Assembly (NCBI GenBank): GCA_030680695.1
Contig: JAUXUT010000149.1
Span: forward strand, 357,000-420,999
Direction of reading: 5' to 3'
From: a bacterium
GTDB lineage: Bacteria; Patescibacteriota; Minisyncoccia; Phycocordibacterales; UBA6065
DNA length: 64,000 nt
Part shown: positions 1 through 64,000 of the stretch, one piece after another
How positions within the stretch are numbered: the first letter of the stretch is position 1
How the letters are laid out: each line of letters begins with the position of its first letter
Notes under the pieces: model-generated
What the model saw: the letters and a program-made list of their open reading frames with translations, nothing else
Databases searched by the model: none
What the model was told of the DNA's origin: nothing
Made by a program: the position numbers and the translations under genes

Positions 1-565
1 CGATATCGGCCGGGTTTATCTCGACGTTCGTGTGTTTGCGGATCGGCAAAATAGCGATGGCCACGGTCGAGGTATGAACGCGACCCATTTTTTCTGTTTC
101 AGGAACACGTTGAACGCGATGAACGCCTGTCTCATAGCGGAGCTTTCGATACACATCGCGGCCGTGTATTTCCATAGACACTTCTTTGTATCCACCGACA
201 GATGCTCGGCTTTCATCAAGAAACGAAACCTGCCAGCCATTATTCTGTGCATATGCGCGGTACATGAGCGCGAGTTCCTCGGCAAATAATGCCGCCTCGT
301 CGCCACCCGCACCGGCACGGATTTCCATAATGAGCTCGTTCGGGAATTCTTCTTCCATTTTATCCGCAGCTTCAATTGCTTCAATCTGACGAACGACGTC
401 TTTCTTTTGTATGTCTATATTTTCAAGATCCGCGAGACCCATTTCAGCCATAGAGGTATCAGACGCCATAAGCGCCTTGAGTTCCGTTTCATCCTTCTCG
501 AGCTTCTCGTACATATCAGCGAGATAGGATGTCTTGTGATTCTGCTTGTATTTGGCTAAGTCCAT
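1..565 (-). CDS. prfA: peptide chain release factor 1, N-terminal ~188 aa (C-terminus lies beyond window start)
   Basis: Minus-strand frame from ATG at 565 runs off the window, so it is absent from the ORF track. Translation [11 protein letters not shown]...[24 protein letters not shown]...[28 protein letters not shown] matches RF1 (HRVQRVP-x-T region). Confidence 0.8.
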   Translation of the reverse strand, partial: [188 protein letters not shown]

Positions 566-586
566 GATGATTGTTTGAAAGTATAG

Positions 587-622
587 CAAAAAGAACCTGT
601 TCCCGAGGAACAGGTTCTTTTT
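587..622. terminator. symmetric rho-independent terminator between rpmE and prfA
   Basis: AAAAAGAACCTGTTCC-CGAG-GGAACAGGTTCTTTTT; perfect stem flanked by an A-run and a T-run (bidirectional). Confidence 0.6.
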
Positions 623-625
623 GCG

Positions 626-898
626 TTAAGCCTTCTTGGCCTTATTTGCTGACGATGCTGCGCTGCGGGCCTTGAACTTCTCGACGCGTCCAGCGGTGTC
701 GATAACAGTCTCGTTTCCAGTATAGAACGGATGTGAGGCCGATGAGATTTCGACAGTGTATAGAGGATATTCCTTGCCGTCCTCCCATTTGTCGTTCTCT
801 TTTGTGTCTACGGTAGAGCTTATCAAAAAGCGCACCTTAGACGAGTTGTCCTGGAAGATGACTGGGCGATAGTTCTTTGAATGTATGTCCTTTTTCAT
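626..898 (-). CDS. rpmE: 50S ribosomal protein L31 (type B, no CxxC)
   Basis: [13 protein letters not shown]...[23 protein letters not shown] is the L31 signature; the likely start is the MKKDIH ATG at 898 (ORF track starts at 907). Confidence 0.8.
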
Positions 899-907
899 GA
901 GGTTCAA

Positions 908-936
908 ACTATAGCGTACGAGTGTCCGAAAAGCAA
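908..936 (-). promoter_or_regulatory. sigma70-like promoter for rpmE (TTGCTT-17-TATAGT), giving a leaderless or near-leaderless mRNA
   Basis: Reverse complement reads cTTGCTTttcggacactcgtacgcTATAGTttgaacctcATG; the -10 element ends about 10 nt before the ATG. Confidence 0.45.
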
Positions 937-938
937 GA

Positions 939-960
939 AAGGGCGCACCATGGCGCCCTT
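939..960. terminator. hairpin terminator after the small KGG-repeat gene
   Basis: AAGGGCGCACCATGGCGCCCTT palindrome followed by a T-rich tract on the minus strand. Confidence 0.45.
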
Positions 961-973
961 TCAGGGACTGTTC

Positions 974-1125
974 TAGCTCTGTCCGCCCTTGCGTCCTGCT
1001 TCGCGCGCCCTTTCACGGTCGTTCGCGAAGTTGCCCGGGTTATTGTTCTGGCCCTGGTTCTGGCCGCGCTGATCTCCGTCACGATCATCTGCCATATTGT
1101 CACGATCGTTGTCGTTGTTAGCCAT
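974..1125 (-). CDS. small stress-induced protein with KGG / acidophilic repeats (50 aa)
   Basis: Unlisted ORF (under 60 aa): [50 protein letters not shown]. It is followed by its own hairpin. Confidence 0.45.
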
Positions 1126-1236
1126 ATATTTTATTGTGGTTTAGGTCTAAGCATTCCACAGGGGTGCGGTCATATCTGAGTGCCCTGCCTAGATAGTACG
1201 AGCGGCTTTGCGAAATCTTTCTGCCGCCAGGGCTCG

Positions 1237-2634
1237 CTAGCGACCGATTATGACGTTTATCATATTAGTTTGGATATTTGCTGCTTTTGCCATAACCTGA
1301 TCGCCGTAAAATACATTGGCTGGAACACGACCTGGTGTGCATTTGGTCCCTGAATAATAACGACAGGCAGCATCACGCTCATTTGTGTAACCCCCACCAC
1401 TCGCACCGCGGTCTGAAAGAAGAATAGCGGTCGCCATAATTGCGTGTTTTGGATCCCAAGGATTAGCCTGATCCCCTCTTATCCCAAAAGCTTTGCCAAC
1501 GCGATCCTTAATGAGTTCCCATGTGGACGGAATAAACTGAGTATAGCCCATGGCACCACCGAACCCGCGCCCTGAAAAGTACTTTGCTGACGGCGGACAT
1601 GACACGGGAGTAGATTTCCAGTCCTTATTGAGTCTTGTTGTTATAGAAATGAAAGGAACTGTGTCACGTGGTGCAAACATCACTCGCTCAAATGCCGTGC
1701 CCGAATTCATGCCTTTGCCGTCCCCTGTTACGCTATCAGTAACAAGACATCTTCCTATATTCTTTCCAAAATCGGTCTCTTGTTGAAAAATAGCAAGGAT
1801 GAACGCTGACCTTACGCCAGTTACTTTTGATGCGGCCTCCGCCGCATCGTAAGCATCCCCGAAAGGTACACCATCTCCTGCAACGAGCTCGAAAAGTGTT
1901 GCTCGGATTCTTGATATCTCCGCCTGCTTTCCAGCAACGTATTGTTGATACGTTTTAAGTTCGCCGTTCTTTATGGCAAGGAGCTGGGCCTGCTCGACTT
2001 TTTTCTTGTTAACGAGATTCTGATCTGCTTCAAGTGCCTTTCTTGCATCAGCCTCCTTTACCTTGCGATCTTCAAGTGTGGCTTTTTCCCCTTCAGTCTG
2101 GCTTTTGTATTCCCTAACCTCGTCCACCAGTGTGTTGAGCGAGCCTTTCAGTGTCTGAAACGAATCTACTTCAATAAAAAAATCTGACATCGCGCCGCGC
2201 TTGAGCAATATTTCTGGGAGCGATATAGCGTCGCTCTGGTCCGTACGGCGGATGAGATTGGCTAGAGACGCATGACTCCTGTCGAGCTTGCCCTCCAACT
2301 CGTTCACGGTATTTGCCTTACTACCAATGTCTTTGGTGAGCCCCTCGATGGTCAGAGTACGTAAACGAATCTTAGCCTGAAGAGCCTTAATCTCGGCATC
2401 GATGAGGGCGATAGCTTGTTCGATTGATGACTTCTGGCCTTGGATGCGGGTCACATCCTTGTTTAGGGCCTCTACCTCGGCCTGAAGACGCTTTTCTTCT
2501 TCACGAAGCTGGGCTTCATATGCGGCAGAAGACGACTGGGCGGTGGCCTGAAATGGCGCTGCAAAGCCCGACAGTATACCCAGGGCCGCCAAAAAAGCCA
2601 AAGTGAACGTCAAAGACTTCTTCATAGGCAGCAA
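1237..2634 (-). CDS. secreted coiled-coil protein with a C-terminal MltB/SLT_2-like lytic transglycosylase domain
   Basis: Signal peptide, long coiled coil, then GGAMGYTQFIPSTW ... ANPWDPKHAIMATAILL, which resembles the MltB-family catalytic region. Confidence 0.55.
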   Translation of the reverse strand: MLPMKKSLTFTLAFLAALGILSGFAAPFQATAQSSSAAYEAQLREEEKRLQAEVEALNKDVTRIQGQKSSIEQAIALIDAEIKALQAKIRLRTLTIEGLTKDIGSKANTVNELEGKLDRSHASLANLIRRTDQSDAISLPEILLKRGAMSDFFIEVDSFQTLKGSLNTLVDEVREYKSQTEGEKATLEDRKVKEADARKALEADQNLVNKKKVEQAQLLAIKNGELKTYQQYVAGKQAEISRIRATLFELVAGDGVPFGDAYDAAEAASKVTGVRSAFILAIFQQETDFGKNIGRCLVTDSVTGDGKGMNSGTAFERVMFAPRDTVPFISITTRLNKDWKSTPVSCPPSAKYFSGRGFGGAMGYTQFIPSTWELIKDRVGKAFGIRGDQANPWDPKHAIMATAILLSDRGASGGGYTNERDAACRYYSGTKCTPGRVPANVFYGDQVMAKAANIQTNMINVIIGR

Positions 2635-2698
2635 TTATATCACGGACGGGTCTTTCCAGACGAAAGAAAAAGAGGTCTTGTGACCTCTTTTTCTGGAG

Positions 2699-3364
2699 CT
2701 ATTTGTTGTCCTCGTCTGCGGCGGCTTCACCTTCAGCGCCTTCCTTGGCTTCCTTGCCCTTCTTCTCAACTTCGATAGCAGAAAGGTCTATTGGAGCTAC
2801 TGGTTCCTCTGGCTCGTCCTTAGGTTCGTATACAGATGCGACGATTTCTTCTGCACCAGTCGCGAGGGTAACGCCATGAGGAAGTTTAACGTCCTTGGCA
2901 GTAACAACAGACTTGAAATCAACGAGGCTGGTGATGTCTACCTCGATCTTGTGTGGCAAGTCCTTAGGGAGTGCCTCGACTTCGAGGTCATGGAGAACCT
3001 TAACAAGCGTTCCGCCGAGATCCTTGACTGCAGGGGCGACACCAACGAAATCAAGAGGTACACCGACCTTGAGGGTCTTGCCCTTCTCGAACACGTAGAA
3101 ATCTGCGTGCATTGGTTTGCTGGTGACCGGGTGGAGGTCGAGATCATGGATGAGAGACTCGACTTCGATGCCCTCGCCATTGAGGATAACCACGGTCGAT
3201 TCACCCGCAGCCTTGTAAGCCTTAATGAAATCGTTGACGGCGATGGATATAGGAGTCGATGCTTCCTTCTTGCCGTAAAACACTGCAGGCATCCTGCCGG
3301 ACTTGCGGAGTGCCGCGAGGTCTGCGTTAATGTCCCTTTTCTCTACGTTGAGCGTTATTGCCAT
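2699..3364 (-). CDS. rplY: 50S ribosomal protein L25 / general stress protein Ctc
   Basis: MAITLNVEKRDINADLAALRKSGRMPAVFYGK... matches the L25/Ctc N-domain, with an acidic C-tail. Confidence 0.8.
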   Translation of the reverse strand: MAITLNVEKRDINADLAALRKSGRMPAVFYGKKEASTPISIAVNDFIKAYKAAGESTVVILNGEGIEVESLIHDLDLHPVTSKPMHADFYVFEKGKTLKVGVPLDFVGVAPAVKDLGGTLVKVLHDLEVEALPKDLPHKIEVDITSLVDFKSVVTAKDVKLPHGVTLATGAEEIVASVYEPKDEPEEPVAPIDLSAIEVEKKGKEAKEGAEGEAAADEDNK

Positions 3365-3417
3365 AGGTTTCCTAGTATATACGGAACTTGAAAATTGTAA
3401 AGAAGGGCTGTACCTGG

Positions 3418-4251
3418 CTATGGCTTAAGCTTGTAGAATACCTTGTTGCCTGAATCGAGGCGCATATAATCGAGAGACGAGAGAAATGCCGTTGTCGAAG
3501 AGGCGATGGATCGGTCTGAAAGCACCGCGGCCAAATTTAGCAAGGTTGTGGAAAGGTCGTCAGATGTGTTCACTATAAGTCTGCCTCCCTGCCCAAGAAG
3601 CACGTCTATATATCCCGCATCCTTGAACCACACTTCGCGTGGGTCGACGCCTAGCTTTCCAAGTTCGCGCACAAAAAACTGCATGCGCCTGAAATCCTCG
3701 CTCGGTGCGACCTGCTTGCCTTCTGGCTCACCCATCGGCTCGCCACGATAAGCAATAACCGTCCTTGTAGAAGATCGGTCAAAGATAAGTCCGTTCTCGT
3801 CAACCGAAAAACATCCGACGTCCCTTCCGTCTAATGCGATATCGCCTTCACCATCCGAACACCATCGCGCATCTTCCTCTCGTTCCACGACATTTATCTC
3901 TATTTTTTTGAGCCATGAACGGTCAACGTCGACACTTTTCGCGGCAGGCAATGCTGCGACTGCGTTACGAATAGCTCGGCGTGGATACAAAAATGCATTG
4001 TTGCGAGAAAAAAGTCCGATGTAATTGCCAGACAGTTTCTCGTTGGCGATGGTCCGTATCGTTTCTGATTGGATGCGAGTGTTGCCCGAAACATCAATGA
4101 CTGACAAGGACATGAAATCTAGATGTGACAGCCAGGCCAAACCGAAAAACACGACGAGCGCAAGGGCGAGCCAGAGGATACCGGCCCACGTGAGACGCTT
4201 GCGCTTCCTCGCCTCGATGCCTTTCTGCGCTATCTTCACCTTACTGCGCAT
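3418..4251 (-). CDS. ftsQ: cell division protein FtsQ/DivIB (POTRA domain)
   Basis: N-terminal TM helix, then SVIDVSGNTRIQSETI...VDVDRSWLKKIEINVVEREEDARW in a POTRA-like pattern. Confidence 0.55.
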   Translation of the reverse strand: MRSKVKIAQKGIEARKRKRLTWAGILWLALALVVFFGLAWLSHLDFMSLSVIDVSGNTRIQSETIRTIANEKLSGNYIGLFSRNNAFLYPRRAIRNAVAALPAAKSVDVDRSWLKKIEINVVEREEDARWCSDGEGDIALDGRDVGCFSVDENGLIFDRSSTRTVIAYRGEPMGEPEGKQVAPSEDFRRMQFFVRELGKLGVDPREVWFKDAGYIDVLLGQGGRLIVNTSDDLSTTLLNLAAVLSDRSIASSTTAFLSSLDYMRLDSGNKVFYKLKP

Positions 4252-4264
4252 GGTATGGCGTAGA

Positions 4265-5527
4265 TTATGCCTTTATGCAATCTGAACCGAAGTATTTCTG
4301 GAGGACTTGCGGAATACGGACTGATCCGTCGGCGTTCTGGTTGTTCTCGATGAGTGACACGAGAATGCGTGGTGTTGGGATAGCGGTGCAGTTCAATGAA
4401 TGCGCATAGCGGAGCTTGCCTTCAGCGTCCTTATATCGAATGTTGAAACGCCTGCACTGAAAGTCATGGAAATAAGAAGCTGAGGAAATCTCGCGATACT
4501 TACCTTCTTTTGGAACCCAGAGATTGACGTCGTATTTCTTGACCTGACCGAGACCAAGGTCGCCACCACAGTTCGCCACGGTCTGGTATGGAATGCCGAG
4601 CGACTCGATGAATTCCTCGGTATTGCGGTTAATCTCCTCATGTAGGGCCACCGATGCCTCGTGGGATGCCTCGCAGAGCACGACTTGTTCGAGTTTGTAA
4701 AATTCGTGGACGCGGATGAGGCCTTTCACGTCTTTTGAATGGCTACCGGCTTCGCGGCGGAAACATGGCGAGAAGCCGAGATATTTTACCGGAAAAGTTT
4801 TTGCATCAAGAACCTCTTCACTGTGCATAGCCATGAGCGGTACCTCGGCAGTTCCTGCTAGAACATCGCCATCTTGAGTTGTATAAAAATCCTCAACGTC
4901 GCCGGGCAAGTGTGCTGTGCCGTATAGATTCTGCTTGCGGACAATGACTGGTGGAATAACAGGTGTGAATCCTTTTGCTGAAAAGAAGTCCATTGCGTAC
5001 TGCCAAATAGCGAACGAGAGACGTGCACCGGCGCCTGTGAGGAAATATCCTCGGAAACCGTGGACCTTTGCGCCACGTTCAAAATCAACCATTTTAAGGG
5101 CGGTCATAATCTCGACATGATCCTTGGCTGGGAAATCAAAAGCAGTTTTGTCGCCCCAAGCCTTTACTTCTTTATTATCTGCGTCGTTGTCACCATCAGG
5201 AACAGACATATCTGGTACATTCGGCACGGCGAGCATGAGGGCCTGCCATTCCTTCATTGTTTCTTTGAGCTTCTCTTCTTCTGCTTGAAGCTCGCCCTTG
5301 AGTTTCTTCATCGATTCGAGAAGTTCTGCCTTAAGAGCGGCGTCTACGGACGGAAGTTTTGCCGACACAGCGTTCTGCTCTGCCCTCTTGGCTTCAATCG
5401 ATGTAAGGAGCATTTTGCGGAGATCGTCGAGAGCGACGAGTGCATCAATATCAACATTGACGTGCTTCTTGATGGCGCCAGCCTTCACTATGTCTTTATT
5501 CTCGCGGATGAATTTGATGTCGAGCAT
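4265..5527 (-). CDS. serS: seryl-tRNA synthetase
   Basis: MLDIKFIRENKDIVKAGAIKKHVNVDIDALVALDD... coiled-coil N-arm plus class II core motifs over 420 aa. Confidence 0.9.
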   Translation of the reverse strand: MLDIKFIRENKDIVKAGAIKKHVNVDIDALVALDDLRKMLLTSIEAKRAEQNAVSAKLPSVDAALKAELLESMKKLKGELQAEEEKLKETMKEWQALMLAVPNVPDMSVPDGDNDADNKEVKAWGDKTAFDFPAKDHVEIMTALKMVDFERGAKVHGFRGYFLTGAGARLSFAIWQYAMDFFSAKGFTPVIPPVIVRKQNLYGTAHLPGDVEDFYTTQDGDVLAGTAEVPLMAMHSEEVLDAKTFPVKYLGFSPCFRREAGSHSKDVKGLIRVHEFYKLEQVVLCEASHEASVALHEEINRNTEEFIESLGIPYQTVANCGGDLGLGQVKKYDVNLWVPKEGKYREISSASYFHDFQCRRFNIRYKDAEGKLRYAHSLNCTAIPTPRILVSLIENNQNADGSVRIPQVLQKYFGSDCIKA

Positions 5528-5579
5528 GGGAGTTGATTGGTCTTGATGGTTTCTTTATCTGCCTTGAGTCGTAGAAGCG

Positions 5580-6536
5580 ATGAACCAATACTACAATAAA
5601 AGGCCTATGGATTCCATCTTCAATATACATAAAGTGCAACATGACATAAGAAAGGCCGATAGGTCCACCTGGGGCAAAGACCTGCCCCTGCTTGCACAAA
5701 TGACCTACCCACCGAGAGAGCTTTTCATTCGCGGCGAGGTTCCAGCCCAGGCCATCACGGCCGACGACGCACGTAACGGCAGTGGACACGTATATATGAC
5801 AATTGTTGGGTCGAGAAAGTTCACATCATACGGCAAAGAAGTATGCGAGACACTGATCAAGGGCCTGTGTGGGTTGCCTGTTGTCATAGTTTCTGGCCTT
5901 GCCTTGGGTATTGATTCGATTGCCCATCGCGCTGCGATTGATGCAGGGTTAAAAACTGTTGCCGTGCCAGGCTCGGGCATCGACGATGACAGTATATATC
6001 CAGCGTCCCATCTCACCCTTGCACAAAATATCCTCGAATCTGGCGGCGCCATCATCTCACCATTTCCGTCTGGTATGCGTGGCACCAATTGGATGTTCCC
6101 TACTCGCAATCGGATTATGGCTGGTATATCGCATGCGACGTTGGTCATTGAAGCGGACCTAAAATCTGGCACGTTGATAACGTCCAAACATGCGACCGAA
6201 TTTAATCGCGACGTATTCACAGTCCCAGGATCTATATTTTCGAATCAGAGCGCCGGACCGCATCAGCTGATGCGGTCCGGCGCGACGCCTATCGGCGATG
6301 TCGCCCAATTGCGGGAAGCTCTTGGATTTTCCGACGACGTTGGGCGTCCAGCCATGAACAGGAATCTCACCGATATCGAACTGCGCGTGCTTGCTGAACT
6401 TTCATCGCCAAAATCTATCGACTCGATTATTGAGACGCTTGGAATATCAGCGAGCGAGGCCAGCGTCGTTGTGTCGTCGCTCGAGATGAAGGGTATTGTG
6501 AAGACAGACGGCCAAATAGTAAGAATGGTTGACTAG
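5580..6536 (+). CDS. dprA: DNA processing protein DprA (Smf)
   Basis: VVIVSGLALGIDSIAHRAAIDAG...PGSGIDDDSIYPASH...ILESGGAIISPFP matches the DprA Rossmann core. Confidence 0.85.
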   Translation: MNQYYNKRPMDSIFNIHKVQHDIRKADRSTWGKDLPLLAQMTYPPRELFIRGEVPAQAITADDARNGSGHVYMTIVGSRKFTSYGKEVCETLIKGLCGLPVVIVSGLALGIDSIAHRAAIDAGLKTVAVPGSGIDDDSIYPASHLTLAQNILESGGAIISPFPSGMRGTNWMFPTRNRIMAGISHATLVIEADLKSGTLITSKHATEFNRDVFTVPGSIFSNQSAGPHQLMRSGATPIGDVAQLREALGFSDDVGRPAMNRNLTDIELRVLAELSSPKSIDSIIETLGISASEASVVVSSLEMKGIVKTDGQIVRMVD

Positions 6537-6548
6537 TGGTCAGCCAAA

Positions 6549-7142
6549 TTGTATTATCCGCTGGAACTTCTCTCTTCAACCCCCCCCCTTGTTCCTATGC
6601 ATATCTATATTGGATTGAGTAGCAGTCAGGTCTTCTCGGTTGTCCTTGGTCTGATTCTGCTGGTTGCGGCGATTGTGTTGGCCGTGATTAACCTCAAGCA
6701 AATCGCGGCAAACGGCAAAAAGCCACGTGTGACCATCAAGGTTCATACGCGGCTCGCCCACAGCAACTACAACGATTTGCCGTGTGACGTTTTCATCGTT
6801 CAGACACGGCCAGTCGGGGCAAATGGTGAACTCGTACGCGAGGCAATCGAACGGTCGGGGTACGCCTTCCCGAAGGAACTCATCACCGAATGGCTCACCA
6901 GTCATGCGTCGCTCCTACCTAAGGACGCGACGATTCTGGTCGAACTCAAACCACCCCAAGGCGACCAGAAAGCAGTGGTGACGGAAATCATCACTGACAT
7001 CGCCGGAAGGCCGTACCATGTCGGCACGATGGACTGCTTCCCGTCAGCGGACAGAGTATTTTACGCCGTCGTTGCGACAGAGGACGTCGCTGATACAATT
7101 CCGTATCGGTCAAAAAACAAATTGGTTCCGCATCGTGCGTGA
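6549..7142 (+). CDS. hypothetical membrane-anchored protein
   Basis: One N-terminal TM helix and no recognisable motif. Ends with a TGA stop. Confidence 0.35.
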   Translation: MYYPLELLSSTPPLVPMHIYIGLSSSQVFSVVLGLILLVAAIVLAVINLKQIAANGKKPRVTIKVHTRLAHSNYNDLPCDVFIVQTRPVGANGELVREAIERSGYAFPKELITEWLTSHASLLPKDATILVELKPPQGDQKAVVTEIITDIAGRPYHVGTMDCFPSADRVFYAVVATEDVADTIPYRSKNKLVPHRA

Positions 7143-7148
7143 CCGCGA

Positions 7149-7175
7149 GCCGCCCTTACCAGGCGGCTTTCATTT
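7149..7175 (+). terminator. terminator after the 6549-7142 gene
   Basis: GCCGCCCttaccaGGCGGC followed by tttcatttg. Confidence 0.45.
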
Positions 7176-7220
7176 GTCAAAACAGGACGCAACTATTCAT
7201 GCTTTATTCGTTTCAAAGAG

Positions 7221-7249
7221 TTGCTAATCTTTTCTAGCTCGTGTAATAC
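7221..7249 (+). promoter_or_regulatory. promoter for topA (TTGCTA-17-TAATAC)
   Basis: ttgctaatcttttctagctcgtgTAATAC, with the ATG at 7260 about 11 nt downstream of the -10 element. Confidence 0.35.
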
Positions 7250-7259
7250 TTGCCCACAT

Positions 7260-9521
7260 ATGAGCAAACTTCTCATCGTAGAGTCGCCGGCAAAAGCAAA
7301 AACAATCGGGAAGTATCTCGGCGACGAATATGTCGTTGTTGCATCGGTCGGCCATGTGCGCGACCTGCCGAAATCAAACAAAAAGGCCATCGATATGGAA
7401 AGCTTTACGCCCCATTACGTTGTGTCCGAAGGCAAGGAATCAGTTCTTGCCGATATCAAACGTCTCGCCAAAAAATCTGATGAGGTCTTGCTCGCAACCG
7501 ACCCCGACCGCGAGGGTGAGGCTATCGCATGGCACATCGCCGAAGCCGTAGAATTCGGTGACAAACCGGTACGCCGCGTGGTATTCAACGAAATAACCAA
7601 GGACGCGATTATTGAGGCCCTCAAAAGCCCGCGCGACATCGATCAGAACCTACGCCAGGCACAAGAGGCCCGCCGTGTCCTCGACCGCCTCGTCGGATAC
7701 GACCTTTCTGGCATCATTTGGCAAAAGGTTCGTTATGGATTGTCGGCGGGCCGTGTGCAATCCCCCGCTCTCCGCATCCTAGTCGAACGCGAACGAGAAA
7801 TAGAAGCTTTTAAACCGGAAGGTTATTTTACTATCGTCGCCGAGACAAAAGCCGACACAAAAACAAACAAGAATGAATCTGCGTCGCTTTCACTCACCTG
7901 TTCTGAAGAACCCCGCGACCAAAAAGAAGCCGGCCGAATAGTAACCGTCGGCAAGAAAGAAGTTTGGTCCGTCGCAGACGTACAGGAAACCGAAGCCAAG
8001 CGATCTCCTAAGGCACCATTCACTACATCAACCCTGCAACAGGCGGCTTCGACACGTCTTGGATTCTCGCCATCTCGAACAATGCGTGCCGCCCAAAAAC
8101 TCTATGAAGCTGGCCACATCACGTACATGCGAACCGACTCGACTAACCTTTCAAAACAAGCTGTCGCAAATATAGCAGGCACAATCGAAAAGTTGTTCGG
8201 CAAAGAACTCGTCGAAACGCGCGTATACGCTACGAAATCCAAAAATGCCCAGGAGGCTCACGAAGCTGTCCGCCCAACAGACGCAAACAAACGCGCGGCC
8301 GGATCAACTGATGACGAAAAAAGGTTGTATGGTCTCGTCTGGGCTCGCACCGTCGCGTCGCAAATGAAAGACGGCCGGGTCATGCGCACTAAAATACTCG
8401 CAAACATCGCTTCCAAATCCGTGCCAGATTTCCAGGCAAACGGTTCACGCACCATATACAAAGGATGGCTCGAAGCAGATCCGGCCGCACAAGGCGACGA
8501 CGTCGAATTGCCAAAAGTTTCGAAAGGCGACGCTCTTTCACTCGTCGACATCGTGGCCACCCAGAAATTCACCGAACCACCATCACGATATTCCGAGGCG
8601 GGCCTCGTCAAAGAGCTCGAATCACGCGGCATTGGTCGACCATCCACATACGCATCGATCATCAAGACGCTCGAAGACCGCGAATATGTGACCAAGGAAG
8701 GACGATCGCTCAAACCAACTGACACGGGCATGGTGGTAAGCTCGTTCCTCGAAGATAATTTTGGACAATATATAAGTGACACCTTCACCGCTGAAATGGA
8801 AGACAAGCTCGACGCCATCGCAGACGGTTCGATGGGATACGAGAAAACCCTCGCTGATTTCTATAAACCATTCAGCAAGGAAGTAAAAGCAAAAGAAAAA
8901 CTCGACAAAGCCACCACCCTCGGCGAGGCAGACCCTTCGATGAAATGTCCGAAGTGCGGCGGTTCCATGATCATCAAGCTCGGCCGATCAGGCAAATTCC
9001 TGTCCTGCGCCAAATACCCGGACTGTGACGGCGCCCTTATGTTGGATGGAACAGAAATGCCAAAAGACAAGGTCATCGGCGTTCATCCCGCGCACAACGT
9101 TCCGATCACGCTAAAGTCCGGAAAATACGGCCCGTATGTCGAAATCGAACTGCCACCAGATCCAGAACCTGTTCCTGTGGAAGGCGAAAAGAAAAAGCGA
9201 AAATCAAAAAAGGCTCCAAAACCAAAACTCCGTCGCGCATCTGTACCAAAGGAAGTAAAACCCGAAGAAGTCACCCTCGACCAGGCCGTGCATTACCTTT
9301 CATTGCCACGCCAGCTCGGCACTCATCCTAAAACACAAAAAGTCATCACTGCAAATATAGGCAGATTCGGCCCATACATCGTCCATGACGGCGATTTCCG
9401 CTCAATCAAAAAAGCGTCGGGCGACGATGTGTACAAGATAGGGCTTGATCGAGCTCTCGAGATGCTCAAAGAACCGAAGAAACCGCGAGGATTTAATAAG
9501 AAGAAAAAGCTTGACAAATAG
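7260..9521 (+). CDS. topA: DNA topoisomerase I
   Basis: MSKLLIVESPAKAKTIGKYLG...VGHVRDLP TOPRIM motif and a C-terminal Zn-ribbon (CPKCGG...CAKYPDCDG). The true start is the ATG at 7260; the ORF track over-extends to 7221. Confidence 0.9.
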   Translation: MSKLLIVESPAKAKTIGKYLGDEYVVVASVGHVRDLPKSNKKAIDMESFTPHYVVSEGKESVLADIKRLAKKSDEVLLATDPDREGEAIAWHIAEAVEFGDKPVRRVVFNEITKDAIIEALKSPRDIDQNLRQAQEARRVLDRLVGYDLSGIIWQKVRYGLSAGRVQSPALRILVEREREIEAFKPEGYFTIVAETKADTKTNKNESASLSLTCSEEPRDQKEAGRIVTVGKKEVWSVADVQETEAKRSPKAPFTTSTLQQAASTRLGFSPSRTMRAAQKLYEAGHITYMRTDSTNLSKQAVANIAGTIEKLFGKELVETRVYATKSKNAQEAHEAVRPTDANKRAAGSTDDEKRLYGLVWARTVASQMKDGRVMRTKILANIASKSVPDFQANGSRTIYKGWLEADPAAQGDDVELPKVSKGDALSLVDIVATQKFTEPPSRYSEAGLVKELESRGIGRPSTYASIIKTLEDREYVTKEGRSLKPTDTGMVVSSFLEDNFGQYISDTFTAEMEDKLDAIADGSMGYEKTLADFYKPFSKEVKAKEKLDKATTLGEADPSMKCPKCGGSMIIKLGRSGKFLSCAKYPDCDGALMLDGTEMPKDKVIGVHPAHNVPITLKSGKYGPYVEIELPPDPEPVPVEGEKKKRKSKKAPKPKLRRASVPKEVKPEEVTLDQAVHYLSLPRQLGTHPKTQKVITANIGRFGPYIVHDGDFRSIKKASGDDVYKIGLDRALEMLKEPKKPRGFNKKKKLDK

Positions 9522-9539
9522 GCCTCACGGGTGTATAAT
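9511..9539 (+). promoter_or_regulatory. perfect-consensus sigma70 promoter (TTGACA-17-TATAAT) overlapping the topA stop and firing antisense into the parB 3' end
   Basis: gcTTGACAAAtaggcctCACGGGTGTATAATTagggTATAAGct. The same module recurs at 37586 and 45133. Confidence 0.5.
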
Positions 9540-9578
9540 TAGGGTATAAGCTAGTTAAAACCCTGGTGCTTTAAGCCT

Positions 9579-10559
9579 TTAAAGAGAAAAATTCTTTATA
9601 GAGTACAGGTCCTCGGTATTTTCATCCTCTTTCTTTTCTTCAACAGAACGGTCATCAACAGGAAGCACTGGTTCGGAAGGAACGCCTGCGGCGACTTCTT
9701 GGGTTAGAGATGGCGGCACGGCCCCTTTAGACTGAACAATGTTCAATATCGCCTTGAGGTCTTCTGGCGAGAAAAAGTCTATGGTGATCTTGCCTCCCTT
9801 TTGTTTCTGCTCGATCGAAACGCGGGTACCAAAAGTTTCGGAAAGTTTTTGTTCCATTTCAAGCATCTCTGGATCGAACATGCGTTCCTTTTTTCGCGCC
9901 TTCTCGACGGCGATTTTGCGAGCGATCATTTCGGTCTCACGTACAGTAAGCCTCTTGGAAAGTATCTCTTTGAAAAGAGTTGACTGCTCTTCAGGTCTGT
10001 CTGAAAGCATAAGAAGCGGTCGTGCATGACCCTCGCTTATCTTCCCTGCCGAAAGCGAGTCAAGGATATCAGTCGGCAAGGCAAGCAAACGTATCGAATT
10101 CGAAACATATTCGCGTGACTTGCCGATTTTCTCGGCGACTTGAACGTGCTTGAGGCCGAATTCAGATACAAGTTGGCTGAACGAACGGGCCCTTTCTACT
10201 GGGTTGAGATCCTCGCGTTGAAGGTTCTCTATGATGGCAAGTTCAAGCTTGACCCGAGCGTCGTCGGTGTTGGCGCGTATTATCGCCGGCACCTGCGGAA
10301 GGCCCAGAAGTTTAGATGCGCGCAGGCGGCGCTCGCCGGATATGAGCTCATACTCAACAACCATGCCTCCGTCTTCTTTATGAATCTCTGTCCTTGTGAC
10401 GGTAAGGGGCTGGAGCAATCCGTACATGCGAATTGACTCGGCAAGGTCACGAAGTGCGGCCTCGTCGAATTCACGACGTGGCTGATATGGGTTCGGACGC
10501 ACCTTGTCGGTGTCTATCCAGAATATCGAGTCTCCAAAAAATTGGGATGGCTGTGGCAT
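9579..10559 (-). CDS. parB: chromosome partitioning protein ParB/Spo0J
   Basis: ISGERRLRASKLLGLPQVPAII is the ParB box, with an HTH and a C-terminal dimerisation region. The true start is the MPQPSQ ATG at 10559; the track's N-terminal extension (…GRDSNPQ…) is the antisense translation of tRNA-Leu. Confidence 0.8.
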   Translation of the reverse strand: MPQPSQFFGDSIFWIDTDKVRPNPYQPRREFDEAALRDLAESIRMYGLLQPLTVTRTEIHKEDGGMVVEYELISGERRLRASKLLGLPQVPAIIRANTDDARVKLELAIIENLQREDLNPVERARSFSQLVSEFGLKHVQVAEKIGKSREYVSNSIRLLALPTDILDSLSAGKISEGHARPLLMLSDRPEEQSTLFKEILSKRLTVRETEMIARKIAVEKARKKERMFDPEMLEMEQKLSETFGTRVSIEQKQKGGKITIDFFSPEDLKAILNIVQSKGAVPPSLTQEVAAGVPSEPVLPVDDRSVEEKKEDENTEDLYSIKNFSL

Positions 10560-10619
10560 ACGGTTGGTGAGAAGAGATACAAGGATTTTATCATACAAAT
10601 TATCTTGAGGAAGAATTGA

Positions 10620-10648
10620 TTGAGAAAAGCTCTCCTTTAGTGTAGATT
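10620..10648 (+). promoter_or_regulatory. promoter for tRNA-Leu(CAA) and the downstream endonuclease (TTGAGA-17-TAGATT)
   Basis: TTGAGAaaagctctcctttagtgTAGATT; the -10 element ends about 10 nt before the tRNA 5' end. Confidence 0.35.
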
Positions 10649-10658
10649 TTGCATGTAT

Positions 10659-10739
10659 GCCGAGGTGGCGAAATGGCAACCGCAATCGACTCAAAATCGA
10701 TCGTCGCAAGACTTGAGGGTTCGAGTCCCTCCCTCGGCA
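10659..10739 (+). tRNA. tRNA-Leu (anticodon CAA), class II
   Basis: GCCGAGG acceptor pairs with CCTCGGC; anticodon stem ATCGA/TCGAT with loop CTCAAAA; long variable arm; T-arm GAGGG-TTCGAGT-CCCTC. Confidence 0.8.
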
Positions 10740-10740
10740 C

Positions 10741-11316
10741 ATGATGCATACGCCCAATACAGCCTATATCGTAGGGGTGGCTCTTGGCGACGGGAATCTC
10801 TCTAATCCCAATGGTCGAGCCGTCAGGCTGCGTATAACGTGTGACAAAAAGTACCCGAAGGTTATAGAGAACATACTGATATCATTGAGAGTGGGTCTTC
10901 CTGACAACAAGGTAAGTCTCGTGTATCGGAATGCTCGATGCCTTGATATATCATGTTATTCAAATAAGCTTGAGAACTTACTCGGATGGCGAGCCGATCT
11001 TGGCTCGAAATACCTTCAAAGGGTTCATGTGCCTTCTTGGATATTCAGAGATCCCTGGCTTATCCGACCATGCGTTCGCGGTCTTATAGAGACTGATGGG
11101 TGTGTGTTCACTGACAGGGGCTATACTCATGTCAACTTCACGACTATTATTCCGGAACTAGCGACAGATATGGAAAGAATGCTCACAATTCTGGGATTTA
11201 CGTATTCGACTCAACTAATAATTGCGAAAAGCTCAAATCGTAAGCCAAAATATGTCATAAGGATTTGCAAAAGAGGCAAAGAGTTCGTGGACGAATTTGG
11301 TATAGACAAAAATTAG
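10741..11316 (+). CDS. LAGLIDADG homing endonuclease, two-motif single-chain type
   Basis: VGVALGDGNL and VRGLIETDGCV are the two LAGLIDADG motifs. The ATG lies 1 nt after the tRNA-Leu 3' end. Confidence 0.75.
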   Translation: MMHTPNTAYIVGVALGDGNLSNPNGRAVRLRITCDKKYPKVIENILISLRVGLPDNKVSLVYRNARCLDISCYSNKLENLLGWRADLGSKYLQRVHVPSWIFRDPWLIRPCVRGLIETDGCVFTDRGYTHVNFTTIIPELATDMERMLTILGFTYSTQLIIAKSSNRKPKYVIRICKRGKEFVDEFGIDKN

Positions 11317-11356
11317 TTTTGCAAATAAGACTCACCACTGATAATACTGCCTATAT

Positions 11357-12265
11357 ATGAAGAAACAATTACCGAAAATAATCGTTGTATGCGGCCCCAC
11401 CGCGACCGGCAAGAGCGATCTTGCCGTGCTTTTGGCGCGCGAACTCGACGCTGAAATTGTATCGGCAGACTCGCGCCAAGTGTACAGGGGTATGGACATC
11501 GGGTCAGGTAAAATCACCGCGCGCGAAATGAAAAAAATCCCACATCATCTCCTCGACGTTGCCGACCCGCGCAAGGCGCGATACACCGTTGATGATTTCA
11601 AGCGCGACGGTGAAGCGGCCGTGGCGGATATTCTTTCACGCGGCAGGCTCCCTATCATCTGCGGCGGCACAGGATTTTATATCGACGCCTTGGTCAAAGG
11701 TGAAACATATCCAGATGTGCCGCCGAACCAGACATTGCGCAAACAACTCGCCAACAAAACTGTGGTGCAGCTCATGGCAATGATCCGGAAACTCGACCCT
11801 CGTCGTGCAAAAACCCTCGACCCATTCAACAAAGTCCGCATCATACGCGCGATCGAAATCGCGAAAACCCTAGGCTCGATTCCTAAAGTCCGACGCGCGC
11901 CAAAATACAATGCCTTCTACATCGGCCTCACCCTCGACAAAGAATCTTTGCGAGAAAAGATACACGTTCGTCTTATAAAACGTATCAAAGCCGGCATGGT
12001 CGTCGAAGTGGCGAAACTGAAGACTTCTGGAGTCTCATGGAAACGCCTAGAGGCTTTCGGTCTCGAATACCGATACGTTGCGCTCTACCTCCAGAAAAAA
12101 CTGACAAAAGACGAGATGCTCGCCCAACTCGAATCAGAAATCGTCAGATATGCCCGCCGCCAAATGCAGTGGTTTACGAAGAACAAAGGCATATTGTGGT
12201 TATCGCCAGCCGAAAAACAAAAGGCTCTCATTTCAGCCAAAAAATACTTGAGGGTGTCCGCCTAA
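11357..12265 (+). CDS. miaA: tRNA dimethylallyltransferase
   Basis: IIVVCGPTATGKSDLAVLLA...SADSRQVYRGMDIGSGK matches the MiaA P-loop region. Confidence 0.9.
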   Translation: MKKQLPKIIVVCGPTATGKSDLAVLLARELDAEIVSADSRQVYRGMDIGSGKITAREMKKIPHHLLDVADPRKARYTVDDFKRDGEAAVADILSRGRLPIICGGTGFYIDALVKGETYPDVPPNQTLRKQLANKTVVQLMAMIRKLDPRRAKTLDPFNKVRIIRAIEIAKTLGSIPKVRRAPKYNAFYIGLTLDKESLREKIHVRLIKRIKAGMVVEVAKLKTSGVSWKRLEAFGLEYRYVALYLQKKLTKDEMLAQLESEIVRYARRQMQWFTKNKGILWLSPAEKQKALISAKKYLRVSA

Positions 12266-13413
12266 ACATTAGGCTTTTTCCGTTTAAGATACTCTTTCCC
12301 TTTCAACTTTTCCGGCAGGAAGCTCTCCTTATCGTATTTCTTATAATCTTTACCTTGCCCGAGCTCTTTCATGAGTTTGGTCGGTGCGTTTCGAATCTTC
12401 ATCGGCACCGGCAGGTTACCGTACCTCTTTACATCTTCAATCGCGGCAAAGTAAGCGTCATGCGAAGAGCGATCCTTGGCGGCGAGGGCGAGATATGCCA
12501 CGCCATGGGCGAGGTTAATGCCGGCCTCTGGCATGCCGATAGTCTCGACGGCGCGAAACACCTCGTTCGCCACCACGAGCGCCGTCGGTTGGGCGAGGCC
12601 GATGTCTTCTGAAGCGAATATGACCATCCTGCGAGCGATGAATTTCGGATCTTCCCCACCCTCGACCATACGTGCGAGATAATATATCGCCGCGTCTGCG
12701 TCACCGGACCGCATAGATTTTATAAAAGCCGAAATGGTGTCGTAATGCTCGTCACCTTTCTTATCGAAACGGATAAAAACTTGTTCGAAAGCAGACTTGA
12801 GGTTGCTTATCGTCACCGATCCGTACATGCGCTTGGCGTTTTCGAGCGCTGTGATGGCGATACGAGCATCGCCGTTTGCGAGATTTGCGAGCCAATCAAG
12901 AGCGTCCTTAGGAATCTTTATCTTGGTTCGCTTCAATATCTTCTTGATTTCGTCTTCTGAAAGGCTCTTGAGCACGAACACGCGGCAACGTGAGAGAAGC
13001 GCGGAATTCACTTCGAAACTCGGATTTTCTGTGGTGGCACCAATAAGGATAAGCTTGCCCGACTCGACAGACGGCAAAAGAAAATCCTGCTGTGCCTTAT
13101 TAAAACGATGTATCTCGTCGAGGAACAATACTTTCTGGCGCTGATCGAGAAGGTTCATATCGTCCACGATACGGCGTATGTCGTCCTTGCTCGCCGACAC
13201 GGCGGACAATTCATAAAAACGTGCGTCGAGGGCGTTCGCGTATATGCGAGCCAAAGTCGTCTTGCCGACGCCTGGCGGACCCCACAGTATGAATGAGAAC
13301 AGGTGCCTGTCCTCGATGGCCTTACGCAAGGGCTTTTCCTTCCCCACGATTTCATCCTGTCCGACGAAATCGTCAAGTGTCTCTGGCCTAATTTTGTTAG
13401 CTAGGGGTTCCAT
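12262..13413 (-). CDS. rarA: replication-associated recombination protein A (AAA+ ATPase)
   Basis: LWGPPGVGKTTLARIYA Walker A, the MgsA/RarA arrangement, and a C-terminal helical lid. Confidence 0.85.
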   Translation of the reverse strand: MEPLANKIRPETLDDFVGQDEIVGKEKPLRKAIEDRHLFSFILWGPPGVGKTTLARIYANALDARFYELSAVSASKDDIRRIVDDMNLLDQRQKVLFLDEIHRFNKAQQDFLLPSVESGKLILIGATTENPSFEVNSALLSRCRVFVLKSLSEDEIKKILKRTKIKIPKDALDWLANLANGDARIAITALENAKRMYGSVTISNLKSAFEQVFIRFDKKGDEHYDTISAFIKSMRSGDADAAIYYLARMVEGGEDPKFIARRMVIFASEDIGLAQPTALVVANEVFRAVETIGMPEAGINLAHGVAYLALAAKDRSSHDAYFAAIEDVKRYGNLPVPMKIRNAPTKLMKELGQGKDYKKYDKESFLPEKLKGKEYLKRKKPNV

Positions 13414-13483
13414 ATCGTTAATACGCAGAATTCTACACTATCTTTGTAAAAGGCGCGGACGATATGTTATGCTCAGCCCGTAT

Positions 13484-13557
13484 GGGCGATTAGTTAAGTG
13501 GCATAACGAGGCACTCCAAACGCCTTGTCGGGGGTTCGATTCCCTCATCGCCCGCCA
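13484..13557 (+). tRNA. tRNA-Trp (anticodon CCA)
   Basis: GGGCGAT acceptor pairs with ATCGCCC; loop CTCCAAA; T-arm GGGGG-TTCGATT-CCCTC; CCA is encoded. Confidence 0.85.
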
Positions 13558-13577
13558 GGTATTAGCATGCAACGAAC

Positions 13578-13880
13578 GTGAACCCTTTCACCCTCAACAT
13601 GCCAATCGGTTTCATTGCCTGTTGGATTCAACGAGATGACGATGTCATCCTCACCAAAGAAGCGAATCATTACGGTTATGTATCCGACGTATACATCGAA
13701 GAAACTTGGAGAGGTAAAGGTGTCTTCCAAATACTTCTACAGAAAACTATCGATCATCTCAAGACGCGTAACGTGCAATCAATCAAACTAAATGTTGTTG
13801 CACAAAATGAACGAGCGCTCGCAGCTTACTTAAAAGTAGGATTTAAATCTGAAGAGATCAGTCTTCGAATGAAAATATAA
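13578..13880 (+). CDS. GNAT-family N-acetyltransferase, N-terminally truncated (C-terminal half only)
   Basis: YVSDVYIEETWRGKGVFQILLQ is GNAT motif A (R-x-x-G-x-G). At 100 aa it is too short for a complete GNAT fold. It starts 20 nt after tRNA-Trp. Confidence 0.45.
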   Translation: MNPFTLNMPIGFIACWIQRDDDVILTKEANHYGYVSDVYIEETWRGKGVFQILLQKTIDHLKTRNVQSIKLNVVAQNERALAAYLKVGFKSEEISLRMKI

Positions 13881-13968
13881 AAAGTGTATAACTCTATTGT
13901 GCTCTCGCGCACGCATCTTACAATTAGAGTAGGTCGCATTATTCGAAAACATAACAACAGCTACCGAA

Positions 13969-14082
13969 ATGGTTCGAAAGACCAAAAAATCCGCTCGCAA
14001 AGTTGTTCGCAAAGTAAAGAAGACGGTCAAGCGAACGGTGAAGAAAGCGAAGAAGGCAAAGCGCTCCTCTAAGCGCCGATAG
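13969..14082 (+). CDS. 37-aa polybasic small protein (hypothetical)
   Basis: Unlisted ORF: MVRKTKKSARKVVRKVKKTVKRTVKKAKKAKRSSKRR. It has an upstream TTCGAA-17-TATAAC promoter-like element and a shared terminator immediately downstream. Confidence 0.3.
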   Translation: MVRKTKKSARKVVRKVKKTVKRTVKKAKKAKRSSKRR

Positions 14083-14094
14083 CCAAAAAGAAAA

Positions 14095-14128
14095 CCGCCC
14101 CAGATTTGTCTGAGGCGGCTTTCTTTTA
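14095..14128. terminator. bidirectional terminator shared by the polybasic ORF (+) and rpmG (-)
   Basis: CCGCCCCAGAtttgTCTGAGGCGG stem with T-runs on both strands. Confidence 0.6.
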
Positions 14129-14281
14129 TTTCTTGCTTTCCTTGAAGATGACGCGCTTGCGGAGTTTCTTCGAGTACTTCTTGAGCTCGATTTTGCGCTC
14201 TACCTTGCGCTTGTTTTTGCGAGTGTGGTAGACCTCGCCGGTCTCCTTGTTTCGCAGAATAATGAGTTGGTCCTGGGACAT
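14126..14281 (-). CDS. rpmG: 50S ribosomal protein L33 (Cys-less form)
   Basis: MSQDQLIILRNKETGEVYHTRKNKRKVERKIELKKYSKKLRKRVIFKESKK matches the L33 consensus Y-x-T-x-KNKRN...LELKKY. The true start is MSQ. Confidence 0.75.
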   Translation of the reverse strand: MSQDQLIILRNKETGEVYHTRKNKRKVERKIELKKYSKKLRKRVIFKESKK

Positions 14282-14324
14282 ATGGGTAAAAATGATGTTC
14301 GAAGATATTATCACGAGGCCACCT

Positions 14325-15479
14325 TTACCGCAAGTATACGCGCGGCAAAAGCGGATTAATACGAGTCACTATCTCGTAATTTATGGTACCTGCTCGCGAT
14401 GCCAGCGCCTCGGCAGATATCGAGGTCTTCCCTTGCTTGCCAAGCAGAACGACCTCGTCACCAGCCTTGACCAACGGAATGTCTGTTACATCAATCACAG
14501 TCATGTCCATCGACACGCGGCCAAGGACCTTTGCAAGCTTGCCGCCGACAAGCACTTCGCCAGAGTTCGAAAGGCTTCGCGGAAAGCCGTGCCAGTATCC
14601 GACAGGTATAACGGCAATGCGTGAATCGCGCGTTGCTTCACATGTGAGATCATATCCGATCAGTGCGCCTTTCGGCACGAGCTTCACTTCGTTCACAATG
14701 GTCTTCCATGACAACACTGGGGTAAGAGAAATGCCAGGTAAGACACGGCGTGAGTGTGCCTCAATTTCTGGTGACGGCCACAAACCATAGATGGCGATGC
14801 CTGCACGAGCCATATCAAAATAATAATCTGGCGAAAAAAGAAGTCCTGAACTCGCAGATGCGTGGGTGATGGGTGTAAAACCTTTTTCGCGCAAACGAAA
14901 AATTACTGATTTAAAAGCCCCCGCCTGCTTGAGCGAATAATCTTCGTGGGCCGGGTCTTCCATCGCCGCGAAATGCGTGTATGCACCTTCGATGATTGCT
15001 TTTGTCTCGAAGGTCTTGCCTTCCATGACACGCACAGCTTGTTGGACTTGAGACTCGGGTATACCTTGGCGATGAAGACCAGTATCGAACTTCACATGGA
15101 TTTTTAAACGCCTGAACAGCTTTGCCTTGGCAAGAGCACGTAGACTGTCGAGGGACGAGATGGTGAGAGATACTCCTTTTTTTGCCGCAGTCTCGTAAAG
15201 TTCAGGCATGGTGAAGCCTAGGACTAGTACTGGTGACTTAATGCCGGAAGTGCGCAATTCCAAAGCTTCAGCGAGCTCGTCTACCGCGATCCAGTCTGCC
15301 CCGCCTTTTAATGCGGCCTTGGCACATTCAACCATGCCATGGCCATAAGCATTGGATTTAACCACAGCCATCATAGCTGCCCTACCAGATAGAGCAGATT
15401 TAAGTACCGCAGTGTTGCGCGCGATTGCGCCAAGATTGACCTCAAGCCATGTACGGTACGACTGAGACTTAATCTTCAT
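14325..15479 (-). CDS. alr: alanine racemase
   Basis: AVVKSNAYGHG is the PLP-lysine motif, within a 385-aa Alr fold. The true start is the MKIKSQ ATG at 15479; the track's extension runs through tRNA-Tyr. Confidence 0.8.
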   Translation of the reverse strand: MKIKSQSYRTWLEVNLGAIARNTAVLKSALSGRAAMMAVVKSNAYGHGMVECAKAALKGGADWIAVDELAEALELRTSGIKSPVLVLGFTMPELYETAAKKGVSLTISSLDSLRALAKAKLFRRLKIHVKFDTGLHRQGIPESQVQQAVRVMEGKTFETKAIIEGAYTHFAAMEDPAHEDYSLKQAGAFKSVIFRLREKGFTPITHASASSGLLFSPDYYFDMARAGIAIYGLWPSPEIEAHSRRVLPGISLTPVLSWKTIVNEVKLVPKGALIGYDLTCEATRDSRIAVIPVGYWHGFPRSLSNSGEVLVGGKLAKVLGRVSMDMTVIDVTDIPLVKAGDEVVLLGKQGKTSISAEALASRAGTINYEIVTRINPLLPRVYLR

Positions 15480-15488
15480 AATATTTTG

Positions 15489-15571
15489 TGCGCCGAGAGG
15501 GACTCGAACCCCCGATGCCCAGTGGGCGGGAGATTTACAGTCTCCTGGAATAGCCGCTATCCGATCGGCGC
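15489..15571 (-). tRNA. tRNA-Tyr (anticodon GTA), class II
   Basis: GCGCCGA acceptor pairs with TCGGCGC; anticodon stem GGAGA/TCTCC with loop CTGTAAA; long variable arm; T-arm GGGGG-TTCGAGT-CCCTC. Confidence 0.85.
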
Positions 15572-15658
15572 ATATGCTGGCAAATACTACTCTATCAGAT
15601 TTCACCAGTGAGGCAAATGAAAAGCCGCCACGTGGCGGCTTTTCCTGGTGACGTCGGA

Positions 15659-18346
15659 CTATACCGCCTTCTCACGCACGACTTCTTCCTCGCCGTCTAG
15701 TTCTTTGAGCTGTACCGGTCTCCTGCCCTTCTTCACGTCAAATGTGAAGTGCTCGCCCTTCATACCGACAGATATTGATCCGCCCTTGCCTACACCCTGA
15801 GATATCATGAAGCTCGCGATCTGGGTGAGAATCTTTTCCTGAATGAGACGCTTCAACGGGCGCGCACCGAACTTTGGATCATATCCTTCTTTTGCGAGAT
15901 ATTCGCTGACGGCCGGTGACACGTCGAGTTTGATTTCCTTGTCTGCAAGGCGCTTCACCACGATTTCTATCTGGATTTTTACAATCTCTTTAATAGCTTC
16001 CGGTGAAAGGACATCGAAGAGAATAATCGAATCAAGACGGTTCAAGAATTCTGGCCTGAAGTAGTCCTTGAGGCTGTCCATAACCTTTGCCTTCACGTCT
16101 TCGTATTTTCTTTGTTCCGACAAATCAGACGAGAAGCCGATTCGTTCCATCTTGTCTATGTACTGCGCACCGATGTTTGAAGTGAGAATAATGACAGTAT
16201 TTTTGAAGTTTACAGTGCGACCTTTGGTGTCGGTGAGACGACCATTGTCGAGCACCTGCAGAAGTATGTTGAACACCTCTGGATGGGCTTTCTCGATTTC
16301 GTCGAATAGAATGACAGAATAAGGGCGATGACGGACCATTTCTGTAAGAGAGCCGCCCTCCTCGTATCCAACATATCCTGGAGGCGCACCGATGAGTTTA
16401 GACGTCGAATGTTTATCCATGAACTCTGACATGTCTACACGAATGAGGGACTTTTCATCGTTGAACATGAATTCGGCCAATGCCTTGGTGAGTTCGGTCT
16501 TACCGACGCCGGTTGGACCAAGGAAAAGGAATGAGCCAATAGGCCTGTTTGGGTCGGCGATGCCTGCACGGGCGCGACGGATGGTGTCTGCTATTGACTT
16601 CACTGCCTCGCGCTGGCCGACAACTCGACGATCAATTTCGCTTTCCATGCGCATGAGCTTCTGAACCTCTTCTTCAAGCATCCTTGAAACCGGTATGCCG
16701 GTCCATTTTGAAACAACGATCGCGATATCTTCTTCGGTGATCTCTTCTTTGAGTATGCGACGAGATGTCTGATTTTTCTTGAGTTTCTTTTGCTTGGCAT
16801 CGAGTTCTTTCTCGAGGAGAGGAATCTTGCCGTATCTGATTTCGGCGGCCTTGGCGAGGTCGGCCTTAAGCTCTGCGGCTTCGGCTTCCAGGCGCAATTG
16901 CTCAAGGTCTTTCTTGTTCGACTTGATGCCTGTTATTAACTCTTTCTCGTTCTTCCATTTAAGTTCGAGCTCTTGGGTTGATTCCTTGAGATCAGCTATG
17001 TCTTTTTCTATGGCCTTAACGCGAGCTTTTGGCGCCTTTTCTGTCTCTTTTTTAAGGGCTTCGCGTTCAATTTCAAGACGCATGATTTTCCTGTGCGTTT
17101 CTTCGAGAAGAGGCGGCTTTGATTCGAGCGAAATCTTCAGGGACGATGCTGCCTCGTCGATAAGATCCACAGTTTTGTCTGGAAGGAATCGGTCTGATAT
17201 ATATCGGGATGAAAGGTTTACCGCCGCGACAATAGCGTCATCTGTGATGCGCACACCATGGTACACCTCGTACTTTTCCTTGAGGCCACGAAGTATTGCA
17301 ATGGCATCTTCGATAGAAGGCTCGGTGACGTGCACTGGTTGGAATCGTCGGGTAAGTGCCGGGTCTTTCTCGATATGCTTTTGGTATTCCTTGAGTGTCG
17401 TCGCGCCTATTGCACGGAGTTCGCCACGAGCAAGCGATGGTTTGAGCATGTTCGACGCATCCATCGATCCTTCAGCAGCGCCAGCACCGACGATTGTATG
17501 TATCTCGTCTATGAAAAGAATTATGCGGCCTTCCGAACGCTCGATTTCCTTCATTATGTTCTTGAGGCGCTCTTCGAATTCACCACGGTACTTCGTGCCG
17601 GCAACGAGCTGGCCCAAGTCGAGCAACATGAGTTCCTTATCCTTGAGCGATTCAGGTACGTCGCCCTGAGCCATGCGTAATGCGAGACCTTCAACGATGG
17701 CGGTCTTGCCCACACCTGCTTCACCGATGAGCATTGGGTTATTTTTGGTACGGCGCGAAAGAATCTGGATGATGCGGCTGATTTCTTTGTCGCGTCCAAT
17801 GACGGGATCTAGTTTGTTCTCGGCAGCCATCTTGGTGAGGCTCTTGGTGTATTTGGCGAGGGCGCGAGGCTTCTTCGGAGCATGAGGTTCTGAAGTTTTT
17901 GCGGTTTTGAGGTCTTCGAGAACGTTCACAACCGCCGGGCGACCGATTTTGAAACGTGCGAGGAGTTCTTGTGCTGGTCCAGGTATATCAAGAAGGGCGA
18001 TGAATAGATGTTCGGTTGATATGAACTCGTCCTTGAGTTCGGCTGCGATTTTAGCGGAGCTTTCAAGCGCCTGGGCTAGTTCAGGTGTTAGATATATCTG
18101 ATACGACTGGGAAAGCGTGGCACCAGCACCTGTGCCTTCAAGGGACTCGGCGATGGAGTCAGAGAGCAATATAAGATCTACCTCGAGCTTCTCGAGTATG
18201 GCGTTGACCATGCTCTCTTCCTGAAGGATAAGAGCCGACAATAGATGAAGTGGATTGACGTGGTTCTGGCCACGCTCAATAGCGAGCTCATGAGCTCGTC
18301 TGATGGCTTCTTTTGCTTTGGTTGTGAAATGATTAAGGGGTGGCAT
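15659..18346 (-). CDS. clpB: ATP-dependent chaperone ClpB
   Basis: Clp N-domain, two AAA+ modules (GEAGVGKT and GPTGVGKTE) and a ~120-aa coiled-coil M-domain between them. Confidence 0.9.
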
Positions 18347-19094
18347 ATGGTTTTATGATATCCGAAGCTATGAAGGAATTAGGTGGAGATGAGGCATTTT
18401 TCATACCAATCACCTCGCCTAAGAGATTAACAAGTATGGCGTGGGTGTCAAAAGCCGCATCGCGCACCGATGCCTCGATATATGAGCTGTTTTTGGAAGA
18501 AACTATACCTGTAGCGACGCGAGGCGTTGCTCCCCCACCAATCGCGACGACTGCCTGACCGAGGCTAGCATCGGCGGAATCGGCGAACCGCACGGCACTG
18601 TAAACGCGGGCGTCAAAACGACTTTCAGATTGTTCAGCCGATAAAATAGTGACGCCCGCGTTCGAGTCGTATGACACTGGAAAAAGCGGTACGGAATTTC
18701 CGCCATCGAGTCTTGCCACAAGTGGACCGCCGCTGTTTAGGCCGAGGCGGGCAATGACGCGGCCGGAGGAATTAGCGATGACGCCGAGGCCGACGAACTC
18801 TTCTGTAGATCCCGGCCTTGTTGCAAAAATCCTGACGATGCCTTTGGACGCTATTGCTATTGCTTTGACTACCGCCTCGTCGTCGCGAACAACTATGGTT
18901 TCCTTGGTTGCAGGCGAGTCATCGGACGAGACTCGTTCAATGGTCCTTTCGACCACGCGATTAATCGTCTGTGTGACCGGTGTGCCTGCGCCCTGTTCCA
19001 TAAGAGACACTGTGACAATGCCTGTCGCTATCGAGGACACGAAGCTCACAAGGAGGGCGAGGAGGATGATCTGTTGTTTGTTGAGCTGCTCCAT
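18333..19094 (-). CDS. membrane-anchored divergent trypsin-like (S1C/HtrA-like) domain protein, probably non-catalytic
   Basis: N-terminal TM helix. An LNSGGPLVARLDGG Ser-motif-like segment sits where His is expected, and a second, Ser-less copy of the same region follows (DAAFDTHAILVNLLGEVIGM, compared with HtrA DAAIN-GNSGG-LVNL-GELIGI). The gene overlaps the clpB start by 14 nt. Confidence 0.4.
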   Translation of the reverse strand: MEQLNKQQIILLALLVSFVSSIATGIVTVSLMEQGAGTPVTQTINRVVERTIERVSSDDSPATKETIVVRDDEAVVKAIAIASKGIVRIFATRPGSTEEFVGLGVIANSSGRVIARLGLNSGGPLVARLDGGNSVPLFPVSYDSNAGVTILSAEQSESRFDARVYSAVRFADSADASLGQAVVAIGGGATPRVATGIVSSKNSSYIEASVRDAAFDTHAILVNLLGEVIGMKNASSPPNSFIASDIIKPYATP

Positions 19095-19108
19095 ATAGAT
19101 GAATGATA

Positions 19109-20344
19109 CTACGGATTCTGTGCGAGCATCTCGAGAGCATCGGCTATCCTGTCCACATCCCGCTCATCGATGTCAGGGTCTAGAGTGAACCTCAAAGTGT
19201 TTCTAGACCGCCAACCCTTGCCCTTCAACATAGCGGCAACGACATAAGAATCCTCCTCGCCTTTGAGGCATGAACTCTTGGTCGAGCAAGCGATGCCCAT
19301 CTCGTCGAGCTTGATTACAGCAAATTCAGGATCGGATATGTTTGGAAGCGACACGTTTAAATTATTTGGAAGACGGCGTTCGAGCGTGCCATTGATAGCA
19401 GCATCTGGTATGCGGCGCTCGATATGGGTGACGAGACGATTGCGCATCGCTTTCGCTTTCACGACGCGCGCGTCGCGCCCTTTGTGGGCGAGCTCAAAAG
19501 CCTTGGTAAAACCTGCGATGAGTTCAAGGCTTTCAGTCGTGGCGCGCATGCCGCGTTCCTGTCCCCCGCCGAGGATTAGCGGTGCGCATTCAATACCTCG
19601 GCGTAAGACAAGCGCGCCGACGCCTTTCGGACCCTGCATTTTATGCCCATCCAGTGTCATGGCGTCGGCGCGCATACCTTCCATATCACATGACATCCAC
19701 AACGGCGTCTGGCAAGCATCGACGTGGAATATCGGGTAATCGCTTTCCCTCTCTGCTTTGAGCTTGCGCAGACCGGCACCAATGCGCGACACCTGTTGTA
19801 CTGTACCGATTTCGTTGTTTGCGAGCATACACGTGACAAGCACAGTGTTCGGGCGTACAGCGGCAAGGATGTCTTCGGCGCGGACCACACCATCCTGGCC
19901 GGGGTCGACGAAGGTGATTTTGGCGCCGAGCGAAGCGAGGCGCCTTAATGGTTCGAGCACTGACGAGTGCTCGATCGATGTTGAAACTAAATGCAAATCA
20001 TTTGCATTTGCACCAGCGGCCATACAGGCATCGGTAATGCCACGAATGACAGTATTATTCGCCTCGGTGCCTCCAGATGTGAAATAAACTTCGTCCGGCC
20101 TTGCAGAAACGATATGTGCACAAGAGGTACGGAACGACTCGAGTATTCGTTTTGCCTCGACACCCTCTCGATACAAAGATGATGGATTCGCGGCAGTGCG
20201 ACGAACCGAAGCCATCGCATCTTTCACTTCAGGATGCATCGGTGCGGTAGCCGCCCAGTCTGCATAGATACGCCGAGCCGCTCCGAGAAGCGATAAGCGT
20301 GCCGGACCAGAAAAACTCGATACAAGGTTAGAGAAGAAGGACAT
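19109..20344 (-). CDS. cysteine desulfurase (NifS/IscS class V aminotransferase)
   Basis: FTSGGTEANN and SGHKMQGPKGVGAL (PLP-Lys) motifs. Confidence 0.85.
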   Translation of the reverse strand: MSFFSNLVSSFSGPARLSLLGAARRIYADWAATAPMHPEVKDAMASVRRTAANPSSLYREGVEAKRILESFRTSCAHIVSARPDEVYFTSGGTEANNTVIRGITDACMAAGANANDLHLVSTSIEHSSVLEPLRRLASLGAKITFVDPGQDGVVRAEDILAAVRPNTVLVTCMLANNEIGTVQQVSRIGAGLRKLKAERESDYPIFHVDACQTPLWMSCDMEGMRADAMTLDGHKMQGPKGVGALVLRRGIECAPLILGGGQERGMRATTESLELIAGFTKAFELAHKGRDARVVKAKAMRNRLVTHIERRIPDAAINGTLERRLPNNLNVSLPNISDPEFAVIKLDEMGIACSTKSSCLKGEEDSYVVAAMLKGKGWRSRNTLRFTLDPDIDERDVDRIADALEMLAQNP

Positions 20345-20397
20345 GCGAACATGATACGAGGCGCGCGACTAAAAAACAAATAAAAAGCTGATAAACA

Positions 20398-20904
20398 TTG
20401 CTTCAAGCCGCTTTTTCGGCTAGTATAAACCGCATGACGATCTCTCCTGACATGCTGATTGGTATCCTCATAGGCCTCGTCGCTATCGTCGCGTTGGGGC
20501 TTATCCGCCTTGAAGTGAAGCTCCGCAGGCTCTGCCGCGGCGCACAGGGCAAAGACCTTGAGGCAAGCATGAACAAGATGCATGACGGCATCGAATCGTT
20601 GCAGAAATTCGAGACGGAATCGAAGTCATATTTCAAGAACGTTGAACGTCGCTTGCGAAGATCCGCCCAGGCCGTAGACGTCGTCAAATTCAACGCCTTC
20701 AAAGGTGACGGCCTGGGCGGAAACCAGTCCTTCGCCGCCGCCATCCTCGACGAGGACGGCAACGGCGCCGTCATATCGAGCCTCTACTCCCGTGACCGTG
20801 TTTCTGTATTCTCGAAACCGATAAAACGGTTTGCCGGCGAGATTGAACTTTCCCAGGAAGAAACCGACGCTGTGTCCCGCGCCAAGGCCAAACTGTCTGC
20901 ATAA
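20398..20904 (+). CDS. DUF4446-family membrane protein
   Basis: N-terminal TM, then VVKFNAFKGDGLGGNQSFAAAILDEDGNGAVISSLYSRD, matching the DUF4446 core pattern (V-R-Y-N-A-F...QSFS-x-ALLD). The likely start is MTISPDM at 20434. Confidence 0.55.
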   Translation: MLQAAFSASINRMTISPDMLIGILIGLVAIVALGLIRLEVKLRRLCRGAQGKDLEASMNKMHDGIESLQKFETESKSYFKNVERRLRRSAQAVDVVKFNAFKGDGLGGNQSFAAAILDEDGNGAVISSLYSRDRVSVFSKPIKRFAGEIELSQEETDAVSRAKAKLSA

Positions 20905-20953
20905 CGACGAGAAATGAACCGACACCCACACCAGAATCTATACGTACACCAAC

Positions 20954-22510
20954 ATGGCAAAGAAAACCGCACAACAGAATACGACTGTAAAACCAACCGC
21001 TTCGGAAAAGCGTCCACCTGTCGTGGCTGTGATGGGTCATATCGACCACGGTAAATCGACACTTCTCGACTACATCCGAAAATCTAACGTCGTAGACACC
21101 GAAGCTGGCGGAATCACTCAACGCATCAGCGCCTACGAAGTAACCCGGAAATCAAAAAGCGGCACAGAAGAACGTGTCACATTCATCGACACCCCGGGAC
21201 ACGCTGCCTTTTCTGGTATGCGTGAACGAGGCGCAACCACTGCTGACATATGCATACTCGTCGTTTCATCAGAAGACGGCGTCAAACCTCAAACCGTCGA
21301 GGCTTACAAACAAATTAAAACCGCGGGTGTACCGTTCATCGTCGCTATCACCAAAATAGACAAGCCGACCGCGAACGTCGAACGTGCAAAGATTTCGCTC
21401 GCCGAGAATGAAATATACCTAGAAGGCTACGGTGGCGATATCTCATACGTACCTGTATCTGCTAAATCAGGCGATGGTATCGACGATCTCCTCGAACTCA
21501 TACTCCTTACCGCAGAAGTCGCGGAATTCAAGGGCGACCGCAATGCCCTCGCATCGGGCTCGATCATCGAAGCTCATCGCGATCCAAAGAAAGGCATCAG
21601 CGCGACACTTATTGTAAAAGACGGTTCTCTCGGTACTGGCCAGTTCGTTGCGTGCGGAAGCGCTTGGTCCCCTACCCGCATGCTTGAAGATTTCGCTGGT
21701 AAAAAAATCGTCACAGTATCTTTCTCATCCCCACTACGCGTCATCGGCTGGAACGAGGCTCCACAGGTCGGCGGACAGTTCGTCACGTTCGCATCGAAAT
21801 CTGACCTGGAAGACCATCTTGAAACCATACGCGAGTCCAAACTCCGTCCCGTAAACAATCCTGGTGCACCAATCGCCGCGCCCAAGGTGCCAGAAGAGTC
21901 AGACAAGGCCTCGCTCCCGCTCATCATCAAAGCCGACGTCCTTGGCTCGGCCGAAGCTATCGAAAAAGAACTCTCGAAACTCGGTAACGAACGTATCGCA
22001 CCAAAAATCATCCTCGCATCGATAGGAGACATAACCGAATCAGACATCAAAGTTGCAGGCGGTGGCACAGACACCGTAGTACTCGGCTTCAACGTTCGTA
22101 TGGATAGCCAGGCCAAGGCCATGGTCGAACGCCTCGGAATCTCGTACCAATCTTTCGACATCATCTACAAGCTTATCGAATGGGTCGACGAGCTCATCAA
22201 ACAGCGCACCCCGAAAGTCGCAGCCGAAGAAATTGTCGGTAAGGCAAAGATACTCAAGTACTTCAGCGCCATGAAAGACAAACAAATCGTAGGAGGCAAG
22301 GTCATAGACCGAGAAATCGGCCTCGGCCATATCGTGAAAATCGTCCGCCGCGAAACCACCATCGGTCAGGGCGTCATCCGCGAGCTCCAACAGGCCAAAG
22401 TCAAGACATCGACGGTGAAAGAAGGCTTTGAATTCGGCGCCATGATCGATTCCAAGATCGAGCTCGCCCCAGGCGACGTACTCGAAGATTTCGTGGTCGT
22501 GGAAAAATAA
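20954..22510 (+). CDS. infB: translation initiation factor IF-2 (short form lacking N-terminal domains)
   Basis: VVAVMGHIDHGKSTLLDYIRKSNV G-domain, then domains II and C1/C2. Confidence 0.9.
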   Translation: MAKKTAQQNTTVKPTASEKRPPVVAVMGHIDHGKSTLLDYIRKSNVVDTEAGGITQRISAYEVTRKSKSGTEERVTFIDTPGHAAFSGMRERGATTADICILVVSSEDGVKPQTVEAYKQIKTAGVPFIVAITKIDKPTANVERAKISLAENEIYLEGYGGDISYVPVSAKSGDGIDDLLELILLTAEVAEFKGDRNALASGSIIEAHRDPKKGISATLIVKDGSLGTGQFVACGSAWSPTRMLEDFAGKKIVTVSFSSPLRVIGWNEAPQVGGQFVTFASKSDLEDHLETIRESKLRPVNNPGAPIAAPKVPEESDKASLPLIIKADVLGSAEAIEKELSKLGNERIAPKIILASIGDITESDIKVAGGGTDTVVLGFNVRMDSQAKAMVERLGISYQSFDIIYKLIEWVDELIKQRTPKVAAEEIVGKAKILKYFSAMKDKQIVGGKVIDREIGLGHIVKIVRRETTIGQGVIRELQQAKVKTSTVKEGFEFGAMIDSKIELAPGDVLEDFVVVEK

Positions 22511-22532
22511 TCGATAATATAAACCTAACGAC

Positions 22533-22856
22533 ATGGCATTCAGCAAAACACGATTCGAGGAACTAATTCGCGAGCTCGCCTCGAAATTCCTATCTATGGA
22601 ATCGAACAGGACTTCCCTCATCACGGTGACGCGTGTCGAATCAGACCCAAAGGGATCTGTAGCAAACATATACTTCACCGTGTTCCCCGACACCCAACAG
22701 AACGCGGCGCTTGATTTTGTAAAGCGTCAGAGGAGCGAATTTCGTGCATTCCTCAAGAATAACGCCCGTCTCATGCGCATTCCACACGTAGATTTCCATA
22801 TCGATGCTGGTGAACGCAGCCGTCAAAAAATTGACGGGCTCATGGGAGGGCTTTAG
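22533..22856 (+). CDS. rbfA: ribosome-binding factor A
   Basis: 107 aa with a KH-like RbfA pattern (…NRTSLITVTRVESDPKGSVANIYFTV…). Confidence 0.8.
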   Translation: MAFSKTRFEELIRELASKFLSMESNRTSLITVTRVESDPKGSVANIYFTVFPDTQQNAALDFVKRQRSEFRAFLKNNARLMRIPHVDFHIDAGERSRQKIDGLMGGL

Positions 22857-22885
22857 GATTATTTTATCTGCCCCGCATTCCACCT

Positions 22886-22916
22886 TTCTTCCCATCGTCC
22901 TAAAATTGGACGATGG
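22886..22916 (+). promoter_or_regulatory. perfect 12-bp stem hairpin sequestering the start codon of the downstream homing endonuclease
   Basis: TTCCCATCGTCC-taaaatt-GGACGATGGGAA; the 3' arm contains the ATG at 22913. Confidence 0.35.
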
Positions 22917-23590
22917 GAATACGACATACAGTAAACGAAGTCTTCTTTAGAGATTGGAACCCGAGGATGGCCTACACACTCGGTTACATATTCGCCGACG
23001 GATGTCTTGAGTATTACCCACGATTCAGACAAAAATATGTATCGATAGCAAGTACAGACAAAGATACACTAGAAAGACTGAGAGACTGGATGGATTCAAA
23101 ACATAGGATATCATCGCGCAAATCACCGCATGCTAATGGTGCTCAAATATTTGTACTCCGAATCGGAAATGCGAGACTCTACGATTCACTTACGCTACGA
23201 GGACTTTATCCGAGAAAATCTCTGACCGTGCCTTTTCCCCAAGTACCAAAAGATATACTCCATCATTTTGTGAGAGGCTACTTCGATGGCGATGGCTGTG
23301 TCGCACTTGAAAAAGTGATAAGAAAATCAGGCGCCATACGTCCACGCAAGCTCAATGTCATATTCACCTCAGGAAGCGAGACCTTTCTTCATAACCTCGC
23401 TTTAGCTCTAGAGCGATTCTCCTGCGTTAAGCCGCAAAATATCATACGAGCGTGGACCGCATTCCAACTGCGGTATTCCACAACAGACAGCGAGGCACTG
23501 TTTCGCTTTATGTATTCGGATGCGACTGACGACGAGTATCTTAAAAGAAAACATGCTATATTCATTGAGCATTTTTCCTTGAAGTCCTAG
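22913..23590 (+). CDS. LAGLIDADG homing endonuclease, two-motif type (second copy, different subfamily)
   Basis: LGYIFADGCL and VRGYFDGDGCV motifs. The stop codon overlaps the first nt of tRNA-Cys. An alternative start at MAYTLGY is possible. Confidence 0.7.
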   Translation: MGIRHTVNEVFFRDWNPRMAYTLGYIFADGCLEYYPRFRQKYVSIASTDKDTLERLRDWMDSKHRISSRKSPHANGAQIFVLRIGNARLYDSLTLRGLYPRKSLTVPFPQVPKDILHHFVRGYFDGDGCVALEKVIRKSGAIRPRKLNVIFTSGSETFLHNLALALERFSCVKPQNIIRAWTAFQLRYSTTDSEALFRFMYSDATDDEYLKRKHAIFIEHFSLKS

Positions 23591-23657
23591 TGGCGAAGCT
23601 GGTTAACGCGACGGTCTGCAAAACCGTTATTCGCCGGTTCGATCCCGGCCTAGGACT
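23584..23657 (+). tRNA. tRNA-Cys (anticodon GCA)
   Basis: GTCCTAG acceptor pairs with CTAGGAC; anticodon stem ACGGT/ACCGT with loop CTGCAAA; T-arm GCCGG-TTCGATC-CCGGC. Confidence 0.85.
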
Positions 23658-23667
23658 CAATAAAATA

Positions 23668-23753
23668 TGGTGGGCCAGGTGGGAGTCGAACCCACACGCC
23701 TTTCGGCAAGAAATTTTAAGTCTCTCGTGTATAACCAGTTTCACCACTGGCCC
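23668..23753 (-). tRNA. tRNA-Leu (anticodon TAA), class II
   Basis: Reverse complement gives GGGCCAG...CTGGCCC-A-CCA; loop CTTAAAA; long variable arm; T-arm GTGGG-TTCGACT-CCCAC. Confidence 0.85.
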
Positions 23754-23815
23754 AATGCTCAAAGCCTATCATAAAACTGGAAAAAACCAGTGATGTGCGC
23801 TAGGATATTCCACAT

Positions 23816-23888
23816 CCGCCCTTAGCTCAGCTGGTAGAGCAGATCCCTCTTAAGGATAAGGTCGTAGGTTCGATCCCTACAGGGCGGA
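23816..23888 (+). tRNA. tRNA-Lys (anticodon CTT)
   Basis: CCGCCCT acceptor pairs with AGGGCGG (C1:G72); TAGCTCAGCTGGTAGAGC D-arm; loop CTCTTAA; T-arm GTAGG-TTCGATC-CCTAC. There is a G27·A43 mismatch. Confidence 0.7.
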
Positions 23889-23902
23889 CAAACGTTAAAG
23901 AA

Positions 23903-23925
23903 AACCGCCTGTGGCGGTTTTCTAG
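23903..23925 (+). terminator. terminator after tRNA-Lys
   Basis: AACCGCCtgtGGCGGTT followed by a T-run. Confidence 0.5.
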
Positions 23926-24054
23926 TTTGGCCGAGCCGGAGCCATATTTTTCGTCTCGAAAAATGGCGAGGCGGGGTCGCGGGTTCAGAGCGCGACGGCG
24001 CGAGGAAACCTGTGACGACCGGCTTCTCTCGTGTATACTTGGTCGATACACCCT

Positions 24055-24135
24055 GCGCGGGTGGTGAAATGGCAGACACACTTGCCTTAGGAGCAAGCGC
24101 CGCAAGGCATGGAGGTTCAAGTCCTCTCCCGCGCA
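24055..24135 (+). tRNA. tRNA-Leu (anticodon TAG), class II
   Basis: GCGCGGG acceptor pairs with CCCGCGC; anticodon stem CTTGC/GCAAG with loop CTTAGGA; long variable arm; T-arm GGAGG-TTCAAGT-CCTCT. Confidence 0.85.
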
Positions 24136-24188
24136 CAATTACCGGATTGCTTGACTTTGCGCACGTAAATTGAGATAACGTGTGTTAA

Positions 24189-24563
24189 ATGAACATTAAA
24201 CCCACGAGAACGAGGACGCTGCTCCTCGTCGAGGATACTGACATACTACGAGACTTGCTCGAATTCGCCCTAGAAAGCCACCATTTTGTGGTAGTAGCGA
24301 AAAGCTCCTTTGCGGCGGGCCTACGGGCCATCCAAAAACAGGAGTATTTCGCCATCATCACGGACCAATTTCTGGGCGACGGCCATGGGACTGATCTTCT
24401 TGAGGAGGCCAAGGTTGAGCAACCTAATGCCCTTAGGTACCTCATGAGTTCAGCTCCAGAACCCAAGGGCCATTGCGCCCACACATTCTTGAGCAAGCTT
24501 GATCCAGCTCCGCTTCAACAACGGCTGTTGATAGCCATCGAAAAGGCAGGGTCTCGCAAATAA
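24189..24563 (+). CDS. stand-alone response-regulator receiver (REC) domain protein
   Basis: LLLVEDTDILRDL is the acidic pocket; IITDQ is the phospho-acceptor Asp; FLSKL carries the conserved Lys. There is no output domain. Confidence 0.65.
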   Translation: MNIKPTRTRTLLLVEDTDILRDLLEFALESHHFVVVAKSSFAAGLRAIQKQEYFAIITDQFLGDGHGTDLLEEAKVEQPNALRYLMSSAPEPKGHCAHTFLSKLDPAPLQQRLLIAIEKAGSRK

Positions 24564-24585
24564 CTCAGTGTATTTAACACCTTCA

Positions 24586-24611
24586 AGCCACCCTACCAAG
24601 GGTGGTTTTTT
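24586..24611 (+). terminator. rho-independent terminator after the REC gene
   Basis: CCACCCtaccaaGGGTGG followed by TTTTTT. Confidence 0.6.
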
Positions 24612-24659
24612 CTTCCAAGATATGCATTTCTGGCGCTTAACCAAGGCCTAAATCTCCCC

Positions 24660-24688
24660 TTGACTTTTTATACATAAGGTAGTATAAT
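24660..24688 (+). promoter_or_regulatory. near-perfect sigma70 promoter (TTGACT-17-TATAAT) for the SPFH/NfeD-like pair
   Basis: cTTGACTttttatacataaggtagTATAATtg, followed by an AGGAGA ribosome-binding site 8 nt before the ATG at 24759. Confidence 0.6.
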
Positions 24689-24758
24689 TGAACGTAAGGC
24701 AGTAATTGGGTCGGTATGCGCCGTCCCCTGCTCTTTGAAACTTTAGGAGAAAATTACT

Positions 24759-26078
24759 ATGAAAAACCAGACCGTGATGGGGATGATCCTGTGGATCTTC
24801 GCCTTCTTCATCGCAGTCGCACTGTCCATCTACTTGATGGGTGTTGCGAACGTGCTCGTCTTAGGGCTCGGGACACTGATTTCACTCCCCTTGTGGGCGT
24901 GGGCAGTGTATCTGAGCGCGAAGACCGATCGACAGTTCACCTTCCGACGCACCGGAGAAATCAAGTTCAGTAAGGACGGCGAGGTGATCGACACGGTCAT
25001 CGCTCACGTCCCAGGGTTCTTCTATGACAAGGAGAACGATCTGATGGTCGAAGAGAAAGGCTCCGCGAACGGGCAGGGCGATGAGACAGACAGTAAGTTC
25101 TCTCGCTTGGTCAAGAAATTGGCCTCGGTCTTCGTGAAGGATGCGAAGAAGGACAAATCGGGCCTCGTGCTCGTGAGTCTCCTTTATCCATACCGCCGGC
25201 TTCACAGCTGGAAGTTCACGTGGACCAAGTTCGCGTCCAAGACACACAGCGAGGCGGGACGGGATCGGGTGTTCGATGATTACCTCATCGAGGAACGGAC
25301 AGAAGATGCGATAAAAAGCCTCTACTTCCAATACATCTACCCGATCGTGGTCAGGGAAATCGACCTCAAGGGCAAGATTCAGATAAAGATCCTGCTCCAG
25401 GTTACCCTCCGCGTGCGAAAGCCGTTGCACATCATCGGCTTTTACAAGGGAAACTTCCTGTCGGCCGTGATATCCGAAATCAAGGGCATTGTGGATAACG
25501 GCGTCGGTCATACCAAGGACATTGATGAATGGTATGCCGAAGACAGGGAGTCCGTCATCGACAAACTCCTGCACCCTTACAAGAACAAACTCTTGCAGGT
25601 GCTCGGGGGTGATCTCGAAATAGTGGACGCGTCCTACGTCAGCTTCGATTTCGACGGACCGAACGCCGAAATCAATCGAAAGGCCGCGTCCCAGAAAGAG
25701 CTTAATCGGCTAGAGGGTGACGGCACCATCGAAAAGGCGACGAAAGAAGCCGAGGCTGAGAAGAAACGGGCCGAACAAGAGATCACGAGGGCCCAGGGCG
25801 CGGCAAGAGCAGCCGAGCATGAGGCAACGGCCATAACGAGCATCGCTGCGGCGAAAGCTGCAGATGTCCGTATGGCTCTCGAGCAAGCGGCAAAGCATCC
25901 CCAGGGCGTGGAATTCCTCCTTGCGCGTGAGCGCACGGCGGCAACCGCTGCCTTCCGTGGCTCCACCCTGATCATGGATGGTTCTCGTGGAGGCGTCATG
26001 GTTTCAGCTGGCGAAAGCAAGCCGACCCAAGGCGAACCCAAGAAGGACAAGAAAGGCGAGAAGGAGGTGTCATCATGA
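24759..26078 (+). CDS. SPFH/band-7 (flotillin/YqiK-like) membrane protein, divergent
   Basis: Two N-terminal TM helices; a central region with a beta-rich core (KGKIQIKILLQVTLRVRKP); a C-terminal EA-rich helix (EAEAEKKRAEQEITRAQGAARAAEHEA...) that resembles the SPFH C-terminal AERE...AEGE region. Confidence 0.45.
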   Translation: MKNQTVMGMILWIFAFFIAVALSIYLMGVANVLVLGLGTLISLPLWAWAVYLSAKTDRQFTFRRTGEIKFSKDGEVIDTVIAHVPGFFYDKENDLMVEEKGSANGQGDETDSKFSRLVKKLASVFVKDAKKDKSGLVLVSLLYPYRRLHSWKFTWTKFASKTHSEAGRDRVFDDYLIEERTEDAIKSLYFQYIYPIVVREIDLKGKIQIKILLQVTLRVRKPLHIIGFYKGNFLSAVISEIKGIVDNGVGHTKDIDEWYAEDRESVIDKLLHPYKNKLLQVLGGDLEIVDASYVSFDFDGPNAEINRKAASQKELNRLEGDGTIEKATKEAEAEKKRAEQEITRAQGAARAAEHEATAITSIAAAKAADVRMALEQAAKHPQGVEFLLARERTAATAAFRGSTLIMDGSRGGVMVSAGESKPTQGEPKKDKKGEKEVSS

Positions 26079-26794
26079 ATCTCTTGAGCCAAACTTCCGC
26101 ATGGATGCTGTGGGTCGCGGTGACCCCCATCGCTGTGGCGATCTTGATAGTCATCATGATGTCCACGGATGCCAAGGATTGGATGAAGTCAACGGTTGCG
26201 GGTCAGACCGCGAACGGCAAAACCATCGCGATCCTCTGTGTCCTGATAACAGCCACGAACTACATCATCTCAAAGTTTAACTACGAGTGGTGGTGGGCGT
26301 TGTGGTTGCATGGACCGTTCTTCATGGTTAACCTTGCCATATTGCTGGGCTGCTGGATTAGCATGTCTACCTTCGGGAAACTCGCGAAGGTGGGCGCTGT
26401 CATCATGGTAGCCTTCGCTCTGGCGGGTTGGATCAAGGTTGCTGTCGAGTCGCCGACCAGGGCCGAGATTGCGGCCCAAGCTTCGGAAAGACAACAAGCG
26501 CAAGTCATGGTCCCAACCTTCCAACGAATCGAGGACACCATCCAAGTCCGCAAGGGCGAATGGTCTCACCCGATTGTTGCTGGCGACATCATTCAGATTC
26601 AGTCGGTCACCGGTCTATACGTTCGGTATGATGGGAAAGGCACCGGAAAGCCTATGGCGCCCGGGGTCAAGAACATCATCCCGTTCGAGGCGGTGATGCA
26701 GGAAGTCCGGTCAACCGACCAGGCCTTCTGGATCAAATATTGGCGCGTGGTGCCCACAACGGCACTGGGTGGCGATGATGATCCACTAGACTGA
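26075..26794 (+). CDS. NfeD-like membrane protein (4 TM plus C-terminal beta-barrel), SPFH partner candidate
   Basis: ATGA overlap with the upstream gene. Four TM helices, then RKGEWSHPIVAGDIIQIQSVTGLYVRYDG, which resembles the NfeD C-terminal GE-x-W...G-x-V-x-V motif. Confidence 0.4.
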   Translation: MNLLSQTSAWMLWVAVTPIAVAILIVIMMSTDAKDWMKSTVAGQTANGKTIAILCVLITATNYIISKFNYEWWWALWLHGPFFMVNLAILLGCWISMSTFGKLAKVGAVIMVAFALAGWIKVAVESPTRAEIAAQASERQQAQVMVPTFQRIEDTIQVRKGEWSHPIVAGDIIQIQSVTGLYVRYDGKGTGKPMAPGVKNIIPFEAVMQEVRSTDQAFWIKYWRVVPTTALGGDDDPLD

Positions 26795-26814
26795 AACTGT
26801 TCTTTAGTCAGGCA

Positions 26815-26846
26815 AAGGCCGCGCATTCTATGCGCGGCCTTTTTTC
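26815..26846. terminator. strong bidirectional terminator between the SPFH/NfeD operon and the pilin-like array
   Basis: GGCCGCGCAttctaTGCGCGGCC followed by TTTTTT. Confidence 0.65.
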
Positions 26847-26862
26847 TTTCCCTGTTCTTTAC

Positions 26863-27111
26863 CTACACCCCAAGCGTTCGTTCGAGGACTGCGATAATCC
26901 CCCACACCGAGATCATGATGAAGAGACCGACGGTGCTCCAGAGGATATGATTCTTACCCTGAGTGCGATCTGCGTCGCCGTCACCTTTGATGAAGTAGAC
27001 GTAAACTCCGTAGATGAAGTATACGATCGCGGCCGCAAACATAAGCTGGACGAGCGGATTGACCACTGCGGCAAAGAAGCTCCGTACCAGATCGTTATCG
27101 GTCGCATTCAT
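26863..27111 (-). CDS. small two-helix membrane protein, paralog 1 of the TrbC/VirB2-like family (no signal peptide)
   Basis: FAAAIVYFIYGVYVYFIKGDGDADRTQGKNHILWSTVGLFIMISVWGIIAVL shares the C-terminal helix-G[DE]xxG-x-AK-x-I-x-IIGLF-x-W-x-L module with the four upstream paralogs. Confidence 0.4.
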   Translation of the reverse strand: MNATDNDLVRSFFAAVVNPLVQLMFAAAIVYFIYGVYVYFIKGDGDADRTQGKNHILWSTVGLFIMISVWGIIAVLERTLGV

Positions 27112-27114
27112 CGA

Positions 27115-27483
27115 CTATCGAGGAAGGTTAAGGTTGTTGAGCGGATCCGTGTTTCCTCGTGGAGCGGTGTTGTCGAGTCCAAAAGAGTTGACGAGGATGT
27201 TTACAAGTCCCCATACCGACACCATCACGAAAAGAGCGATGATACCGTAAACAATCTTGTCTTTTGCTGCCTCTTTAGCACCTTCGTCTCCTGCGAGGAC
27301 GTACTTCGCGATACCGTAGATGAAGTATACGACTGCAGCAGCAATAATAAGAGGAAGTGCGACACTGAGGATGTCGGTGATGAACCTGATGACGCCATTA
27401 AGGTCGGTGACGTTCTCAGTTACCTGAGCCGCCACTACCGACGGGAGCGCGAACGATAGCGCTGCGATGCCGAGTGTTTTCAT
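27115..27483 (-). CDS. secreted two-helix membrane protein, paralog 2 (TrbC/VirB2-like topology)
   Basis: Signal peptide MKTLGIAALSFALPSVVAA|QV, then IIAAAVVYFIYGIAKYVLAGDEGAKEAAKDKIVYGIIALFVMVSVWGLVNIL. Confidence 0.45.
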   Translation of the reverse strand: MKTLGIAALSFALPSVVAAQVTENVTDLNGVIRFITDILSVALPLIIAAAVVYFIYGIAKYVLAGDEGAKEAAKDKIVYGIIALFVMVSVWGLVNILVNSFGLDNTAPRGNTDPLNNLNLPR

Positions 27484-27523
27484 ACGTTATTGTAAAGCCT
27501 GATAATTAATTAAAGGCCCCTAT

Positions 27524-27532
27524 ATTATACCA
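27524..27532 (-). promoter_or_regulatory. internal extended -10 promoter (TGGTATAAT) upstream of paralogs 2 and 1
   Basis: The reverse complement of tataccagcc reads ggcTGGTATAAT, about 40 nt upstream of the paralog-2 ATG in a 90-nt intergenic gap. Confidence 0.35.
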
Positions 27533-27573
27533 GCCAGAAACAGCTCCGAAAAGAGTCTGGGGATAAACGCGGC

Positions 27574-28056
27574 CTATCTTGGCGCCACGAGCTGTGGCGG
27601 GTTCTTGGCGTTAGTGTCAGAGAGCCTGAAGGTGTTATCGAGGATGTTAACCAAGCCCCAAATCGAAACCATCACGAAAAGACCGATGATGCCGTACAGG
27701 ATGATATTTCTACCCTCCTCTCTGCCTCCCTCTGTCATGAACTTCCATGCGCCATAAACCACATATAGCACCGAGAAGGCCATGATTAGATATACCGCGT
27801 AGTTGAAGAATCCGATAATACAGCTCACCACCCCAGCGACACCCTCCGATTTGAGATTCGAACATGACGAGATGCCGCCGCTGACCGACGGATTAGTAGC
27901 CACCACACGTCCCGTGTTGCCGACCTGCGTATATTGACCGCCGGACATAAACTCAACATATCCTTGAGGAATCTGCTGTTGTGCCAAAGAGACCGAAGGT
28001 GCAACAACAAACACCACAGCAGAAACAAGAAGCGTGACGACAAGTAATCTTTTCAT
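27574..28056 (-). CDS. secreted two-helix membrane protein, paralog 3 (Cys pair plus TrbC/VirB2-like C-module)
   Basis: Signal peptide; SSCSNLKSEGVAGVVSC; then AVYLIMAFSVLYVVYGAWKFMTEGGREEGRNIILYGIIGLFVMVSIWGLVNIL. Confidence 0.45.
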   Translation of the reverse strand: MKRLLVVTLLVSAVVFVVAPSVSLAQQQIPQGYVEFMSGGQYTQVGNTGRVVATNPSVSGGISSCSNLKSEGVAGVVSCIIGFFNYAVYLIMAFSVLYVVYGAWKFMTEGGREEGRNIILYGIIGLFVMVSIWGLVNILDNTFRLSDTNAKNPPQLVAPR

Positions 28057-28057
28057 G

Positions 28058-28489
28058 TTATCTGAAGCTATCTATGAGATTTTTAATGACTTCTGTAATG
28101 ACGTTCGCTCCGATAAGGAGGATTGCTCCTATAATTGTATACTTAAATGTATTTTTTGCATCCGTTATCTTATCCTCGCTTCCCTGCGCCACCACAAATT
28201 TGAAGCCCGATATGATAAGGAACACCGCAATCACGGCATAACTGAGGCTGTAGACGAAGTTGATGACCTTGAATATAAGGCCGCCGATGCTGTCCACGCC
28301 TTTCAATGGATTACAAAGCATCGTCTCGCAATTCTTCTGAGGCACAGGAGCAGGAGCTCGTTCCTGGGTAATGCCCTGCTCTCTTTCTTGGGTAATAGGC
28401 GGCAATGTCTGAGTTGGAGTCTGTGCTATCGCCACTGTTGGCACAAATAAGAGTGCGGCAACGAGAAAGATCTTGATAATAGTGTTCAT
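28058..28489 (-). CDS. secreted two-helix membrane protein, paralog 4
   Basis: Signal peptide; KNCETMLCNP; then VYSLSYAVIAVFLIISGFKFVVAQGSEDKITDAKNTFKYTIIGAILLIGANVITEVI. Confidence 0.4.
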   Translation of the reverse strand: MNTIIKIFLVAALLFVPTVAIAQTPTQTLPPITQEREQGITQERAPAPVPQKNCETMLCNPLKGVDSIGGLIFKVINFVYSLSYAVIAVFLIISGFKFVVAQGSEDKITDAKNTFKYTIIGAILLIGANVITEVIKNLIDSFR

Positions 28490-28492
28490 ATG

Positions 28493-29044
28493 CTAATTGC
28501 CGAGGAACTTATTGATAAACGATTCCGAGCTCTGGCTGCCGCCAATATTGTCGGCAAGGAAGTATCCGAGGAAAGCCTTCACAACTACGAATGCCGCAAG
28601 AATCCAGAACAAACCGATTATAAACGGCATCAACATCGATTTGGCCTTGGCCACTTTGCCTGAATCGCCGTTCGCCGTCAGATATGTGAAGGCAATCCAC
28701 ATGATCATACCAAGGGCGAGAGGTATGGCGAGATACAAGAGGAAGTTCACAATTCGGTTGGCGAGGATAAGAACGTGCTTGTATTCGCACGCCTCGCTAC
28801 CTTCGACGTAAACTGGCCTTGTCGTGCTGACGGGCTTTCCGCTCGAATCGGTCCCCATTACCGTCTCGAACATAGGTTGTCCGCTCGCATCAAGCTTCTG
28901 TTTCTTTACCCCATCACATGGGATGAGCTGGAAGCCAGGATCTTCTGGCCTGTCGACTTTTTGGGCGAAAGCGATGGAAGCTGGGGCGGCCAAGAACATT
29001 GCGAGTACCGTGGCCGAAAGAATCATGAACGAAAGCTTCTTCAT
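28493..29044 (-). CDS. secreted two-helix membrane protein, paralog 5
   Basis: Signal peptide; Cys pair (IPCDG...EACEY); then LLYLAIPLALGMIMWIAFTYLTANGDSGKVAKAKSMLMPFIIGLFWILAAFVVVKAFL. Confidence 0.4.
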   Translation of the reverse strand: MKKLSFMILSATVLAMFLAAPASIAFAQKVDRPEDPGFQLIPCDGVKKQKLDASGQPMFETVMGTDSSGKPVSTTRPVYVEGSEACEYKHVLILANRIVNFLLYLAIPLALGMIMWIAFTYLTANGDSGKVAKAKSMLMPFIIGLFWILAAFVVVKAFLGYFLADNIGGSQSSESFINKFLGN

Positions 29045-29048
29045 GCTA

Positions 29049-30332
29049 TTACTGGTTAGTCCTAATGATAGAGTCTATCTCTGAGCTCGCCGCCGATACT
29101 GCTTGGCTCGCACGATAACGACCACTCGTCACGTTATCGACGAGCCTCTCGAATACAATATTGGTCGCTTCACGGTTCGGATCAAGCCACGCTCTGGCCA
29201 TTAAAGCACTGCGGTAGAAAACGGCCGTATATGCGCTTCCAGGTGTCGAGGCCAAGAGGTCTCGACGTACAGGCGGAAGGCCAGATTTTGATGCCCATAG
29301 ATTCTGGAGGTTCGAACCAGTCAAGATTGCCGCGGCTGATACTGATGGACCGATATTCGGCGAACTCTTCAGAAAAGCGAAGGCTGTCATATGACCGAAA
29401 GTTGCAGTCCTACCCGAGGCTTGTGGTATGACTGCAACATCGAAATTCAAGTTTGGGTTGGCAGACCTGATGCCCTGAAGTTCACTCGCATAGCCAAAAT
29501 ACATGGCAAGCTTCCCCGCTATAAACATGTCACGGTCGTTCATAAGCGAGCGATTCCATGTATAAGCTGGCTTTGATGGATTGGAGAACTCCGTAAAGAA
29601 ATTAATGGCCTGCTCGCCAGGAACTTGTCCTTGGCTCACACCGAATACGCTCGTCACTATGCCGCGGGCGTCGCGGGCAACGATCGGCGTTCCTGCTTGC
29701 ATCGAAAGCAGGGCGAGCATATCTTTGTAGTGGACGATATTCGCGGACGATCCCATGGCCACCATCGCTTGTGATATGCCTCCACCAACATCTTTCTTAA
29801 TTACTTTCGGGGCGAGCGCATAAAGTTCATTCCAAGTGGTCGGCGGGAGGCTTACGCCCGCCTCGCCGAATATCTCACGGTTCCAATACATAACCATTGG
29901 ATTGACCGAGAACGGCAAACCGATGACCCCGCCTGGGACGAGGTAGAGCTCGCTTCCCTCTATGAATGAATCCTTGAAGGTGCGTTCGGAATAGTTCTCG
30001 AACGGAACGACGAAAAACTTGTCTGCCTGCTTGAGGATGAGGTCCTGTGGCCAGAGAACCATGTCTGGACCCTGTCCGCGAGCCAATGATGCAATCAGTT
30101 CGGATTCGAAAGTCGCGGCCTGTTTTTGGACATATACGACGTTAAGCTGGTCTCGGTACTCGAGCCTTGCATCGCCGAGAAATCCCGACATGAGGCTATG
30201 TGGGAAAGTGCCCCACAACACAACCTGGGGCGCCTCACCAGAATTATTTGTGCGGTTTAGGGCGAAGAGCGCCACGCCGAAGACTGCGCATGCGATGAGT
30301 ACTCCGGTGAATATAAGTTGAAAGCGTGACAT
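29049..30332 (-). CDS. membrane-anchored extracellular solute-binding protein (ABC-type family 1 fold), orphan
   Basis: N-terminal TM; LVPGGVIGLPFSVNPMVMYWNREIFGEAGVSLPPTTWNELYALAPKV matches the family 1 SBP hinge region. No permease or ATPase genes are adjacent. Confidence 0.55.
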   Translation of the reverse strand: MSRFQLIFTGVLIACAVFGVALFALNRTNNSGEAPQVVLWGTFPHSLMSGFLGDARLEYRDQLNVVYVQKQAATFESELIASLARGQGPDMVLWPQDLILKQADKFFVVPFENYSERTFKDSFIEGSELYLVPGGVIGLPFSVNPMVMYWNREIFGEAGVSLPPTTWNELYALAPKVIKKDVGGGISQAMVAMGSSANIVHYKDMLALLSMQAGTPIVARDARGIVTSVFGVSQGQVPGEQAINFFTEFSNPSKPAYTWNRSLMNDRDMFIAGKLAMYFGYASELQGIRSANPNLNFDVAVIPQASGRTATFGHMTAFAFLKSSPNIGPSVSAAAILTGSNLQNLWASKSGLPPVRRDLLASTPGSAYTAVFYRSALMARAWLDPNREATNIVFERLVDNVTSGRYRASQAVSAASSEIDSIIRTNQ

Positions 30333-30338
30333 GTGGCC

Positions 30339-30866
30339 TTATTGCTTGCGGAATATCATACCATAATGGTGCGCCCCGGCCGTAAACTCGCGATCGAAAG
30401 CGAAACCAGTCTCGTGTGCGAGCTTCATGGCGTCGTCCTTGTACACGACATGACCTGGATGTGGGCCAATCTGCCCAAACGATCCGGACCACTCAATAAG
30501 CATGAACTTCCCTTTTTGCTTGAGGATGCGTTTTGCCTCCAAGAAAAATGTTTTCTTGTCTTCGAGCATGAACAGAATGTTTGATGCGATACAAGCGTCA
30601 ACCGAAACATCACGAATCTTAGAGCCACCGAGTTTCTCGAGATCCCCTGCAATCACATCGATATTACGAATATGTTGTCGTTGGGCTTCTTTCTTGAGCC
30701 TGTCGAGAAGATCTCGTTGAACGTCCACAGCGTAAACCTTACCCGTTGGGGCGACGGCCTTGGCGGCGGCGAGACTATAAAAGCCAGAACCTGCACCAAG
30801 ATCCGCAACAATGTTTCCGTCAGATAAACCTGCCTCTTCGACGTTTCGCTCGGGATTGCTGAACAT
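30339..30866 (-). CDS. class I SAM-dependent methyltransferase
   Basis: VADLGAGSGFYSL is motif I (GxGxG), with a Rossmann-like succession over 175 aa. Confidence 0.7.
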   Translation of the reverse strand: MFSNPERNVEEAGLSDGNIVADLGAGSGFYSLAAAKAVAPTGKVYAVDVQRDLLDRLKKEAQRQHIRNIDVIAGDLEKLGGSKIRDVSVDACIASNILFMLEDKKTFFLEAKRILKQKGKFMLIEWSGSFGQIGPHPGHVVYKDDAMKLAHETGFAFDREFTAGAHHYGMIFRKQ

Positions 30867-30889
30867 GCTTAAAGTATAGCAAATATAGA

Positions 30890-30921
30890 AAAGAAAAAGG
30901 CCCGCTCTTGCGCGCGGGCCT
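30890..30921 (-). terminator. terminator after the 30936-32171 gene
   Basis: The minus strand reads GGCCCGCGCGcaagaGCGGGCC followed by TTTTTCTTTTC. Confidence 0.6.
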
Positions 30922-30935
30922 CGACAAAATAACTT

Positions 30936-32171
30936 TTACCGCACATACACTATCCGTAGCGGCTTGCCATCGGCACGGGGCCTCGGCAGCCAGAACTGTG
31001 CCTTTTGGACGTCTTCGGGCAGGTTGATGACCGTCGTCGGCACCCCATCAATGATGACCGTCGATAAATGCATCTCGATTGGCTCACTGATGATGGGCTT
31101 CCTGGCGAACCACGGACTGAAGTCCATGGTCACGTAGACGCCGCGCGGGTCATCGATAATCACCCTGCCTTGATCGACCGCCCGCTTGCTGAACCAACGT
31201 GGATTCACGTTGTCGCCGGGACCGTAGACCAACTCCTGGCGCTTGCCCATCAGACGATCGGCGTCCGCGAAGACCCGGCCCGAATGAACGGGCGCCGGCT
31301 CGACAACTGGAACAGGTGCCGGGACTGGCTTTGGCTGCTCGACCGCTGGTGCCGGTGCTGGCTCTGGTTCTACCTTAGGAGCAGGCTCAGGTTGTGCAAC
31401 GGGTACTGGCGGATCAGGACGCTTGAACAGCTCGAGGAACTCCGCGAAGAGACCTCTCGCCTTAGCAGCATCTTCCGCCGTCGAAGCACTGGTTGTTTCA
31501 ATCTCGACGGCAGCAGCGTGAACATCATCGATTTTGCCGATGATTTCATCCTTGGACCGATTGACGGCTTCAATGGTCGCGTTGGCACGACCGTCGGCTA
31601 CTTCGCTCTGTTCAACCAAGATCGTTCCAATATCCTTCTTGAGCGACACGAGGCCCTTCTCGACGGACGTGACGACCCGGCTGCCGCTGAGGCTGCCTAT
31701 GACCACGATCACGAAGGTGCAGGCGAGCATGACGGACGAGAGACCAATGAACCAGGGCCAGAAAGGCCGCGACTTGTTCTTCTCGACACAAGCACAGGTC
31801 ACTGCGTTCTCTTGAGAGTTGGTATCTCGAGAAGCACCGATGCTGGCCTTGATTTCCTTGACTGCGCCGTCGATCTTTTCGTCGATTTTCGCTTCGAGGG
31901 TGGCCTGCAAGGTCCCGACGGCTTCGGTCGCCGCACTGGCTTCGGCCCTGGTCTTTTCAACTTCACCTTCAAGGCTCCCGATGGATTCATTGACCTCTTT
32001 GAATCCTTTTTTAATGAGAACCTCTTGGGCATGCTGTTTCTTGACGAACGCCATGAAGGGCTTGCGCCCCTTGACGGAGATTTCCTTCGCGAGATCACGA
32101 AGAAAGGTTCTGGTGACGGTCCGGGACGGACCAGCATCTTCTGCGGTTGGCATATGTATGTGGGGTTTCAA
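30936..32171 (-). CDS. hypothetical single-pass membrane protein with a Pro-rich (PxP) linker and C-terminal extracytoplasmic domain
   Basis: Cytoplasmic coiled-coil N-region, TM helix FWPWFIGLSSVMLACTFVIVVIG, a PEPAPKVEPEPAPAPAVEQPKPVPAPVPVVEPAP linker, and a ~115-aa C-domain with no recognised motif. Confidence 0.35.
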   Translation of the reverse strand: MKPHIHMPTAEDAGPSRTVTRTFLRDLAKEISVKGRKPFMAFVKKQHAQEVLIKKGFKEVNESIGSLEGEVEKTRAEASAATEAVGTLQATLEAKIDEKIDGAVKEIKASIGASRDTNSQENAVTCACVEKNKSRPFWPWFIGLSSVMLACTFVIVVIGSLSGSRVVTSVEKGLVSLKKDIGTILVEQSEVADGRANATIEAVNRSKDEIIGKIDDVHAAAVEIETTSASTAEDAAKARGLFAEFLELFKRPDPPVPVAQPEPAPKVEPEPAPAPAVEQPKPVPAPVPVVEPAPVHSGRVFADADRLMGKRQELVYGPGDNVNPRWFSKRAVDQGRVIIDDPRGVYVTMDFSPWFARKPIISEPIEMHLSTVIIDGVPTTVINLPEDVQKAQFWLPRPRADGKPLRIVYVR

Positions 32172-32285
32172 AGATCAACATGATCGGCTGGGCGCTGTCG
32201 CGCCCGAGAAAGCCGTTCTTGCTTATCCTGCTTCTACCATGCTGACGACTGAATGTCAAAACAATTTCGTGGCCCGGCACAATAC

Positions 32286-32306
32286 AAAAACCGCCTTGCG
32301 GCGGTT
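32286..32306 (-). terminator. terminator after gyrA
   Basis: The minus strand reads AACCGCCGCAAGGCGGTT followed by TTTTGTATT. Confidence 0.55.
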
Positions 32307-32318
32307 GTCAATTCCAAA

Positions 32319-34808
32319 CTACAGACAAACAACGGATGCGAGCGAATCCCCGTCACGCAATTTCATTATACGCACACCCTGGGTCGAGCGACCGAGGACT
32401 GGGATTTCGGCGAGCGAGACACGAACAACCTGCGATTTCTTGGACATCGCAACGAGCTCGCTGTCTTCTTCGGTGACAACCTTGGCCGATATAATTGGCC
32501 CGGTCTTATCGGTGCAATTCATTGTGAGAATTCCTGATCCGCCGCGACCCTGGGTCTTGTACTCGCTCATCTCGGTGGTCTTGCCGTAGCCATTCTTTGA
32601 TATGACCATGAGGCGAGTGCCCTTGGCGCCGGCCTTCACAACATCGGCGCTGATAACTGTGTCACCTTTGGCAAGATTGATGCCGCGGACACCCATGGCA
32701 GAACGTCCCATCTCGCGCACGTCGGCTTCCTCGAACCTGATTGACTGGCCGTCGGCTGTAACAATAGAAACGTCGTTGCCTTTAGACGAGAACGATGCGG
32801 ATGTGAGCGCGTCGCCTGGTTCAAGGGTGATGGCGATGATGCCAGATCGGCGCACATCGTGGAACGATTCTGCTTTCACCTTCTTCACTGTTCCCTGCTT
32901 GGTAACCATCATAATAGAAAGTTCTGTCGAACCCTTGGTCGCCTTCGGCATGGAAAGAATTGATGTGACCTTCTCGTTGTCGGCAAGCGACAAGAAATTC
33001 ACAAGGGCCTTGCCCTTGGTCGCACGGCGGCCTTCTGGGAGCTCGTACATCTTGATCTGATATGCCTTCCCCTTGTCTGTAAAGAAGAGCATATCAGCAT
33101 GGGTGTTCGCGGTGACGAGGTTTGTGACGAAATCCTCTTCCTTTGTATCAAGGTCGATTACGCCAACACCGCCGCGTTTCTGTTTGCGGTACTCATCCGG
33201 CATGGTTCGTTTAACATATCCGCCCTGGGTGAGCACGAGCACATTTTCGACGTCTGGAATAAGGTCTTCGTCAGACATGGCTTTCACGCCGCCCTTGATG
33301 ACACGTGTGCGACGTTCATCGCCGAACTTTGCCTTGATGTCGGCGAGCTCTTGTTTGATAACGCCGAGGATTTTCTTCGGCGAGGCGAGAAGTGCTTTCA
33401 ATTCCTCGATAAGAGCCTGGACAGATTTGAGTTCATCCTCAACTTTCTTGCGCTCAAGTCCTGCGAGCTTTTGGAGGCGCATGTCGAGAATTGCCTGGGC
33501 CTGAAGGACCGAGAACTTGAAGGTTTTCATGAGACCAGCCTTGGCATCTTCAACGGACGCAGACTTGCGGATCAGTTTGATGATCTCGTCTATGTGGTCG
33601 AGGGCTTTCTTGAGGCCAAGCAAGATGTGTTCACGAGCCTCGGCAATGCGAAGATCGTATGCGCTGCGGCGTTTAACCACCTCGATGCGGTGCTCGATGA
33701 AGTTTTCAAGAATAGTCTTGAGGGCAAGAGTTTCTGGACGACCCTTCACGAGGGCGACGATGTTCAAATGGAACGTATCTTCGAGTTGAGTGTGCTTGAA
33801 CAGGAAGTTAAGAATCTTCTGTGGATGTGAACCTTGTTTAAGATCAATAACGATACGAATGTCTTTTGCAGATTCGTCGCGGAGGCCCTTGATGCCTTCG
33901 ATTTTCTTTTCGCGGACGAGGTTTGCGATATTAACGATGAGGTCGGCCTTAATCACGCGATATGGAATCGATGTGATGATAATTTGGAACTGGCCAGCCT
34001 TGTTCTCGACGATTTCAGCGTCGCCACGTGTGACGATGCCGCCCTTTCCAGTAGTATATGCGTGATGAATATCTTTTTCGCCGTAAATATTTCCGCCCGT
34101 AGGAAAGTCAGGTCCTTTTATAAATTGTAGAAGGTCCTCGGTTGAAGCGTCCTTGTTTTCAATAAGATGAGTCGTCGCATCAATGACTTCGCTCAGGTTA
34201 TGCGGAGGAATGTTCGTTGCCATTCCCACTGCGATACCAAGAGTACCGTTGAGAAGAAGATTGGGAACGGCTGTTGGTAGAACCGTAGGCTCCTTCTTTG
34301 TGTTGTCGTAGTTCGGACGGAAGTCCACTGTTTCCTTCTCGAGGTCTTTGAGAAGTTCACCTGCGAGGCGCGACATTTTAGCCTCGGTGTATCGGTACGC
34401 GGCCGCACCGTCACCGTCGATCGATCCGAAGTTTCCTTGGCCGATGACGAGTGGATATCGCATCGAGAAATCCTGGGCCATTTTCACCATCGCCTCGTAC
34501 ACAGACGAGTCACCGTGCGGATGATATTTACCGAGCACGTCTCCCACGATCGTCGCAGACTTTTTTGTCTTGGCTGATGCGGTGAGACCGATGTCGTTCA
34601 TCGCATACAAAATACGGCGGTGAACGGGTTTTAGTCCGTCGCGAACATCAGGAAGCGCGCGAGCCGTAATGACGGACATCGCGTAGTCGAGATACGACTC
34701 GCGCATCTCTGTAACTATCGAGCGTGCCTGTATGCCCTTCTCTTCGAACGGCAGCTTTGGATCCGGCGTGGCGGCCGAGGGATTGGAATTGGGATTCTTT
34801 GGGCTCAT
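32319..34808 (-). CDS. gyrA: DNA gyrase subunit A
   Basis: [15 protein letters not shown] active-site Tyr region, plus a C-terminal beta-pinwheel, over 829 aa. Confidence 0.95.
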
Positions 34809-34828
34809 GCGGTAAGGCTTTATATGGC

Positions 34829-35179
34829 TTAGTTACTGTCTATTATATCAGAAGTGGTCGAACTTGTCGCGTCTTCGGTCATAACTTGCTCTGATTCTAG
34901 GTCTGATTCTTGCCCTGATCCGAAGGCTTCACTCGAGGCACCTATGGCGCCATCAATGTCCCTCAAAAATTGCCTCCAGGACTCAGCGATACCTGATGCG
35001 GCTGCAGACGAAGAACTCTCGCGCTCTTCAGGAATAAAAGTGCCAGACTTGATACGTAGCACGAGCGTCGTCGCCCACAGCACGACAATGATAGTGATGA
35101 CCGTGACTGAGAATATCACAACGAATCGGTGTCGCACGGGTTCCGGACTCCTTCTCAGTTTGTCTATATATTCAAACAT
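34829..35179 (-). CDS. hypothetical small membrane protein
   Basis: Single TM ([23 protein letters not shown]) with an acidic, Ser-rich tail. Confidence 0.3.
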
Positions 35180-35206
35180 GATGTGAGCGGCCCTCGGGCC
35201 GCAATA

Positions 35207-35836
35207 TTAAGCCTGAGGCTCGAGTACCACTACGTCGCCCTCCCTGCCTTCCAAGTCCTTCTTCTTGATGGTGAGCTTGTCTTGCGGTTTCTGGGCTTCC
35301 TCGCCCGCTTCTTTCAAGAATGCCTTGAGAGCAGCCTTGTCGTCGAAATAAAGTGGCACTATAAGCTTTGGCTCGAGATTAACCGCGAGTTTGCTCGCAT
35401 CAGCTGGCGAAAGCGATCCTTCCGCACCTACCGGCACAAAAAGTATATCGATGTCGTCGATCGATTCTGCCACCTCGCTTGGAAGTTCTTTTGACGAGAT
35501 TGCTCCGAGAAAACACAAGTTCATGTTTTCGAGATTCACCGTATATACAGTGTTGATGCGCTCCTCGCCCTTGTATTTTGATTCGGTCTTGAAGCCTTTG
35601 ATAAAGACGCCTTTAATCTCGTACTCCCCCGGACCTGTTACCGCGAAAGCCTGGCGATCGCCAAGGGACGCCTGATCCACGCCGTTGAAATCCTCGTGAT
35701 TGATCGAGACAAGTGCCACATCCGCACCAAAACGTGACGCCTTGAATTTGGAGTCCTTGGATATCGGGTTGACCGAAAGCGTGATGTCGCCAAATTGAAC
35801 CTTGACCGATGCGCCGCCCTGGTATGTGAGTATCAT
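35207..35836 (-). CDS. metallo-beta-lactamase-fold (Lactamase_B_3 / UPF0173-like) protein
   Basis: MILTYQGGASVKVQFGDITLSVNPI...ADVALVSINHEDFNG resembles the MKITYLGHS...ILITHGHGDH pattern but has a degenerate His cluster. Confidence 0.45.
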   Translation of the reverse strand: MILTYQGGASVKVQFGDITLSVNPISKDSKFKASRFGADVALVSINHEDFNGVDQASLGDRQAFAVTGPGEYEIKGVFIKGFKTESKYKGEERINTVYTVNLENMNLCFLGAISSKELPSEVAESIDDIDILFVPVGAEGSLSPADASKLAVNLEPKLIVPLYFDDKAALKAFLKEAGEEAQKPQDKLTIKKKDLEGREGDVVVLEPQA

Positions 35837-36049
35837 AGGTCTAGAGTATAGAATATTCGGACTTTTCTTACTAGATTGACAAAGGCGCGAACGCTTTTGC
35901 CTTTTACGGCCATATATGGTATCTTTTCCGCACCTGACTTCCGTCAGTTTTTTGTTTAGTTTTTATTTATTTCGCCCGCTCGGTAACCCTCCTTTCGTGA
36001 ACAACGGCCAGAGAATCTGGAAGGGAGAGCCGAAACGGCCATTTCATTC

Positions 36050-37138
36050 ATGTCAGAAGAAATCAAGAAGGTAGAGACGGTGATGAGCAAGATGCTTGCT
36101 GATACCGCTACTCCTCCTAACGTTGGCGACCTCATCGAAGGTTCTGTTATTGCTATCGACAAGAAGGGACTCTTCGTAGATCTCCCTCCATTCGGAACAG
36201 GTATCATTTACGGTCGCGAGTATATGCTCGCCCGCGATGTTATCAAGAAGATCAACATCGGAGACAGAGTCTCTGCAAAAATCGTTGATGCGTCGAACAA
36301 GGACGGCTATATCGAACTCTCTCTCAAGGAAGCTCGCCAGGCGCTCATTTGGACCGAGGCAGAGCAGGCAATCGTCGACAAAACCATCCTCGAACTCCCT
36401 ATCAAGGAAGCGAACAAGGGCGGTCTCATCATTGAATGGCAGGGCATCCAGGGCTTCCTCCCTGCGTCCCAGCTTAAACCAGAGCACTATCCACGTGTTC
36501 AGGACGGCGACAAGGATTCTATTCTTGTTGAGCTCAAGAAACTCGTTGGCACCCGCCTCGCAGTTTCGATCATTGGTGCGTTCCCCAAGGAAGGCAAACT
36601 CATTTTCTCTGAGAAAAACTCTGCAGCAGGTGCAGACAAAGCAGTCGCAGTTGCCAAGTTCAAAGTTGGCGATGAAGTTGAGGGTAAGGTCACCGGAATG
36701 GTGGACTTCGGTGTCTTCGTCAAAATCGATGAGGGTCTTGAAGGTCTCGTTCACATCTCTGAAATCGACTGGGCTCTCGTTGAGGATCCAAAGACTCGTT
36801 TCAAGGTTGGCGACAAGGTCAACGTGAAGGTCATCGAGGTTAAGGACGGCAAGGTGTCCCTCTCGATTAAGGCCCTCAAGCCAAACCCATGGTCAGAGGC
36901 AGGTAAGAAATACAAGAAGGACATGGCCGTAAAGGGCGTTGTCATCAAGTTCAACCGCCACGGAGCGCTCGCCTCGATCGAAGAAGGCATCGCTGGCCTC
37001 GTGCACGTCTCAGAGTTTGGCTCGGAAGAAAAGCTCCGCCAGAACCTCGAGCTCGGCAAAGTATATCCGTTCAAGATTACCCTCTTTGATGCGGGCAATC
37101 AGAAGATGACTCTCGCCTTCGCCGGAGAAAAGAAATAG
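36050..37138 (+). CDS. rpsA: 30S ribosomal protein S1 (four S1 domains)
   Basis: Repeated S1 OB-fold units (GDLIEGSVIAI..., GDRVSAKIVD..., GDEVEGKVTGMVDFGVFVKI..., GDKVNVKVIEV..., KGVVIKFNRHGALASI...). Confidence 0.85.
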   Translation: MSEEIKKVETVMSKMLADTATPPNVGDLIEGSVIAIDKKGLFVDLPPFGTGIIYGREYMLARDVIKKINIGDRVSAKIVDASNKDGYIELSLKEARQALIWTEAEQAIVDKTILELPIKEANKGGLIIEWQGIQGFLPASQLKPEHYPRVQDGDKDSILVELKKLVGTRLAVSIIGAFPKEGKLIFSEKNSAAGADKAVAVAKFKVGDEVEGKVTGMVDFGVFVKIDEGLEGLVHISEIDWALVEDPKTRFKVGDKVNVKVIEVKDGKVSLSIKALKPNPWSEAGKKYKKDMAVKGVVIKFNRHGALASIEEGIAGLVHVSEFGSEEKLRQNLELGKVYPFKITLFDAGNQKMTLAFAGEKK

Positions 37139-37155
37139 TCTCGAATATCCTCCGC

Positions 37156-37455
37156 CTATATCGGCAAATCATGAACAGCACGCGCAATTATGCGCGTCGC
37201 TTTTCGTATATCTGATTTCCAGAGTTCCTGTTTGTGTCCAAGACCTATTCTCCGAACCAGATGGCGTCCTTCAAGTCTTTTCATAATAGTCGGTAGCGAG
37301 CCGCGTGGAATTTCCGAATATCGTGCAATCGCCGACATGCTTTTTGCTACTCGTGATAAAAGTAGGATTTTCCGTTCGGATTCAGAAAGGCCGAGTATGT
37401 CGAAGGCTTTTTGCAAAGCCGCGTCGCGATTCTCGTGTTCATTTTGCGTTTTCAT
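37156..37455 (-). CDS. winged-helix transcriptional regulator (TrmB/MarR-like HTH)
   Basis: 99 aa; LGLSESERKILLLSRVAKSMSAIARYSEIPRGSLPTIMKRLEGRHLVRR is an HTH plus wing. Confidence 0.5.
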   Translation of the reverse strand: MKTQNEHENRDAALQKAFDILGLSESERKILLLSRVAKSMSAIARYSEIPRGSLPTIMKRLEGRHLVRRIGLGHKQELWKSDIRKATRIIARAVHDLPI

Positions 37456-37487
37456 CCCTCCCTTATACCATCATCTTTTTGAGAACA

Positions 37488-37524
37488 GTGGGACATTTGA
37501 TGAAAATTTCATCAAATGTCCCAC
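37488..37524. promoter_or_regulatory. perfect 18-bp inverted repeat (candidate operator) between the HTH regulator gene and the sRNA promoter
   Basis: GTGGGACATTTGATGAAA-A-TTTCATCAAATGTCCCAC, 33 nt upstream of the regulator ATG. No T-run suits a terminator. Confidence 0.5.
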
Positions 37525-37585
37525 GTATTGAAAAAAGCATTAAAGAGCCCCGTAAGGCCGTTAAATGGCACGGTCGCCAAAAGGC

Positions 37586-37614
37586 TTGACAAAATAATGG
37601 CACGGGTGTATAAT
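37586..37614 (+). promoter_or_regulatory. perfect-consensus sigma70 promoter (TTGACA-17-TATAAT) for the ORF-less transcript
   Basis: gcTTGACAAAataatggCACGGGTGTATAATTgtaTATAAGtct; same module as at 9511. Confidence 0.6.
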
Positions 37615-37620
37615 TGTATA

Positions 37621-37762
37621 TAAGTCTTTCTGTTATTTTGTTTCTACCCGTCTCACGACGGGCACTCGGCCACAGGTACCAAGTCGGTTCCTTGTTGCGG
37701 CGGTGGTGGGGTATCATCCCGCGACAGAAATAAGGGCGCTCCACTCTGGAGCGCCCTTTTTA
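37621..37762 (+). ncRNA. candidate small non-coding RNA (~140 nt, unknown family)
   Basis: The transcript is bounded by the consensus promoter and the intrinsic terminator AAGGGCGCTCCactctGGAGCGCCC-TTTTTATTT. It contains no ATG and has internal hairpins (CCCGTCtcacGACGGG). Confidence 0.4.
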
Positions 37763-38407
37763 TTTATTGAACTGCGCGTTGTACTCACCCATCGCACGTT
37801 CCGGCGAATCGGTCACAGACATCTCGAGACAATCCACCACTTTCTTTATAACTTTTTTAAGTTCATCGGCTTCCTTGTCTTTGAACTCGGCGACTATGAA
37901 ATTGTCGGTGATGGTGTCGTGGTCTGGCTTCTTCAAAGCACCTTTGGCCGTGGCCGGTGTGATGCCAATGCGAATGCGATAAAAAGCCTGGGTGCCGAGG
38001 GCGCGGATGACCGAGTCAACACCCTTGTGGCCACCGGCACTTTTGTCCCACGATACTTTGGCCTTGCCCAAAGGTATGTCGAGATCGTCATGGACAACGA
38101 TAACGTCGGCGAGGGCCTTTTTTGGCTTGCCGTCCGGACCTTTCACTTTCTTCGCGCCTTTGGCGTATTTGGTTAAGGCCGAACCACTCTTGTTCATAAA
38201 GGTCTCGGGCAGTACGAGCGTTACCTTGCCTCCCTTACTTCCCTTGCCACCAACCTTCCCCGACAAAACCAAAGCATTGGTTTTCTTGTCGAATTCAAAA
38301 TCGCCGAGGTCCGCCTTTTTTGCAAACTTCTGCACTGCTTCGCGGCCCGCATTGTGTCGCGTGCCTTCGTATTCTTGTCCTGGGTTTCCTAGTCCGATGA
38401 TTATCAT
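37760..38407 (-). CDS. pth: peptidyl-tRNA hydrolase
   Basis: MIIIGLGNPGQEYEGTRHNAGREAV...VVHDDLDIPLGK matches the Pth catalytic His region. There is a ~35-aa C-terminal extension. Confidence 0.85.
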   Translation of the reverse strand: MIIIGLGNPGQEYEGTRHNAGREAVQKFAKKADLGDFEFDKKTNALVLSGKVGGKGSKGGKVTLVLPETFMNKSGSALTKYAKGAKKVKGPDGKPKKALADVIVVHDDLDIPLGKAKVSWDKSAGGHKGVDSVIRALGTQAFYRIRIGITPATAKGALKKPDHDTITDNFIVAEFKDKEADELKKVIKKVVDCLEMSVTDSPERAMGEYNAQFNK

Positions 38408-38512
38408 AATGAGAATAGGATACCATGCCTTTCAGCAAGCCGACATGGTGTGCCACTTCCTGTCAACGTCGCTTGCGAGCTATACTTACGCATCAATTAA
38501 CCGCTCTACTAT

Positions 38513-39121
38513 ATGGACAATACCCCGCCGGTCGGCCCGCACAACAAACGAGAGCGCAAGTCAGTCTCCTTCCTCAAAGACCTCGTAAAATACGCCCTGA
38601 CCGCCATCATCATCGTTGTACCGATTCGCCTTTGGGTGGCCCAACCTTTCGTGGTCAATGGCTCGTCTATGGATAACACCTTCAGAAACGGCCAGTACCT
38701 CATCGTAGACGAGCTGACATACCGTTTCCGCGAGCCAGAACGCGGCGAGGTCGTCATATTTCGATATCCAAAGGAACCTTCTAAATATTTCATCAAGCGT
38801 CTTGTAGGCTTACCCGGAGAGACGGTAATGGTAAGGGACGATAAAGTCACGATTAGAAATGACCAGTATCCGGACGGGGTCCTGCTATCTGAACCGTACG
38901 CCCAATCACGCACCTTTGGTAACGTGACCGTTACACTCAAGGCAGATGAATATTTCGTAATGGGCGACAACCGTGTAGTGAGCTCTGACTCGCGCGTTTG
39001 GGGACCGCTCCCGAAAGACGACATCATCGGACGTCCGATTGTGAGGCTCATGCCACTCAGTAGAATGGGAATGTTGCCAGGAGCAGTTTCGACATCGACG
39101 ATTATCCAGGAAACGAACTAA
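38513..39121 (+). CDS. lepB: signal peptidase I
   Basis: VVNGSSMDNTF (Ser box), FIKRLVGLPGETV (Lys box) and GDNRVVSSDSRVWG (box E). Confidence 0.85.
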   Translation: MDNTPPVGPHNKRERKSVSFLKDLVKYALTAIIIVVPIRLWVAQPFVVNGSSMDNTFRNGQYLIVDELTYRFREPERGEVVIFRYPKEPSKYFIKRLVGLPGETVMVRDDKVTIRNDQYPDGVLLSEPYAQSRTFGNVTVTLKADEYFVMGDNRVVSSDSRVWGPLPKDDIIGRPIVRLMPLSRMGMLPGAVSTSTIIQETN

Positions 39122-39125
39122 CTAT

Positions 39126-40370
39126 ATGAATATCAAGGCAATGCCGGCTAAGAAGGTTAAAAAGATCGAGCATCCTAAATACGTTTCCTATGACCATGTC
39201 GATGCAGCTGGAGAGGCCGCACTCTTCTATGGATTTACTCCACTCACCCATCCACACATCCATCCGAACGACAGTGCCGCCGCAAAATCCATATCTGAAG
39301 GTGAGATTGTTATTGACCATGACGACCATTCCGAAGGAGCGGTAGTCCGACTCGAAGAAAAAATTGCTCTCTTGCGCCTCCATGAACGCGAGAAACTCAT
39401 CGCGACCCCACAGCCTGTTATGTTGTATTACCGCAAACCTTTCATAGGCGACCGCCGCAAGCCGAACCCTAAAGAAGTCCACCACGGCCTCGAAATCCTA
39501 GGTACTAACAAATCCATCGCCGAAGCATTGCTTATCAAGGCGTCGCTTGCCATCCTTACAGACGCCGGCGAAACAGACCTTCGTGTAGAAATAAACTCAA
39601 TCGGCGACAAAGAATCGATTGCACGTTTCTCGCGCGAAATAACGGCTTACTATCGCCGATTCCTTAACGAGCTCCCAGCCAACTGCAAGCAACTCATGAA
39701 AAAGGACGTGTTCAGCCTCCTTGGCTGTGATCACGAGGCTTGCCTGCGACTTGCACAAGACTGCCCAAAGTCGATCAACTTCCTTTCGGAAGCCTCGCGT
39801 CAGCATTTCAAAGAAGTGCTCGAATACCTCGAGGAACTTGGTATCCCGTACACGATTAACAACTCGCTTGTCGCCAATCGCGACTACTGCAGCGAAACCG
39901 TATTCGAGATACGCGGATCGGATCCAAAGGGTCATCCAAAGGCCATCGGCATCAGGTATGACACCCTGGCCAAACGCCTTGGACACAAAAAAGAGCTTCC
40001 TGCCGTAGGTGTATCGCTCGCCATCAACAAAAAAGCTGCCAAAACTGCAGCGGTAAAGAAAACTGTCATCGCAAAAATCCTCGATCCTCAAATTTGCTTC
40101 ATGCAGCTCGGTTTTGAGGCAAAGCTCAAGTCGCTTGAATTGCTCGAGATACTCCGCAAGGCACGAATCCCAGTAAACCACTCGCTCGCCAAAGACAAGA
40201 TGGCTGGCCAGATTGGCATGGCTGAAAAAATGCAGGCCCCAGTCGTAGTCATCATGGGCAAGAAAGAAGCCATGGAAGGATCGGTTATCGTTCGCGAAAC
40301 ATCCACACGATCACAGGACACTATTCGATTCGACGACGTTGCCGCACAGCTCAAGAAGTTTAAAGTATAG
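39126..40370 (+). CDS. hisS: histidyl-tRNA synthetase-like class II enzyme (divergent N-terminus)
   Basis: YYRKPFIGDRRKPNPKEVHHGLEILG matches HisRS motif 2; IGIRYDTLAKRLGHKKELPAVGVSLAI matches motif 3 (GGRYD...PAVGF). A C-terminal anticodon-binding-like domain is present, but canonical motif 1 is not evident. Confidence 0.55.
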   Translation: MNIKAMPAKKVKKIEHPKYVSYDHVDAAGEAALFYGFTPLTHPHIHPNDSAAAKSISEGEIVIDHDDHSEGAVVRLEEKIALLRLHEREKLIATPQPVMLYYRKPFIGDRRKPNPKEVHHGLEILGTNKSIAEALLIKASLAILTDAGETDLRVEINSIGDKESIARFSREITAYYRRFLNELPANCKQLMKKDVFSLLGCDHEACLRLAQDCPKSINFLSEASRQHFKEVLEYLEELGIPYTINNSLVANRDYCSETVFEIRGSDPKGHPKAIGIRYDTLAKRLGHKKELPAVGVSLAINKKAAKTAAVKKTVIAKILDPQICFMQLGFEAKLKSLELLEILRKARIPVNHSLAKDKMAGQIGMAEKMQAPVVVIMGKKEAMEGSVIVRETSTRSQDTIRFDDVAAQLKKFKV

Positions 40371-40373
40371 AAA

Positions 40374-40478
40374 GCTCCGTATGCCCTTTCCTGGAGACCA
40401 TCGGAGGCCGACGGGCCGAGATCGAGCGCCCGGCCTCCAAGGCCGGGACGCGTGCTCCGGGAAAGGGCCATACGGGGC
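40374..40478 (+). promoter_or_regulatory. ~105-nt nested inverted-repeat element upstream of rpsU
   Basis: The outer ~20-bp stem (GCTCCGTATGCCCTTTCCTGGAG ... CTCCGGGAAAGGGCCATACGGGGC) encloses an inner hairpin (GGAGGCCG ... CGGCCTCC). Confidence 0.35.
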
Positions 40479-40520
40479 GAACCTTGAGCTTTTCCTAGCC
40501 ATATGATAAGCTATCGACCT

Positions 40521-40775
40521 ATGGCAACAAACGTAGAAGTATCGCGAAACGGCACCGAAAATCCCCTCTCCCTTTTGAGGCGCTTCACAAAGCGCGTCCA
40601 GGGATCTGGTATTCTTCCTCGCGTCCGAAAGGATCGATACCACGAGCGAACCTTGTCTCACTACAAGACCAAGATGAAGACGCTCGAGGGCATCAAACGC
40701 CGCGAGGAACGCGCCGAGCTCATCAAACTGGGCAAAATCAATCCTGAGGCAGAGCGCGCAGCTCGCCGACGATAA
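40521..40775 (+). CDS. rpsU: 30S ribosomal protein S21
   Basis: VEVSRNGTENPLSLLRRFTKRVQGSGILPRVRKDRYHERTLSHYKTKMK matches the S21 pattern (V-x-V...ALRRFKR...R-R-x-Y-E). The start is at MATNVEV; the track starts at 40503. Confidence 0.6.
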   Translation: MATNVEVSRNGTENPLSLLRRFTKRVQGSGILPRVRKDRYHERTLSHYKTKMKTLEGIKRREERAELIKLGKINPEAERAARRR

Positions 40776-40783
40776 TCCGACCA

Positions 40784-41161
40784 ATGTCGGTTTCCATTCT
40801 AAACAAGACCAAAGGCAAGCTCCCCCGCTTGCCTTTCGCGTCTATGAAAGATGCGGTGCTCGGTGCCGAATATGAACTTTCCCTTGTATTTGTCGGGGAT
40901 GCAGAATCTCGCCGTATCAACATAGAAACGCGCGACAAGGATTATGTCCCGAACGTCCTCTCGTTCGAACTTGATGACTGGTCTGGTGAGATATTCATAA
41001 ACCCAAAAGAGGCTGCCCGACAGGCAAAAGATTTTGGCCGAACGCCTTCAAACATGATTGTATTTCTGTATATCCACGGCCTTTGCCATTTGAAAGGATT
41101 GAAGCATGGTAGTAAGATGGAGAGAACAGAGGTTGGATTCCGTAAGGAGTTCGGCATCTAG
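40784..41161 (+). CDS. ybeY: rRNA maturation endoribonuclease YbeY
   Basis: IHGLCHLKGLKHG is the H-x-x-x-H-x-x-x-x-x-H zinc motif. Confidence 0.8.
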   Translation: MSVSILNKTKGKLPRLPFASMKDAVLGAEYELSLVFVGDAESRRINIETRDKDYVPNVLSFELDDWSGEIFINPKEAARQAKDFGRTPSNMIVFLYIHGLCHLKGLKHGSKMERTEVGFRKEFGI

Positions 41162-41170
41162 GACCTCCCC

Positions 41171-42322
41171 ATGCGTAAGCACACCGCCGTAGGCATAGAC
41201 ATTGGCACCCAAGACATTAAGGTCGTGGTGGCTTCTTCTGACGGCACAGGCGAGCGAGCCTTGCCGAAGATAATCGGCACATCTACTGTCGAGTCTAAAG
41301 GCGTGCGCCATGGATATGTAGTGAACATTTCCGAAACCGCCAAGTCATTGCGCATCGCCATTGCCCAGGCCGAACGCGCATCCGGAGTAAAAATCCGCAA
41401 GGCCTTCGTATCAATTGGCGGCGTGAGCCTCCAGAGCGTTTCGACTCTTGGGTCGGTAATCATATCGCGCGGCGATTCTGAAGTATCAGAACTCGACCTC
41501 GACAAGGCAACTGCCGCTGCCGAACGCAATCTTTCAACATCGCAAACTTCGAACAGGCGCATCATTCACACGATACCTCTTTCATATCGCATCGACGGAA
41601 AACCAGTATTCGGACGACCGCAAGGAATGAAGGGTAACAAGCTCGAAGCAAAAGTTCTCTTTATCACTTGCCTGACGCAGCACCTCGAAGACCTCATCGA
41701 GACCTGCGACGAAGCAGGCGTCGAAGTGCTCGACGTAACCGCCGCGCCGATTGCCGCATCGCTCGTCCTTCTTTCCAAGAACCAAAAAGTCGCCGGCTGT
41801 GTGCTCGCAGATATGGGTTCTGAAACCACTTCCATTGTCGTATACGAGAACAATCTCCCGATATCGCTGGAAGTATTCCCGATCGGCTCGACCGACGTTA
41901 CAAACGACATCGCTCTTGGGCTCAAAATACCGATCGAAGACGCCGAAGGCGTGAAGCGCGGCGGCCCGGCCGCCGCGCAGTTCTCGAAGAAAAAGCTCGA
42001 CGATATTATGGGCGCGCGACTATACGATATATTCGAACTGATCGAAGAGCACCTAAAAAAGATTGATCGAAACGGACTTCTCCCTGCTGGAATTATCCTT
42101 TCGGGTGGTGGATCTGGTATTTCTGGCATTGACGGGCTCGCCAAGGAATCCCTTGGGCTCCCTTCGCGTGTTATATTGGCGCGCGATTCGGCAATATCCG
42201 TCGCCTACGGCCTCGGTATGCTCGGATTAGGCACGGAAGAAGCCAATGACGTTCATGGCGTGCGACGCGGAACGTCGATGCTCGCAAAACCACTCGCCTG
42301 GCTAAGACAACTCCTCCCATAA
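41171..42322 (+). CDS. ftsA: cell division protein FtsA
   Basis: Actin-like fold: VGIDIGTQDIKVVVA phosphate-1 and ILSGGGSGISGIDGLAKESLGLPSRV adenosine motif. Confidence 0.85.
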   Translation: MRKHTAVGIDIGTQDIKVVVASSDGTGERALPKIIGTSTVESKGVRHGYVVNISETAKSLRIAIAQAERASGVKIRKAFVSIGGVSLQSVSTLGSVIISRGDSEVSELDLDKATAAAERNLSTSQTSNRRIIHTIPLSYRIDGKPVFGRPQGMKGNKLEAKVLFITCLTQHLEDLIETCDEAGVEVLDVTAAPIAASLVLLSKNQKVAGCVLADMGSETTSIVVYENNLPISLEVFPIGSTDVTNDIALGLKIPIEDAEGVKRGGPAAAQFSKKKLDDIMGARLYDIFELIEEHLKKIDRNGLLPAGIILSGGGSGISGIDGLAKESLGLPSRVILARDSAISVAYGLGMLGLGTEEANDVHGVRRGTSMLAKPLAWLRQLLP

Positions 42323-42335
42323 AGGCCACCTTGTC

Positions 42336-42361
42336 AACCCCTTGATACATAAGGGGTTTTT
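42336..42361 (+). terminator. terminator after ftsA, overlapping the ftsZ promoter
   Basis: AACCCCTTgatacatAAGGGGTT followed by TTTTT. Confidence 0.5.
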
Positions 42362-42369
42362 GCTATAAT
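42342..42369 (+). promoter_or_regulatory. ftsZ promoter (TTGATA-16-TATAAT)
   Basis: TTGATAcataaggggtttttgcTATAAT, about 55 nt upstream of the ftsZ ATG. Confidence 0.5.
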
Positions 42370-42423
42370 CCGCCTACGTTACCAAACCCCGAACGAGAAC
42401 CCTCGCGCGGCTTATAAAACACA

Positions 42424-43614
42424 ATGCCAAATATCGTTCCAGAAGTAGAGACATTCGCACGAATCAAGGTTATTGGAGCCGGCGGCTCGGGCAAAAACAC
42501 CGTGAACCACATGGTTGCTGCCAAGGTTAAGGGTGTCGAGTTTATCGCCATCAACACCGACGCCCAGGACCTCCATCACTCACTCGCCAAGAAAAAGATC
42601 CATATCGGTAAGAACCTAACCAAGGGTCTGGGAACCGGCATGAACCCAGAGCTCGGCCGACGCGCAGTTGAAGAAACAAAAGAAGAACTCCAGGAAGCAA
42701 TCAAAGGTGCTGACATGGTATTCGTCGCAGGCGGTCTCGGCGGAGGAACAGGATCAGGCGCAACTCCAGTAATCGCCAAAACTGCAAAGGAACTTGGCGC
42801 ACTCACCATCGGTGTTGTCACCAAGCCATTCTTCTTCGAAGGAAACCAGCGCATGAAGATTGCAGACGTCGCTCTTGAGGCTCTTCGCAAGGAAGTTGAC
42901 GCACTCATCGTCATTCCAAACGACCGACTCATGGCAAACATCGACAGGAACACTACTGCCAAGGCCGCTTTCGCCATCTGCGACGAGGTCTTGAAACAGG
43001 CTGTTGAAGGTATCTCTGACCTCATCACCACCCCAGGAACTATCAACATAGACTTTGCCGACATCCGATCTATCCTCGAAAACACTGGATCAGCTCTCAT
43101 GGGTATCGGTACCGCATCTGGCGAGAAACGAGCCGAGGACGCCGCAAAAATGGCAATCTCGTCCCCTCTCCTAGACATCTCGATTGCTGGCGCCAAGGGT
43201 GTGCTCTTCTCTATCGCCGGCGGTGACGACCTCACCATGTTCGAAATTCAGGACGCTGCAAAGGTCATCACTGAATCGATTGACCCGAACGCCAAGGTAA
43301 TCTTCGGAACCGTACGTGATGACAAGCTGAAGAAGGGTGAAGTAAAAGTCACCGTCATCGCTGCTGGTTTTGGTGACTCCCCTACGCTCGCACCACTTTC
43401 TAAACCTAAGTCTCTCTTCTCGTCGTCCACTCCAGAAGAAAAGAAAGAAGAGTCCAAGAAAGCCATCCATAACACCGTGTCCGCCCCTGCGCCACGCACA
43501 GAGGAAAAACCTCTAGCCAAGATGGATGACAAGAAACCTTCTATCCCAACCATCGATTCTGATGACGATGACAATTGGGGCGCGGTGCCGGCGTTTCTCC
43601 GACGAAAAAAGTAA
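42424..43614 (+). CDS. ftsZ: cell division protein FtsZ
   Basis: GGGTGSGATPVIAKTAKE is the tubulin signature, with an Asp-rich C-terminal tail. Confidence 0.9.
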   Translation: MPNIVPEVETFARIKVIGAGGSGKNTVNHMVAAKVKGVEFIAINTDAQDLHHSLAKKKIHIGKNLTKGLGTGMNPELGRRAVEETKEELQEAIKGADMVFVAGGLGGGTGSGATPVIAKTAKELGALTIGVVTKPFFFEGNQRMKIADVALEALRKEVDALIVIPNDRLMANIDRNTTAKAAFAICDEVLKQAVEGISDLITTPGTINIDFADIRSILENTGSALMGIGTASGEKRAEDAAKMAISSPLLDISIAGAKGVLFSIAGGDDLTMFEIQDAAKVITESIDPNAKVIFGTVRDDKLKKGEVKVTVIAAGFGDSPTLAPLSKPKSLFSSSTPEEKKEESKKAIHNTVSAPAPRTEEKPLAKMDDKKPSIPTIDSDDDDNWGAVPAFLRRKK

Positions 43615-43622
43615 GGGTTCAG

Positions 43623-43715
43623 AAAAGGAGGCCCTGTGAAGCACGGATATTTTCCTACTGGAAAATTCCTCGAGCTCGCGCCGTCGAGCTCGCTAGTCTT
43701 CACAGGGCCTCCTTT
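43623..43715. terminator. large ~93-nt stem-loop between convergent ftsZ and the 43718-43999 gene (bidirectional terminator candidate)
   Basis: AAAAGGAGGCCCTGTGAAG ... CTTCACAGGGCCTCCTTTT outer stem, with an inner CGAGCTCG x2 palindrome. Confidence 0.45.
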
Positions 43716-43717
43716 TC

Positions 43718-43999
43718 TTACCTTTGTTCGAGTCTCGTGATGCGGGAATGTAAAGTGAGAACATCTTCCCTGTCTGCCTTACGTATAGCAAGATCGTCTA
43801 TCTTACGTTCAAGCCTTTCAAATCCGTCGAACACCATTTCGAAACCTTCCATCATTTTTGCTTCGAGCCGCCCGAGCTTAGTATCAAGCTTCTCATCAAG
43901 CTTGGCATCGAGCTTAGTTTCGAGCTTCTCATCCAAAAGCCTCTCGAACACGCCGACCGTGAGCACGTCATCCCTGTTGATTTTATCAAGCATGATCAT
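43718..43999 (-). CDS. small coiled-coil protein (hypothetical)
   Basis: Heptad-like KLETKLDAKLDEKLDTKLGRLEAKM repeats and no TM. A GGTATAAT -10-like element lies ~20 nt upstream. Confidence 0.3.
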   Translation of the reverse strand: MIMLDKINRDDVLTVGVFERLLDEKLETKLDAKLDEKLDTKLGRLEAKMMEGFEMVFDGFERLERKIDDLAIRKADREDVLTLHSRITRLEQR

Positions 44000-44146
44000 A
44001 GAAGTTGAAAGATTATACCGCTAATCCATCTTCGCATTCCAGCGCAGAATGTCATCACGACACAGATAAAATAAAGCTCAAGAAATTCGGAGAAAAAAGC
44101 CGCGCTTACTCTGCACTTTATTTTTCGTATGTCAATGAATCCATTG

Positions 44147-44155
44147 GCCGTCCAT
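44147..44155 (+). promoter_or_regulatory. extended -10 promoter element (TGGTACAAT) upstream of trxB
   Basis: The TGnTACAAT element sits 22 nt before the ATG at 44177; there is no good -35. Confidence 0.3.
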
Positions 44156-44176
44156 TTGGTACAATAGTCCCTACCT

Positions 44177-45094
44177 ATGTACGACTTGGCAATCATCGGC
44201 GGCGGACCAGCGGGCGTTGCGGCGGGCGTCTATGCTTCGCGCAAGCGCCTCAAAACCATATTCATCACCAAGGACTGGAACAGCCAATCCACCGTATCCG
44301 AAGGCATCGAAAACTGGATCGGCACGGTCAAGATTTCCGGCCCGGATTTCGCAAAATCATTGGAATCACATCTGCGTGCATACGCGGCAGATGTTGTAGA
44401 CATAAAGGTCGGCGAGTGGGTAACCAAAGTATCGGGCACAGACGGCGATTTCACTGTTGAATCAGACAAGGAATCGTACAAGACCAAGTCTGTGCTCGTT
44501 ACAACTGGTTCGGCACGCCGCAGACTCGACGTCCCCGGCGCCGATCAGTTTGAACACAAAGGCGTCACATACTGCGCTTCTTGTGACGGCCCAGTATTTT
44601 CCGGCCAAGAAGTCGTCGTGGTGGGCGGCGGCAATGCAGCGTTCGAAAGCGCCGCCCAACTCCTTGCTTACTGTTCCAAAGTTACGCTTCTCAACCGTTC
44701 TGGCGAGTTCCGCGCCGACCCATCAACCGTTGCCAAGGTTCTTGCTCACCCAAATATGGTCGCCATAAAAAATGCTGTCCCGACCGAAATAAAGGGTTCC
44801 AAGTTTGTAACAAGTATTTCGTACAAAGACACCGTGACCGGCACCACAACAGACATTCCCGCCGCCGGGATATTCGTCGAGATCGGATCTCTCCCTGCAA
44901 CTGGTTTTGTGCAGGGCCTCGTAGACCTTGACCCGACGGGACACATCAAAGTGGATCCCCTTACCCAAGCAACTTCCGCAAAAGGCGTCTGGGCGGCCGG
45001 CGATTCGACCGACGGTCTATATCACCAGAACAATATTGCTGCGGGTGATGCTGTAAAAGCCCTCGAAGACATATACCTCCATCTGCGCGCATAA
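44177..45094 (+). CDS. trxB: thioredoxin-disulfide reductase
   Basis: IIGGGPAGVAAGVYA (FAD), CASCDG redox-active disulfide and VVGGGNAAFESA (NADPH). Confidence 0.9.
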   Translation: MYDLAIIGGGPAGVAAGVYASRKRLKTIFITKDWNSQSTVSEGIENWIGTVKISGPDFAKSLESHLRAYAADVVDIKVGEWVTKVSGTDGDFTVESDKESYKTKSVLVTTGSARRRLDVPGADQFEHKGVTYCASCDGPVFSGQEVVVVGGGNAAFESAAQLLAYCSKVTLLNRSGEFRADPSTVAKVLAHPNMVAIKNAVPTEIKGSKFVTSISYKDTVTGTTTDIPAAGIFVEIGSLPATGFVQGLVDLDPTGHIKVDPLTQATSAKGVWAAGDSTDGLYHQNNIAAGDAVKALEDIYLHLRA

Positions 45095-45132
45095 TCTTGC
45101 GTAAGGCCTATACATGGCCATATTTTTGTCTA

Positions 45133-45162
45133 TTGACAAACACCCCTGAATGGGTGTATAAT
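45133..45162 (+). promoter_or_regulatory. consensus sigma70 promoter (TTGACA-18-TATAAT) for the 97-aa ORF
   Basis: aTTGACAAAcacccctgaaTGGGTGTATAATatatag; shares TTGACAAA and GGGTGTATAAT with the promoters at 9511 and 37586. Confidence 0.55.
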
Positions 45163-45170
45163 ATATAGAA

Positions 45171-45464
45171 ATGAGTGCTTCCATCCCCTTCGGGACAGAC
45201 GGAACTCTTTCTGTGAATTTTGAAAAGGGCACGGCGAATGTGAGCCTGATGAACGTCATGGCGGGCAATCCAACTGGATTTGCACGCAAGGCGGCCAACA
45301 GGCTCGGCTGCGGGTCAGAGCTCATCCCTATCCAAGGATCGCTCGCCGCGGACTACCGCTTTATCTTCGAGGCTCCGGCCTCGCAAGACACGGAATCCTT
45401 CTTGCGCTCACTGCGCGAAAAGCTTTCCGAGATCCTCGATATCACAGATCGGTTCTCGATCTGA
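45171..45464 (+). CDS. hypothetical 97-aa protein in a self-contained, probably highly expressed unit
   Basis: MSASIPFGTDGTLSVNFEKGTANVSLMNVMAGNPTGFARKAANRLGCGSELIPIQG... has no TM helix or signal peptide and no motif I recognise. Confidence 0.35.
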   Translation: MSASIPFGTDGTLSVNFEKGTANVSLMNVMAGNPTGFARKAANRLGCGSELIPIQGSLAADYRFIFEAPASQDTESFLRSLREKLSEILDITDRFSI

Positions 45465-45480
45465 ATCCCCTCTCACTCAA

Positions 45481-45510
45481 GGCCCCACGCATGCGCGGGG
45501 CCTTTTTCTT
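45481..45510 (+). terminator. terminator after the 97-aa ORF
   Basis: GGCCCCacgcatgcgcGGGGCC followed by TTTTTCTTTTCC. Confidence 0.55.
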
Positions 45511-45539
45511 TTCCTTTCTTTATCTTTTCGGGAATCTTT

Positions 45540-46472
45540 CTATTTAAACAATCCCAGAAACACAATCGGATCCACAGACACTTCGTTGATACGGACGGTC
45601 AGATGCAGGTGTGCGGCCTCTGCATATCCCGTCTGCCCTGCCATGCCGATACGATTGCCGCGGCGAATCTTCTCGCCTTGCGCAACATCGATACGCGAAA
45701 GGTGCATATAAAAAGTCTGGACGCCTAGGCCGTGGTCTATGACGACAGTCTTGCCATAATTTCTTCCTTCCTGGACGAGCCGTACGATGCCGTCATTCAT
45801 GGCGAGAACCGGCGTGGTTTCGTTCGCACGGAAATCAGTGCCTTTGTGCGTGATGTTTTGGCCGACCGTGCTTCGCGAATATCCGTAATCGTCGGTTATG
45901 ATTGAATCCTTCAACGGATACGAGAAAGGTTTGTTCCACAATGACTGTGGCGCGGTCTCAAGGCCGAGGAGGCCCTTATTCTCTTGTTCAAGGGTGTTAA
46001 CGAGCGTCGTCGCGGCCGCAGGTGTATTGCCACCAAGCTTGGCTGGTATGCCAAAAGGTGCCTCGATTTTCGGGCGCTGATTCAGACGGATGTGCGAGCG
46101 AACGATGCGGCCGTCTGCAAATGATACGAGCACGGTCGATGTGGCTGGTTTTTCTTTTATATCAGAGCCATACAACGCCCAGGTCGCACCGTCGTATTCG
46201 AAGGGTGAGAGGACCTTTGGGCCGAGCATGATGTACCTGACGGACGCATCATCGGCACGGGCGACCATGACGGCGATTGGCTGACCCTGAATGGGGTTTT
46301 CTGGGTAGAACGAAACTATAGGCGCGGCAACTGGGGCGGCAGAGGCGATAGAGGCAGTAGAAGCGAAAATAATCGATATGAGGGCGACTGGGAGCATACT
46401 CGTATTATACGCGAACAGAAAAGCCGCCCGGTGATGGGCGGTTTTTCTTTTCATCAGCAGGCATCGTATCAT
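45540..46472 (-). CDS. secreted M23-family peptidase (LytM-like)
   Basis: Signal peptide; HKGTDF...VVIDHGLGVQTFYMHLSRIDV...GQTGYAEAAHLHLTV carries the M23 H-x-x-x-D and H-x-H motifs. Confidence 0.8.
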   Translation of the reverse strand: MIRCLLMKRKTAHHRAAFLFAYNTSMLPVALISIIFASTASIASAAPVAAPIVSFYPENPIQGQPIAVMVARADDASVRYIMLGPKVLSPFEYDGATWALYGSDIKEKPATSTVLVSFADGRIVRSHIRLNQRPKIEAPFGIPAKLGGNTPAAATTLVNTLEQENKGLLGLETAPQSLWNKPFSYPLKDSIITDDYGYSRSTVGQNITHKGTDFRANETTPVLAMNDGIVRLVQEGRNYGKTVVIDHGLGVQTFYMHLSRIDVAQGEKIRRGNRIGMAGQTGYAEAAHLHLTVRINEVSVDPIVFLGLFK

Positions 46473-46474
46473 GC

Positions 46475-47167
46475 CTAGTTCCTCTTGTCGCTTATGACCC
46501 TACCATCGTCGAGCTTCACCACGCGCTTGGCGAGCATACTGTATTCTTCTTCGTGGGTGACCATAATAATAGTCTGTCCTTGGGCGTGAATTTCCTCGAA
46601 AAGCTCCATGACCGTGCGCGAAGATTCATTGTCGAGGTTCGCGGTCGGTTCGTCTGCGAATAGTATCTGAGGCTTATGAGCCAAGGCACGGGCAACAGAC
46701 ACGCGTTGCTGTTCGCCTCCAGAAAGCTGCCCAGGGAGGTTTGTAAACCTGTGACCAAGGCCAACGCGTTCCAATGCTGTGTGGGCTTCCGTATAGGCGA
46801 CCATTTTGGACTTGCCTTGCATCATGAGAGGCAGTGCGACGTTCTCTTCTGCGGTGAGGTCCGGCAGAAGGGCGTAATCCTGGAATACATATCCGAGCTG
46901 ATTAAGACGGAACATGGTTTTCTCGTCCGGCGTCATGGCGTGGGTGTCGGTACCGAATACTATGATCTCACCTGACGTTGGCTCATCAAGGAGCGACAAC
47001 TGATACAAAAAGGTGGATTTACCTGCGCCCGATCGTCCGATGATGGCGATGAATTCCCCTTCCTCGACAGTGAAGTCTATGCCCTTCAATACGTGCGTTT
47101 CTTTATCGCCGTTCTTGAACGATTTTGTGAGGCCGCGTACTTCTATGAGTTTATTCTTGTATTTCAT
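46475..47167 (-). CDS. ABC transporter ATP-binding protein (MacB/FtsE/LolD type)
   Basis: IIGRSGAGKSTFL Walker A, LSGGEQQRVSVARAL signature and ILFADEPT Walker B. The true start is MKYKNK at 47167; the track's 47224 start would overlap the permease by 44 nt. Confidence 0.85.
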   Translation of the reverse strand: MKYKNKLIEVRGLTKSFKNGDKETHVLKGIDFTVEEGEFIAIIGRSGAGKSTFLYQLSLLDEPTSGEIIVFGTDTHAMTPDEKTMFRLNQLGYVFQDYALLPDLTAEENVALPLMMQGKSKMVAYTEAHTALERVGLGHRFTNLPGQLSGGEQQRVSVARALAHKPQILFADEPTANLDNESSRTVMELFEEIHAQGQTIIMVTHEEEYSMLAKRVVKLDDGRVISDKRN

Positions 47168-47180
47168 GGCTTTGGTATGA

Positions 47181-48428
47181 CTAGTTTCGTCCAAGGATAG
47201 AATCGAGGATATTCTTGCGCACAATCATACGAGCCGGTATGTATCCCGCAATGATAGTGGTAAAGACAAGAAGAGCGATGCGCAACATAGTCCCGTCGAG
47301 CGGCGCGACCAAGATGCCGTCGGAGAACGGAAAGTTAATCGGATTAGCCGCGATGTACGGCTGGAGAATAACGTACAGCACGAAAAGTCCAATGGACGAG
47401 CCGATGACCGCGTAAAATATCGACTGGAAAACATATGACGTTTCAATCGCTGTGCCGCTGATGCCGATTCCCTTCATGATACCGATGAACTTGCGGCGCG
47501 TGATGGCGTTTATGAAGATGACGATGAATATCGTAATCGAGGCGACGGCAAGACCGATCGAGCTGATCATGTTTCCGAGAAGGGCGAATGTGGCCTTGAT
47601 ATCTTGAAGAAACTTCGGCTGGGCATCCTCGAAAGTCTGGACGCGAGCAAACTCCCCCACGCCGGATCTGATTAAGCTGTCACGAACGACTACCGCACTG
47701 GCGCCAGGTTTTAGTTTGATGGATATTTCATCTACGTTATAGTCACCGCGGCCGATGAGCGAGCGGAACTGAGAATCGACCATAAAAACGCGGAATGCGA
47801 GTTCGTCTACTTTTGCTTGAATAATGCCCTTCACTGTGACTTCGCGCGTGATGCCGTTGACCGTAATGCGCACCTTGTCGCCGATATTGATGTCAGAAAG
47901 AGTTGTAAAGCCTGGTGATTCAATCGGCAAGTATTTTTTCAAAAGGTTGGCGCCGATAAGTACCTGATCATAATCGCCAGGTTCAAGGTATTCACCCTCG
48001 ACGATAAAGCGAGAAAGGTTAGTGGTCTGGTCTTCGGCCACAGGGTCAATGCCCACGAAACTACCGCCCGCGCGCTCGATCTCGTCTGGGTCTATCGCCT
48101 CTTTATAATGAGCTTCGATCGTGCCACCCTGCAGGTATCGGGCCGCAAAAACCTGCGCCTCGGGCAACGCCGCGACAATCGAAAGTACCTGCGGACTTTG
48201 CTCGATATAATCCTTCTTCGGCAGGTTAGATATGATGACGTCGCTCGTATAATAAATCTTGTTCGCCTCGACTGCGCCTTCGATCAAGCCAACAAGCACA
48301 CCAGACACCACCACAAGATTAAGGAATGTGAGTGCCATCACAAAAACGATAAGACTTGTTGTCCATATGCTCGCCCTGCGCACCTGGCGCAATGCGAGAA
48401 AGAATCCTATACGTATAAATTGAGGCAT
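47181..48428 (-). CDS. ABC transporter permease (FtsX/MacB-like, large extracytoplasmic loop)
   Basis: N-terminal TM, a ~230-aa periplasmic domain and three C-terminal TM helices, which is the FtsX-like topology. Confidence 0.7.
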   Translation of the reverse strand: MPQFIRIGFFLALRQVRRASIWTTSLIVFVMALTFLNLVVVSGVLVGLIEGAVEANKIYYTSDVIISNLPKKDYIEQSPQVLSIVAALPEAQVFAARYLQGGTIEAHYKEAIDPDEIERAGGSFVGIDPVAEDQTTNLSRFIVEGEYLEPGDYDQVLIGANLLKKYLPIESPGFTTLSDINIGDKVRITVNGITREVTVKGIIQAKVDELAFRVFMVDSQFRSLIGRGDYNVDEISIKLKPGASAVVVRDSLIRSGVGEFARVQTFEDAQPKFLQDIKATFALLGNMISSIGLAVASITIFIVIFINAITRRKFIGIMKGIGISGTAIETSYVFQSIFYAVIGSSIGLFVLYVILQPYIAANPINFPFSDGILVAPLDGTMLRIALLVFTTIIAGYIPARMIVRKNILDSILGRN

Positions 48429-48446
48429 GTGGTGATATTACTCTTC

Positions 48447-49916
48447 CTATTTCGCAGGATTAAGGAATATTGTTTCGCCTTCCGTGAGCCCGGACAAAAC
48501 CTCGACGTTGCCGCGGGAATCGGTCGAACCTGTAACTACGATGCGCTCTTGCGCGGACTCGGTCGCCATAAAGACAATTTTCTGGCCATCACGGTCGAGC
48601 ACGGCACGAGAAGGAACCATGACAGTCTCTGGCTTGCGTAGGGTTTCAATCGAAACGTTGGCCGTCATACCAGGGCGAACACGTATGTCCGACTCCTTGA
48701 AAGCGAGTTCGATTTTGTAGTTTGAGACACCATCACGAACGGTCTCAGCAGGATCAATATGCGACACTGTCGCAAAGAACTTTTCTGTCGAGCCATAGGC
48801 GTCGAGGGTGATTTCCGCCTCGTTGCCAATGCGTATACCAGCGATCGAAACCTCTGGCACAAAGGCTTCTATTTTCAGGTCTGGGCTTATAACAGAAACA
48901 AGGGTAGCGTTCTGTGACACAGTCTCGCCCACTTTCGCATCCTGACGCGATACGATGCCGGCAAACGGCGCACGAATAGTGGTGTCAGAAAGCTGGGCGC
49001 GATATGCGGCCACGTTCGCCTCGGCAGCAGCCACGCGGGCGGCTTGCACCGACACATCCGAAAATACGCCGCTCACACGGTCGGTCTGGGATGCGAGATC
49101 GGTGAGGGCTGAGTTCACAGCACTGCGGGCCGATGCAATGTCGGTGCGATATTTATCAATAGTCGCCTGGGTAAGATTCGAATTTGTCTCCATGGTGTTG
49201 ACCGCTATCGCTACATCGTTCAGAAAAGCCACAACGGTCGCACCATATGACTTGGACAAGGCGAGTGCCTCGGCCGCACCAGCAGAATTATTGCCGATGG
49301 TCGCTGCAAGCAAAGACCAACGTGTAAAAACGTCCTCGACATCAATACGGGAGGAGTTAATCCTCATGCGTAGTTCATATCCCTTGAATGACGGCATGAT
49401 TTCTGGGTTTTGAGAACTCGGATTGGTGAAAAGCTGGTCCACCTTGTTGTGGACGGCGTCATCAGCCGCCGTATAGGCGGTGACAATTTTCTGGGCGGTT
49501 TCACCCTGAACGTTATCAACCTTGGCCGCGCCCGTCGAACCAGTCGTACCAACCGAACCACCCTGGAGGGCCGAGAGCTCGGCACGCGCCGCGACGAGAT
49601 CAGATTCGGCCTTCAAAAGATTCGCAGCCACGCTCGCCTTGTCGAGTTCGACGATTGCCTCGCCTGCCCTGACCGAATCTCCCACTGATTTATTCACACT
49701 AGACACAGTGCCACCTGCGGTAAAGGCGAGGTTGGCACTCTGGCGAGAAACCACCTTGCCCGATACGCGCACAGATCGCACAAGGTCCCCTTTTGCGACG
49801 ACGGCCGTTTCTCGCTTACCATTACCATCACCAGTAAACGCAAAGCCCGCTATCGCAAGCACGATGATAATAGCGCCAATAACCAGTCCTTTCTTGCCTT
49901 TAAAGTATTTCTTCAT
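48447..49916 (-). CDS. HlyD/MacA-family periplasmic adaptor (membrane fusion protein)
   Basis: N-terminal TM, biotinyl/lipoyl-like hairpin, long coiled coil and beta-barrel. The C-terminal region TVMVPSRAVLDRDGQKIVFM is typical of membrane fusion proteins. Confidence 0.65.
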   Translation of the reverse strand: MKKYFKGKKGLVIGAIIIVLAIAGFAFTGDGNGKRETAVVAKGDLVRSVRVSGKVVSRQSANLAFTAGGTVSSVNKSVGDSVRAGEAIVELDKASVAANLLKAESDLVAARAELSALQGGSVGTTGSTGAAKVDNVQGETAQKIVTAYTAADDAVHNKVDQLFTNPSSQNPEIMPSFKGYELRMRINSSRIDVEDVFTRWSLLAATIGNNSAGAAEALALSKSYGATVVAFLNDVAIAVNTMETNSNLTQATIDKYRTDIASARSAVNSALTDLASQTDRVSGVFSDVSVQAARVAAAEANVAAYRAQLSDTTIRAPFAGIVSRQDAKVGETVSQNATLVSVISPDLKIEAFVPEVSIAGIRIGNEAEITLDAYGSTEKFFATVSHIDPAETVRDGVSNYKIELAFKESDIRVRPGMTANVSIETLRKPETVMVPSRAVLDRDGQKIVFMATESAQERIVVTGSTDSRGNVEVLSGLTEGETIFLNPAK

Positions 49917-49963
49917 ATTTGTGCCGTCCAGTATACGATATAAGGACGAGTCTTATCAAAGGG

Positions 49964-50542
49964 CTATTTCTCGGTGTTCCTCCGGAGCCATGCGCGTACA
50001 TTACGCACGATAAGGTTAAGGGTGATGACCGCGAGAATGGAAAGGACGATGATACGGAACTCGTACCTGCGTATATCGCCCAGTATTGCCTCTAAAACAT
50101 CGCCGGCCAAGTATCCCGCGCTTACAAATATAATCGCCCAACAAACCGCCCCGAGCGCATTCCACATAAGGAACCGCGAGGTAGGAATACTTGTTGTGCC
50201 CATGCTAAACGGCACGACATGTCGAAATCCGTACATGAACCGCATTGAAAAGGATGCAATTTCTGGCCTCCTTTCAACAAAGGCGCTCGGCCTGCGTATG
50301 AGGTGTCGAAAATATGGGAAACGCGCGAATATCCAGTCTCTTTTGTACCTGCCAAGGAAGAAGAAAGACCAGTCTCCAACGACTGCTCCTATAGCGGCGA
50401 ACAATACGAGCATGGAAAATGACAGGTATTCACCGTGAGAGGAAAGGCCGCCCAGCAATACTACCGATTCACCTTCGAATATTGATCCAACAAAAACGGC
50501 GAGGTAGCCATATGACTCGATGAATTGGGTGACTGGGAGCAT
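49964..50542 (-). CDS. DedA-family (SNARE-associated) membrane protein
   Basis: ESYGYLAVFVGSIFEGESVVLLGGL... is the DedA signature [F/Y]-x-x-x-R-x-x-x-G region. Confidence 0.7.
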   Translation of the reverse strand: MLPVTQFIESYGYLAVFVGSIFEGESVVLLGGLSSHGEYLSFSMLVLFAAIGAVVGDWSFFFLGRYKRDWIFARFPYFRHLIRRPSAFVERRPEIASFSMRFMYGFRHVVPFSMGTTSIPTSRFLMWNALGAVCWAIIFVSAGYLAGDVLEAILGDIRRYEFRIIVLSILAVITLNLIVRNVRAWLRRNTEK

Positions 50543-50640
50543 GGTTGTGTCATGCTATCACATAGTGAATAGTGTCGGGAATCGGTCACGGGTCCTCGCC
50601 TGCTGACTCGGCCCGCGTTATGTCTGCTTTTTCTTTGCGT

Positions 50641-50712
50641 TGTGACCCTACGGGGAATCGAACCCCGATTACAGCCTTGAAAAGGCCGTGTCCTAACCGT
50701 TAGACGATAGGG
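50641..50712 (-). tRNA. tRNA-Glu (anticodon TTC)
   Basis: Reverse complement gives GGCCCTA...TAGGGTC-A; anticodon stem CGGCC/GGCTG with loop TTTTCAA; T-arm CGGGG-TTCGATT-CCCCG. Confidence 0.8.
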
Positions 50713-50802
50713 CCGGATAAACTTTCCGACGGCTATCAATATAGCCCTTTTTTGCCTTTTTGGCAAAAAAGGGCTAGTATGATGCGGCTAAGACAACACC
50801 AT

Positions 50803-50889
50803 GGAGAGGTGGCAGAGTGGTCGAATGCACCAGTTTCGAAAACTGGCAGGCTCGCAAGGGTCTCGGGAGTTCGAATCTCCCCCTCTCCG
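50803..50889 (+). tRNA. tRNA-Ser (anticodon CGA), class II
   Basis: GGAGAGG acceptor pairs with CCTCTCC; anticodon stem CCAGT/ACTGG with loop TTCGAAA; long variable arm; T-arm GGGAG-TTCGAAT-CTCCC. Confidence 0.85.
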
Positions 50890-50895
50890 CAAGAC

Positions 50896-50926
50896 CAAAA
50901 AATCCATGCGAAGGCATGGATTTTTT
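50896..50926. terminator. perfect bidirectional terminator after tRNA-Ser
   Basis: AAAAAATCCATGC-gaag-GCATGGATTTTTT. Confidence 0.65.
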
Positions 50927-51119
50927 GCGTCTCTGCGGCAGAGTAAAGAGATGAGAAAGGCGGAGCGCCCGAGCGAAGCGAGGCCTCCCACATGGGAGGC
51001 TTTGTTATTCTCAAATCTTTATAAAATCTGGCGAGATGTAATTACCCCCTTATTATACACCCAAACATAGGTATTTGTCAAGCACCTCTCAGCACCACAC
51101 ATAAGGTAAGATTATTTCC

Positions 51120-51461
51120 ATGATAAAGGAACAATTCACAGGCTTTTTCCATTTCGTCCGCACACAAGGTGTGGCCGGTTTTGCAATAGGCTTCATCCTC
51201 GGTCGGGCGGTGTCGGACCTTATTGGCTCGTTCGTAAATGACATCATAAACCCTGTTATTGGTCTGGCGCTCACCCGTTTTACTGACCTCGCTTCCCTGT
51301 CTGTCTCGATCAATGGCTCGACCATCGGATATGGCAAGTTCATCTCGCTTTTCATCAACTTCCTCATCCTTGCGGCGGTCGTGTATTTCGGTATAAAAAA
51401 GCTTTCCGAGAAGTTCGATCAGCCGAAAGATGCCCCGCTTGCCCCGGGTGTGAAGAAATAG
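51120..51461 (+). CDS. mscL: large-conductance mechanosensitive channel
   Basis: MIKEQFTGFFHFVRTQGVAGFAIGFILGRAVSDLIGSFVNDIINPVIGLAL matches the MscL TM1 and periplasmic loop consensus. Confidence 0.8.
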   Translation: MIKEQFTGFFHFVRTQGVAGFAIGFILGRAVSDLIGSFVNDIINPVIGLALTRFTDLASLSVSINGSTIGYGKFISLFINFLILAAVVYFGIKKLSEKFDQPKDAPLAPGVKK

Positions 51462-51475
51462 TAAAGTGTCCTTAT

Positions 51476-51552
51476 GCGCGCTTAGCTCAGTTGGCTAGAG
51501 CATCTCATTGACGTTGAGAGGGTCGGGGGTTCAAGTCCCTCAGCGCGCACCA
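51476..51552 (+). tRNA. tRNA-Val (anticodon GAC)
   Basis: GCGCGCT acceptor pairs with AGCGCGC-A-CCA; TAGCTCAGTTGGCTAGAGC D-arm; anticodon stem TCTCA/TGAGA with loop TTGACGT. Confidence 0.85.
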
Positions 51553-51553
51553 C

Positions 51554-54220
51554 ATGGACTGGTACAAGCTTTCTCCTTCAGAAACGTTCGCCGAGCTCGG
51601 TTCAAGAGAACACGGACTTTCCGATGCCGAGGCAAGGCGAAGGCTCGCAGAAAAAGGCCCTAATTCCCTGCCCGAGGCCAAGACAGACTCCCTGATTTCA
51701 ATATTCTTACGGCAATTCGCGAGCCCTATCATATATATACTCCTGGGCGCCGCCACGATTGTCCTTCTGCTCGGTGACATCGTGGACGCCTCGATCATCG
51801 CGGCGGTGCTTTTCATAAACGCGATTGTCGGTGCAGTCCAAGAAGGCCGCGCGCAGAACACGATGGCAGCCCTGCGTCGCATGGTGCAGACAACCGCTGT
51901 TGTGCTCCGTGATGGCAAAGAAGCGATCATGCCGTCCGAACAGGTTGTCCCCGGCGACATCATCGTCCTTCGTGAAGGCGACAAAGTTCCTGCCGACGCC
52001 CGTATCGCTGAATCGAACGCCTTGAAAGCCGAGGAAGCGGCCCTAACTGGTGAATCATCGTCCGTGCTTAAAATGAGTGATTCGATCGCGGCCAACGACT
52101 TGCCTGCATCAGACCAAACAAACATGGTGTTCCGCGGAACATACATCATCGGGGGCGACGCACGAGCGGTTGTTGTTGCAACTGGCAAGGATACAGTTAT
52201 CGGTGGCATATCGCAGATGCTTGAATCGCTCGACACTGAAGTGCCTTTGAAGGCGAGCATCCGCAAGCTTTCTCATATTATCGTTGGTGTGGTTCTTTCT
52301 GTATGTGCTCTGATATTTACTATCGGAATAATGCGAGGCATACCGTTCGAAGATATGTTCGTCACCGCCGTTGCGGTCGCCGTATCGGCGACACCTGAAG
52401 GTCTGCCTGTTGTTGTGACAATTGTGCTCGCAGCAGGAATGTATCGCATGAGCCGCCAAAACGCCCTTGTAAGGAAGCTTCAGGCAGTCGAGGCGCTCGG
52501 ACAAGCGACCGTTATCGCCGTAGACAAGACAGGCACCATCACTCTCAACCAAATGGCCGTTGAAAAGCTCTGGGTATCATCAGGTATGCATGACATCGAG
52601 GCGAACGGATACAATCCCGAAGGCGGAGTTTCCATGAACGGAAATAAACTCGAACCACTCGACCATGCAGATTTGCTCGCCGCAGGAAGGATCGCGGCCT
52701 TCACGGCTGGATCTGCTATCGCATATTCCGAAGAGGAAAAAGAATGGAAACGTCTTTCTGGCGACCCTACCGAAACCGCCCTTCTCATCTTGTCGAAAAA
52801 AATCGGCTTCGAAAAATCCGTCCTTGAATCAGAACATCCGCGCGCCCTCGACATTCCGTTCAGTTCTCATACCAAATACCACGCATCTATTAATAAGACA
52901 CCTGACGGTCTCTCCTTCTCGGTGGCTGGAGCTCCGGAAGTTGTGCTCGAAAACAGTTCGACCATATGGAAAAACGGAAAATCTGTGCGCCTTACAAACG
53001 AGGACAAAAGCGCCATTGAATCGGCCTTACTCGGTATGTCGTCGCTCGGTCTGCGCGTTGTTGCTCTTGCTGTACGAATGGGTCATGAATCGGCGATCGT
53101 GCCCGATTCCCTGCCAGAACTTTGTTTCGTCGGCCTCGCCGGTATAAGTGACAGTGTACGAAGCGATGTGAACGACGCACTTAGACGCGCCCAAGAAGCT
53201 GGGGTAAAAACCGTAATGATAACCGGCGACCATCCTGAAACCGCCAGGGCCATAGCCCAAAAGGTCGGCATATGGAAAGAAGGCGACCGTGTGATAACCG
53301 GAAAAGACCTTGCAGCCTTAAACGAAGTGGAGCTTGCCCATGTCCTTGGCGAAACAAGTGTATTCGCTCGCGTCGCACCACAAGACAAGCTCAAAATAAT
53401 CGAGGCCTATCGCAAGCGCGGCGACACGATTGCGATGACGGGTGACGGAGTGAACGACGCACTATCCCTCGCCGCAGCTGACCTTGGTGTAGCCATGGGA
53501 AAAATTGGTACTGAGGTGGCCAAAGAAGCCGCAGACATCGTCCTTCTCGATGACAGTTTTGCGAGCATCGTCGCCGCGATTGAAGAAGGTCGAAACGTGT
53601 ACCGATCTATCAAGAAAGTTATACTTTATCTGTTCTCTACTTCTATCGGCGAGATACTGACCATAACTTTCGCCATGATTATTGGCTTCTCGATTCCTTT
53701 GCTTGCCACCCAGATTCTTTGGTTGAACTTCGTCACAGGTAGTTTCCTTGTCATATCGCTCGCCCTTGAACCGCGCGAAAAGAATCTTCTCATGCCATCC
53801 AAGCGCAAAACATCTCTCATTGATCGCCTTATGGTTGGAAGAATACTGCTCATCGCCCCAACTATGGCGATTGTCTCGCTTATAATGTTTGCTTCTTATA
53901 TCGAACAAGGATTTGTTGTTGCCTCGACTGTTGTGCTCTGTACCCTTGCTGTATGTCAGTGGTATCACACATTCAATTGCCGCACGGAAAGGCATTCGGT
54001 ATTTGGACGGACACTTTGGAGAAATAAATATCTCCTTGGTGCAATCGCTCTTGTTGTCGGACTTCAGATGCTTGCTGTATACGCGCCGTTCATGCAGAAA
54101 ATCCTCTACACTACACCAATTGGATTATCAGACTGGCTGATTATCGCCGGTGCGTCGCTCGCTGTGGTTCTCGTCGAAGAAATCCGCAAGGCGTTCGTCC
54201 GTCTGACCGTCAGTAAATAA
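51554..54220 (+). CDS. P-type cation-transporting ATPase (type IIA Ca2+-ATPase-like)
   Basis: DKTGTITLNQM phosphorylation site, TGDHPETARAIA, GDGVNDALSLAAADLGVAMG hinge, and 10 TM helices. The ATG is 1 nt after the tRNA-Val CCA. Confidence 0.9.
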   Translation: MDWYKLSPSETFAELGSREHGLSDAEARRRLAEKGPNSLPEAKTDSLISIFLRQFASPIIYILLGAATIVLLLGDIVDASIIAAVLFINAIVGAVQEGRAQNTMAALRRMVQTTAVVLRDGKEAIMPSEQVVPGDIIVLREGDKVPADARIAESNALKAEEAALTGESSSVLKMSDSIAANDLPASDQTNMVFRGTYIIGGDARAVVVATGKDTVIGGISQMLESLDTEVPLKASIRKLSHIIVGVVLSVCALIFTIGIMRGIPFEDMFVTAVAVAVSATPEGLPVVVTIVLAAGMYRMSRQNALVRKLQAVEALGQATVIAVDKTGTITLNQMAVEKLWVSSGMHDIEANGYNPEGGVSMNGNKLEPLDHADLLAAGRIAAFTAGSAIAYSEEEKEWKRLSGDPTETALLILSKKIGFEKSVLESEHPRALDIPFSSHTKYHASINKTPDGLSFSVAGAPEVVLENSSTIWKNGKSVRLTNEDKSAIESALLGMSSLGLRVVALAVRMGHESAIVPDSLPELCFVGLAGISDSVRSDVNDALRRAQEAGVKTVMITGDHPETARAIAQKVGIWKEGDRVITGKDLAALNEVELAHVLGETSVFARVAPQDKLKIIEAYRKRGDTIAMTGDGVNDALSLAAADLGVAMGKIGTEVAKEAADIVLLDDSFASIVAAIEEGRNVYRSIKKVILYLFSTSIGEILTITFAMIIGFSIPLLATQILWLNFVTGSFLVISLALEPREKNLLMPSKRKTSLIDRLMVGRILLIAPTMAIVSLIMFASYIEQGFVVASTVVLCTLAVCQWYHTFNCRTERHSVFGRTLWRNKYLLGAIALVVGLQMLAVYAPFMQKILYTTPIGLSDWLIIAGASLAVVLVEEIRKAFVRLTVSK

Positions 54221-54224
54221 AATT

Positions 54225-55391
54225 ATGAGAATACTCGGCATAGAAACATCCTGCGACGAGACTGCCATCAGCATCATCGACGTTGATGAGGCCGCTAATT
54301 CGGTCCGTGTCCTCGCAAACATCGTGCATACGCAAATGGATTTGCATACGCCTTATGGTGGAGTCTTTCCTATGCTTGCCAAACGTGAACACGCTAAAAA
54401 CCTCGTGCCTGTACTCAAACAAGCGCTCGATGCGGCGGCCATGCACACACCAGGCACAACCTCAATCGACCTCGCACAGACCGAGGAAATACTTAAACTC
54501 GAGCCAGAACTTTTCACGGCCTTCAAAGCGTTTGTGCCGACCATCGCAAAGCCAAACATAGACTTGATATCAGTCACTGCAGGACCGGGCCTTGAACCAG
54601 CTCTTTGGGTCGGTATTGGATTCGCTCGTGCCCTATCGCTCGCTTGGAATGTACCTGTCGTACCTGCAAACCACATGGAAGGCCATGTCCTCGCTGCGCT
54701 CATTGCACCAATCTCGGAAGGCGCATATGACCTCCTTAATCGAAGAATTCTATATCCTGCCCTTTCACTTCTCATTTCAGGGGGCCATACACAGATTGTC
54801 GTCACTGATGCAGTTGGTTCGTATCGCATCGCCGGTGACACGCGCGACGATGCGGTTGGAGAGTGTTTCGACAAGGTCGCTCGCACTCTCGGCCTCGCAT
54901 ATCCTGGCGGACCAAAAGTTTCAAAACTTGCTGCCGAGGCGCGCGCCGAAGGAATCGAATCACCTGAACCATTGCCACGACCGATGATAGATTCTCCCGA
55001 CCTAGACTTCTCATTCTCTGGCCTCAAAACCGCCGTATTGTATCTAACTAAACGCGTAACACTCGACGAACGCACAATCAAAGGCATTTGCCGTGAGGCC
55101 GAAGACGCTGTGACCGACGTACTTGTTGCCAAGGTCCGGAAAGCGATTGAAATATATGCCGTCGAAACCATGATTGTGGGCGGGGGCGTCATTGCCAACC
55201 CACACATCAGACAGGCGCTTGAACGACTCGCCGTAGATTCGACCGTAAAACTTCTCTTGCCCCATACAGACCATTCAACAGACAATGCCCTCATGATGGC
55301 TCTTGCGGGTTATTTCAATACTGACAAGGCTTTGCAACCAGGCGCAGACATAGTCGCCAAAGGCACCCTCCCTATCGGTCCACGCGCCTGA
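54225..55391 (+). CDS. tsaD: tRNA N6-adenosine threonylcarbamoyltransferase
   Basis: MRILGIETSCDETAISII...GGVFPMLAKREH matches the Kae1/TsaD metal-binding H-x-x-x-H region. Confidence 0.9.
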   Translation: MRILGIETSCDETAISIIDVDEAANSVRVLANIVHTQMDLHTPYGGVFPMLAKREHAKNLVPVLKQALDAAAMHTPGTTSIDLAQTEEILKLEPELFTAFKAFVPTIAKPNIDLISVTAGPGLEPALWVGIGFARALSLAWNVPVVPANHMEGHVLAALIAPISEGAYDLLNRRILYPALSLLISGGHTQIVVTDAVGSYRIAGDTRDDAVGECFDKVARTLGLAYPGGPKVSKLAAEARAEGIESPEPLPRPMIDSPDLDFSFSGLKTAVLYLTKRVTLDERTIKGICREAEDAVTDVLVAKVRKAIEIYAVETMIVGGGVIANPHIRQALERLAVDSTVKLLLPHTDHSTDNALMMALAGYFNTDKALQPGADIVAKGTLPIGPRA

Positions 55392-55416
55392 CCGAAACAC
55401 TCACACAAGACAAGAA

Positions 55417-55450
55417 AAGCCGCTCCTTTCGGAGCGGCTCGAGATTTTTA
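55417..55450. terminator. bidirectional terminator between tsaD and the 55465-55875 gene
   Basis: AGCCGCTCCtttcGGAGCGGCT followed by cgagaTTTTTA. Confidence 0.55.
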
Positions 55451-55464
55451 TGACCACCCACGAC

Positions 55465-55875
55465 TCATGCGCACTTTCTGTGCTCAGCCATAATCAATGA
55501 CCGAGACTTCTCAATGGAACGGATCACTGACTCGACGATCCGACCGTTGTCCATGTGCTCGAGGATGACGACTACCGCGATGAAGCGGTTGTATCTCCTC
55601 CGAGACTGTTTAAACCTGAACCTCCGAGCAAAATGTTCTGAACTTTTCACCTGAAGGAACACTTTGCCAAGATCATGGGTTTCGATAACATAATCAATTC
55701 CTTTATGATCCTGATCCGGGGTGGCCGGATACACAGTATGGAACCACTCAGGGAGCTTGTTCTGTCGCTCCATAAGGGCATCGAGAACTCGCACCTCCGT
55801 TTCTCTCCCTTTGCGCACGACCGCTTCGTGGCCCACGAGGCTAAACAGCCTCGATGTTCTGGTGAGGGCTTTCAT
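55465..55875 (-). CDS. hypothetical protein with a possible PD-(D/E)xK nuclease-like core
   Basis: GIDYVIETHDLGKVFLQVKSS fits a D...(E/Q)xK spacing. The assignment is weak. Confidence 0.25.
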   Translation of the reverse strand: MKALTRTSRLFSLVGHEAVVRKGRETEVRVLDALMERQNKLPEWFHTVYPATPDQDHKGIDYVIETHDLGKVFLQVKSSEHFARRFRFKQSRRRYNRFIAVVVILEHMDNGRIVESVIRSIEKSRSLIMAEHRKCA

Positions 55876-55956
55876 GGGGCTTCCCTTGCATTAAACATAA
55901 AAACGGTGAAAAAATCAATCGTTTCTGATATCATGAGCGAACCTATCTAATCGCCA

Positions 55957-58167
55957 ATGGAACCAAAGAAACCGCCATCCCAGCAACCATATCCGCCTGC
56001 AAACATCCCTGCGAAGTTCCTCAAACCATATGACCCAGCCTCGACGGAGGACGGCATATATAAGGCTTGGATTGATTCTGGATATTTCAACCCAGACAAT
56101 CTCCCTGCCCGTCACAAGGAGCCGTTCTCCATCGTGCTCCCACCTCCGAACGTGACGGGTATCCTTCATATGGGTTCAGCATTCATGATCGCCATCGAAG
56201 ACATCATGGTGCGATATAAACGTATGCGCGGATTCAAGACACTTTGGATTCCTGGAACGGATCATGCCGCCATTGCCACACAATCAAAAGTTGAGGGGGA
56301 TATATACAAAAAAGAAGGTAAGCGCCGCCAGGACCTCGGGCGCGAAGAACTGGTCCGCCGCATCGAAGCCTTCGCCAAAGAAAGCCACGACTCCATCGTG
56401 AATCAAATCCGCAAGGTCGGCGCATCAGTTGATTGGTCGCGTGAAGCGTACACCCTCGACGAGAAACGCTCGCTCGCTGTGCGAACCGTGTTCAAGATGA
56501 TGAATGACGAAGGCCTTATATACCGCGGCTATCGCGTTGTGAACTGGGACCCGAAAGGTCAGACGACCATATCAGACGACGAAATCGTATACACCGAGGG
56601 CAAGGGCAAGCTATACACCTTTAAATATTCAAAGGACTTCCCTATCTCTATCGCAACCACAAGACCAGAAACCAAAGTTGGCGACACTGGCGTTGCCGTG
56701 CATCCTGATGATCCCAGATATCAGCAATACATTGGCAAGGAATTCGATATCGAATTCGCGGGCGAGAAAATCCATATCAAAGTCGTTGGGGACAATGAAG
56801 TAAATCCGGAATTCGGCACAGGTGCGGTCGGAGTCACTCCAGCCCACAGTCACGTTGATTATGAAATTTCCCAACGTCATGGCTTGCCAATTGTTCCGGT
56901 CATAAACGAGTACGCCAAAATGAGCGTCACAGGCCCAATGCTCGCCGGCAAGAAAACAACCGACGCGCGCGAGACAGTTGTGGCTTGGCTCAAAGACCAG
57001 GGCCTTCTTGAAAAAGAAGAGGAAATCCCTCAAAACATGTCCACTGCCGAACGAACCGGCGGCATCGTTGAACCGTTGCCGAAACTACAATGGTTCGTGA
57101 ACGTGAATAAGAAAATACCTTCGCGAGGCAATCGATCCTTAAAGGAACTCATGCTCGACGCTGTGACGAAGGACGGTATCAAAATCATCCCGGAAAATTT
57201 CGAACGTGTGTATATGCATTGGATATCGAATCTCCGCGACTGGTGCATATCGCGCCAGATTTGGTTCGGTCATCGTGTGCCTGTTTGGTATCGCACAGAC
57301 GCGTCAGGAAAAGATGAATTGTATTGCGGCGTCACACCCCCATCCGGCGAAGGTTGGACACAAGATGAAGACACCCTCGACACCTGGTTCTCTTCGGGCC
57401 TTTGGACATTCTCTACTCTTGGTTGGCCTGAAGAAACCGCCGATTTCAAAACCTTCCACCCTACAGCTGTACTCGAAACGGGGTATGATATCCTGCCGTT
57501 CTGGGTCGCGCGAATGATACTTATGTCGCAATACGTGCTCGGTACTGTTCCATTTAAAACCGTCTATTTCCACGGCATCGTACGTGACGAGAAGGGCCGT
57601 AAAATTTCAAAGTCGCTAGGTAACAACATTGATCCAGTGGACATGGCTATGAAATATGGTGCCGATGCTGTACGCATGGGCCTCATTGTTGGCACAGGTC
57701 CCGGTTCAGATTCGAAAATCAGCGAAAACAAGATAAAAGGCTACAAGAACTTCGCGAACAAAATCTGGAACATCACCCGATTCGTCCTTTCTTCGACTGA
57801 AGGTGTTTCTCTCGACCGTGGCTTCACAGAATGGTCTGCGGACGACGCAAAAATTATGTCTAACTTCTCTGCCCTGCTCGTCGAAGTGACAAAAGAAATG
57901 GACGAATTCAAATATCACATTGTTGCCGAGAAACTATACGGATATGTATGGCGCGAATTCGCCGATGTCATACTCGAAGCATCAAAAAAAGTGCTCGCCG
58001 AAGGAAGCGATGCGGATAAAATATCCCGAAAACAACTCCTCCTCCACATCCTTGAAAAATCCCTACGCGCCCTTCATCCTTTCGCGCCTTTCGTAACCGA
58101 GGAAATATGGAAAGATATGCCGATAGCGGACAAAAAACCCCTCATTATCGAGGAATGGCCACGGTAA
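55957..58167 (+). CDS. valS: valyl-tRNA synthetase (compact form lacking the C-terminal coiled coil)
   Basis: PPPNVTGILHMGSAFMIAIEDIMVRYKRMRGFKTLWIPGTDHAAIATQ HIGH region and KISKSLGN KMSKS motif. Confidence 0.85.
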   Translation: MEPKKPPSQQPYPPANIPAKFLKPYDPASTEDGIYKAWIDSGYFNPDNLPARHKEPFSIVLPPPNVTGILHMGSAFMIAIEDIMVRYKRMRGFKTLWIPGTDHAAIATQSKVEGDIYKKEGKRRQDLGREELVRRIEAFAKESHDSIVNQIRKVGASVDWSREAYTLDEKRSLAVRTVFKMMNDEGLIYRGYRVVNWDPKGQTTISDDEIVYTEGKGKLYTFKYSKDFPISIATTRPETKVGDTGVAVHPDDPRYQQYIGKEFDIEFAGEKIHIKVVGDNEVNPEFGTGAVGVTPAHSHVDYEISQRHGLPIVPVINEYAKMSVTGPMLAGKKTTDARETVVAWLKDQGLLEKEEEIPQNMSTAERTGGIVEPLPKLQWFVNVNKKIPSRGNRSLKELMLDAVTKDGIKIIPENFERVYMHWISNLRDWCISRQIWFGHRVPVWYRTDASGKDELYCGVTPPSGEGWTQDEDTLDTWFSSGLWTFSTLGWPEETADFKTFHPTAVLETGYDILPFWVARMILMSQYVLGTVPFKTVYFHGIVRDEKGRKISKSLGNNIDPVDMAMKYGADAVRMGLIVGTGPGSDSKISENKIKGYKNFANKIWNITRFVLSSTEGVSLDRGFTEWSADDAKIMSNFSALLVEVTKEMDEFKYHIVAEKLYGYVWREFADVILEASKKVLAEGSDADKISRKQLLLHILEKSLRALHPFAPFVTEEIWKDMPIADKKPLIIEEWPR

Positions 58168-58189
58168 AGGTGCGGTAGAATAGATACGT

Positions 58190-58897
58190 ATGCTCGAAAG
58201 CATCCCTATGTCGTCCGCTCTCTTTTATTCTCTCATCGGAGGTATCCTTCCTGCCCTTTTCTGGCTCTGGTTTTGGACGCGGGAAGACAAACTCCATCCG
58301 GAGCCGCGATCCCGTCTCCTTCTCACCTTCATCGCCGGTATGATTGCTGTGCCACTCGTGTACTTTCCACAGCGTTGGACTTATGAATATTTTGGCACAA
58401 TAAACACGTCGCTTCTCCTCGCCTGGGCGGTCATCGAGGAACTAGCAAAATATATCGTCGTAGGTTTCGCAGCACTGCGCAGTCGAGATTATGACGAACC
58501 GATTGATGCCATGACATACCTCATCACTGGCGCCCTCGGTTTTGCGGCTCTCGAAAACACACTTTTTATCCTCAATCCGTTCCTTGCGGGCGAAACGATG
58601 CAAACAATATTCGCCCAAGGCAATATGCGTTTTATTGGGGCATCACTCCTGCATGTTGTCACTGCTGCGGTGCTCGGATACTGTATAGGTCGCGAGTTTT
58701 ATAGGCCTACGATTGAAAAGAATCTCTGGCGTATATTCGGCCTCTCTCTCGCCATCGCATTGCACACTCTCTTCAACGTGTTTATAATATACGGGAACGG
58801 AAGCAAGACTTTTCTCGTCTTCTCGTGCGTATGGATTGCTGGGATTATAGTCCTACTTCTATTCGAGAAAATAAAACAGATAAAAGCCAACAACTAA
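58190..58897 (+). CDS. prsW: PrsW-family intramembrane metalloprotease
   Basis: EELAKY (EExxK), FAALENTLF (FxxxE) and HTLFN motifs within a multi-TM scaffold. Confidence 0.65.
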   Translation: MLESIPMSSALFYSLIGGILPALFWLWFWTREDKLHPEPRSRLLLTFIAGMIAVPLVYFPQRWTYEYFGTINTSLLLAWAVIEELAKYIVVGFAALRSRDYDEPIDAMTYLITGALGFAALENTLFILNPFLAGETMQTIFAQGNMRFIGASLLHVVTAAVLGYCIGREFYRPTIEKNLWRIFGLSLAIALHTLFNVFIIYGNGSKTFLVFSCVWIAGIIVLLLFEKIKQIKANN

Positions 58898-58898
58898 C

Positions 58899-59348
58899 AT
58901 GCAACCAGCGAAAAAATCGTTCTTCGAGCGTCTCACCGGCAATGGCAGGGTCGAGGACGAGATGATTGATGGCGAGGAATCAGATTCTCGCGCCAACATA
59001 CTCGAAGAGTCTGAAACAGACGGTCAACTCACCGTGGATGTATACCAAACTCCTAATGAAATCGTCATCAGGACGATGGTTGCTGGTGTAAAACCAGAAG
59101 ATCTCGACATAAACATCACCCGCGACATGGTTTCTATACGAGGCAGCCGCGAAGAATCGACAGAATCCCACAACCAGGATTATTTCCATCGCGAACTTTA
59201 CTGGGGCTCATTCTCAAGGACCATCATGCTCCCCGAGGAAATCGAGGTTGAGGAAGCAGAGGCCGTCGAGAGACATGGACTCCTCACCATCAAGCTTCCA
59301 AAAATAGACAAGTCCAAGCAAAATAAGCTCCGCGTAAAGTCGGTATAG
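58899..59348 (+). CDS. Hsp20/alpha-crystallin family small heat-shock protein
   Basis: LTVDVYQTPNEIVIRTMVAGVKPEDLDINITRDMVSIRGSRE...GLLTIKLPK matches the alpha-crystallin domain. Confidence 0.8.
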   Translation: MQPAKKSFFERLTGNGRVEDEMIDGEESDSRANILEESETDGQLTVDVYQTPNEIVIRTMVAGVKPEDLDINITRDMVSIRGSREESTESHNQDYFHRELYWGSFSRTIMLPEEIEVEEAEAVERHGLLTIKLPKIDKSKQNKLRVKSV

Positions 59349-59373
59349 GCGCCACAAGGCCCCCTAGACGCAA

Positions 59374-59406
59374 GAAATCGCCCTATACGGGGCGATTTCT
59401 TGTTTT
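59374..59406 (+). terminator. terminator after the Hsp20 gene
   Basis: AGAAATCGCCCtatacGGGGCGATTTCT followed by TGTTTT. Confidence 0.6.
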
Positions 59407-59481
59407 GGTGCTTGGACCCAGGTTCGAACTGGGGACCCCTTCCTCTTCAGGGAAGTGCTCTACCAACTGAGCTATCCAAGC
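59407..59481 (-). tRNA. tRNA-Phe (anticodon GAA)
   Basis: Reverse complement gives GCTTGGA-TAGCTCAGTTGGTAGAGC...CTTCC-CTGAAGA-GGAAG...TTCGAAC...TCCAAGC-A-CCA. Confidence 0.85.
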
Positions 59482-59542
59482 AATCCTGGCCCACCGTGGG
59501 CCCGTATAATGTAAGCTTTTTTGAGCCAAATCGCAAGCAGAA

Positions 59543-59764
59543 CTATGTGGTGCCAAATACAGCCTCTTCCAAGGAACCAACGCGGTTGTCGTCAATCCGA
59601 TTTGAAAGTGCATTGAAACGATAGTCGATCTTTTGATCGAGACCGTCGATTTTTTTATCCAACCTCCCGATTTCGGTTCTCAGCTCATGGCGCATGACGT
59701 CTTTAACCTCTTCGAGGCCCCGCATCGTCATTTCAGCCAGCTTGTCGATAGTAATCTTCCCCAT
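59543..59764 (-). CDS. small coiled-coil protein (hypothetical; possible paralog of 43718-43999)
   Basis: EIGRLDKKIDGLDQKIDYRFNALSNRIDD heptad pattern and no TM. Confidence 0.3.
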   Translation of the reverse strand: MGKITIDKLAEMTMRGLEEVKDVMRHELRTEIGRLDKKIDGLDQKIDYRFNALSNRIDDNRVGSLEEAVFGTT

Positions 59765-59831
59765 GCCGTCATCTTAACACAGCAACAATCTCCGTAGAGA
59801 GTGGAACGATATCCACACTTTTAGATTTTAT

Positions 59832-60050
59832 TTAGATCGAAAGGATCTGACTGTACGCGTCCTTCGCGGTATCCACATATGGCTGTAGGAAATACAAGGC
59901 CCCTAGCGAAAGACCGATAATAAATAACCAGTAAACGGCCGTCATGATGTTCGCTATGCGGCGGGAGCGTTTGAGCATCTTGAGATCGCGCGAGTTGGAG
60001 GCGGTCGCTTCGCGTATTTCTACTAACATCTGGTGTTCTTCTGGTGTCAT
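59832..60050 (-). CDS. small single-TM protein (holin-like topology; hypothetical)
   Basis: 72 aa; charged N-terminus, then one TM (IMTAVYWLFIIGLSLGALYFL), immediately downstream of the giant S74 protein. Confidence 0.25.
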   Translation of the reverse strand: MTPEEHQMLVEIREATASNSRDLKMLKRSRRIANIMTAVYWLFIIGLSLGALYFLQPYVDTAKDAYSQILSI

Positions 60051-60069
60051 GAGTCTATGATATCACGGC

Positions 60070-63000
60070 TTACCCGGTCGCCTCTTCTTCTAGCACCGGC
60101 TCTGGTTCTTGTGCCTCATCATTGTCGTAATTTACGAGTGAAACCGTCTTCGCTGATACACCGTTCCAATTGATATCCACGCTCGACGATACTCCAACTA
60201 TGACCGTGTACGAGACGGGTCCATCAATCTCGGAGTCATCGACACCGGTAATCGTTATCGTCTGATAGACATTCCAGTTCGACGGTGTAAACGTAATTGT
60301 TGAATGCGATAACTCGCCCTCAGTCGGATCAGATATCGTTATCGGGAACGTGACGTCGGCAAGAGGGGCGGAATCTAGTACAACCGTGAACGATGCGGCG
60401 CCGCCCCCCTCGCTTGTCGATAATTCTGGTGCGTGGGTAATGGTGTACTTACCTGTGGCTGTCGAAACCGGCGATTCATCGACGTTGTTATTCCCGGCAT
60501 TAGACTGAGGCTCTGGATTGCCAGAAGGCGCAACTGTGCCGCCACAGACACCGGACTCGCTCTTCATTGCACCGTTCTCGACGAACATACAAACTGGCTC
60601 CCCTGTCGCGCGGTCAAATATGGTGATACCTGATGCCGCAAGGTTATTCGTATCGCCAACTGTAAGGCTTTTTGTCTGGATGAAGTCTGCAACAATTGCC
60701 ACAAATCTGACATACGCGTTCTCGATCGTCGCGCCTAACGATGAGAACCAACCAGAGACAATGGACGTAACGGTCGAGGTTGAGGTCTGACCCATGGTTG
60801 AGCCGCTTGCTAACAGCGACTCGATGGAGTCAAGCCTGCTTTCCGTGAGCGAAAGGCGTGCTGTCGTAGACGCGAGCGAGATATCTAACTCTTTCACCGC
60901 ATTTACGATTGATGCTAGTATTGGCCTTTCAGCGAGCGACAGATATCCTTGCGAATTAGTAAATACAGCTTCAGGTATGAATTCCCCGATGTTCTGCGCA
61001 GAGAATCCGGCATATACGTTGAACGTTTCTAGACCCGACGTCCCATTCCATCGGTACAGGATTGGGGTTATACCGCGGATATCAGCGAGGCCACGTCCAA
61101 ACGAGCCTGTTATGTCCTTGAGCCTTTCATCGGACGACGCTGTGACGTTTCCAAGCGTATCTGTCACGAGGTTTCCGCCCGCACTACCGAGTGCTTCGAA
61201 ACGAACAGTACCGGTGTTCGTAAGCTGAGCCGATGGTGAGGTGGTACCGATGCCCACGTTCCCTCCGCTTGTCACAACGAACCGCGACGATGTCGCAAGA
61301 GCTGTGACACTCGAGACGCGAAACAGGTCCGACGTTGCGTTATTGAGTCCGACTAGGTCGAGGCGTGCGGCCGGGGTCGTCGACCCGATGCCGACCGAGC
61401 CCGATCGCATGGTTACGATCTGCTCTCCTGCCGCGTAAAACGTGAGGAGGTTCTGGATAGCGCCTATGTCAGAGCCGAACTGTATGCCCCTATCAGAACC
61501 GACGACCTTCACGTCAATGACAGGCCTGTCTGTGCCGCCCTGATATGTAGAAAGAGTGAATGGGTTGTTGGAACTGAACCTATTAGTTATGGTCGTGCGA
61601 TATATGTCACTTGCAGAAAGGCGTATATCCGTTTGGGCGTTCTGTCGATATGCCTCAATCGTGGTACCAGGAGTCGTAGTACCAATACCGACATTACCCT
61701 CATTCGTGATCCTGAGCCTTTCGACTATAGAAGCTCCTGTCCCTCCAGAGTTTGTGAAGAAAGTGAGACCAGACTGAAAGTTACCTGTGTTTTCACGAAC
61801 ACCAGCTATCCTCGCGCCAATCGAGTCAGAACCGAAGAAGTCGAAATCTATAGCAGCAGAAGTACCAACTGCACCGCCTTCATTTTTGAGTTTAACTCCA
61901 GCAATAGTATTACCAGAACTTGAACTATAGACCTCAAGTTTTCTCGTAGCACTTACCGTGCCGATACCAACATTTCCATTATCCAACACGGTCACTCGTG
62001 GGGTATTTGCAGAGTCAGCAAGCTGTAAAAGATTTCCTGTGCCGGTGCCAGAACCTGTGACAGAAAGCTTCGCAGAAGGAGATGTTGTACCGATGCCGAC
62101 GTTTCCATTATCAAGCACCGTGAACCTTTCAACATTAGCCGAATTCGCAACTGTGAATGCTCTACCCGTGCCGGTGCCGGAACCTGTGACAGAAAGCTTC
62201 GCAGAAGGAGATGTTGTACCGATGCCGAAGTTGCCCGTAGGAGATACCGCGAAACTGTACGCGCCCGCAACATCATCAAAGAGACCAATCCCACCCGCAA
62301 GCGTTCCGGCGGAATCGCTCGCTATAATACGCCATGAGCGACCGCCCGTTCCGGTGTTAAGGAGGCCTAAAGAGAGATTTCCCTGGGCGGCAAGCTGCGC
62401 CGATCCAGAGATGGTCAATGAGAAGCCAGGGGTTGTTGTACCAATTCCGACGTTACCTGCGGCGGTAATCCTCATCTTTTCTGAAGCGGTAACTCCTGAA
62501 GATGTATAAAATGCCATCACAGAACCGTACCCACCTCCGGAATAGACTCCGAGCGCCTTGAGGTTGATCACCGATGTACCAACACCCCCCGGATTTGTAT
62601 AAGAACCATCAACTCCGAAACCACTACCGTAGTTCGAGTTCAAAGATGGCGTATTCACCATGAGAGACGATCCAGCAGTGCCCACTGCTCCAACAGTAAG
62701 CTGACCGGTTGTAAGAGTACTACCCCCAACACCCCAAGAAAGGCTTGAAGAACCCGTAAAGGAAACTGTACCGGTAGCCGTGAGATTCGCTACTGAAAGA
62801 TTACCAGAAAAGAGTCCATCACCCTGAACCGAAAACTTTTGTGAAGGTGTAGTTGTGCCGATTCCGACGTTTCCATTATCAAGCACAGTGAACCTTTCCG
62901 TGTTCGCCGAATTCGCAACTGTGAATGCCCTACCTGTGCCGGTGCCAGAACCTGTGACCGCAAGACGTGCTACTGGCGATGTTGTGCCTATTCCAACGGC

Positions 63001-64000
63001 CGTAGTGGTATAACGAACCAACTCGGTGCCACCCACATAAAATGATATCGGTCTGCCTGAATTGTCTCCTTCAAAATATGACCCCACAGAGTCGGCTCCA
63101 AGCCTGAAGAAACTTCCAGGCGTACTAGCACTGTGAAAAGCTCCGACACCGACAACATCAAGTGCCCGTGATGGTGTAGTTGTGCCGATACCCACATTCC
63201 CCGACGCCGTCACAGTAAACCTGGTTGAACCACTTGTTTCTAAATGCAAATCATTTGCATCATTCGTGCCCAGTATTGCAGCAGCCCCGAATGAATTGCC
63301 GTTGTGTTGGAAGAACGACGCACCGAAACCAAGAGATGATGTGGCAATCGACGTAACATTACCACTCTGGCCGAAGAGGACGCCTGAAAGGGATCCGACC
63401 GAAAGACCTGATGTGGTGGTGGTTCCAGTTGCGGTCATGTCCACTGATGTGAGATTGCCCGTGAAGTATCCATTACCCTCGACAGAGAGGCGCTCTGAAG
63501 GAGACGTGGTACCGATGCCGACGTTGCCTGTGGAAGTAATACGCATCGCCTCGGATGCTCCCGTGTAGAAACTAAGGAGTGCGGCCCCTACACCCGAAGC
63601 GGTCCTCGACTGAATAAAGCTTCCAGTGGCATCGACTCCGAAATCAAGTTGATTGACAGAGTTCACCACTTTCACATTTGTGTCGTCGGCTGTATCGCGC
63701 GCAACAACAAGTCTCTGTGTTGGAGATGTGGTGCCGATACCGATGTTGCCATCAGCAGTCACTGTGACACGCGCGATACCATTCGTCTCGAAGTTTAGGT
63801 CGAACGCATCGTTTGTTCCAATCGTCGTGGTGGTTCCGAACGAGTTACCGTCGTTCATGAATGCATCGCCGACGATTGCTGCAACCGATGTTGTACCGAC
63901 ATCACCATTAGCAGCGACAAGTATTCCAGTGAGTCCACCGAGAGTGAGCGAACCTTGCACCGATATATTGCCGCCGACAGATGCGTTATCTGCGATAGAT
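60070..64000 (-). CDS. giant beta-helical repeat protein (over 1300 aa, N-terminus beyond the window) with a peptidase-S74 intramolecular-chaperone domain and a C-terminal extension
   Basis: Dozens of GN(V/I)GIGTT(S/T)PS and TGSGTGTG repeats. SSDERLKDITGS...GFSAQNIGEFIPEAV matches the S74 (endosialidase chaperone) SDxRLK motif. The frame stays open to the window edge. The track's M is actually a GTG codon. Confidence 0.7.
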   Translation of the reverse strand, partial: SIADNASVGGNISVQGSLTLGGLTGILVAANGDVGTTSVAAIVGDAFMNDGNSFGTTTTIGTNDAFDLNFETNGIARVTVTADGNIGIGTTSPTQRLVVARDTADDTNVKVVNSVNQLDFGVDATGSFIQSRTASGVGAALLSFYTGASEAMRITSTGNVGIGTTSPSERLSVEGNGYFTGNLTSVDMTATGTTTTSGLSVGSLSGVLFGQSGNVTSIATSSLGFGASFFQHNGNSFGAAAILGTNDANDLHLETSGSTRFTVTASGNVGIGTTTPSRALDVVGVGAFHSASTPGSFFRLGADSVGSYFEGDNSGRPISFYVGGTELVRYTTTAVGIGTTSPVARLAVTGSGTGTGRAFTVANSANTERFTVLDNGNVGIGTTTPSQKFSVQGDGLFSGNLSVANLTATGTVSFTGSSSLSWGVGGSTLTTGQLTVGAVGTAGSSLMVNTPSLNSNYGSGFGVDGSYTNPGGVGTSVINLKALGVYSGGGYGSVMAFYTSSGVTASEKMRITAAGNVGIGTTTPGFSLTISGSAQLAAQGNLSLGLLNTGTGGRSWRIIASDSAGTLAGGIGLFDDVAGAYSFAVSPTGNFGIGTTSPSAKLSVTGSGTGTGRAFTVANSANVERFTVLDNGNVGIGTTSPSAKLSVTGSGTGTGNLLQLADSANTPRVTVLDNGNVGIGTVSATRKLEVYSSSSGNTIAGVKLKNEGGAVGTSAAIDFDFFGSDSIGARIAGVRENTGNFQSGLTFFTNSGGTGASIVERLRITNEGNVGIGTTTPGTTIEAYRQNAQTDIRLSASDIYRTTITNRFSSNNPFTLSTYQGGTDRPVIDVKVVGSDRGIQFGSDIGAIQNLLTFYAAGEQIVTMRSGSVGIGSTTPAARLDLVGLNNATSDLFRVSSVTALATSSRFVVTSGGNVGIGTTSPSAQLTNTGTVRFEALGSAGGNLVTDTLGNVTASSDERLKDITGSFGRGLADIRGITPILYRWNGTSGLETFNVYAGFSAQNIGEFIPEAVFTNSQGYLSLAERPILASIVNAVKELDISLASTTARLSLTESRLDSIESLLASGSTMGQTSTSTVTSIVSGWFSSLGATIENAYVRFVAIVADFIQTKSLTVGDTNNLAASGITIFDRATGEPVCMFVENGAMKSESGVCGGTVAPSGNPEPQSNAGNNNVDESPVSTATGKYTITHAPELSTSEGGGAASFTVVLDSAPLADVTFPITISDPTEGELSHSTITFTPSNWNVYQTITITGVDDSEIDGPVSYTVIVGVSSSVDINWNGVSAKTVSLVNYDNDEAQEPEPVLEEEATG

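Follow-up and report, generated by a model that had tools for sequence, protein, structure and literature searches.

Tandem arrays of 2–11 divergent VirB2-like pilins have been reported in 383 assemblies of Patescibacteria, and a VirB4 clade in 2,407 of ~3,035 assemblies of the same group (Quinonero-Coronel et al. 2025, PMC12102498). In Southlakia epibionticum, a six-gene PF18895 array (SEML1_0014–0019) is essential (Wang et al. 2023, PMC10633639; PMC12857230). Several divergent VirB2 copies per genome also occur in Bartonella and Anaplasma; these copies, as cited in PMC12102498, are read as antigenic or host-range variants. VirB2-like arrays are therefore familiar in Patescibacteria, and the claim of the first-pass annotation that the present locus is 'not a described system' needs narrowing: pilin arrays are published, and one of the proteins discussed below (P2; MDP1625195.1) is already labelled 'pilin' in GenBank. 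What appears to be undescribed is the locus architecture. The literature searched yielded no description of a pilin array in fixed partnership with a binding protein and a methyltransferase at a distance from virB4, nor any report of a pilus of such kind on Paceibacteria; in the Patescibacteria array literature (PMC12102498, PMC10633639), no mention was found of a gyrA-adjacent unit, a fixed order or an internal promoter.

The locus consists of seven consecutive ORFs, at the positions first annotated, on the minus strand at 26863–30866 of the window, i.e. the whole 64-kb stretch of DNA that was analysed. Its features are as follows.

26814–26842, no strand assigned: hairpin at the 3' boundary of the unit, a 13-bp G+C-rich palindrome between convergent genes (scan and sequence)
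26863–27111, minus strand: pilin P1, 82 aa, last type; two-helix module alone, without signal peptide
27115–27483, minus strand: pilin P2, 122 aa, penultimate type; signal peptide, very short mature N-terminus, two-helix module, ~20-aa tail
27484–27573, minus strand: P3–P2 gap, long and conserved, with a candidate internal promoter
27574–28056, minus strand: pilin P3, 160 aa, middle type
28058–28489, minus strand: pilin P4, 143 aa, position-2 type; signal peptide, Pro/Thr/Gln-rich linker, NPLKG motif, two-helix module, no tail
28493–29044, minus strand: pilin P5, 183 aa, position-1 type; signal peptide, Cys-containing N-terminal ectodomain, two-helix module, C-terminal tail
29049–30332, minus strand: binding protein, 427 aa, membrane-anchored, with a solute-binding fold; N-terminal transmembrane helix (residues 3–25), variable linker, MalE-like two-lobe domain
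30339–30866, minus strand: methyltransferase, 175 aa, small, class I, SAM-dependent; opens the unit
30873–30881, minus strand: extended −10 box TGcTATACT, separated from the methyltransferase ATG by 6 nt (sequence)
30897–30922, minus strand: intrinsic-terminator-like hairpin at the 5' boundary; 9-bp stem with 7 G-C pairs, T-run (scan and sequence)

All five small proteins score above the Pfam gathering cut-off for PF18895 (T4SS_pilin; 26.6 bits), with E-values from 3e-11 to 3.5e-6: P1 is the best of the five (43.8 bits), followed by P2 (41.8), P4 (41.6), P5 (33.2) and P3 (27.4). As each of the five exceeds a curated cut-off, the resemblance is not due to chance. P4 is the most TrbC-like copy; it reaches 27.1 bits against PF04956 (TrbC), under the cut-off of 27.9, and within its orthogroup PF18895 is matched by 39/39 members and PF04956 by 33/39 (best E 6.3e-9). 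Matches below threshold to NF045849, a pilin-like family of mycoplasma integrative conjugative elements, point the same way. The 313 homologues of P2 all belong to PF18895, several carrying the name 'pilin', and the predicted structure of P2 has a signal helix followed by two long helices arranged as a hairpin. When the five are aligned, the conserved C-terminal two-helix module is present in each, at 15–37% identity to P1. The solved pilins were out of reach of the pilin profiles by sequence, and tblastn against plasmids gave no match. By their sequences, the five proteins can be assigned to the TrbC/VirB2 pilin superfamily, as first annotated.

P2–P5 have a signal-peptide-like N-terminal segment ending in A-x-A/Q; P1 has none, in line with the earlier observation, and the P2 stop codon 3 nt upstream leaves no room for one. 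The class III signal of type IV pilins is absent from all five, and their exclusion from that group stands. A Cys pair precedes the module in P3, P4 and P5, but this is a conserved trait of the first position only: at least two Cys are found there in 95% of first-position orthologues, vs 0–19% at other positions.

Across 84 loci of different species the same arrangement is seen: gyrA upstream of the unit, then methyltransferase, binding protein and pilins. The methyltransferase gene, usually first, immediately precedes that of the binding protein in 72 related loci, at a median distance of 9 nt. The next gene after that for the binding protein is a pilin gene in 77/77 related species loci with sufficient sequence 3' of it; the median gap is 4 nt, start/stop overlaps are frequent, and the adjacency persists to ~40% binding-protein identity. 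Arrays comprise 3–8 pilin genes, the middle (P3) position being variable in copy number. The best match of P5 is at position 1 in 57/64 loci and that of P4 at position 2 in 59/63; P2 finds its best match in the penultimate gene (48/61) and P1 in the last (48/60), and just 4% of P1 orthologues have a signal-peptide-like start. Pilin orthologues, at 36–47% identity vs 46% for the binding protein, are more alike across species than the paralogues within this genome. Since every position corresponds to an orthogroup that persists from species to species and diverges about as the binding protein does, the pilins are fixed, position-specific subunit types that diverged anciently, not fast-diversifying variants; the earlier suggestion of 'diversifying' subunits is not upheld.

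From P1 through the methyltransferase, the intergenic gaps are 3, 90, 1, 3, 4 and 6 nt. The array has the same orientation as the genes for the binding protein and the methyltransferase and lies close against them, a 4-nt gap joining it to the former, and this linkage is kept across species. Pilin gaps of 1–4 nt, as first described, hold for three intervals (3, 1 and 3 nt) but not for the 90-nt gap between P3 and P2. Ahead of the penultimate pilin, the median gap length over 60 loci is 100.5 nt, and only 2% of these gaps measure 20 nt or less; all other gaps of related loci have medians of 4–17.5 nt. In the present locus, this gap contains a DnaA-box-like motif, TTTATCCCCA (core 27558–27565), and, at a 28-nt spacer from it, an extended −10 box (TGgTATAAT, 27524–27532). 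The motif TATCC[AC]CA occurs in 32/60 penultimate-pilin gaps, at 82 times background density, with a spacer to the −10 box of 28–29 nt in 18/23; the window holds only four copies. This element resembles a promoter inside the operon that would serve P2 and P1, the last two pilins. In addition, a −10-like hexamer ends 5–9 nt before the methyltransferase start in 49/71 related loci, vs 2.6% of random positions, and the box at 30873–30881 may be a promoter giving a leaderless or nearly leaderless mRNA. Two promoters are thus likely for the unit, in place of the one uniform polycistron implied by the proposal of a co-transcribed operon.

The strong terminators said to bracket the unit were both found as hairpins. 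That at 30897–30922 marks the end of the upstream gene (30936–32171). The palindrome at 26814–26842 has its T-run on the plus strand and an A-run on the other side, and the minus-strand stem is followed merely by 'TTTgcc'; given the position of the T-run, it would serve primarily as terminator of the convergent plus-strand gene.

Pfam scans of 47 ORFs, which take in most of the larger ones of the window, found no VirB4, VirB6, VirD4 or ABC-importer permease, as the first-pass annotation had stated; the sole ABC system is a MacB/FtsX–HlyD type exporter at 46475–49916. All 84 loci lack a large conserved ATPase, VirB4 included, over a distance of ~8 kb, and neither VirB5 nor a head-to-tail cyclisation enzyme was seen. 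The neighbours in the window are housekeeping genes (gyrA, topA, clpB, infB, ftsA/ftsZ, tRNA synthetases, tRNAs) and G+C content is even throughout, which indicates a chromosomal, non-mobile context.

The best explanation overall, moderately probable in its entirety, is an operon that belongs to the core genome of a member of the Paceibacteria (Parcubacteria, candidate phyla radiation), not to a mobile element, and that encodes pilins of a heteromeric surface filament or type IV secretion system (T4SS) stalk with a glycan-binding partner. P2–P5 would most likely be exported by Sec and, once cut behind A-x-A, stay in the membrane as two-helix hairpins, while P1 would insert without a leader. 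The distinct subunit types would then be pooled to form either the filament or the stalk of this lineage's T4SS of monoderm type, with the VirB4/VirB6 core of the T4SS presumably encoded at another place in the genome. P5, P4 and P3, with their larger ectodomains, may be co-translated with the binding protein from the leaderless promoter that precedes the methyltransferase gene; they would be specialised or low-abundance subunits that act together with the glycan-binding partner. P2 and P1 would be bulk subunits, driven by their own promoter in the conserved 90–100 nt gap and dependent on a factor binding its motif; P2 is the candidate major subunit. The binding protein could act as adhesin, receptor or assembly factor, possibly in the role of VirB5 in other systems, and the methyltransferase may modify one of the operon's proteins before export.

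In the data examined, conserved gene order alone ties these last two proteins to the pilins. The binding protein matches Pfam families SBP_bac_1 and SBP_bac_8; its AlphaFold model (mean pLDDT 86) has a standard MalE-type fold, with oligosaccharide-binding ABC proteins as best Foldseek matches (best E 4e-23, in a range of ~1e-21 to 1e-23; TM-score 0.65–0.73, 15–20% identity). The methyltransferase has generic matches only (Methyltransf_31, _11 and _25, E 1e-14 to 1e-17; sub-threshold in NCBIfam), among solved structures it comes closest to 3dh0, a SAM methyltransferase that is itself uncharacterised, and phmmer did not detect it in ~9/84 loci. As unrelated genes often share one operon in small genomes, both might be mere transcript neighbours, the former serving an ABC sugar importer encoded elsewhere and the latter a housekeeping enzyme, with the pilins independent. 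This is rather unlikely in view of the invariant, near-overlapping adjacency of binding-protein and pilin genes. Moreover, neither the annotated loci nor the window show an importer permease or ATPase beside the binding-protein gene, and the anchor helix of the binding protein is conserved as much as the globular part (at least 90% of 82 species retain F4 and F23), which is unexpected for a passive tether. Relatives of this protein number >560 in genome representatives; those named are from Paceibacterota or Parcubacteria.

The conserved anchor, together with fixed subunit types and gene order suggestive of a defined complex, could alternatively reflect not a filament but a binding-protein-dependent membrane channel or receptor, in which small hairpin subunits and the binding protein take up or sense host-derived oligosaccharides independently of a T4SS; the array never adjoins VirB4 in this lineage, either in the window or in the 84 loci. 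This is improbable: the homology is to secretion-system pilins, the family sits in the VirB4/VirB6 cluster of Southlakia and is essential there, and the locus offers no energising component. A transporter made of VirB2-like hairpins has no known precedent. Small tandem two-helix membrane proteins with a weak, sub-threshold NCBIfam match to a mycoplasma pilin-like family of integrative conjugative elements (NF045849) might also be peptides resembling holins or class II bacteriocins, or what remains of an integrated element of this kind, but this is highly improbable and contradicted by pilin-family scores in 5/5, Sec-type leaders in 4/5 and a locus without double-glycine leader, immunity gene, dedicated exporter, lysin, integrase or relaxase, syntenic beside gyrA over many species and even in G+C.

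As a putative pilin operon with a glycan-binding partner, the locus can be compared with four groups of known systems. With the VirB2-like arrays of Patescibacteria (PMC12102498, PMC10633639) it shares PF18895 (in some copies also PF04956), tandem small chromosomal genes in a monoderm, ultra-small host, a signal peptide followed by the two-helix module, and low paralogue identity (~25% reported there; 15–37% to P1 here). The Southlakia array, however, lies inside a secretion-system cluster beside VirB6, VirB4 and PrgI, none of which occurs here in 64 kb or, in the 84 related loci, within ~8 kb; instead, the array is part of a unit next to gyrA that also encodes a methyltransferase and a MalE-like binding protein, with fixed subunit order and a candidate internal promoter with a DnaA-box-like motif. 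TrbC/VirB2 pilins of Gram-negative T4SS (PF04956; TrwL of R388, PDB 8s6h) have the same leader, two hydrophobic helices and short polar loop, and sequence similarity is detectable at profile level through the P4 orthogroup. Those systems usually have one pilin gene, in a virB/trb operon by VirB3 and VirB4, whereas five fixed paralogues are found here away from the machinery, with N-terminal ectodomains of up to ~70 residues, one leaderless copy and a host without outer membrane. The VirB2 paralogues of Bartonella and Anaplasma are likewise divergent copies in one genome, but here each copy is a stable orthogroup that keeps its position from species to species. Finally, carbohydrate ABC binders (MalE and those for manno-oligosaccharides, cyclodextrin and beta-1,2-gluco-oligosaccharides) share SBP_bac_1/SBP_bac_8 and the predicted fold with the present binding protein, at only 15–20% identity; they are held by a lipid or have a cleaved signal peptide, whereas this protein has a conserved transmembrane helix as anchor, no permease or ATPase nearby and, always, pilin genes downstream of it.

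Seven open reading frames, all on the minus strand, fill positions 26863–30866; the operon that a first-pass annotation had placed here is real. In transcription order it comprises a methyltransferase gene, a gene for a membrane-anchored, MalE-like solute-binding-fold protein (the binding protein), and five genes for small VirB2-like pilins, P5 to P1. Hairpins lie at both ends.

30897–30922, minus: hairpin with T-run, ends the upstream gene
30339–30866, minus: methyltransferase, 175 aa
29049–30332, minus: binding protein (solute-binding fold), 427 aa
28493–29044, minus: P5, 183 aa
28058–28489, minus: P4, 143 aa
27574–28056, minus: P3, 160 aa
27115–27483, minus: P2, 122 aa
26863–27111, minus: P1, 82 aa
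26814–26842: 13-bp palindromic hairpin, T-run on the plus strand

From the methyltransferase to P1, the intergenic gaps are 6, 4, 3, 1, 90 and 3 nt. The pilin genes had been described as spaced by 1–4 nt and the unit as bracketed by terminators. The spacing holds for three gaps (3, 1 and 3 nt) but fails between P3 and P2, where 90 nt (27484–27573) separate the genes. Both hairpins exist, but the T-run of that at 26814–26842 is on the plus strand, and this hairpin is therefore chiefly the terminator of the convergent gene.

Judged by sequence, P1–P5 are members of the T4SS_pilin family (PF18895) and the TrbC/VirB2 superfamily, and the initial VirB2-like reading was right. All five score above the curated PF18895 threshold (27.4–43.8 bits versus 26.6). 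Against PF04956 (TrbC/VirB2), P4 reaches 27.1 bits, with a cut-off of 27.9; among P4 orthologues from 39 species, PF18895 is matched by all 39 and PF04956 by 33 (best E-value 6.3e-9). A search with P2 yielded 313 homologues, all with PF18895 and several named ‘pilin’ by NCBI; P2 itself is GenBank entry MDP1625195.1, annotated ‘pilin’. A pilin-like conjugal transfer protein of mycoplasma integrative elements is matched in NCBIfam, though below threshold. Profiles of the P2 type (A3) and the P4 type (A4) produced only chance-level matches to solved structures, none of them a pilin, and a tblastn search of 72,556 plasmids with P4 found no match.

Identity to P1 across the small proteins is 15–37%. 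When aligned, the five share the expected C-terminal module, two hydrophobic helices with a polar loop between them. The N-termini of P2–P5 form a signal-peptide-like segment ending in A-x-A/Q. P1 has no room for a signal peptide, the P2 stop codon being only 3 nt upstream; the leader is also missing in 96% of P1 orthologues. The description of a leader on all but the last copy was accurate. The AlphaFold model of P2 (54 homologues, mean pLDDT 75) consists of a signal helix and two long helices (residues 3–20, 28–63 and 67–100). A type IV pilin had been discounted at the outset, and correctly: the G/FxxxE class III signal of type IV pilins and competence pseudopilins is absent from all five sequences, and the sole Pilin_N match (P3, E-value 0.51) is at chance level.

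The surroundings are ordinary chromosome with an even G+C content. They include gyrA (32319–34808), topA, clpB, infB, ftsA, ftsZ, parB, dprA, tRNA synthetases, a P-type ATPase and eleven tRNA genes. As first reported, VirB4, VirB6, VirD4 and an ABC-importer permease are missing from the 47 window ORFs scanned, as are a relaxase and an integrase; the only ABC system among these ORFs is a MacB/FtsX–HlyD exporter (46475–49916). Between gyrA and the methyltransferase lies a gene for a 411-aa protein (30936–32171, minus) whose N-terminus is a coiled coil (weak DUF948 match) and which also has a single transmembrane segment and a linker rich in Pro, Ala and Val. Among the relatives, only the closest, locus L002, has it in this place, and it is therefore a recent insertion into a conserved order. 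On the other side, genes for two overlapping membrane proteins of 439 and 239 aa (24759–26078 and 26075–26794, plus strand) converge on the unit. Apart from the DUF948 match, none of these three proteins has Pfam, NCBIfam or PDB relatives, and all were left outside the unit. In about 17 related loci, the pilin array has a homologue of the 439-aa protein immediately downstream and then a response-regulator gene (24189–24563 in the window); the convergent membrane proteins may belong to the same functional neighbourhood as the array.

Elsewhere in the window, two free-standing LAGLIDADG-type homing-endonuclease-like ORFs on the plus strand each adjoin a tRNA gene: 10741–11316 next to tRNA-Leu (10659–10740), and 22913–23590 next to tRNA-Cys (23584–23658). 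ARAGORN places a tRNA-Tyr at 15488–15571 (minus), within the 5′ part of the longest ORF for alanine racemase (14325–15605). Rfam does not report this tRNA at its gathering score; either the true ORF start lies further downstream or the tRNA prediction is false. A 1296-aa ORF (60070–63960, minus) may encode a large surface or fibre-like protein; its sole Pfam match is a weak one to Peptidase_S74, the chaperone of endosialidase domain (residues 943–999, 22.4 bits versus 22).

A scan of one genome per species confirmed at least 562 relatives of the binding protein. The best 80 of these, together with four from exact look-ups, make up a set of 84 loci, which holds 386 pilin-like ORFs by a profile built from the window pilins and iterated to convergence. 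Within this set, the order gyrA, 0–2 genes, methyltransferase, binding protein and 3–8 pilins is nearly universal. A pilin gene comes next after the binding protein in 77 of 77 loci with room for one, the exceptions being contig ends, and the methyltransferase lies just upstream of the binding protein in 72 loci; the three-part operon and its architecture are thus conserved across species. Complete arrays most often contain five, six or seven genes (27, 16 and 13 loci). Median gaps in the set are 9 nt between methyltransferase and binding protein, 4 nt between binding protein and first pilin, 7.5 nt between first and second pilins and 9.5 nt between middle pilins; 4-nt overlaps are frequent. 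No flank of the 84 loci contains a large conserved ATPase, and VirB4/VirB6 machinery is absent both from the 64-kb window and from within about 8 kb in the related loci.

Among the matches listed, binding-protein homologues are, wherever named, from Paceibacterota, Parcubacteria, Taylorbacteria, Zambryskibacteria or Wolfebacteria, and P2 homologues are named as Paceibacterota, Parcubacteria or Taylorbacteria; the binding-protein names place the organism in the class Paceibacteria of the Patescibacteria. The label ‘Candidatus Saccharibacteria’ on some loci comes from bulk submissions. In some species, one or two further pilin-like genes stand apart from the main array, in the interval from gyrA to the methyltransferase (related loci L005, 5832–6299; L007, 5583–6053; L017, 4695–5156; L012, 807–1852).

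The pilins fall into fixed types according to their place in the array. When the best match of each window pilin in other species of the 84-locus set (best 80 of at least 562, plus four) is compared with array position, P5 corresponds to position 1 in 57 of 64 loci, P4 to position 2 in 59 of 63, P2 to the penultimate position in 48 of 61 and P1 to the last in 48 of 60; copy number varies for the middle type, P3. Each type has its own build. Position 1 combines a signal peptide with an ectodomain (at least two Cys in 95%), and position 2 has a signal peptide and a low-complexity linker but no tail. In the penultimate type, hardly any mature N-terminus follows the signal peptide; in the last type, only 4% have a signal peptide. 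Over 22 five-gene arrays, the pilins have median identities to their window orthologues of 36, 42.5, 42, 46 and 47% from P5 to P1; the binding protein has 46%, the methyltransferase 54% and GyrA 75%. Orthologues from different species are closer to one another than paralogues of one genome, a pattern that speaks for a complex of defined parts rather than for rapid diversification; the proposal that the subunits are diversifying is not supported.

The long gap of the window is a conserved feature. Before the penultimate pilin, the median length is 100.5 nt, and in only 2% of 60 loci (from the best 80 plus four) is the gap 20 nt or shorter. At its 5′ end stands T(T)ATCC(C/A)CA, the DnaA-box consensus or a one-base variant. 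In 32 of 60 gaps the coding strand has this motif, a density 82 times that of the background. The distance from its end to a −10 hexamer, often of the extended form TGnTATAAT, is 28–29 nt in 18 of 23 cases. In the window, the DnaA-box-like site would thus lie at about −45, where activators commonly bind; candidate binders are DnaA, the nearby response regulator or another protein. A second element precedes the methyltransferase: in 49 of 71 loci among the 84, a −10-like hexamer ends 5–9 nt before the start codon, versus 2.6% of random positions. The window contains both elements.

30873–30881, minus: TGcTATACT, −10 box of the methyltransferase, right after the upstream terminator
27558–27565, minus: core of the DnaA-box-like motif
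27524–27532, minus: extended −10 box, TGgTATAAT

A −10 box abutting the start of the methyltransferase implies a leaderless or nearly leaderless transcript beginning with this gene. Given two promoter-like elements, the unit is read as two nested transcription units, predicted to comprise methyltransferase, binding protein, P5, P4 and P3 in one case, and P2 and P1 in the other.

Rfam reports only tRNAs over the window, and the 90-nt gap therefore contains no known RNA element. In a few species the motif seems to be inverted (TGTGGAT...). As a general promoter element, TATCC[AC]CA was rejected; it has just four copies in 64 kb, chance level for the whole window. Two exact TATCCACA boxes, 60 nt apart (59810–59817 and 59870–59877, plus strand), sit in a non-coding stretch of about 590 nt between tRNA-Phe (59406–59481) and the 1296-aa ORF. 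Here a −10 box at the pilin-gap spacing is lacking; this region could be replication-origin-related or regulatory.

The binding protein matches SBP_bac_1 and SBP_bac_8 (PF01547/PF13416; 68.5 and 66.2 bits), and its AlphaFold model (mean pLDDT 86) has a two-lobe fold. Foldseek aligns this model with oligosaccharide-binding ABC proteins (E-values of about 1e-21 to 4e-23, identity only 15–20%), namely binders of manno-oligosaccharides, cyclodextrin, beta-1,2-gluco-oligosaccharides and maltodextrin. The N-terminus is a single transmembrane helix (residues 3–25) with no conserved lipobox. A lipoprotein reading (‘LIAC’, residues 12–15) was discarded; orthologues do not keep the Cys, and residues 3–25 form one helix. 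Across 82 species, mean column conservation is 0.57 for the anchor helix (1–25), 0.57 for the globular domain and 0.31 for the linker (26–36), and F4 and F23 are retained in at least 90% of sequences. Such an anchor hints at a membrane partner for the binding protein. Neither the window nor the annotated related loci contain genes for a cognate permease or ATPase, and a rival explanation is that the pilins are merely co-transcribed with an ordinary orphan binding protein; against this can be set the invariable pilin neighbour and the hint from the anchor helix. The methyltransferase consists of a class I SAM-binding (Rossmann-type) domain alone (Pfam Methyltransf_31, _11 and _25), with no NCBIfam equivalog at cut-off and no specific family assigned.

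From these data we infer filament assembly, dependence on a secretion system and roles for the binding protein and the methyltransferase. P1–P5 would together make up a heteromeric surface filament of the VirB2 type, or a secretion-system stalk, assembled by machinery encoded elsewhere in the genome. P2 and P1 would be abundant core subunits, and P5, P4 and P3 specialised ones, co-produced with a membrane-anchored partner that binds glycans; one of these proteins may be modified by the methyltransferase. A filament-independent membrane complex is a rival to this model; membership of pilin families counts against it. Bacteriocin, holin and mobile-element readings are contradicted by context and family evidence, the sequences and locus containing no double-glycine leader, exporter, immunity gene or endolysin cassette.

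The filament model can be taken further, into a version that we consider rather improbable. Here the binding protein would be built into a heteromeric VirB2-type pilus in a cell with no outer membrane; its conserved helix would dock to P5, P4 and P3, and its glycan-binding head, at the filament tip or base, would recognise the host surface and stand in functionally for VirB5. P2 and P1 would have a switch of their own, the DnaA-box-like site, which could tie filament production to the cell cycle, and the methyltransferase would modify subunits before export. To our knowledge, no VirB5 has been described in Patescibacteria.

Few ultra-small bacteria are as abundant, or as poorly understood, as the Paceibacteria, and the operon may bear on the ways in which they attach to hosts and feed on them. 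In the one Patescibacterium with a genetic study, a VirB2-like pilin array is essential. The class-wide operon joins ordered pilin types to a sugar-binding-type surface protein, a candidate host-recognition component. It also offers a defined subunit list for structural work and two conserved promoter elements for expression studies. Since they are not just sets of fast-evolving variants, pilin arrays call for a different interpretation.

Arrays of this kind are known. A search of 3,035 Patescibacteria genomes with PF18895 and PF04956 revealed 441 arrays of 2–11 VirB2-like genes, spread over 383 assemblies, with copies about 25% identical to one another (Quinonero-Coronel et al. 2025; PMC12102498); the five tandem PF18895 genes of the window, with their similarly low identities, resemble these. 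In the same study, the Patescibacteria VirB4 clade occurs in 2,407 assemblies, and virB4 of Paceibacteria is usually near dnaA and dnaN. In a 2025 review (PMC12857230), they are described as the sole type IV secretion systems with pilins among monoderm bacteria. In Southlakia epibionticum, six essential PF18895 genes (SEML1_0014–0019) adjoin VirB6, VirB4 and PrgI (Wang et al. 2023; PMC10633639), whereas the window array is neither inside nor beside a virB4 cluster. None of these three papers mentions a solute-binding protein or methyltransferase with the arrays, positional orthology or an internal promoter. Full-text literature on Parcubacteria/Paceibacteria gave no other report of pilins with a solute-binding protein, an absence of evidence within the literature searched. 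To call the combination ‘not a described system’ was too broad, because arrays are known and already annotated; within the literature searched, the statement holds for the partnership with the binding protein and methyltransferase. Apparently new are the conservation of the three-part operon, the fixed order of its subunits, its distance from virB4 and a putative internal promoter with a DnaA-box-like motif.

Follow-up and report, generated by a model that had tools for sequence, protein, structure and literature searches.

The locus considered here raises the question of what a family 1 solute-binding protein (SBP) does in an ultra-small Paceibacteria/CPR bacterium when its closest gene partners are pilins. 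A sequence-only reading had drawn a unit of three genes, encoding the SBP, a methyltransferase (MT) and a single-pass membrane protein with a Pro-rich linker (PxP), and had suggested that the SBP belongs with a nearby pilin-like array. The whole stretch of DNA that was analysed (the window) covers 64 kb of a 649-kb contig. All three ORFs are present on the minus strand where they had been placed, but the unit has to be redrawn: a single seven-gene operon, bounded by terminators and running from 30866 to 26863 on the minus strand, contains MT, the SBP and five VirB2-like pilin genes (Table 1). The SBP is the second gene, and the spacers along the operon, from MT to pil5, are 6, 4, 3, 1, 90 and 3 nt. 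The operon's only terminators are the hairpins at 30922-30897, which separates it from PxP, and at 26814-26842, which it has in common with a convergent gene (26075-26794). From gene spacing we infer that the SBP and the pilins are probably co-translated. No full sigma-70 site was called by a consensus scan at 30873..30881; if the possible extended -10 element at this position is real, the transcript of the operon is almost leaderless.

Table 1. Features of the operon and its surroundings, in window coordinates
Feature	Position	Strand	Basis or description
Bidirectional terminator-like hairpin closing the operon	26814..26842	.	13-bp stem, 8 GC pairs, flanking T-run
pil5, minimal VirB2-like pilin, 82 aa, last operon gene	26863..27111	-	PF18895 E 2.8e-11
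pil4, VirB2-like pilin, 122 aa	27115..27483	-	PF18895 E 1.2e-10
pil3, VirB2-like pilin, 160 aa	27574..28056	-	PF18895 E 3.5e-6
pil2, VirB2-like pilin, 143 aa	28058..28489	-	PF18895 E 1.3e-10, TrbC E 5e-6
pil1, VirB2-like pilin, 183 aa	28493..29044	-	PF18895 E 5.5e-8
SBP, membrane-anchored family 1 (CUT1-type) solute-binding protein, 427 aa	29049..30332	-	Pfam, AF2, Foldseek
MT, small cytoplasmic class I SAM methyltransferase, 175 aa, operon gene 1	30339..30866	-	Pfam
Possible extended -10 element TGCTATACT	30873..30881	-	6 nt upstream of MT ATG; inferred by reading the sequence
Terminator-like hairpin 3' of PxP	30897..30922	-	9-bp stem, 7 GC pairs, then T-run TTTTCTTTTCT
PxP, single-pass membrane protein with Pro-rich linker	30936..32171	-	ORF, 411 aa
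Terminator-like hairpin after gyrA (32319-34808)	32289..32306	-	

The arrangement recurs widely. At least 546 matches were found in one-genome-per-species contigs, and 80 Paceibacteria loci, with SBP identities of 39-62%, were analysed. The recurring order is gyrA, MT, SBP and four to eight pilins, the operon usually lying just downstream of gyrA. A pilin gene is found within 1.2 kb downstream of the SBP in 71 of 72 loci, with a median gap of 4 nt between the SBP stop and the first pilin start and a 4-nt overlap in 17 loci, which bears out the proposed association with the array. MT lies directly upstream of the SBP in 64/73 loci. These two genes had been described as translationally coupled; they are indeed a close and conserved pair, the MT stop falling 6 nt before the SBP ATG, but they do not overlap in this genome (a 4-nt overlap occurs in relative L084), and the description understated the equally tight junction on the other side, where pil1 starts 4 nt past the SBP stop. 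Adjacency to gyrA has been lost in three relatives (L026, L057 and L073), yet MT, SBP and pilins are still together there, and independent gene calls with precomputed Pfam assignments gave the same order in three more (L081, L083 and L084). Synteny extends over the whole region (S1, MBL, gyrA ... IF2) throughout the class, so adjacency is weaker evidence for shared function than it would be in freely rearranging genomes. We found no published description of SBP-pilin coupling.

PxP does not belong to this conserved core. The earlier description of its layout stands: it lies upstream, with its own hairpin directly after it; helical or coiled segments flank its TM helix (about residues 137-160), Pro residues are concentrated at about 250-296, and roughly 115 aa make up the C-terminal region. 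Its 411 aa are counted from a TTG codon, whereas the public annotation begins at Met7 and gives 405 aa. Its membership in the module fell away. A search of 5.8 billion proteins returned only the self-match, tblastn found no match in the 80 related loci, and there was no Pfam family above its curated cut-off (DUF948 scored 20.7 against 37.2 bits) and no NCBIfam or PHROG match. In the nearest relative, L081, the PxP orthologue is 25% identical (E 1e-14) while the SBP is 72% identical; in L001 and L003 the gene at the same position has a PxP-like architecture. The single-sequence AF2 model was unusable (pLDDT 44). PxP is a separate, fast-evolving accessory surface protein of the closest subclade only.

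The five consecutive pilin genes form a tandem PF18895 ('T4SS_pilin')/TrbC array. Read from their translations, pil1 to pil4 each have a signal peptide and a C-terminal two-TM hairpin; pil5 has no signal peptide. Each pilin type carries its own motifs. In pil1, the signal peptide is followed by an ectodomain of about 65 aa, of the disulfide type with two conserved Cys, ahead of the hairpin, and the motif FQ(L/I)V.C...C is conserved; pil2 has a conserved NPL motif ahead of TM1; pil3 is of a middle-position type, of which relatives have one to four copies; and pil4 is a middle or penultimate type. The identity of pil5 is the highest of the pilins in close relatives (up to 63%), with a median of 39%, similar to that of pil4. 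Across 75 arrays, the pil1 type comes first in 57, pil2 second in 56 and pil5 last in 56. The pilins are thus non-redundant paralogues in a fixed order: pil1 and pil2 lead, between one and four middle copies come next, and pil5 closes the array.

VirB2-like pilin arrays are known from Patescibacteria and are essential in a Saccharibacterium (PMC12102498, PMC10633639, PMC12857230), and in enrichment cultures with methanogens, T4SS pilins of Paceibacteria were among the most highly expressed secreted genes (PMC10936435). The array described here resembles those of the Southlakia epibionticum ML1 T4SS locus and of the surveys by Quinonero-Coronel et al. 2025, which comprise 2-11 tandem, divergent PF18895/VirB2-like genes in monoderm CPR, encode a signal peptide and two-TM hairpin, and where tested have proved to be highly expressed or essential (PMC12102498, PMC10633639, PMC10936435). 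It differs from them in standing alone, with no VirB4 found in the 64 kb or in the relatives' flanks, in adjoining gyrA and being headed by the SBP and usually MT, and in showing deep positional orthology rather than lineage-specific amplification. The literature searched made no mention of an SBP or a methyltransferase as a partner of pilin arrays.

MT has a Rossmann-fold methyltransferase domain, matching Methyltransf_31, _11 and _25 above the gathering score (E 1e-17 to 1e-15), and its glycine-rich motif I reads DLGAGSG. It fell into no defined subfamily (UbiE, ArsM, PrmC or others); the best NCBIfam match, ArsM-like, scored 77 bits against a cutoff of 263, and the nearest solved structure, 3dh0, is of unknown function. 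Of its 834 homologues, the best 120 are 62-82% identical and mostly 175 aa long (range 174-213); where named, almost all are from Paceibacteria/Patescibacteria, with one labelled Nitrososphaera sp., and many lie on contigs equal in size to those of SBP matches. MT is an accessory enzyme of the cytoplasm that about 12% of lineages can do without; that it modifies the pilins or the SBP is only a guess.

The SBP itself has the domain and the fold of its family. It matches SBP_bac_1 (E 1.3e-18, 68.5 bits, cutoff 26) and SBP_bac_8 (E 5.5e-18, 66.2 bits, cutoff 27), both above the gathering score, and its PDB profile match is 4r9f (E 2.7e-18). The AF2 model (pLDDT 87, pTM 0.83) has the two-lobed type II periplasmic-binding-protein fold, and its best Foldseek matches are the oligosaccharide SBPs 5ci5, 4r9g, 5ysf and MalE (E about 1e-21, TM 0.65-0.74). 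Structure prediction, named earlier as the way to its ligand class, models it as an oligosaccharide-type binding protein with a CUT1-receptor fold. The N-terminus, MSRFQLIFTGVLIACAVFGVALFAL, is predicted to be helical over residues 3-25 in the AF2 model. Although the string LIAC looks like a lipobox, homologues do not conserve Cys15, so that the N-terminus is a TM anchor, as had been proposed. Conservation is as high in this anchor (0.58) as in the globular part (0.57) and lower in the linker (0.34), with F4, Q5, G19 and F23 of the anchor nearly invariant. The family profile matches 1,712 clusters (50% identity) at E<=1e-30; the best 150 of these match over nearly the full length, most starting within the first few residues. 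Many Trp, Tyr, Asp, Glu, Asn and Arg residues of the globular domain are invariant or strongly conserved, which is consistent with retained ligand binding, and in our reading of the alignment acidic and aromatic residues are conserved where it matches MalE D65 and E111. An oligosaccharide-SBP fold whose canonical binding positions apparently keep their polar and aromatic residues fits contact or nutrient uptake alike.

The simplest explanation would be an ordinary ABC-importer receptor, which passes an oligosaccharide to CUT1 permeases and an ATPase whose genes lie elsewhere in the genome; the SBP would be in the pilin operon by historical accident, kept there by slow change of gene order. The canonical SBP_bac_1 domain, the MalE-like fold and nearest structures that are all transporter receptors speak for it, as does the likely conservation of acidic and aromatic residues at the positions aligning with MalE D65 and E111; the unrelated housekeeping genes around the locus are equally syntenic, and TM-anchored SBPs are normal in monoderms. 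With the CUT1 SBPs CpMnBP1 (4r9f/4r9g), MalE and the beta-1,2-glucooligosaccharide SBP 5ysf it shares the SBP_bac_1/SBP_bac_8 domain, the two-lobed fold (TM-score about 0.7) and, judged from the alignment, conserved acidic and aromatic residues at canonical cleft positions. It departs from them in being 15-20% identical over the Foldseek structural alignments, in having no permease or ATPase found nearby, and in its conserved TM anchor and its operonic coupling to pilins (71/72). CUT1 permease genes almost always adjoin their SBP. A Pfam scan of ORFs of at least 150 aa not inside other genes found no importer permease (BPD_transp_1) in the window, and the only ABC ATPase there belongs to a MacB-type ABC_tran/FtsX/HlyD set at 46475-49916, in agreement with the earlier view that this set was the sole exception. 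Within about 10 kb in the 80 related loci, no importer permease or ATPase was among the top 25 Pfam families listed (partners were sought among 137 unlabelled ORFs at least 240 aa long). The annotation tables of three other Paceibacterales MAGs contain no type-I importer permeases, though they do list SBPs, and canonical binding-protein-dependent ABC importers appear to be lacking in Paceibacteria. The tight SBP-pil1 junction (median 4 nt), a core that outlasts gyrA adjacency and a conserved TM helix that would be unexpected in a simple anchor also count against an importer receptor, which we consider unlikely.

We infer instead, as a tentative preference held with some doubt, that the SBP is the ligand-recognition partner of a pilin structure rather than a receptor serving an ABC importer nearby. 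It would be made together with the pilins and work with them, serving as lectin or receptor in an envelope structure of the VirB2 type that a T4SS with genes elsewhere would assemble. At the membrane or at the base of a pilus it would bind a host-derived or host-surface oligosaccharide, so that glycan recognition or capture would be coupled to the pilin structure, and no adjacent ABC importer would receive the ligand. Contact with the pilin hairpins would probably be made by the conserved TM helix. To our knowledge, no VirB2 pilus has ever been seen in Paceibacteria, and we know of no case of a family 1 SBP used by a T4SS. The Pfam scan detected no VirB4, VirB6 or VirD4 domain in the window, and no VirB4 was present among the ten largest unlabelled ORFs, scanned singly, in the flanks of relatives (about 10 kb). 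Pilins lie near virB4 in 1135/1948 assemblies (PMC12102498), so that proximity to virB4 is not a strict criterion. We also note that the SBP has retained the hallmarks of a functional transport receptor, which we counted against a partnership with pilins.

A different use of the same parts would be uptake without an ABC transporter, in which the SBP and the two-TM pilins, alone or with a T4SS inner-membrane platform, import a host-derived glycan or glycoconjugate. The fixed, ordered and non-redundant set of four to eight hairpin proteins co-encoded with the SBP would suit such a system, in a class that appears to do without canonical importers. VirB2-type machinery serves import in the archaeal Ced/Ted and Helicobacter ComB systems. 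The T4SS and pilin array of a Saccharibacterium are essential, yet lack recognizable coupling or relaxase proteins (PMC10633639). Against this, the argument is built entirely on gene context, and the operon encodes no energy source. We know of no precedent for an SBP that supplies a T4SS or a VirB2 assembly, and we regard this explanation as distinctly unlikely.

The SBP might also act as a sensor of a sugar cue, as ChvE does with VirA, or as a chaperone or nucleator for pilin insertion or polymerisation, with ligand binding secondary or lost. Its position ahead of the pilins and its conserved TM helix would fit, and there are precedents: TraQ and TraX are accessory factors of pilin operons, and ChvE is an SBP sensor that controls a T4SS. 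The conserved neighbourhood contains no sensor kinase or regulator that we could find, and the strong conservation of Trp, Tyr, Asp, Glu, Asn and Arg in the globular domain suggests that ligand binding is retained; such a role is highly unlikely.

Three further known systems offer comparisons. In the Sulfolobus bindosome (Bas; PMC3047682), the surface deployment of sugar-binding proteins is tied to co-encoded small pilin-like proteins, and it is a precedent for an assembly of SBP and pilins. In the Bas system, pilins and SBPs carry type IV (class III) signal peptides cleaved by PibD and assembly is by a PilB/PilC-like pair (PMC3047682), whereas the pilins here are of the VirB2 type; the Sulfolobus SBPs still serve ABC transporters. 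Membership in the Bas system was rejected: the SBP N-terminus, M[ST][RK]FQ[LI]I, has no [KR]-[GA] prepilin cleavage motif, and the locus has neither type IV BasABC pilins nor a PilB/PilC-like BasEF assembly ATPase and platform. The Pseudomonas fimU-pilVWXY1E operon encodes minor pilins with the non-pilin adhesin PilY1. It resembles the present operon, by analogy only, in that ordered, non-redundant pilin paralogues are co-encoded with one large non-pilin ligand-binding protein; it belongs to another filament superfamily, and PilY1, which lacks a TM anchor, is not an SBP. In Agrobacterium, ChvE-VirA functionally ties a sugar-binding SBP to a VirB2-containing T4SS. ChvE, a soluble protein whose gene accompanies those of its own ABC transporter, acts via a sensor kinase, whereas the present locus has no kinase and its SBP is TM-anchored.

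A large part of bacterial diversity consists of CPR/Patescibacteria, which live on other cells. The mechanisms by which they recognize hosts and take up nutrients are largely obscure. The SBP is a candidate ligand-binding partner for abundant, highly expressed VirB2-like arrays, to which no ligand or partner had been assigned before, and its soluble, easily expressed ectodomain offers an experimental handle on what these arrays engage. The locus adds to the hint that SBPs of Paceibacteria work without canonical ABC importers, which, if true, would be a new use for a very old protein fold. It is a bolder and quite improbable proposal that in Paceibacteria a family 1 SBP captures a host-surface or host-released glycan while a VirB2-type pilin/T4SS structure serves as conduit or contact, as a new import or contact machine; if true, it would give the essential CPR pilin arrays a molecular function.

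The window is about 51% GC and comes from a CPR (Patescibacteria) bacterium of class Paceibacteria. Housekeeping genes crowd it: serS, dprA, topA, parB, miaA, alr, clpB, infB, gyrA, an rpsA-like S1 gene, pth, hisS, ftsA, ftsZ, tsaD, leuS and the genes of a P-type ATPase and a MacB-type efflux set. The solute-binding protein (SBP) gene lies between a methyltransferase (MT) gene and five VirB2-like pilin genes, pil1 to pil5. Across these seven genes, from MT to pil5, the spacers are 6, 4, 3, 1, 90 and 3 nt. Terminator-like hairpins were found 3' of gyrA, 3' of the gene for PxP, a single-pass Pro-linker membrane protein (30922-30897), and at 26814-26842, and none within the interval from MT to the last pilin. 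Since the hairpins flank this interval and do not interrupt it, the transcription unit is MT-SBP-pil1 to pil5, and PxP is separate. At gathering thresholds, Rfam returned tRNAs alone over the whole window, and so no RNA element 5' of the operon.

Coordinates (window positions) and strands of the MT-SBP-pilin operon and its upstream neighbors
Feature	Position	Strand	Remark
gyrA	32319-34808	-	upstream of PxP, MT, SBP and pilins
PxP	30936-32171	-	
MT, class I SAM methyltransferase, 175 aa	30339-30866	-	
SBP, family-1 solute-binding protein, 427 aa	29049-30332	-	
pil1	28493-29044	-	Pfam T4SS_pilin PF18895 match
pil2	28058-28489	-	Pfam T4SS_pilin PF18895 match
pil3	27574-28056	-	Pfam T4SS_pilin PF18895 match
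pil4	27115-27483	-	Pfam T4SS_pilin PF18895 match
pil5	26863-27111	-	Pfam T4SS_pilin PF18895 match

Two overlapping membrane-protein genes, 24759-26078 (+) and 26075-26794 (+), are convergent with the pilin operon and have their terminator in common with it. Their products have no Pfam, NCBIfam or PHROG match, and the 439-aa protein of the pair occupies the same position in 21 related loci. Elsewhere in the related loci, two unlabelled ORFs gave Band_7/SPFH matches.

Contigs representing one genome per species were scanned with the SBP, which yielded at least 546 relatives, and the best 80 loci (39-62% identity) were analysed. These are labelled as Taylor-, Zambryski-, Wolfe- and Campbellbacteria, Paceibacterota and similar, with many MAGs under the generic label 'uncultured Candidatus Saccharibacteria'. 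Using tblastn with the window proteins, the order S1(-), MBL, gyrA, MT, SBP, four to eight pilins and, further downstream, IF2(-) was recovered nearly everywhere, and independent gene calls with precomputed Pfam assignments confirmed it in three loci (L081, the nearest relative, L083 and L084). In 71 of the 72 loci with flanking sequence, a pilin gene follows the SBP gene within 1.2 kb; the lone exception is a locus with a 541-aa insertion (L031). Between the SBP stop and the start of the first pilin the median distance is 4 nt, and in 17 loci the two genes overlap by 4 nt. MT is immediately 5' of the SBP in 64 of 73 loci; the nine that lack it are all Zambryskibacteria-like. The sequence-only reading had paired the SBP with MT and linked it to the pilin array, and the search for homologous pairs bears out both associations. 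Because the region is syntenic across the whole class, adjacency alone is weak evidence. Three points exceed synteny: the SBP-pil1 junction is tight, the variable insertions that occur everywhere else across the related loci spare the core, and the core outlives its adjacency to gyrA, which is lost in L026, L057 and L073 while MT, SBP and pilins are kept. Compared with the window, the related loci have median identities of 70% (gyrA), 48% (MT), 43% (SBP) and 31-41% (pilins).

Several other features were observed in the window and the related loci. In L040, the sole locus examined of the nine without MT (equivalents include L030, L045, L051, L055, L056 and L078), an IS200/RAYT-like gene with the HUH motif PNHFHLLV (9208-9936, -) sits between gyrA and SBP on the opposite strand. 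Two LAGLIDADG_3 ORFs in the window adjoin tRNA genes: one (10741-11316, +) starts 1 nt past tRNA-Leu(caa) at 10659-10740, and the other (22913-23590, +) ends at or in tRNA-Cys (23584-23658), the head of a four-tRNA cluster. Homologues occupy an equivalent site near infB in several related loci, and these ORFs may be what is left of homing endonucleases associated with tRNA loci. The 1296-aa product of 60070-63960 (-) combines a Peptidase_S74 (endosialidase chaperone) domain with strong PHROG matches to tail fibres (E 4e-45), and a 983-aa protein in L040 resembles it. Either this CPR genome carries a prophage remnant here, or the protein is a surface fibre that resembles phage tail fibres. The alanine racemase ORF, listed from a GTG start (14325-15605, -), overlaps a predicted tRNA-Tyr (15488-15571, -), and its true start is probably further downstream. 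On another Patescibacteria contig (L067; 2288-5107, -), a 939-aa protein carries the shoulder and repeat domains of Major Vault Protein (E 2e-22), which are unexpected outside eukaryotes.

Rank within the pilin arrays follows type. Among 75 arrays, the first gene is of pil1 type in 57, the second of pil2 type in 56 and the last of pil5 type in 56, with one to four pil3/pil4-type copies in the middle. The set is no recent amplification. A signal peptide followed by FQ(L/I)V.C...C marks pil1, and NPL ahead of TM1 marks pil2; pil5 has no signal peptide. Arrays of 2-11 VirB2-like genes have been described in Patescibacteria. The pilin series of Southlakia epibionticum lies within a T4SS cluster and is essential (PMC10633639; PMC12857230). 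An extra pilin gene 5' of MT, between gyrA and the PxP-like gene, was observed in L001 (7832-8299, +), L003 (7583-8053, +) and L013, and L008 has two upstream pilins on the opposite strand; the extra gene is a trait of the clade nearest to the window, which itself has none.

The SBP begins with a long hydrophobic helix. Residues 12-15 (LIAC) fit a lipobox. As homologues do not retain Cys15, a lipoprotein assignment was rejected, so that the TM anchor first proposed in place of a lipobox holds. A class III (prepilin) signal peptide of the bindosome style was also rejected, as the cleavage motif is absent. The fraction of the top residue is 0.58 in the anchor, 0.57 in the globular part and 0.34 in the linker (residues 26-35), and F4, Q5, G19 and F23 of the anchor are nearly invariant; conservation this strong is unusual for a passive anchor. 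The SBP family is large and distinct: its profile matched 1,712 clusters (50% identity) at E <= 1e-30 among 1.84 billion representatives, and the best 150 of these clusters are all near full-length matches, most of which start within the first few residues.

The fold of the SBP is that of an oligosaccharide receptor. The best solved-structure match of a profile from 22 homologues was the mannooligosaccharide-binding CpMnBP1 (E 2.7e-18), and the AlphaFold model, which is confident (pLDDT 87, pTM 0.83), superimposes on manno-, sophoro- and malto-oligosaccharide receptors with TM scores of about 0.7. Structural matches carrying other protein names are MBP fusion constructs. The 22-sequence alignment has 57 invariant columns, eight of them Trp, with Asp, Glu, Asn, Gln and Arg also numerous, and conserved acidic residues appear to fall at positions aligning with MalE D65 and E111. 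Structure prediction had been proposed as a way to the ligand class, and it delivered the receptor fold; the top matches are manno-, gluco- and malto-oligosaccharide binders with similar scores, and so single out no specific ligand.

In Pfam scans of the larger ORFs (at least 150 aa) of the 64-kb window no type-I importer permease was found, and the sole ABC ATPase belongs to the MacB-type ABC_tran/FtsX/HlyD set (46475-49916), in agreement with the earlier claim that transporter partners are missing. ORFs of the 80 loci were clustered, and 137 unlabelled representatives of at least 240 aa were scanned against Pfam. Their content is a housekeeping mix, with no BPD_transp_1, ABC_tran or T4SS ATPase among the top 25 families of each scan, and individual scans of the ten largest unlabelled ORFs of related loci gave no VirB4. 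Given that neither transporter nor T4SS ATPase genes were found nearby, the pilin array is stand-alone in these genomes. An ordinary transporter receptor served by permeases encoded far away would suit the fold of the SBP; we regard this as unlikely. For three Paceibacterales MAGs, Table S4 of PMC10936435 names as permeases only ABC-2, FtsX/MacB-type and one iron-complex type, and as SBPs peptide/nickel and amino-acid types. In the parts of that source available to us, PF00528 is absent from the annotation table and the SBP family (PF13416/PF01547) from the supplementary tables; on the former ground, orphan SBPs may be general in the class Paceibacteria.

The MacB-type region of the window (45540-49916, -) comprises HlyD-like, FtsX permease and ABC ATPase genes followed by an M23 peptidase gene, in a monoderm organism without an outer membrane. 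A family-5 (peptide/nickel-type) SBP (E 5e-66) was seen in one related locus (1 of 68 aligned ORFs), with no permease seen; this type also occurs in the three Paceibacterales MAGs without listed Opp permeases and is highly expressed in one.

PxP has the architecture first described for it: besides helical segments it has a single TM helix, a Pro-rich stretch some 45 residues long and, at the C-terminus, a region of about 115 aa. Its gene is followed by its own terminator. It had also been counted as part of the module, which the comparison contradicts. It has no Pfam match above cut-off (DUF948 was sub-threshold only) and none in NCBIfam or PHROGs, its single-sequence AF2 model has a pLDDT of 44, it matched only itself among 5.8 billion proteins, and tblastn found no match in the 80 loci. 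In L081, whose SBP is 72% identical, the orthologue, located by position only, is a 427-aa protein that aligns over 251 residues with 25% identity (E 1e-14) and does not conserve the Pro-rich linker. L001 and L003 have, in the corresponding place, one or two genes encoding a TM helix, coiled coil, Pro-rich linker and C-domain of about 100 aa. PxP is a rapidly diversifying envelope protein of one subclade only, outside the module core. MT has generic family and structure matches only. Pilin operons encoding pilin-modifying enzymes have precedents in TraX and PilD.

We tentatively infer, at somewhat less than even confidence, that the SBP serves a VirB2-type envelope structure as its ligand-recognition partner. 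The conserved TM helix of the SBP would probably mediate contact with the pilin hairpins, and the ligand would be a host-derived or host-surface oligosaccharide. The same gene set could instead form a binding-protein-dependent import device of SBP and pilin or T4SS parts, which the shared operon would accommodate; we think this rather improbable. A sensor or assembly factor would be compatible with the conserved anchor; we give this role the least credence. The nearest functional analogy to the SBP-pilin operon is the Sulfolobus bindosome (PMC3047682), from which it differs in signal-peptide type, pilin type and assembly genes.

The components are of known kinds, namely a CUT1 SBP, Patescibacterial VirB2 arrays and a class I methyltransferase. 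Neither the pilin-array papers nor a full-text literature search gave a report tying an SBP or MT to pilin arrays, and the conserved combination, its stand-alone site beside gyrA and the deep positional orthology of the pilins are undescribed as far as searched. Through the SBP, the ligand of this widespread and otherwise opaque CPR system comes within direct biochemical reach.

Follow-up and report, generated by a model that had tools for sequence, protein, structure and literature searches.

Genes and signals between rpsA and pth

The window, that is, the whole stretch of 64,000 nucleotides analyzed here, derives from a member of the Patescibacteriota and has a GC content of 51%. The closest relatives of its pth gene are found in Paceibacterota/Parcubacteria MAGs. 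In the window, rpsA (S1) and pth converge on a spacer of 621 bp, which contains the gene for a small winged-helix regulator and, divergent from it, a putative small RNA (sRNA) unit; lepB and a hisS-like gene are further neighbours. The features of this segment are as follows.

36050-37138, plus strand: rpsA (S1)
37156-37455, minus strand: gene for a 99-aa winged-helix regulator of the ArsR/SmtB-MarR-TrmB type, with its ATG at 37455
37180-37207, plus strand: likely S1 terminator, ACGCGCA-ATTA-TGCGCGT followed by CGCTTTTCGT
37462-37470, minus strand: putative extended -10 element of the regulator gene, TGgTATAAG, read from the sequence
37488-37524, no strand: perfect 18-1-18 palindrome, GTGGGACATTTGATGAAA-a-TTTCATCAAATGTCCCAC, 18/18 positions matched, centred 50.5 nt upstream of the regulator ATG
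37564-37605, plus strand: direct repeat, two copies of the 10-nt sequence AATGGCACGG spaced 32 nt apart, bracketing the -35 hexamer of the sRNA promoter
37586-37614, plus strand: predicted sRNA promoter of the consensus sigma-70 type, TTGACA (37586-37591), 17 nt, TATAAT (37609-37614), matching at 12 of 12 positions
37621-37731, plus strand: sRNA core of 111 nt, a four-way junction by fold prediction
37732-37763, plus strand: intrinsic terminator with a 12-bp stem (stem-loop 37732-37758) including 8 G-C pairs, an ACU loop and then the U tract TTTTTATTT
37760-38407, minus strand: pth, with its stop codon at 37760-37762

An earlier note on this DNA had described the promoter, the ATG-free stretch, the terminator common to this unit and pth, the perfect palindrome and, divergent from the promoter, the 99-aa gene. 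Each was found again at the same position and goes beyond what chance would produce. The likely S1 terminator falls within the 3'-terminal ~17 codons of the regulator gene, which converges on rpsA, and thus the variable C-terminus of the regulator overlaps the terminator of its neighbour.

The spacer was compared across 29 pth-syntenic loci (13 genome and 14 metagenome loci at 39-80% identity, and two contigs at 91% and 88% pth identity). Among these relatives its length ranges from ~35 to ~800 nt. In L002, L005, L019, L021 and L024, S1 and pth are direct tail-to-tail neighbours, with the terminator alone in between. Other relatives have spacers of 200-800 nt made up of unrelated, often structured sequence, in which the following ORF-less structured segments (fold z-scores from -2.3 to -6.7) were recognized.

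L003, 4635-4775, minus strand of the locus: ORF-less structured segment (z = -3.9)
L006, 4700-4915, minus strand of the locus: ORF-less structured segment
L009, 4640-4880, minus strand of the locus: ORF-less structured segment (z = -6.7)
L028, 4838-5291, minus strand of the locus: ORF-less structured segments

These four are GC-rich, unrelated and without a real match in Rfam at gathering or permissive thresholds; some have their own promoter and terminator. The variability of the spacer, together with the direct abutment of S1 and pth in some relatives, argues that the window cassette is an insertion into a hypervariable spacer. No compositional anomaly of the cassette was seen. On the other side of the comparison, four loci (L001, L011, L012 and L013) have a common word, AAAGAACAA, ~300-450 nt past the pth stop codon, followed by a long GGGCGG(C/G)GGC...GCCGCCC hairpin and then by several hundred nucleotides of GC-rich sequence with no Rfam match. 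RNase P RNA was suspected in this GC-rich region, but no model backed the suggestion.

The winged-helix regulator and its palindrome

The only exact database entry for the regulator is a hypothetical protein, and a word-indexed protein search gave the impression of an orphan. That impression was dispelled by an exhaustive phmmer search, which returned 37 homologues (representatives), mostly of ~100 aa and 29-53% identical, with the family motif ILGLSxxERKI...AKS...IAR...IPRxSLxYxLKKLExRxLV...HK..W.SD. The Pfam TrmB model scores the window protein at 24.2 bits, just below its cutoff of 25.6, and two of the homologues carry precomputed TrmB/MarR_2 matches. A profile of the family finds the MarR-family PDB entry 3f3x at E = 2e-6. 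The AlphaFold (AF2) model (pLDDT 92.3) has five helices in the order H-H-H-H-beta wing-H (H4-21, H25-33, H40-47, H54-63, E67-70, E78-81, H83-95), and a Foldseek search of the PDB with it retrieved NolR, CzrA, SmtB and MarR, all at a probability of 1.0. The predicted model thus has the winged helix-turn-helix fold. By these comparisons the regulator is a member of a family of ~100-aa ArsR/MarR-like proteins and not an orphan.

Between the -10 element of the regulator gene and its ATG there are 6 nt (GGAGGG), and the predicted transcription start is the A of the ATG itself. The same layout was found in three homologues: TATGAT-GGGATC-ATG in L030, TATGAT-GGTTGG-ATG in L031 and TGgTAAAAT-TGAGAA-ATG in L033; the -10 box is extended (TGn) in the window and in L033. 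Since the distance is exactly 6 nt in all four loci, we infer that these regulator mRNAs are leaderless, in which case the GGGAGGG that precedes the ATG in the window is probably not a ribosome-binding site.

The neighbours of family members include genes for transketolase, CysRS, another class I aminoacyl-tRNA synthetase, RF-1/L31 and DnaB/RecR. In L030, L031, L036/L037 and L040/L041 the family member adjoins split transketolase genes (Transketolase_N / Transket_pyr + C), and the L036 member also adjoins ribulose-phosphate epimerase. The recurrence of transketolase hints at a pentose-phosphate regulon for most family members; the window copy is located elsewhere.

The palindrome, which ends 32 nt before the regulator ATG, is unique in the window, and none of 100 shuffles gave two matches. 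It extends to arms of 31 nt at 81% complementarity. When the DNA around nine members of the regulator family was examined, palindromes with a 1-nt centre located 48.5-50.5 nt before the ATG were found in four loci, namely the window, L030, L031 and L036. The L031 palindrome matches at 15/15 positions and is centred at 48.5 nt; that of L030 matches at 10/12 in a scan with 12-nt arms and at 11/15 with 15-nt arms, also centred at 48.5 nt; that of L036 scores 14/15, has arms reaching ~25 nt and is centred at 49.5 nt. L033 has an 18-1-18 palindrome (15/18) closer to the ATG, L034 has a weaker palindrome, and three TTTGATTA half-sites occur in L040. Common to the half-sites is ATTTnnTnAAA, and in both the window and L031 the palindrome is immediately followed by CCCACTGT. 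A two-fold symmetric site thus lies at a conserved upstream position across homologues.

Because homologues carry the same type of palindrome at the same distance from their own start codons, the window palindrome is best read as the predicted autoregulatory operator of the winged-helix regulator. Its two-fold symmetry implies that the regulator would bind as a dimer. The palindrome spans roughly positions -33 to -69 in the promoter of the regulator gene itself, and from this overlap negative autoregulation is predicted. The earlier note had proposed a dimeric operator for a helix-turn-helix protein that controls both the regulator and the sRNA. The homologous palindromes favour the first half of this proposal; for regulator control of the sRNA there is no support. 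No further copy of the operator was found, be it close to the sRNA promoter or in the rest of the window, and additional half-sites were at chance level.

The candidate sRNA gene

Perfect (12/12) promoters are rare: four were seen on both strands of the 64-kb window, against about 0.02 expected by chance. All four, at 9511, 37586 and 45133 on the plus strand and at 51081 on the minus strand, have in common the extended motif TTGACAaa-N13-GGTGTATAAT, which was also found upstream of genes or RNAs in the related loci L004, L008 and L017. It looks like the strong promoter type of this clade. The region of the sRNA promoter is unstructured (fold z = -0.4). The second copy of the AATGGCACGG repeat overlaps cacgGGTGTATAAT, a sequence that also occurs at the 9511 promoter, so that promoter context may account for part of the repeat. 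Of the four perfect promoters, three point at the 3' end of a convergent gene (9511 at a parB-like ORF, 37586 at pth and 51081 at a tRNA gene) and are predicted to yield short ORF-less RNAs. The two that lie outside the S1-pth spacer are these.

9511 (region 9511-9600), plus strand: 12/12 promoter inside the last codons of topA (7221-9521)
50892-51081, minus strand: second ORF-less unit, with a 12/12 promoter at 51081-51052 and a predicted RNA of ~150 nt (fold z = -6.4)

The 9511 promoter points at the 3' end of the parB-like ORF (9579-10757) across a spacer of only ~35 nt. The second ORF-less unit ends at a bidirectional terminator (~50895-50926) in common with the convergent tRNA gene (50803-50889), and no Rfam family matched it at threshold. 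At the remaining promoter, 45133, the distance from the -10 box to the ATG downstream is 8 nt, a hint that leaderless mRNAs may be common in the clade.

Downstream of the 37586 promoter, the segment 37615-37762 has no ATG, which is weak evidence taken alone (P about 0.10 for a random 148-mer). The segment from the start of the core through the terminator (37621-37762) has a predicted folding energy of -64.4 kcal/mol (z = -5.98). For the core alone the values are -41.6 kcal/mol and z = -3.76, which is good, not extreme, and the MFE and centroid structures are nearly identical; the reverse strand of the core gives -36.2 kcal/mol, z = -2.95 and an ill-defined ensemble. In the predicted structure the closing helix P1 (8 bp) is formed by UUUCUGUU and GACAGAAA, and its 5' strand is followed by a U-rich single strand of 12 nt, AUUUUGUUUCUA (37635-37646). 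P2 is CCCGUC-UCAC-GACGGG (6 bp with a UCAC loop), P3 is an irregular hairpin of 43 nt, and P4 is GUGGGGU-AUC-AUCCCGC (7 bp with a triloop). The terminator is bidirectional: the stop codon of pth abuts it from the other side, so that the two units share it tail to tail.

The sRNA contains no Shine-Dalgarno sequence, its predicted transcript start does not coincide with a start codon, and ORFs overlapping the sRNA have no Pfam match. An in-frame TTG at 37638 on the plus strand opens an Arg-rich frame of 31 codons, which ends with TAA at 37731-37733 just before the terminator stem; as it lacks a Shine-Dalgarno sequence and a family match, this frame (37638-37733) is probably non-coding. Beyond the terminator no plausible plus-strand ORF was found, the next feature on that strand being the antisense of pth. 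An ORF-less segment is thus bounded by its own promoter and a Rho-independent terminator, which makes the unit of ~140 nt a credible candidate sRNA gene, as the earlier note had held, with the transcript itself predicted.

The earlier note had seen no resemblance to SRP, 6S, RNase P or tmRNA, and the comparison with Rfam that it proposed agrees: no known housekeeping RNA matched. At gathering thresholds, a search of the whole window gave no match to the sRNA from any family, those of tRNAs, riboswitches and ribozymes included, and at E <= 10 the segment 37400-37800 gave only sub-threshold matches driven by the terminator or the palindrome; the SRP, 6S, RNase P, tmRNA and riboswitch models did not match the sRNA even at E <= 10. 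ARAGORN found nothing in the sRNA region. The top Rfam score for the sRNA, 26.4 bits against a gathering cutoff of 41, was to MmgR/suhB (RF00519). This match spans a short hairpin, a C-rich stretch and the GC-rich terminator with its U tail and is mostly driven by the terminator; L028, which has the same terminator and different upstream sequence, scores 23.8 bits on the same model. Assignment to MmgR/suhB was rejected on the score and on the pairing of the C-rich motif region in P4.

Searches of the 29 pth-syntenic loci by blastn, nhmmer and local alignment detected no homologue of the sRNA; only the terminator aligned, and only to L028. A single-sequence covariance model of the sRNA (R1), run with default filters and with filters off, matched only the sRNA itself in the window, the 29 pth loci, 12 regulator loci and 24 viral loci. 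This search covered about 275 kb of related bacterial loci and 181 kb of viral contigs, each of the latter containing a chance 16-mer of the RNA; the relatives may have homologues elsewhere in their genomes. Weak R1 matches in L036/L037 proved to be the operator palindrome folding as a hairpin. Pattern scans of viral contigs gave a chance-level number of 16-mer matches, none of which scored with R1, and blastn showed no similarity of the sRNA to phage and plasmid records. In the search of relatives for both elements that the earlier note had suggested, the palindrome type was recovered in L030, L031 and L036 and the sRNA in none of the loci reached.

In the L028 locus, with 91% pth identity, the terminator stems are identical to those of the window and the loop differs; homology ends at ATAAGGGCGC (window position 37730). 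Upstream of it are two other structured ORF-less units, with z-scores of -4.1 and -6.0 and a -10-like box before each, and the predicted RNAs of both the window and L028 would end at the terminator of pth itself. Short words in common with unit A of L028 (ACCCGUCUC and CCACAGG) were discarded as signs of homology, their spacing being incompatible with the fold. The L003 RNA, which has the same position and orientation, a P1-like CUUUCCUGG/CCAGAAAA pairing and a hairpin of 6 bp with a 4-nt loop, was likewise rejected as a homologue: it has a different MFE architecture and gets no score from R1.

Neither conservation nor covariation of the sRNA structure, nor any sign of purifying selection, was found among the loci reached (29 pth, 12 regulator and 24 viral loci). 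Given its absence from the relatives and the presence of a different RNA at a locus with 91% pth identity, the candidate is a plausible sRNA that is lineage-specific as far as the search extends. It would seem to be a gene particular to its lineage, young or acquired, and not a housekeeping RNA. No homologue was detected, and the case for its existence comes from signals in one sequence. Within the window no word of at least 12 nt complementary to the sRNA, and no target, was identified; RNAduplex on 70-nt start regions produced long gapped duplexes whose energies are uninformative.

Interpretation and comparison with known systems

The account that we favour, with moderate confidence, is that the spacer holds two adjacent and probably independent units, an autoregulated winged-helix repressor and a stand-alone, lineage-specific, presumably trans-acting sRNA. 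The first would encode a small winged-helix repressor that acts as a dimer and belongs to an ArsR/MarR-like family of Patescibacteria. Its mRNA would be leaderless (extended -10, 6 nt, ATG), and the protein would bind its own 18-1-18 palindrome over the -35 and upstream region of its promoter. The second would be an ORF-less RNA of ~140 nt, constitutively expressed from one of the strongest promoter types of the genome. This RNA is predicted to fold as a compact four-way junction with one exposed U-rich strand of 12 nt, and its transcription would stop at the bidirectional terminator that also ends pth. Our best guess is that it acts in trans, by base-pairing through the U-rich strand or by binding a protein.

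Alternatively, a winged-helix dimer at the palindrome might control both divergent promoters, the sRNA being the output of the regulator in a module of transcription factor and sRNA. We consider this unlikely. It draws on the divergent layout with a single large operator in a 130-bp intergenic region, and on the 10-nt direct repeat around the sRNA -35. It also draws on L033, where the edge of the 18-1-18 palindrome is 60 nt from a divergent TTGACT promoter (of a DEAD-box helicase gene), as compared with 61 nt in the window. This agreement might mean that the regulator does act on the divergent promoter, although it involves two loci only. However, the operator centre lies at about -115 from the sRNA start, outside the usual positions for repressors and activators, and no operator-like half-site is found near the sRNA promoter, which, as a full consensus match, should need no activator. 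Seven of nine distinct family loci have no divergent partner, and among these loci none but that of the window has an sRNA. The suggestion in the earlier note that one operator governs both units is therefore not upheld: the other regulator-family loci examined have no sRNA partner, with R1 finding nothing there, and the palindrome is centred ~115 bp upstream of the sRNA start.

Nearly the same low probability attaches to the view that the transcript has no sequence-specific function, and is either a local barrier or insulator against convergent transcription or tolerated cargo in a spacer with fast turnover. The orientation of three of the four perfect window promoters towards convergent gene ends, with short ORF-less RNAs as the predicted result, would suit such a role, as would the unrelated structured ORF-less segments at the same place in relatives (L028 even with the same terminator) and the fact that the RNA sequence is not conserved even where pth is 91% identical. 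Nevertheless, a mere barrier would have no need of a compact, well-defined four-way junction, and several relatives have nothing but a terminator between S1 and pth.

A more speculative proposal, which we regard as decidedly improbable, is that the S1-pth spacer is a swap site in this Paceibacteria clade, where unrelated, strongly transcribed, highly structured ORF-less RNAs replace one another, all pointing at pth. Selection would then favour the presence of some such RNA, or a cassette-exchange mechanism, and not one sequence, and the window RNA might in addition be wired to the relocated winged-helix repressor. If this and the wiring were true, the window would contain the first transcription factor and sRNA module described in a CPR bacterium.

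That the unit encodes a highly divergent housekeeping RNA (6S-like or SRP-like) or a tiny protein is very improbable. The strong constitutive-type promoter is typical of stable RNAs, but the SRP, 6S, RNase P and tmRNA models are negative at E <= 10, the fold is a four-way junction of 110 nt with an 8-bp closing stem and not a rod of at least 150 nt with a central bubble, and a close relative lacks the RNA at the syntenic position. The Arg-rich frame of 31 codons from the TTG at 37638 to 37731-37733 would be the candidate for a protein, yet it has no ATG, no Shine-Dalgarno sequence and no Pfam match, and its start codon is off the predicted transcript start. Least probable of all, and hardly to be entertained, is a ligand-sensing or conditional terminator whose read-through would yield an antisense RNA to pth in riboswitch-like cis control: a structured domain does lie directly before the terminator with a convergent gene beyond, and by inspection pairing between GGGCACUC in the core and GAGCGCCC, the terminator's 3' half, is conceivable at 7 of 8 positions, but this pairing is weak and would use a segment that P2/P3 already occupy, the terminator with its 12 bp and U tract is very strong, no riboswitch family matches at E <= 10, nothing is conserved, and no co-directional gene follows the terminator.

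Patescibacteria (CPR) have tiny genomes and few regulators, and to our knowledge almost nothing is known of RNA-based or transcriptional regulation in them; we found nothing usable in the literature on CPR sRNAs and leaderless mRNAs. The locus is of significance mainly because of this scarcity and because structured RNAs appear to turn over in the S1-pth spacer. If expressed, the RNA would be one of very few candidate riboregulators in Patescibacteria, and its complete non-conservation would show that sRNA genes can come and go rapidly even in reduced genomes. On firmer ground is the winged-helix family, whose operator is predictable and whose mRNAs are apparently leaderless. Regulator and palindrome form a directly testable regulator-operator pair for an uncultured lineage, and the motif ATTTnnTnAAA-N-TTTnAnnAAAT, ~50 nt before an ATG, could be used to seek the regulon.

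Compared with 6S RNA, the window RNA is likewise ORF-less and structured, with strong predicted expression, a closing stem and an apical stem. It differs in that its core is only ~110 nt, with a closing stem of 8 bp and a four-way junction, whereas in 6S RNA a long closing stem, a large central bubble and a terminal stem make up a rod of ~150-200 nt; the 6S model RF00013 did not match. The MmgR/suhB family (RF00519) is alphaproteobacterial, and in the window RNA the 'CAUCCC' sequence is paired in P4, so that there is no exposed anti-SD motif. The closest likeness of the putative RNA is to stand-alone bacterial sRNA genes in general, with which it has in common a promoter, a terminator, the lack of an ORF, a length of ~140 nt, a stable fold with an exposed strand and a position in a variable intergenic spacer; unlike them, it matches no family and is a prediction from one sequence, and we know of no RNA chaperone context for Patescibacteria. 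The regulator resembles the autoregulating repressors of the ArsR/SmtB and MarR/TrmB groups in its fold, its size of ~100 aa and an operator over its own promoter region. It differs from them in the unusual length of the operator (18-1-18, with ~25-nt arms in L036), in its apparently leaderless mRNA and in a TrmB score just under the cutoff. The locus thus appears to place a new orphan sRNA candidate beside a new repressor of a known class, the autoregulated winged-helix proteins.
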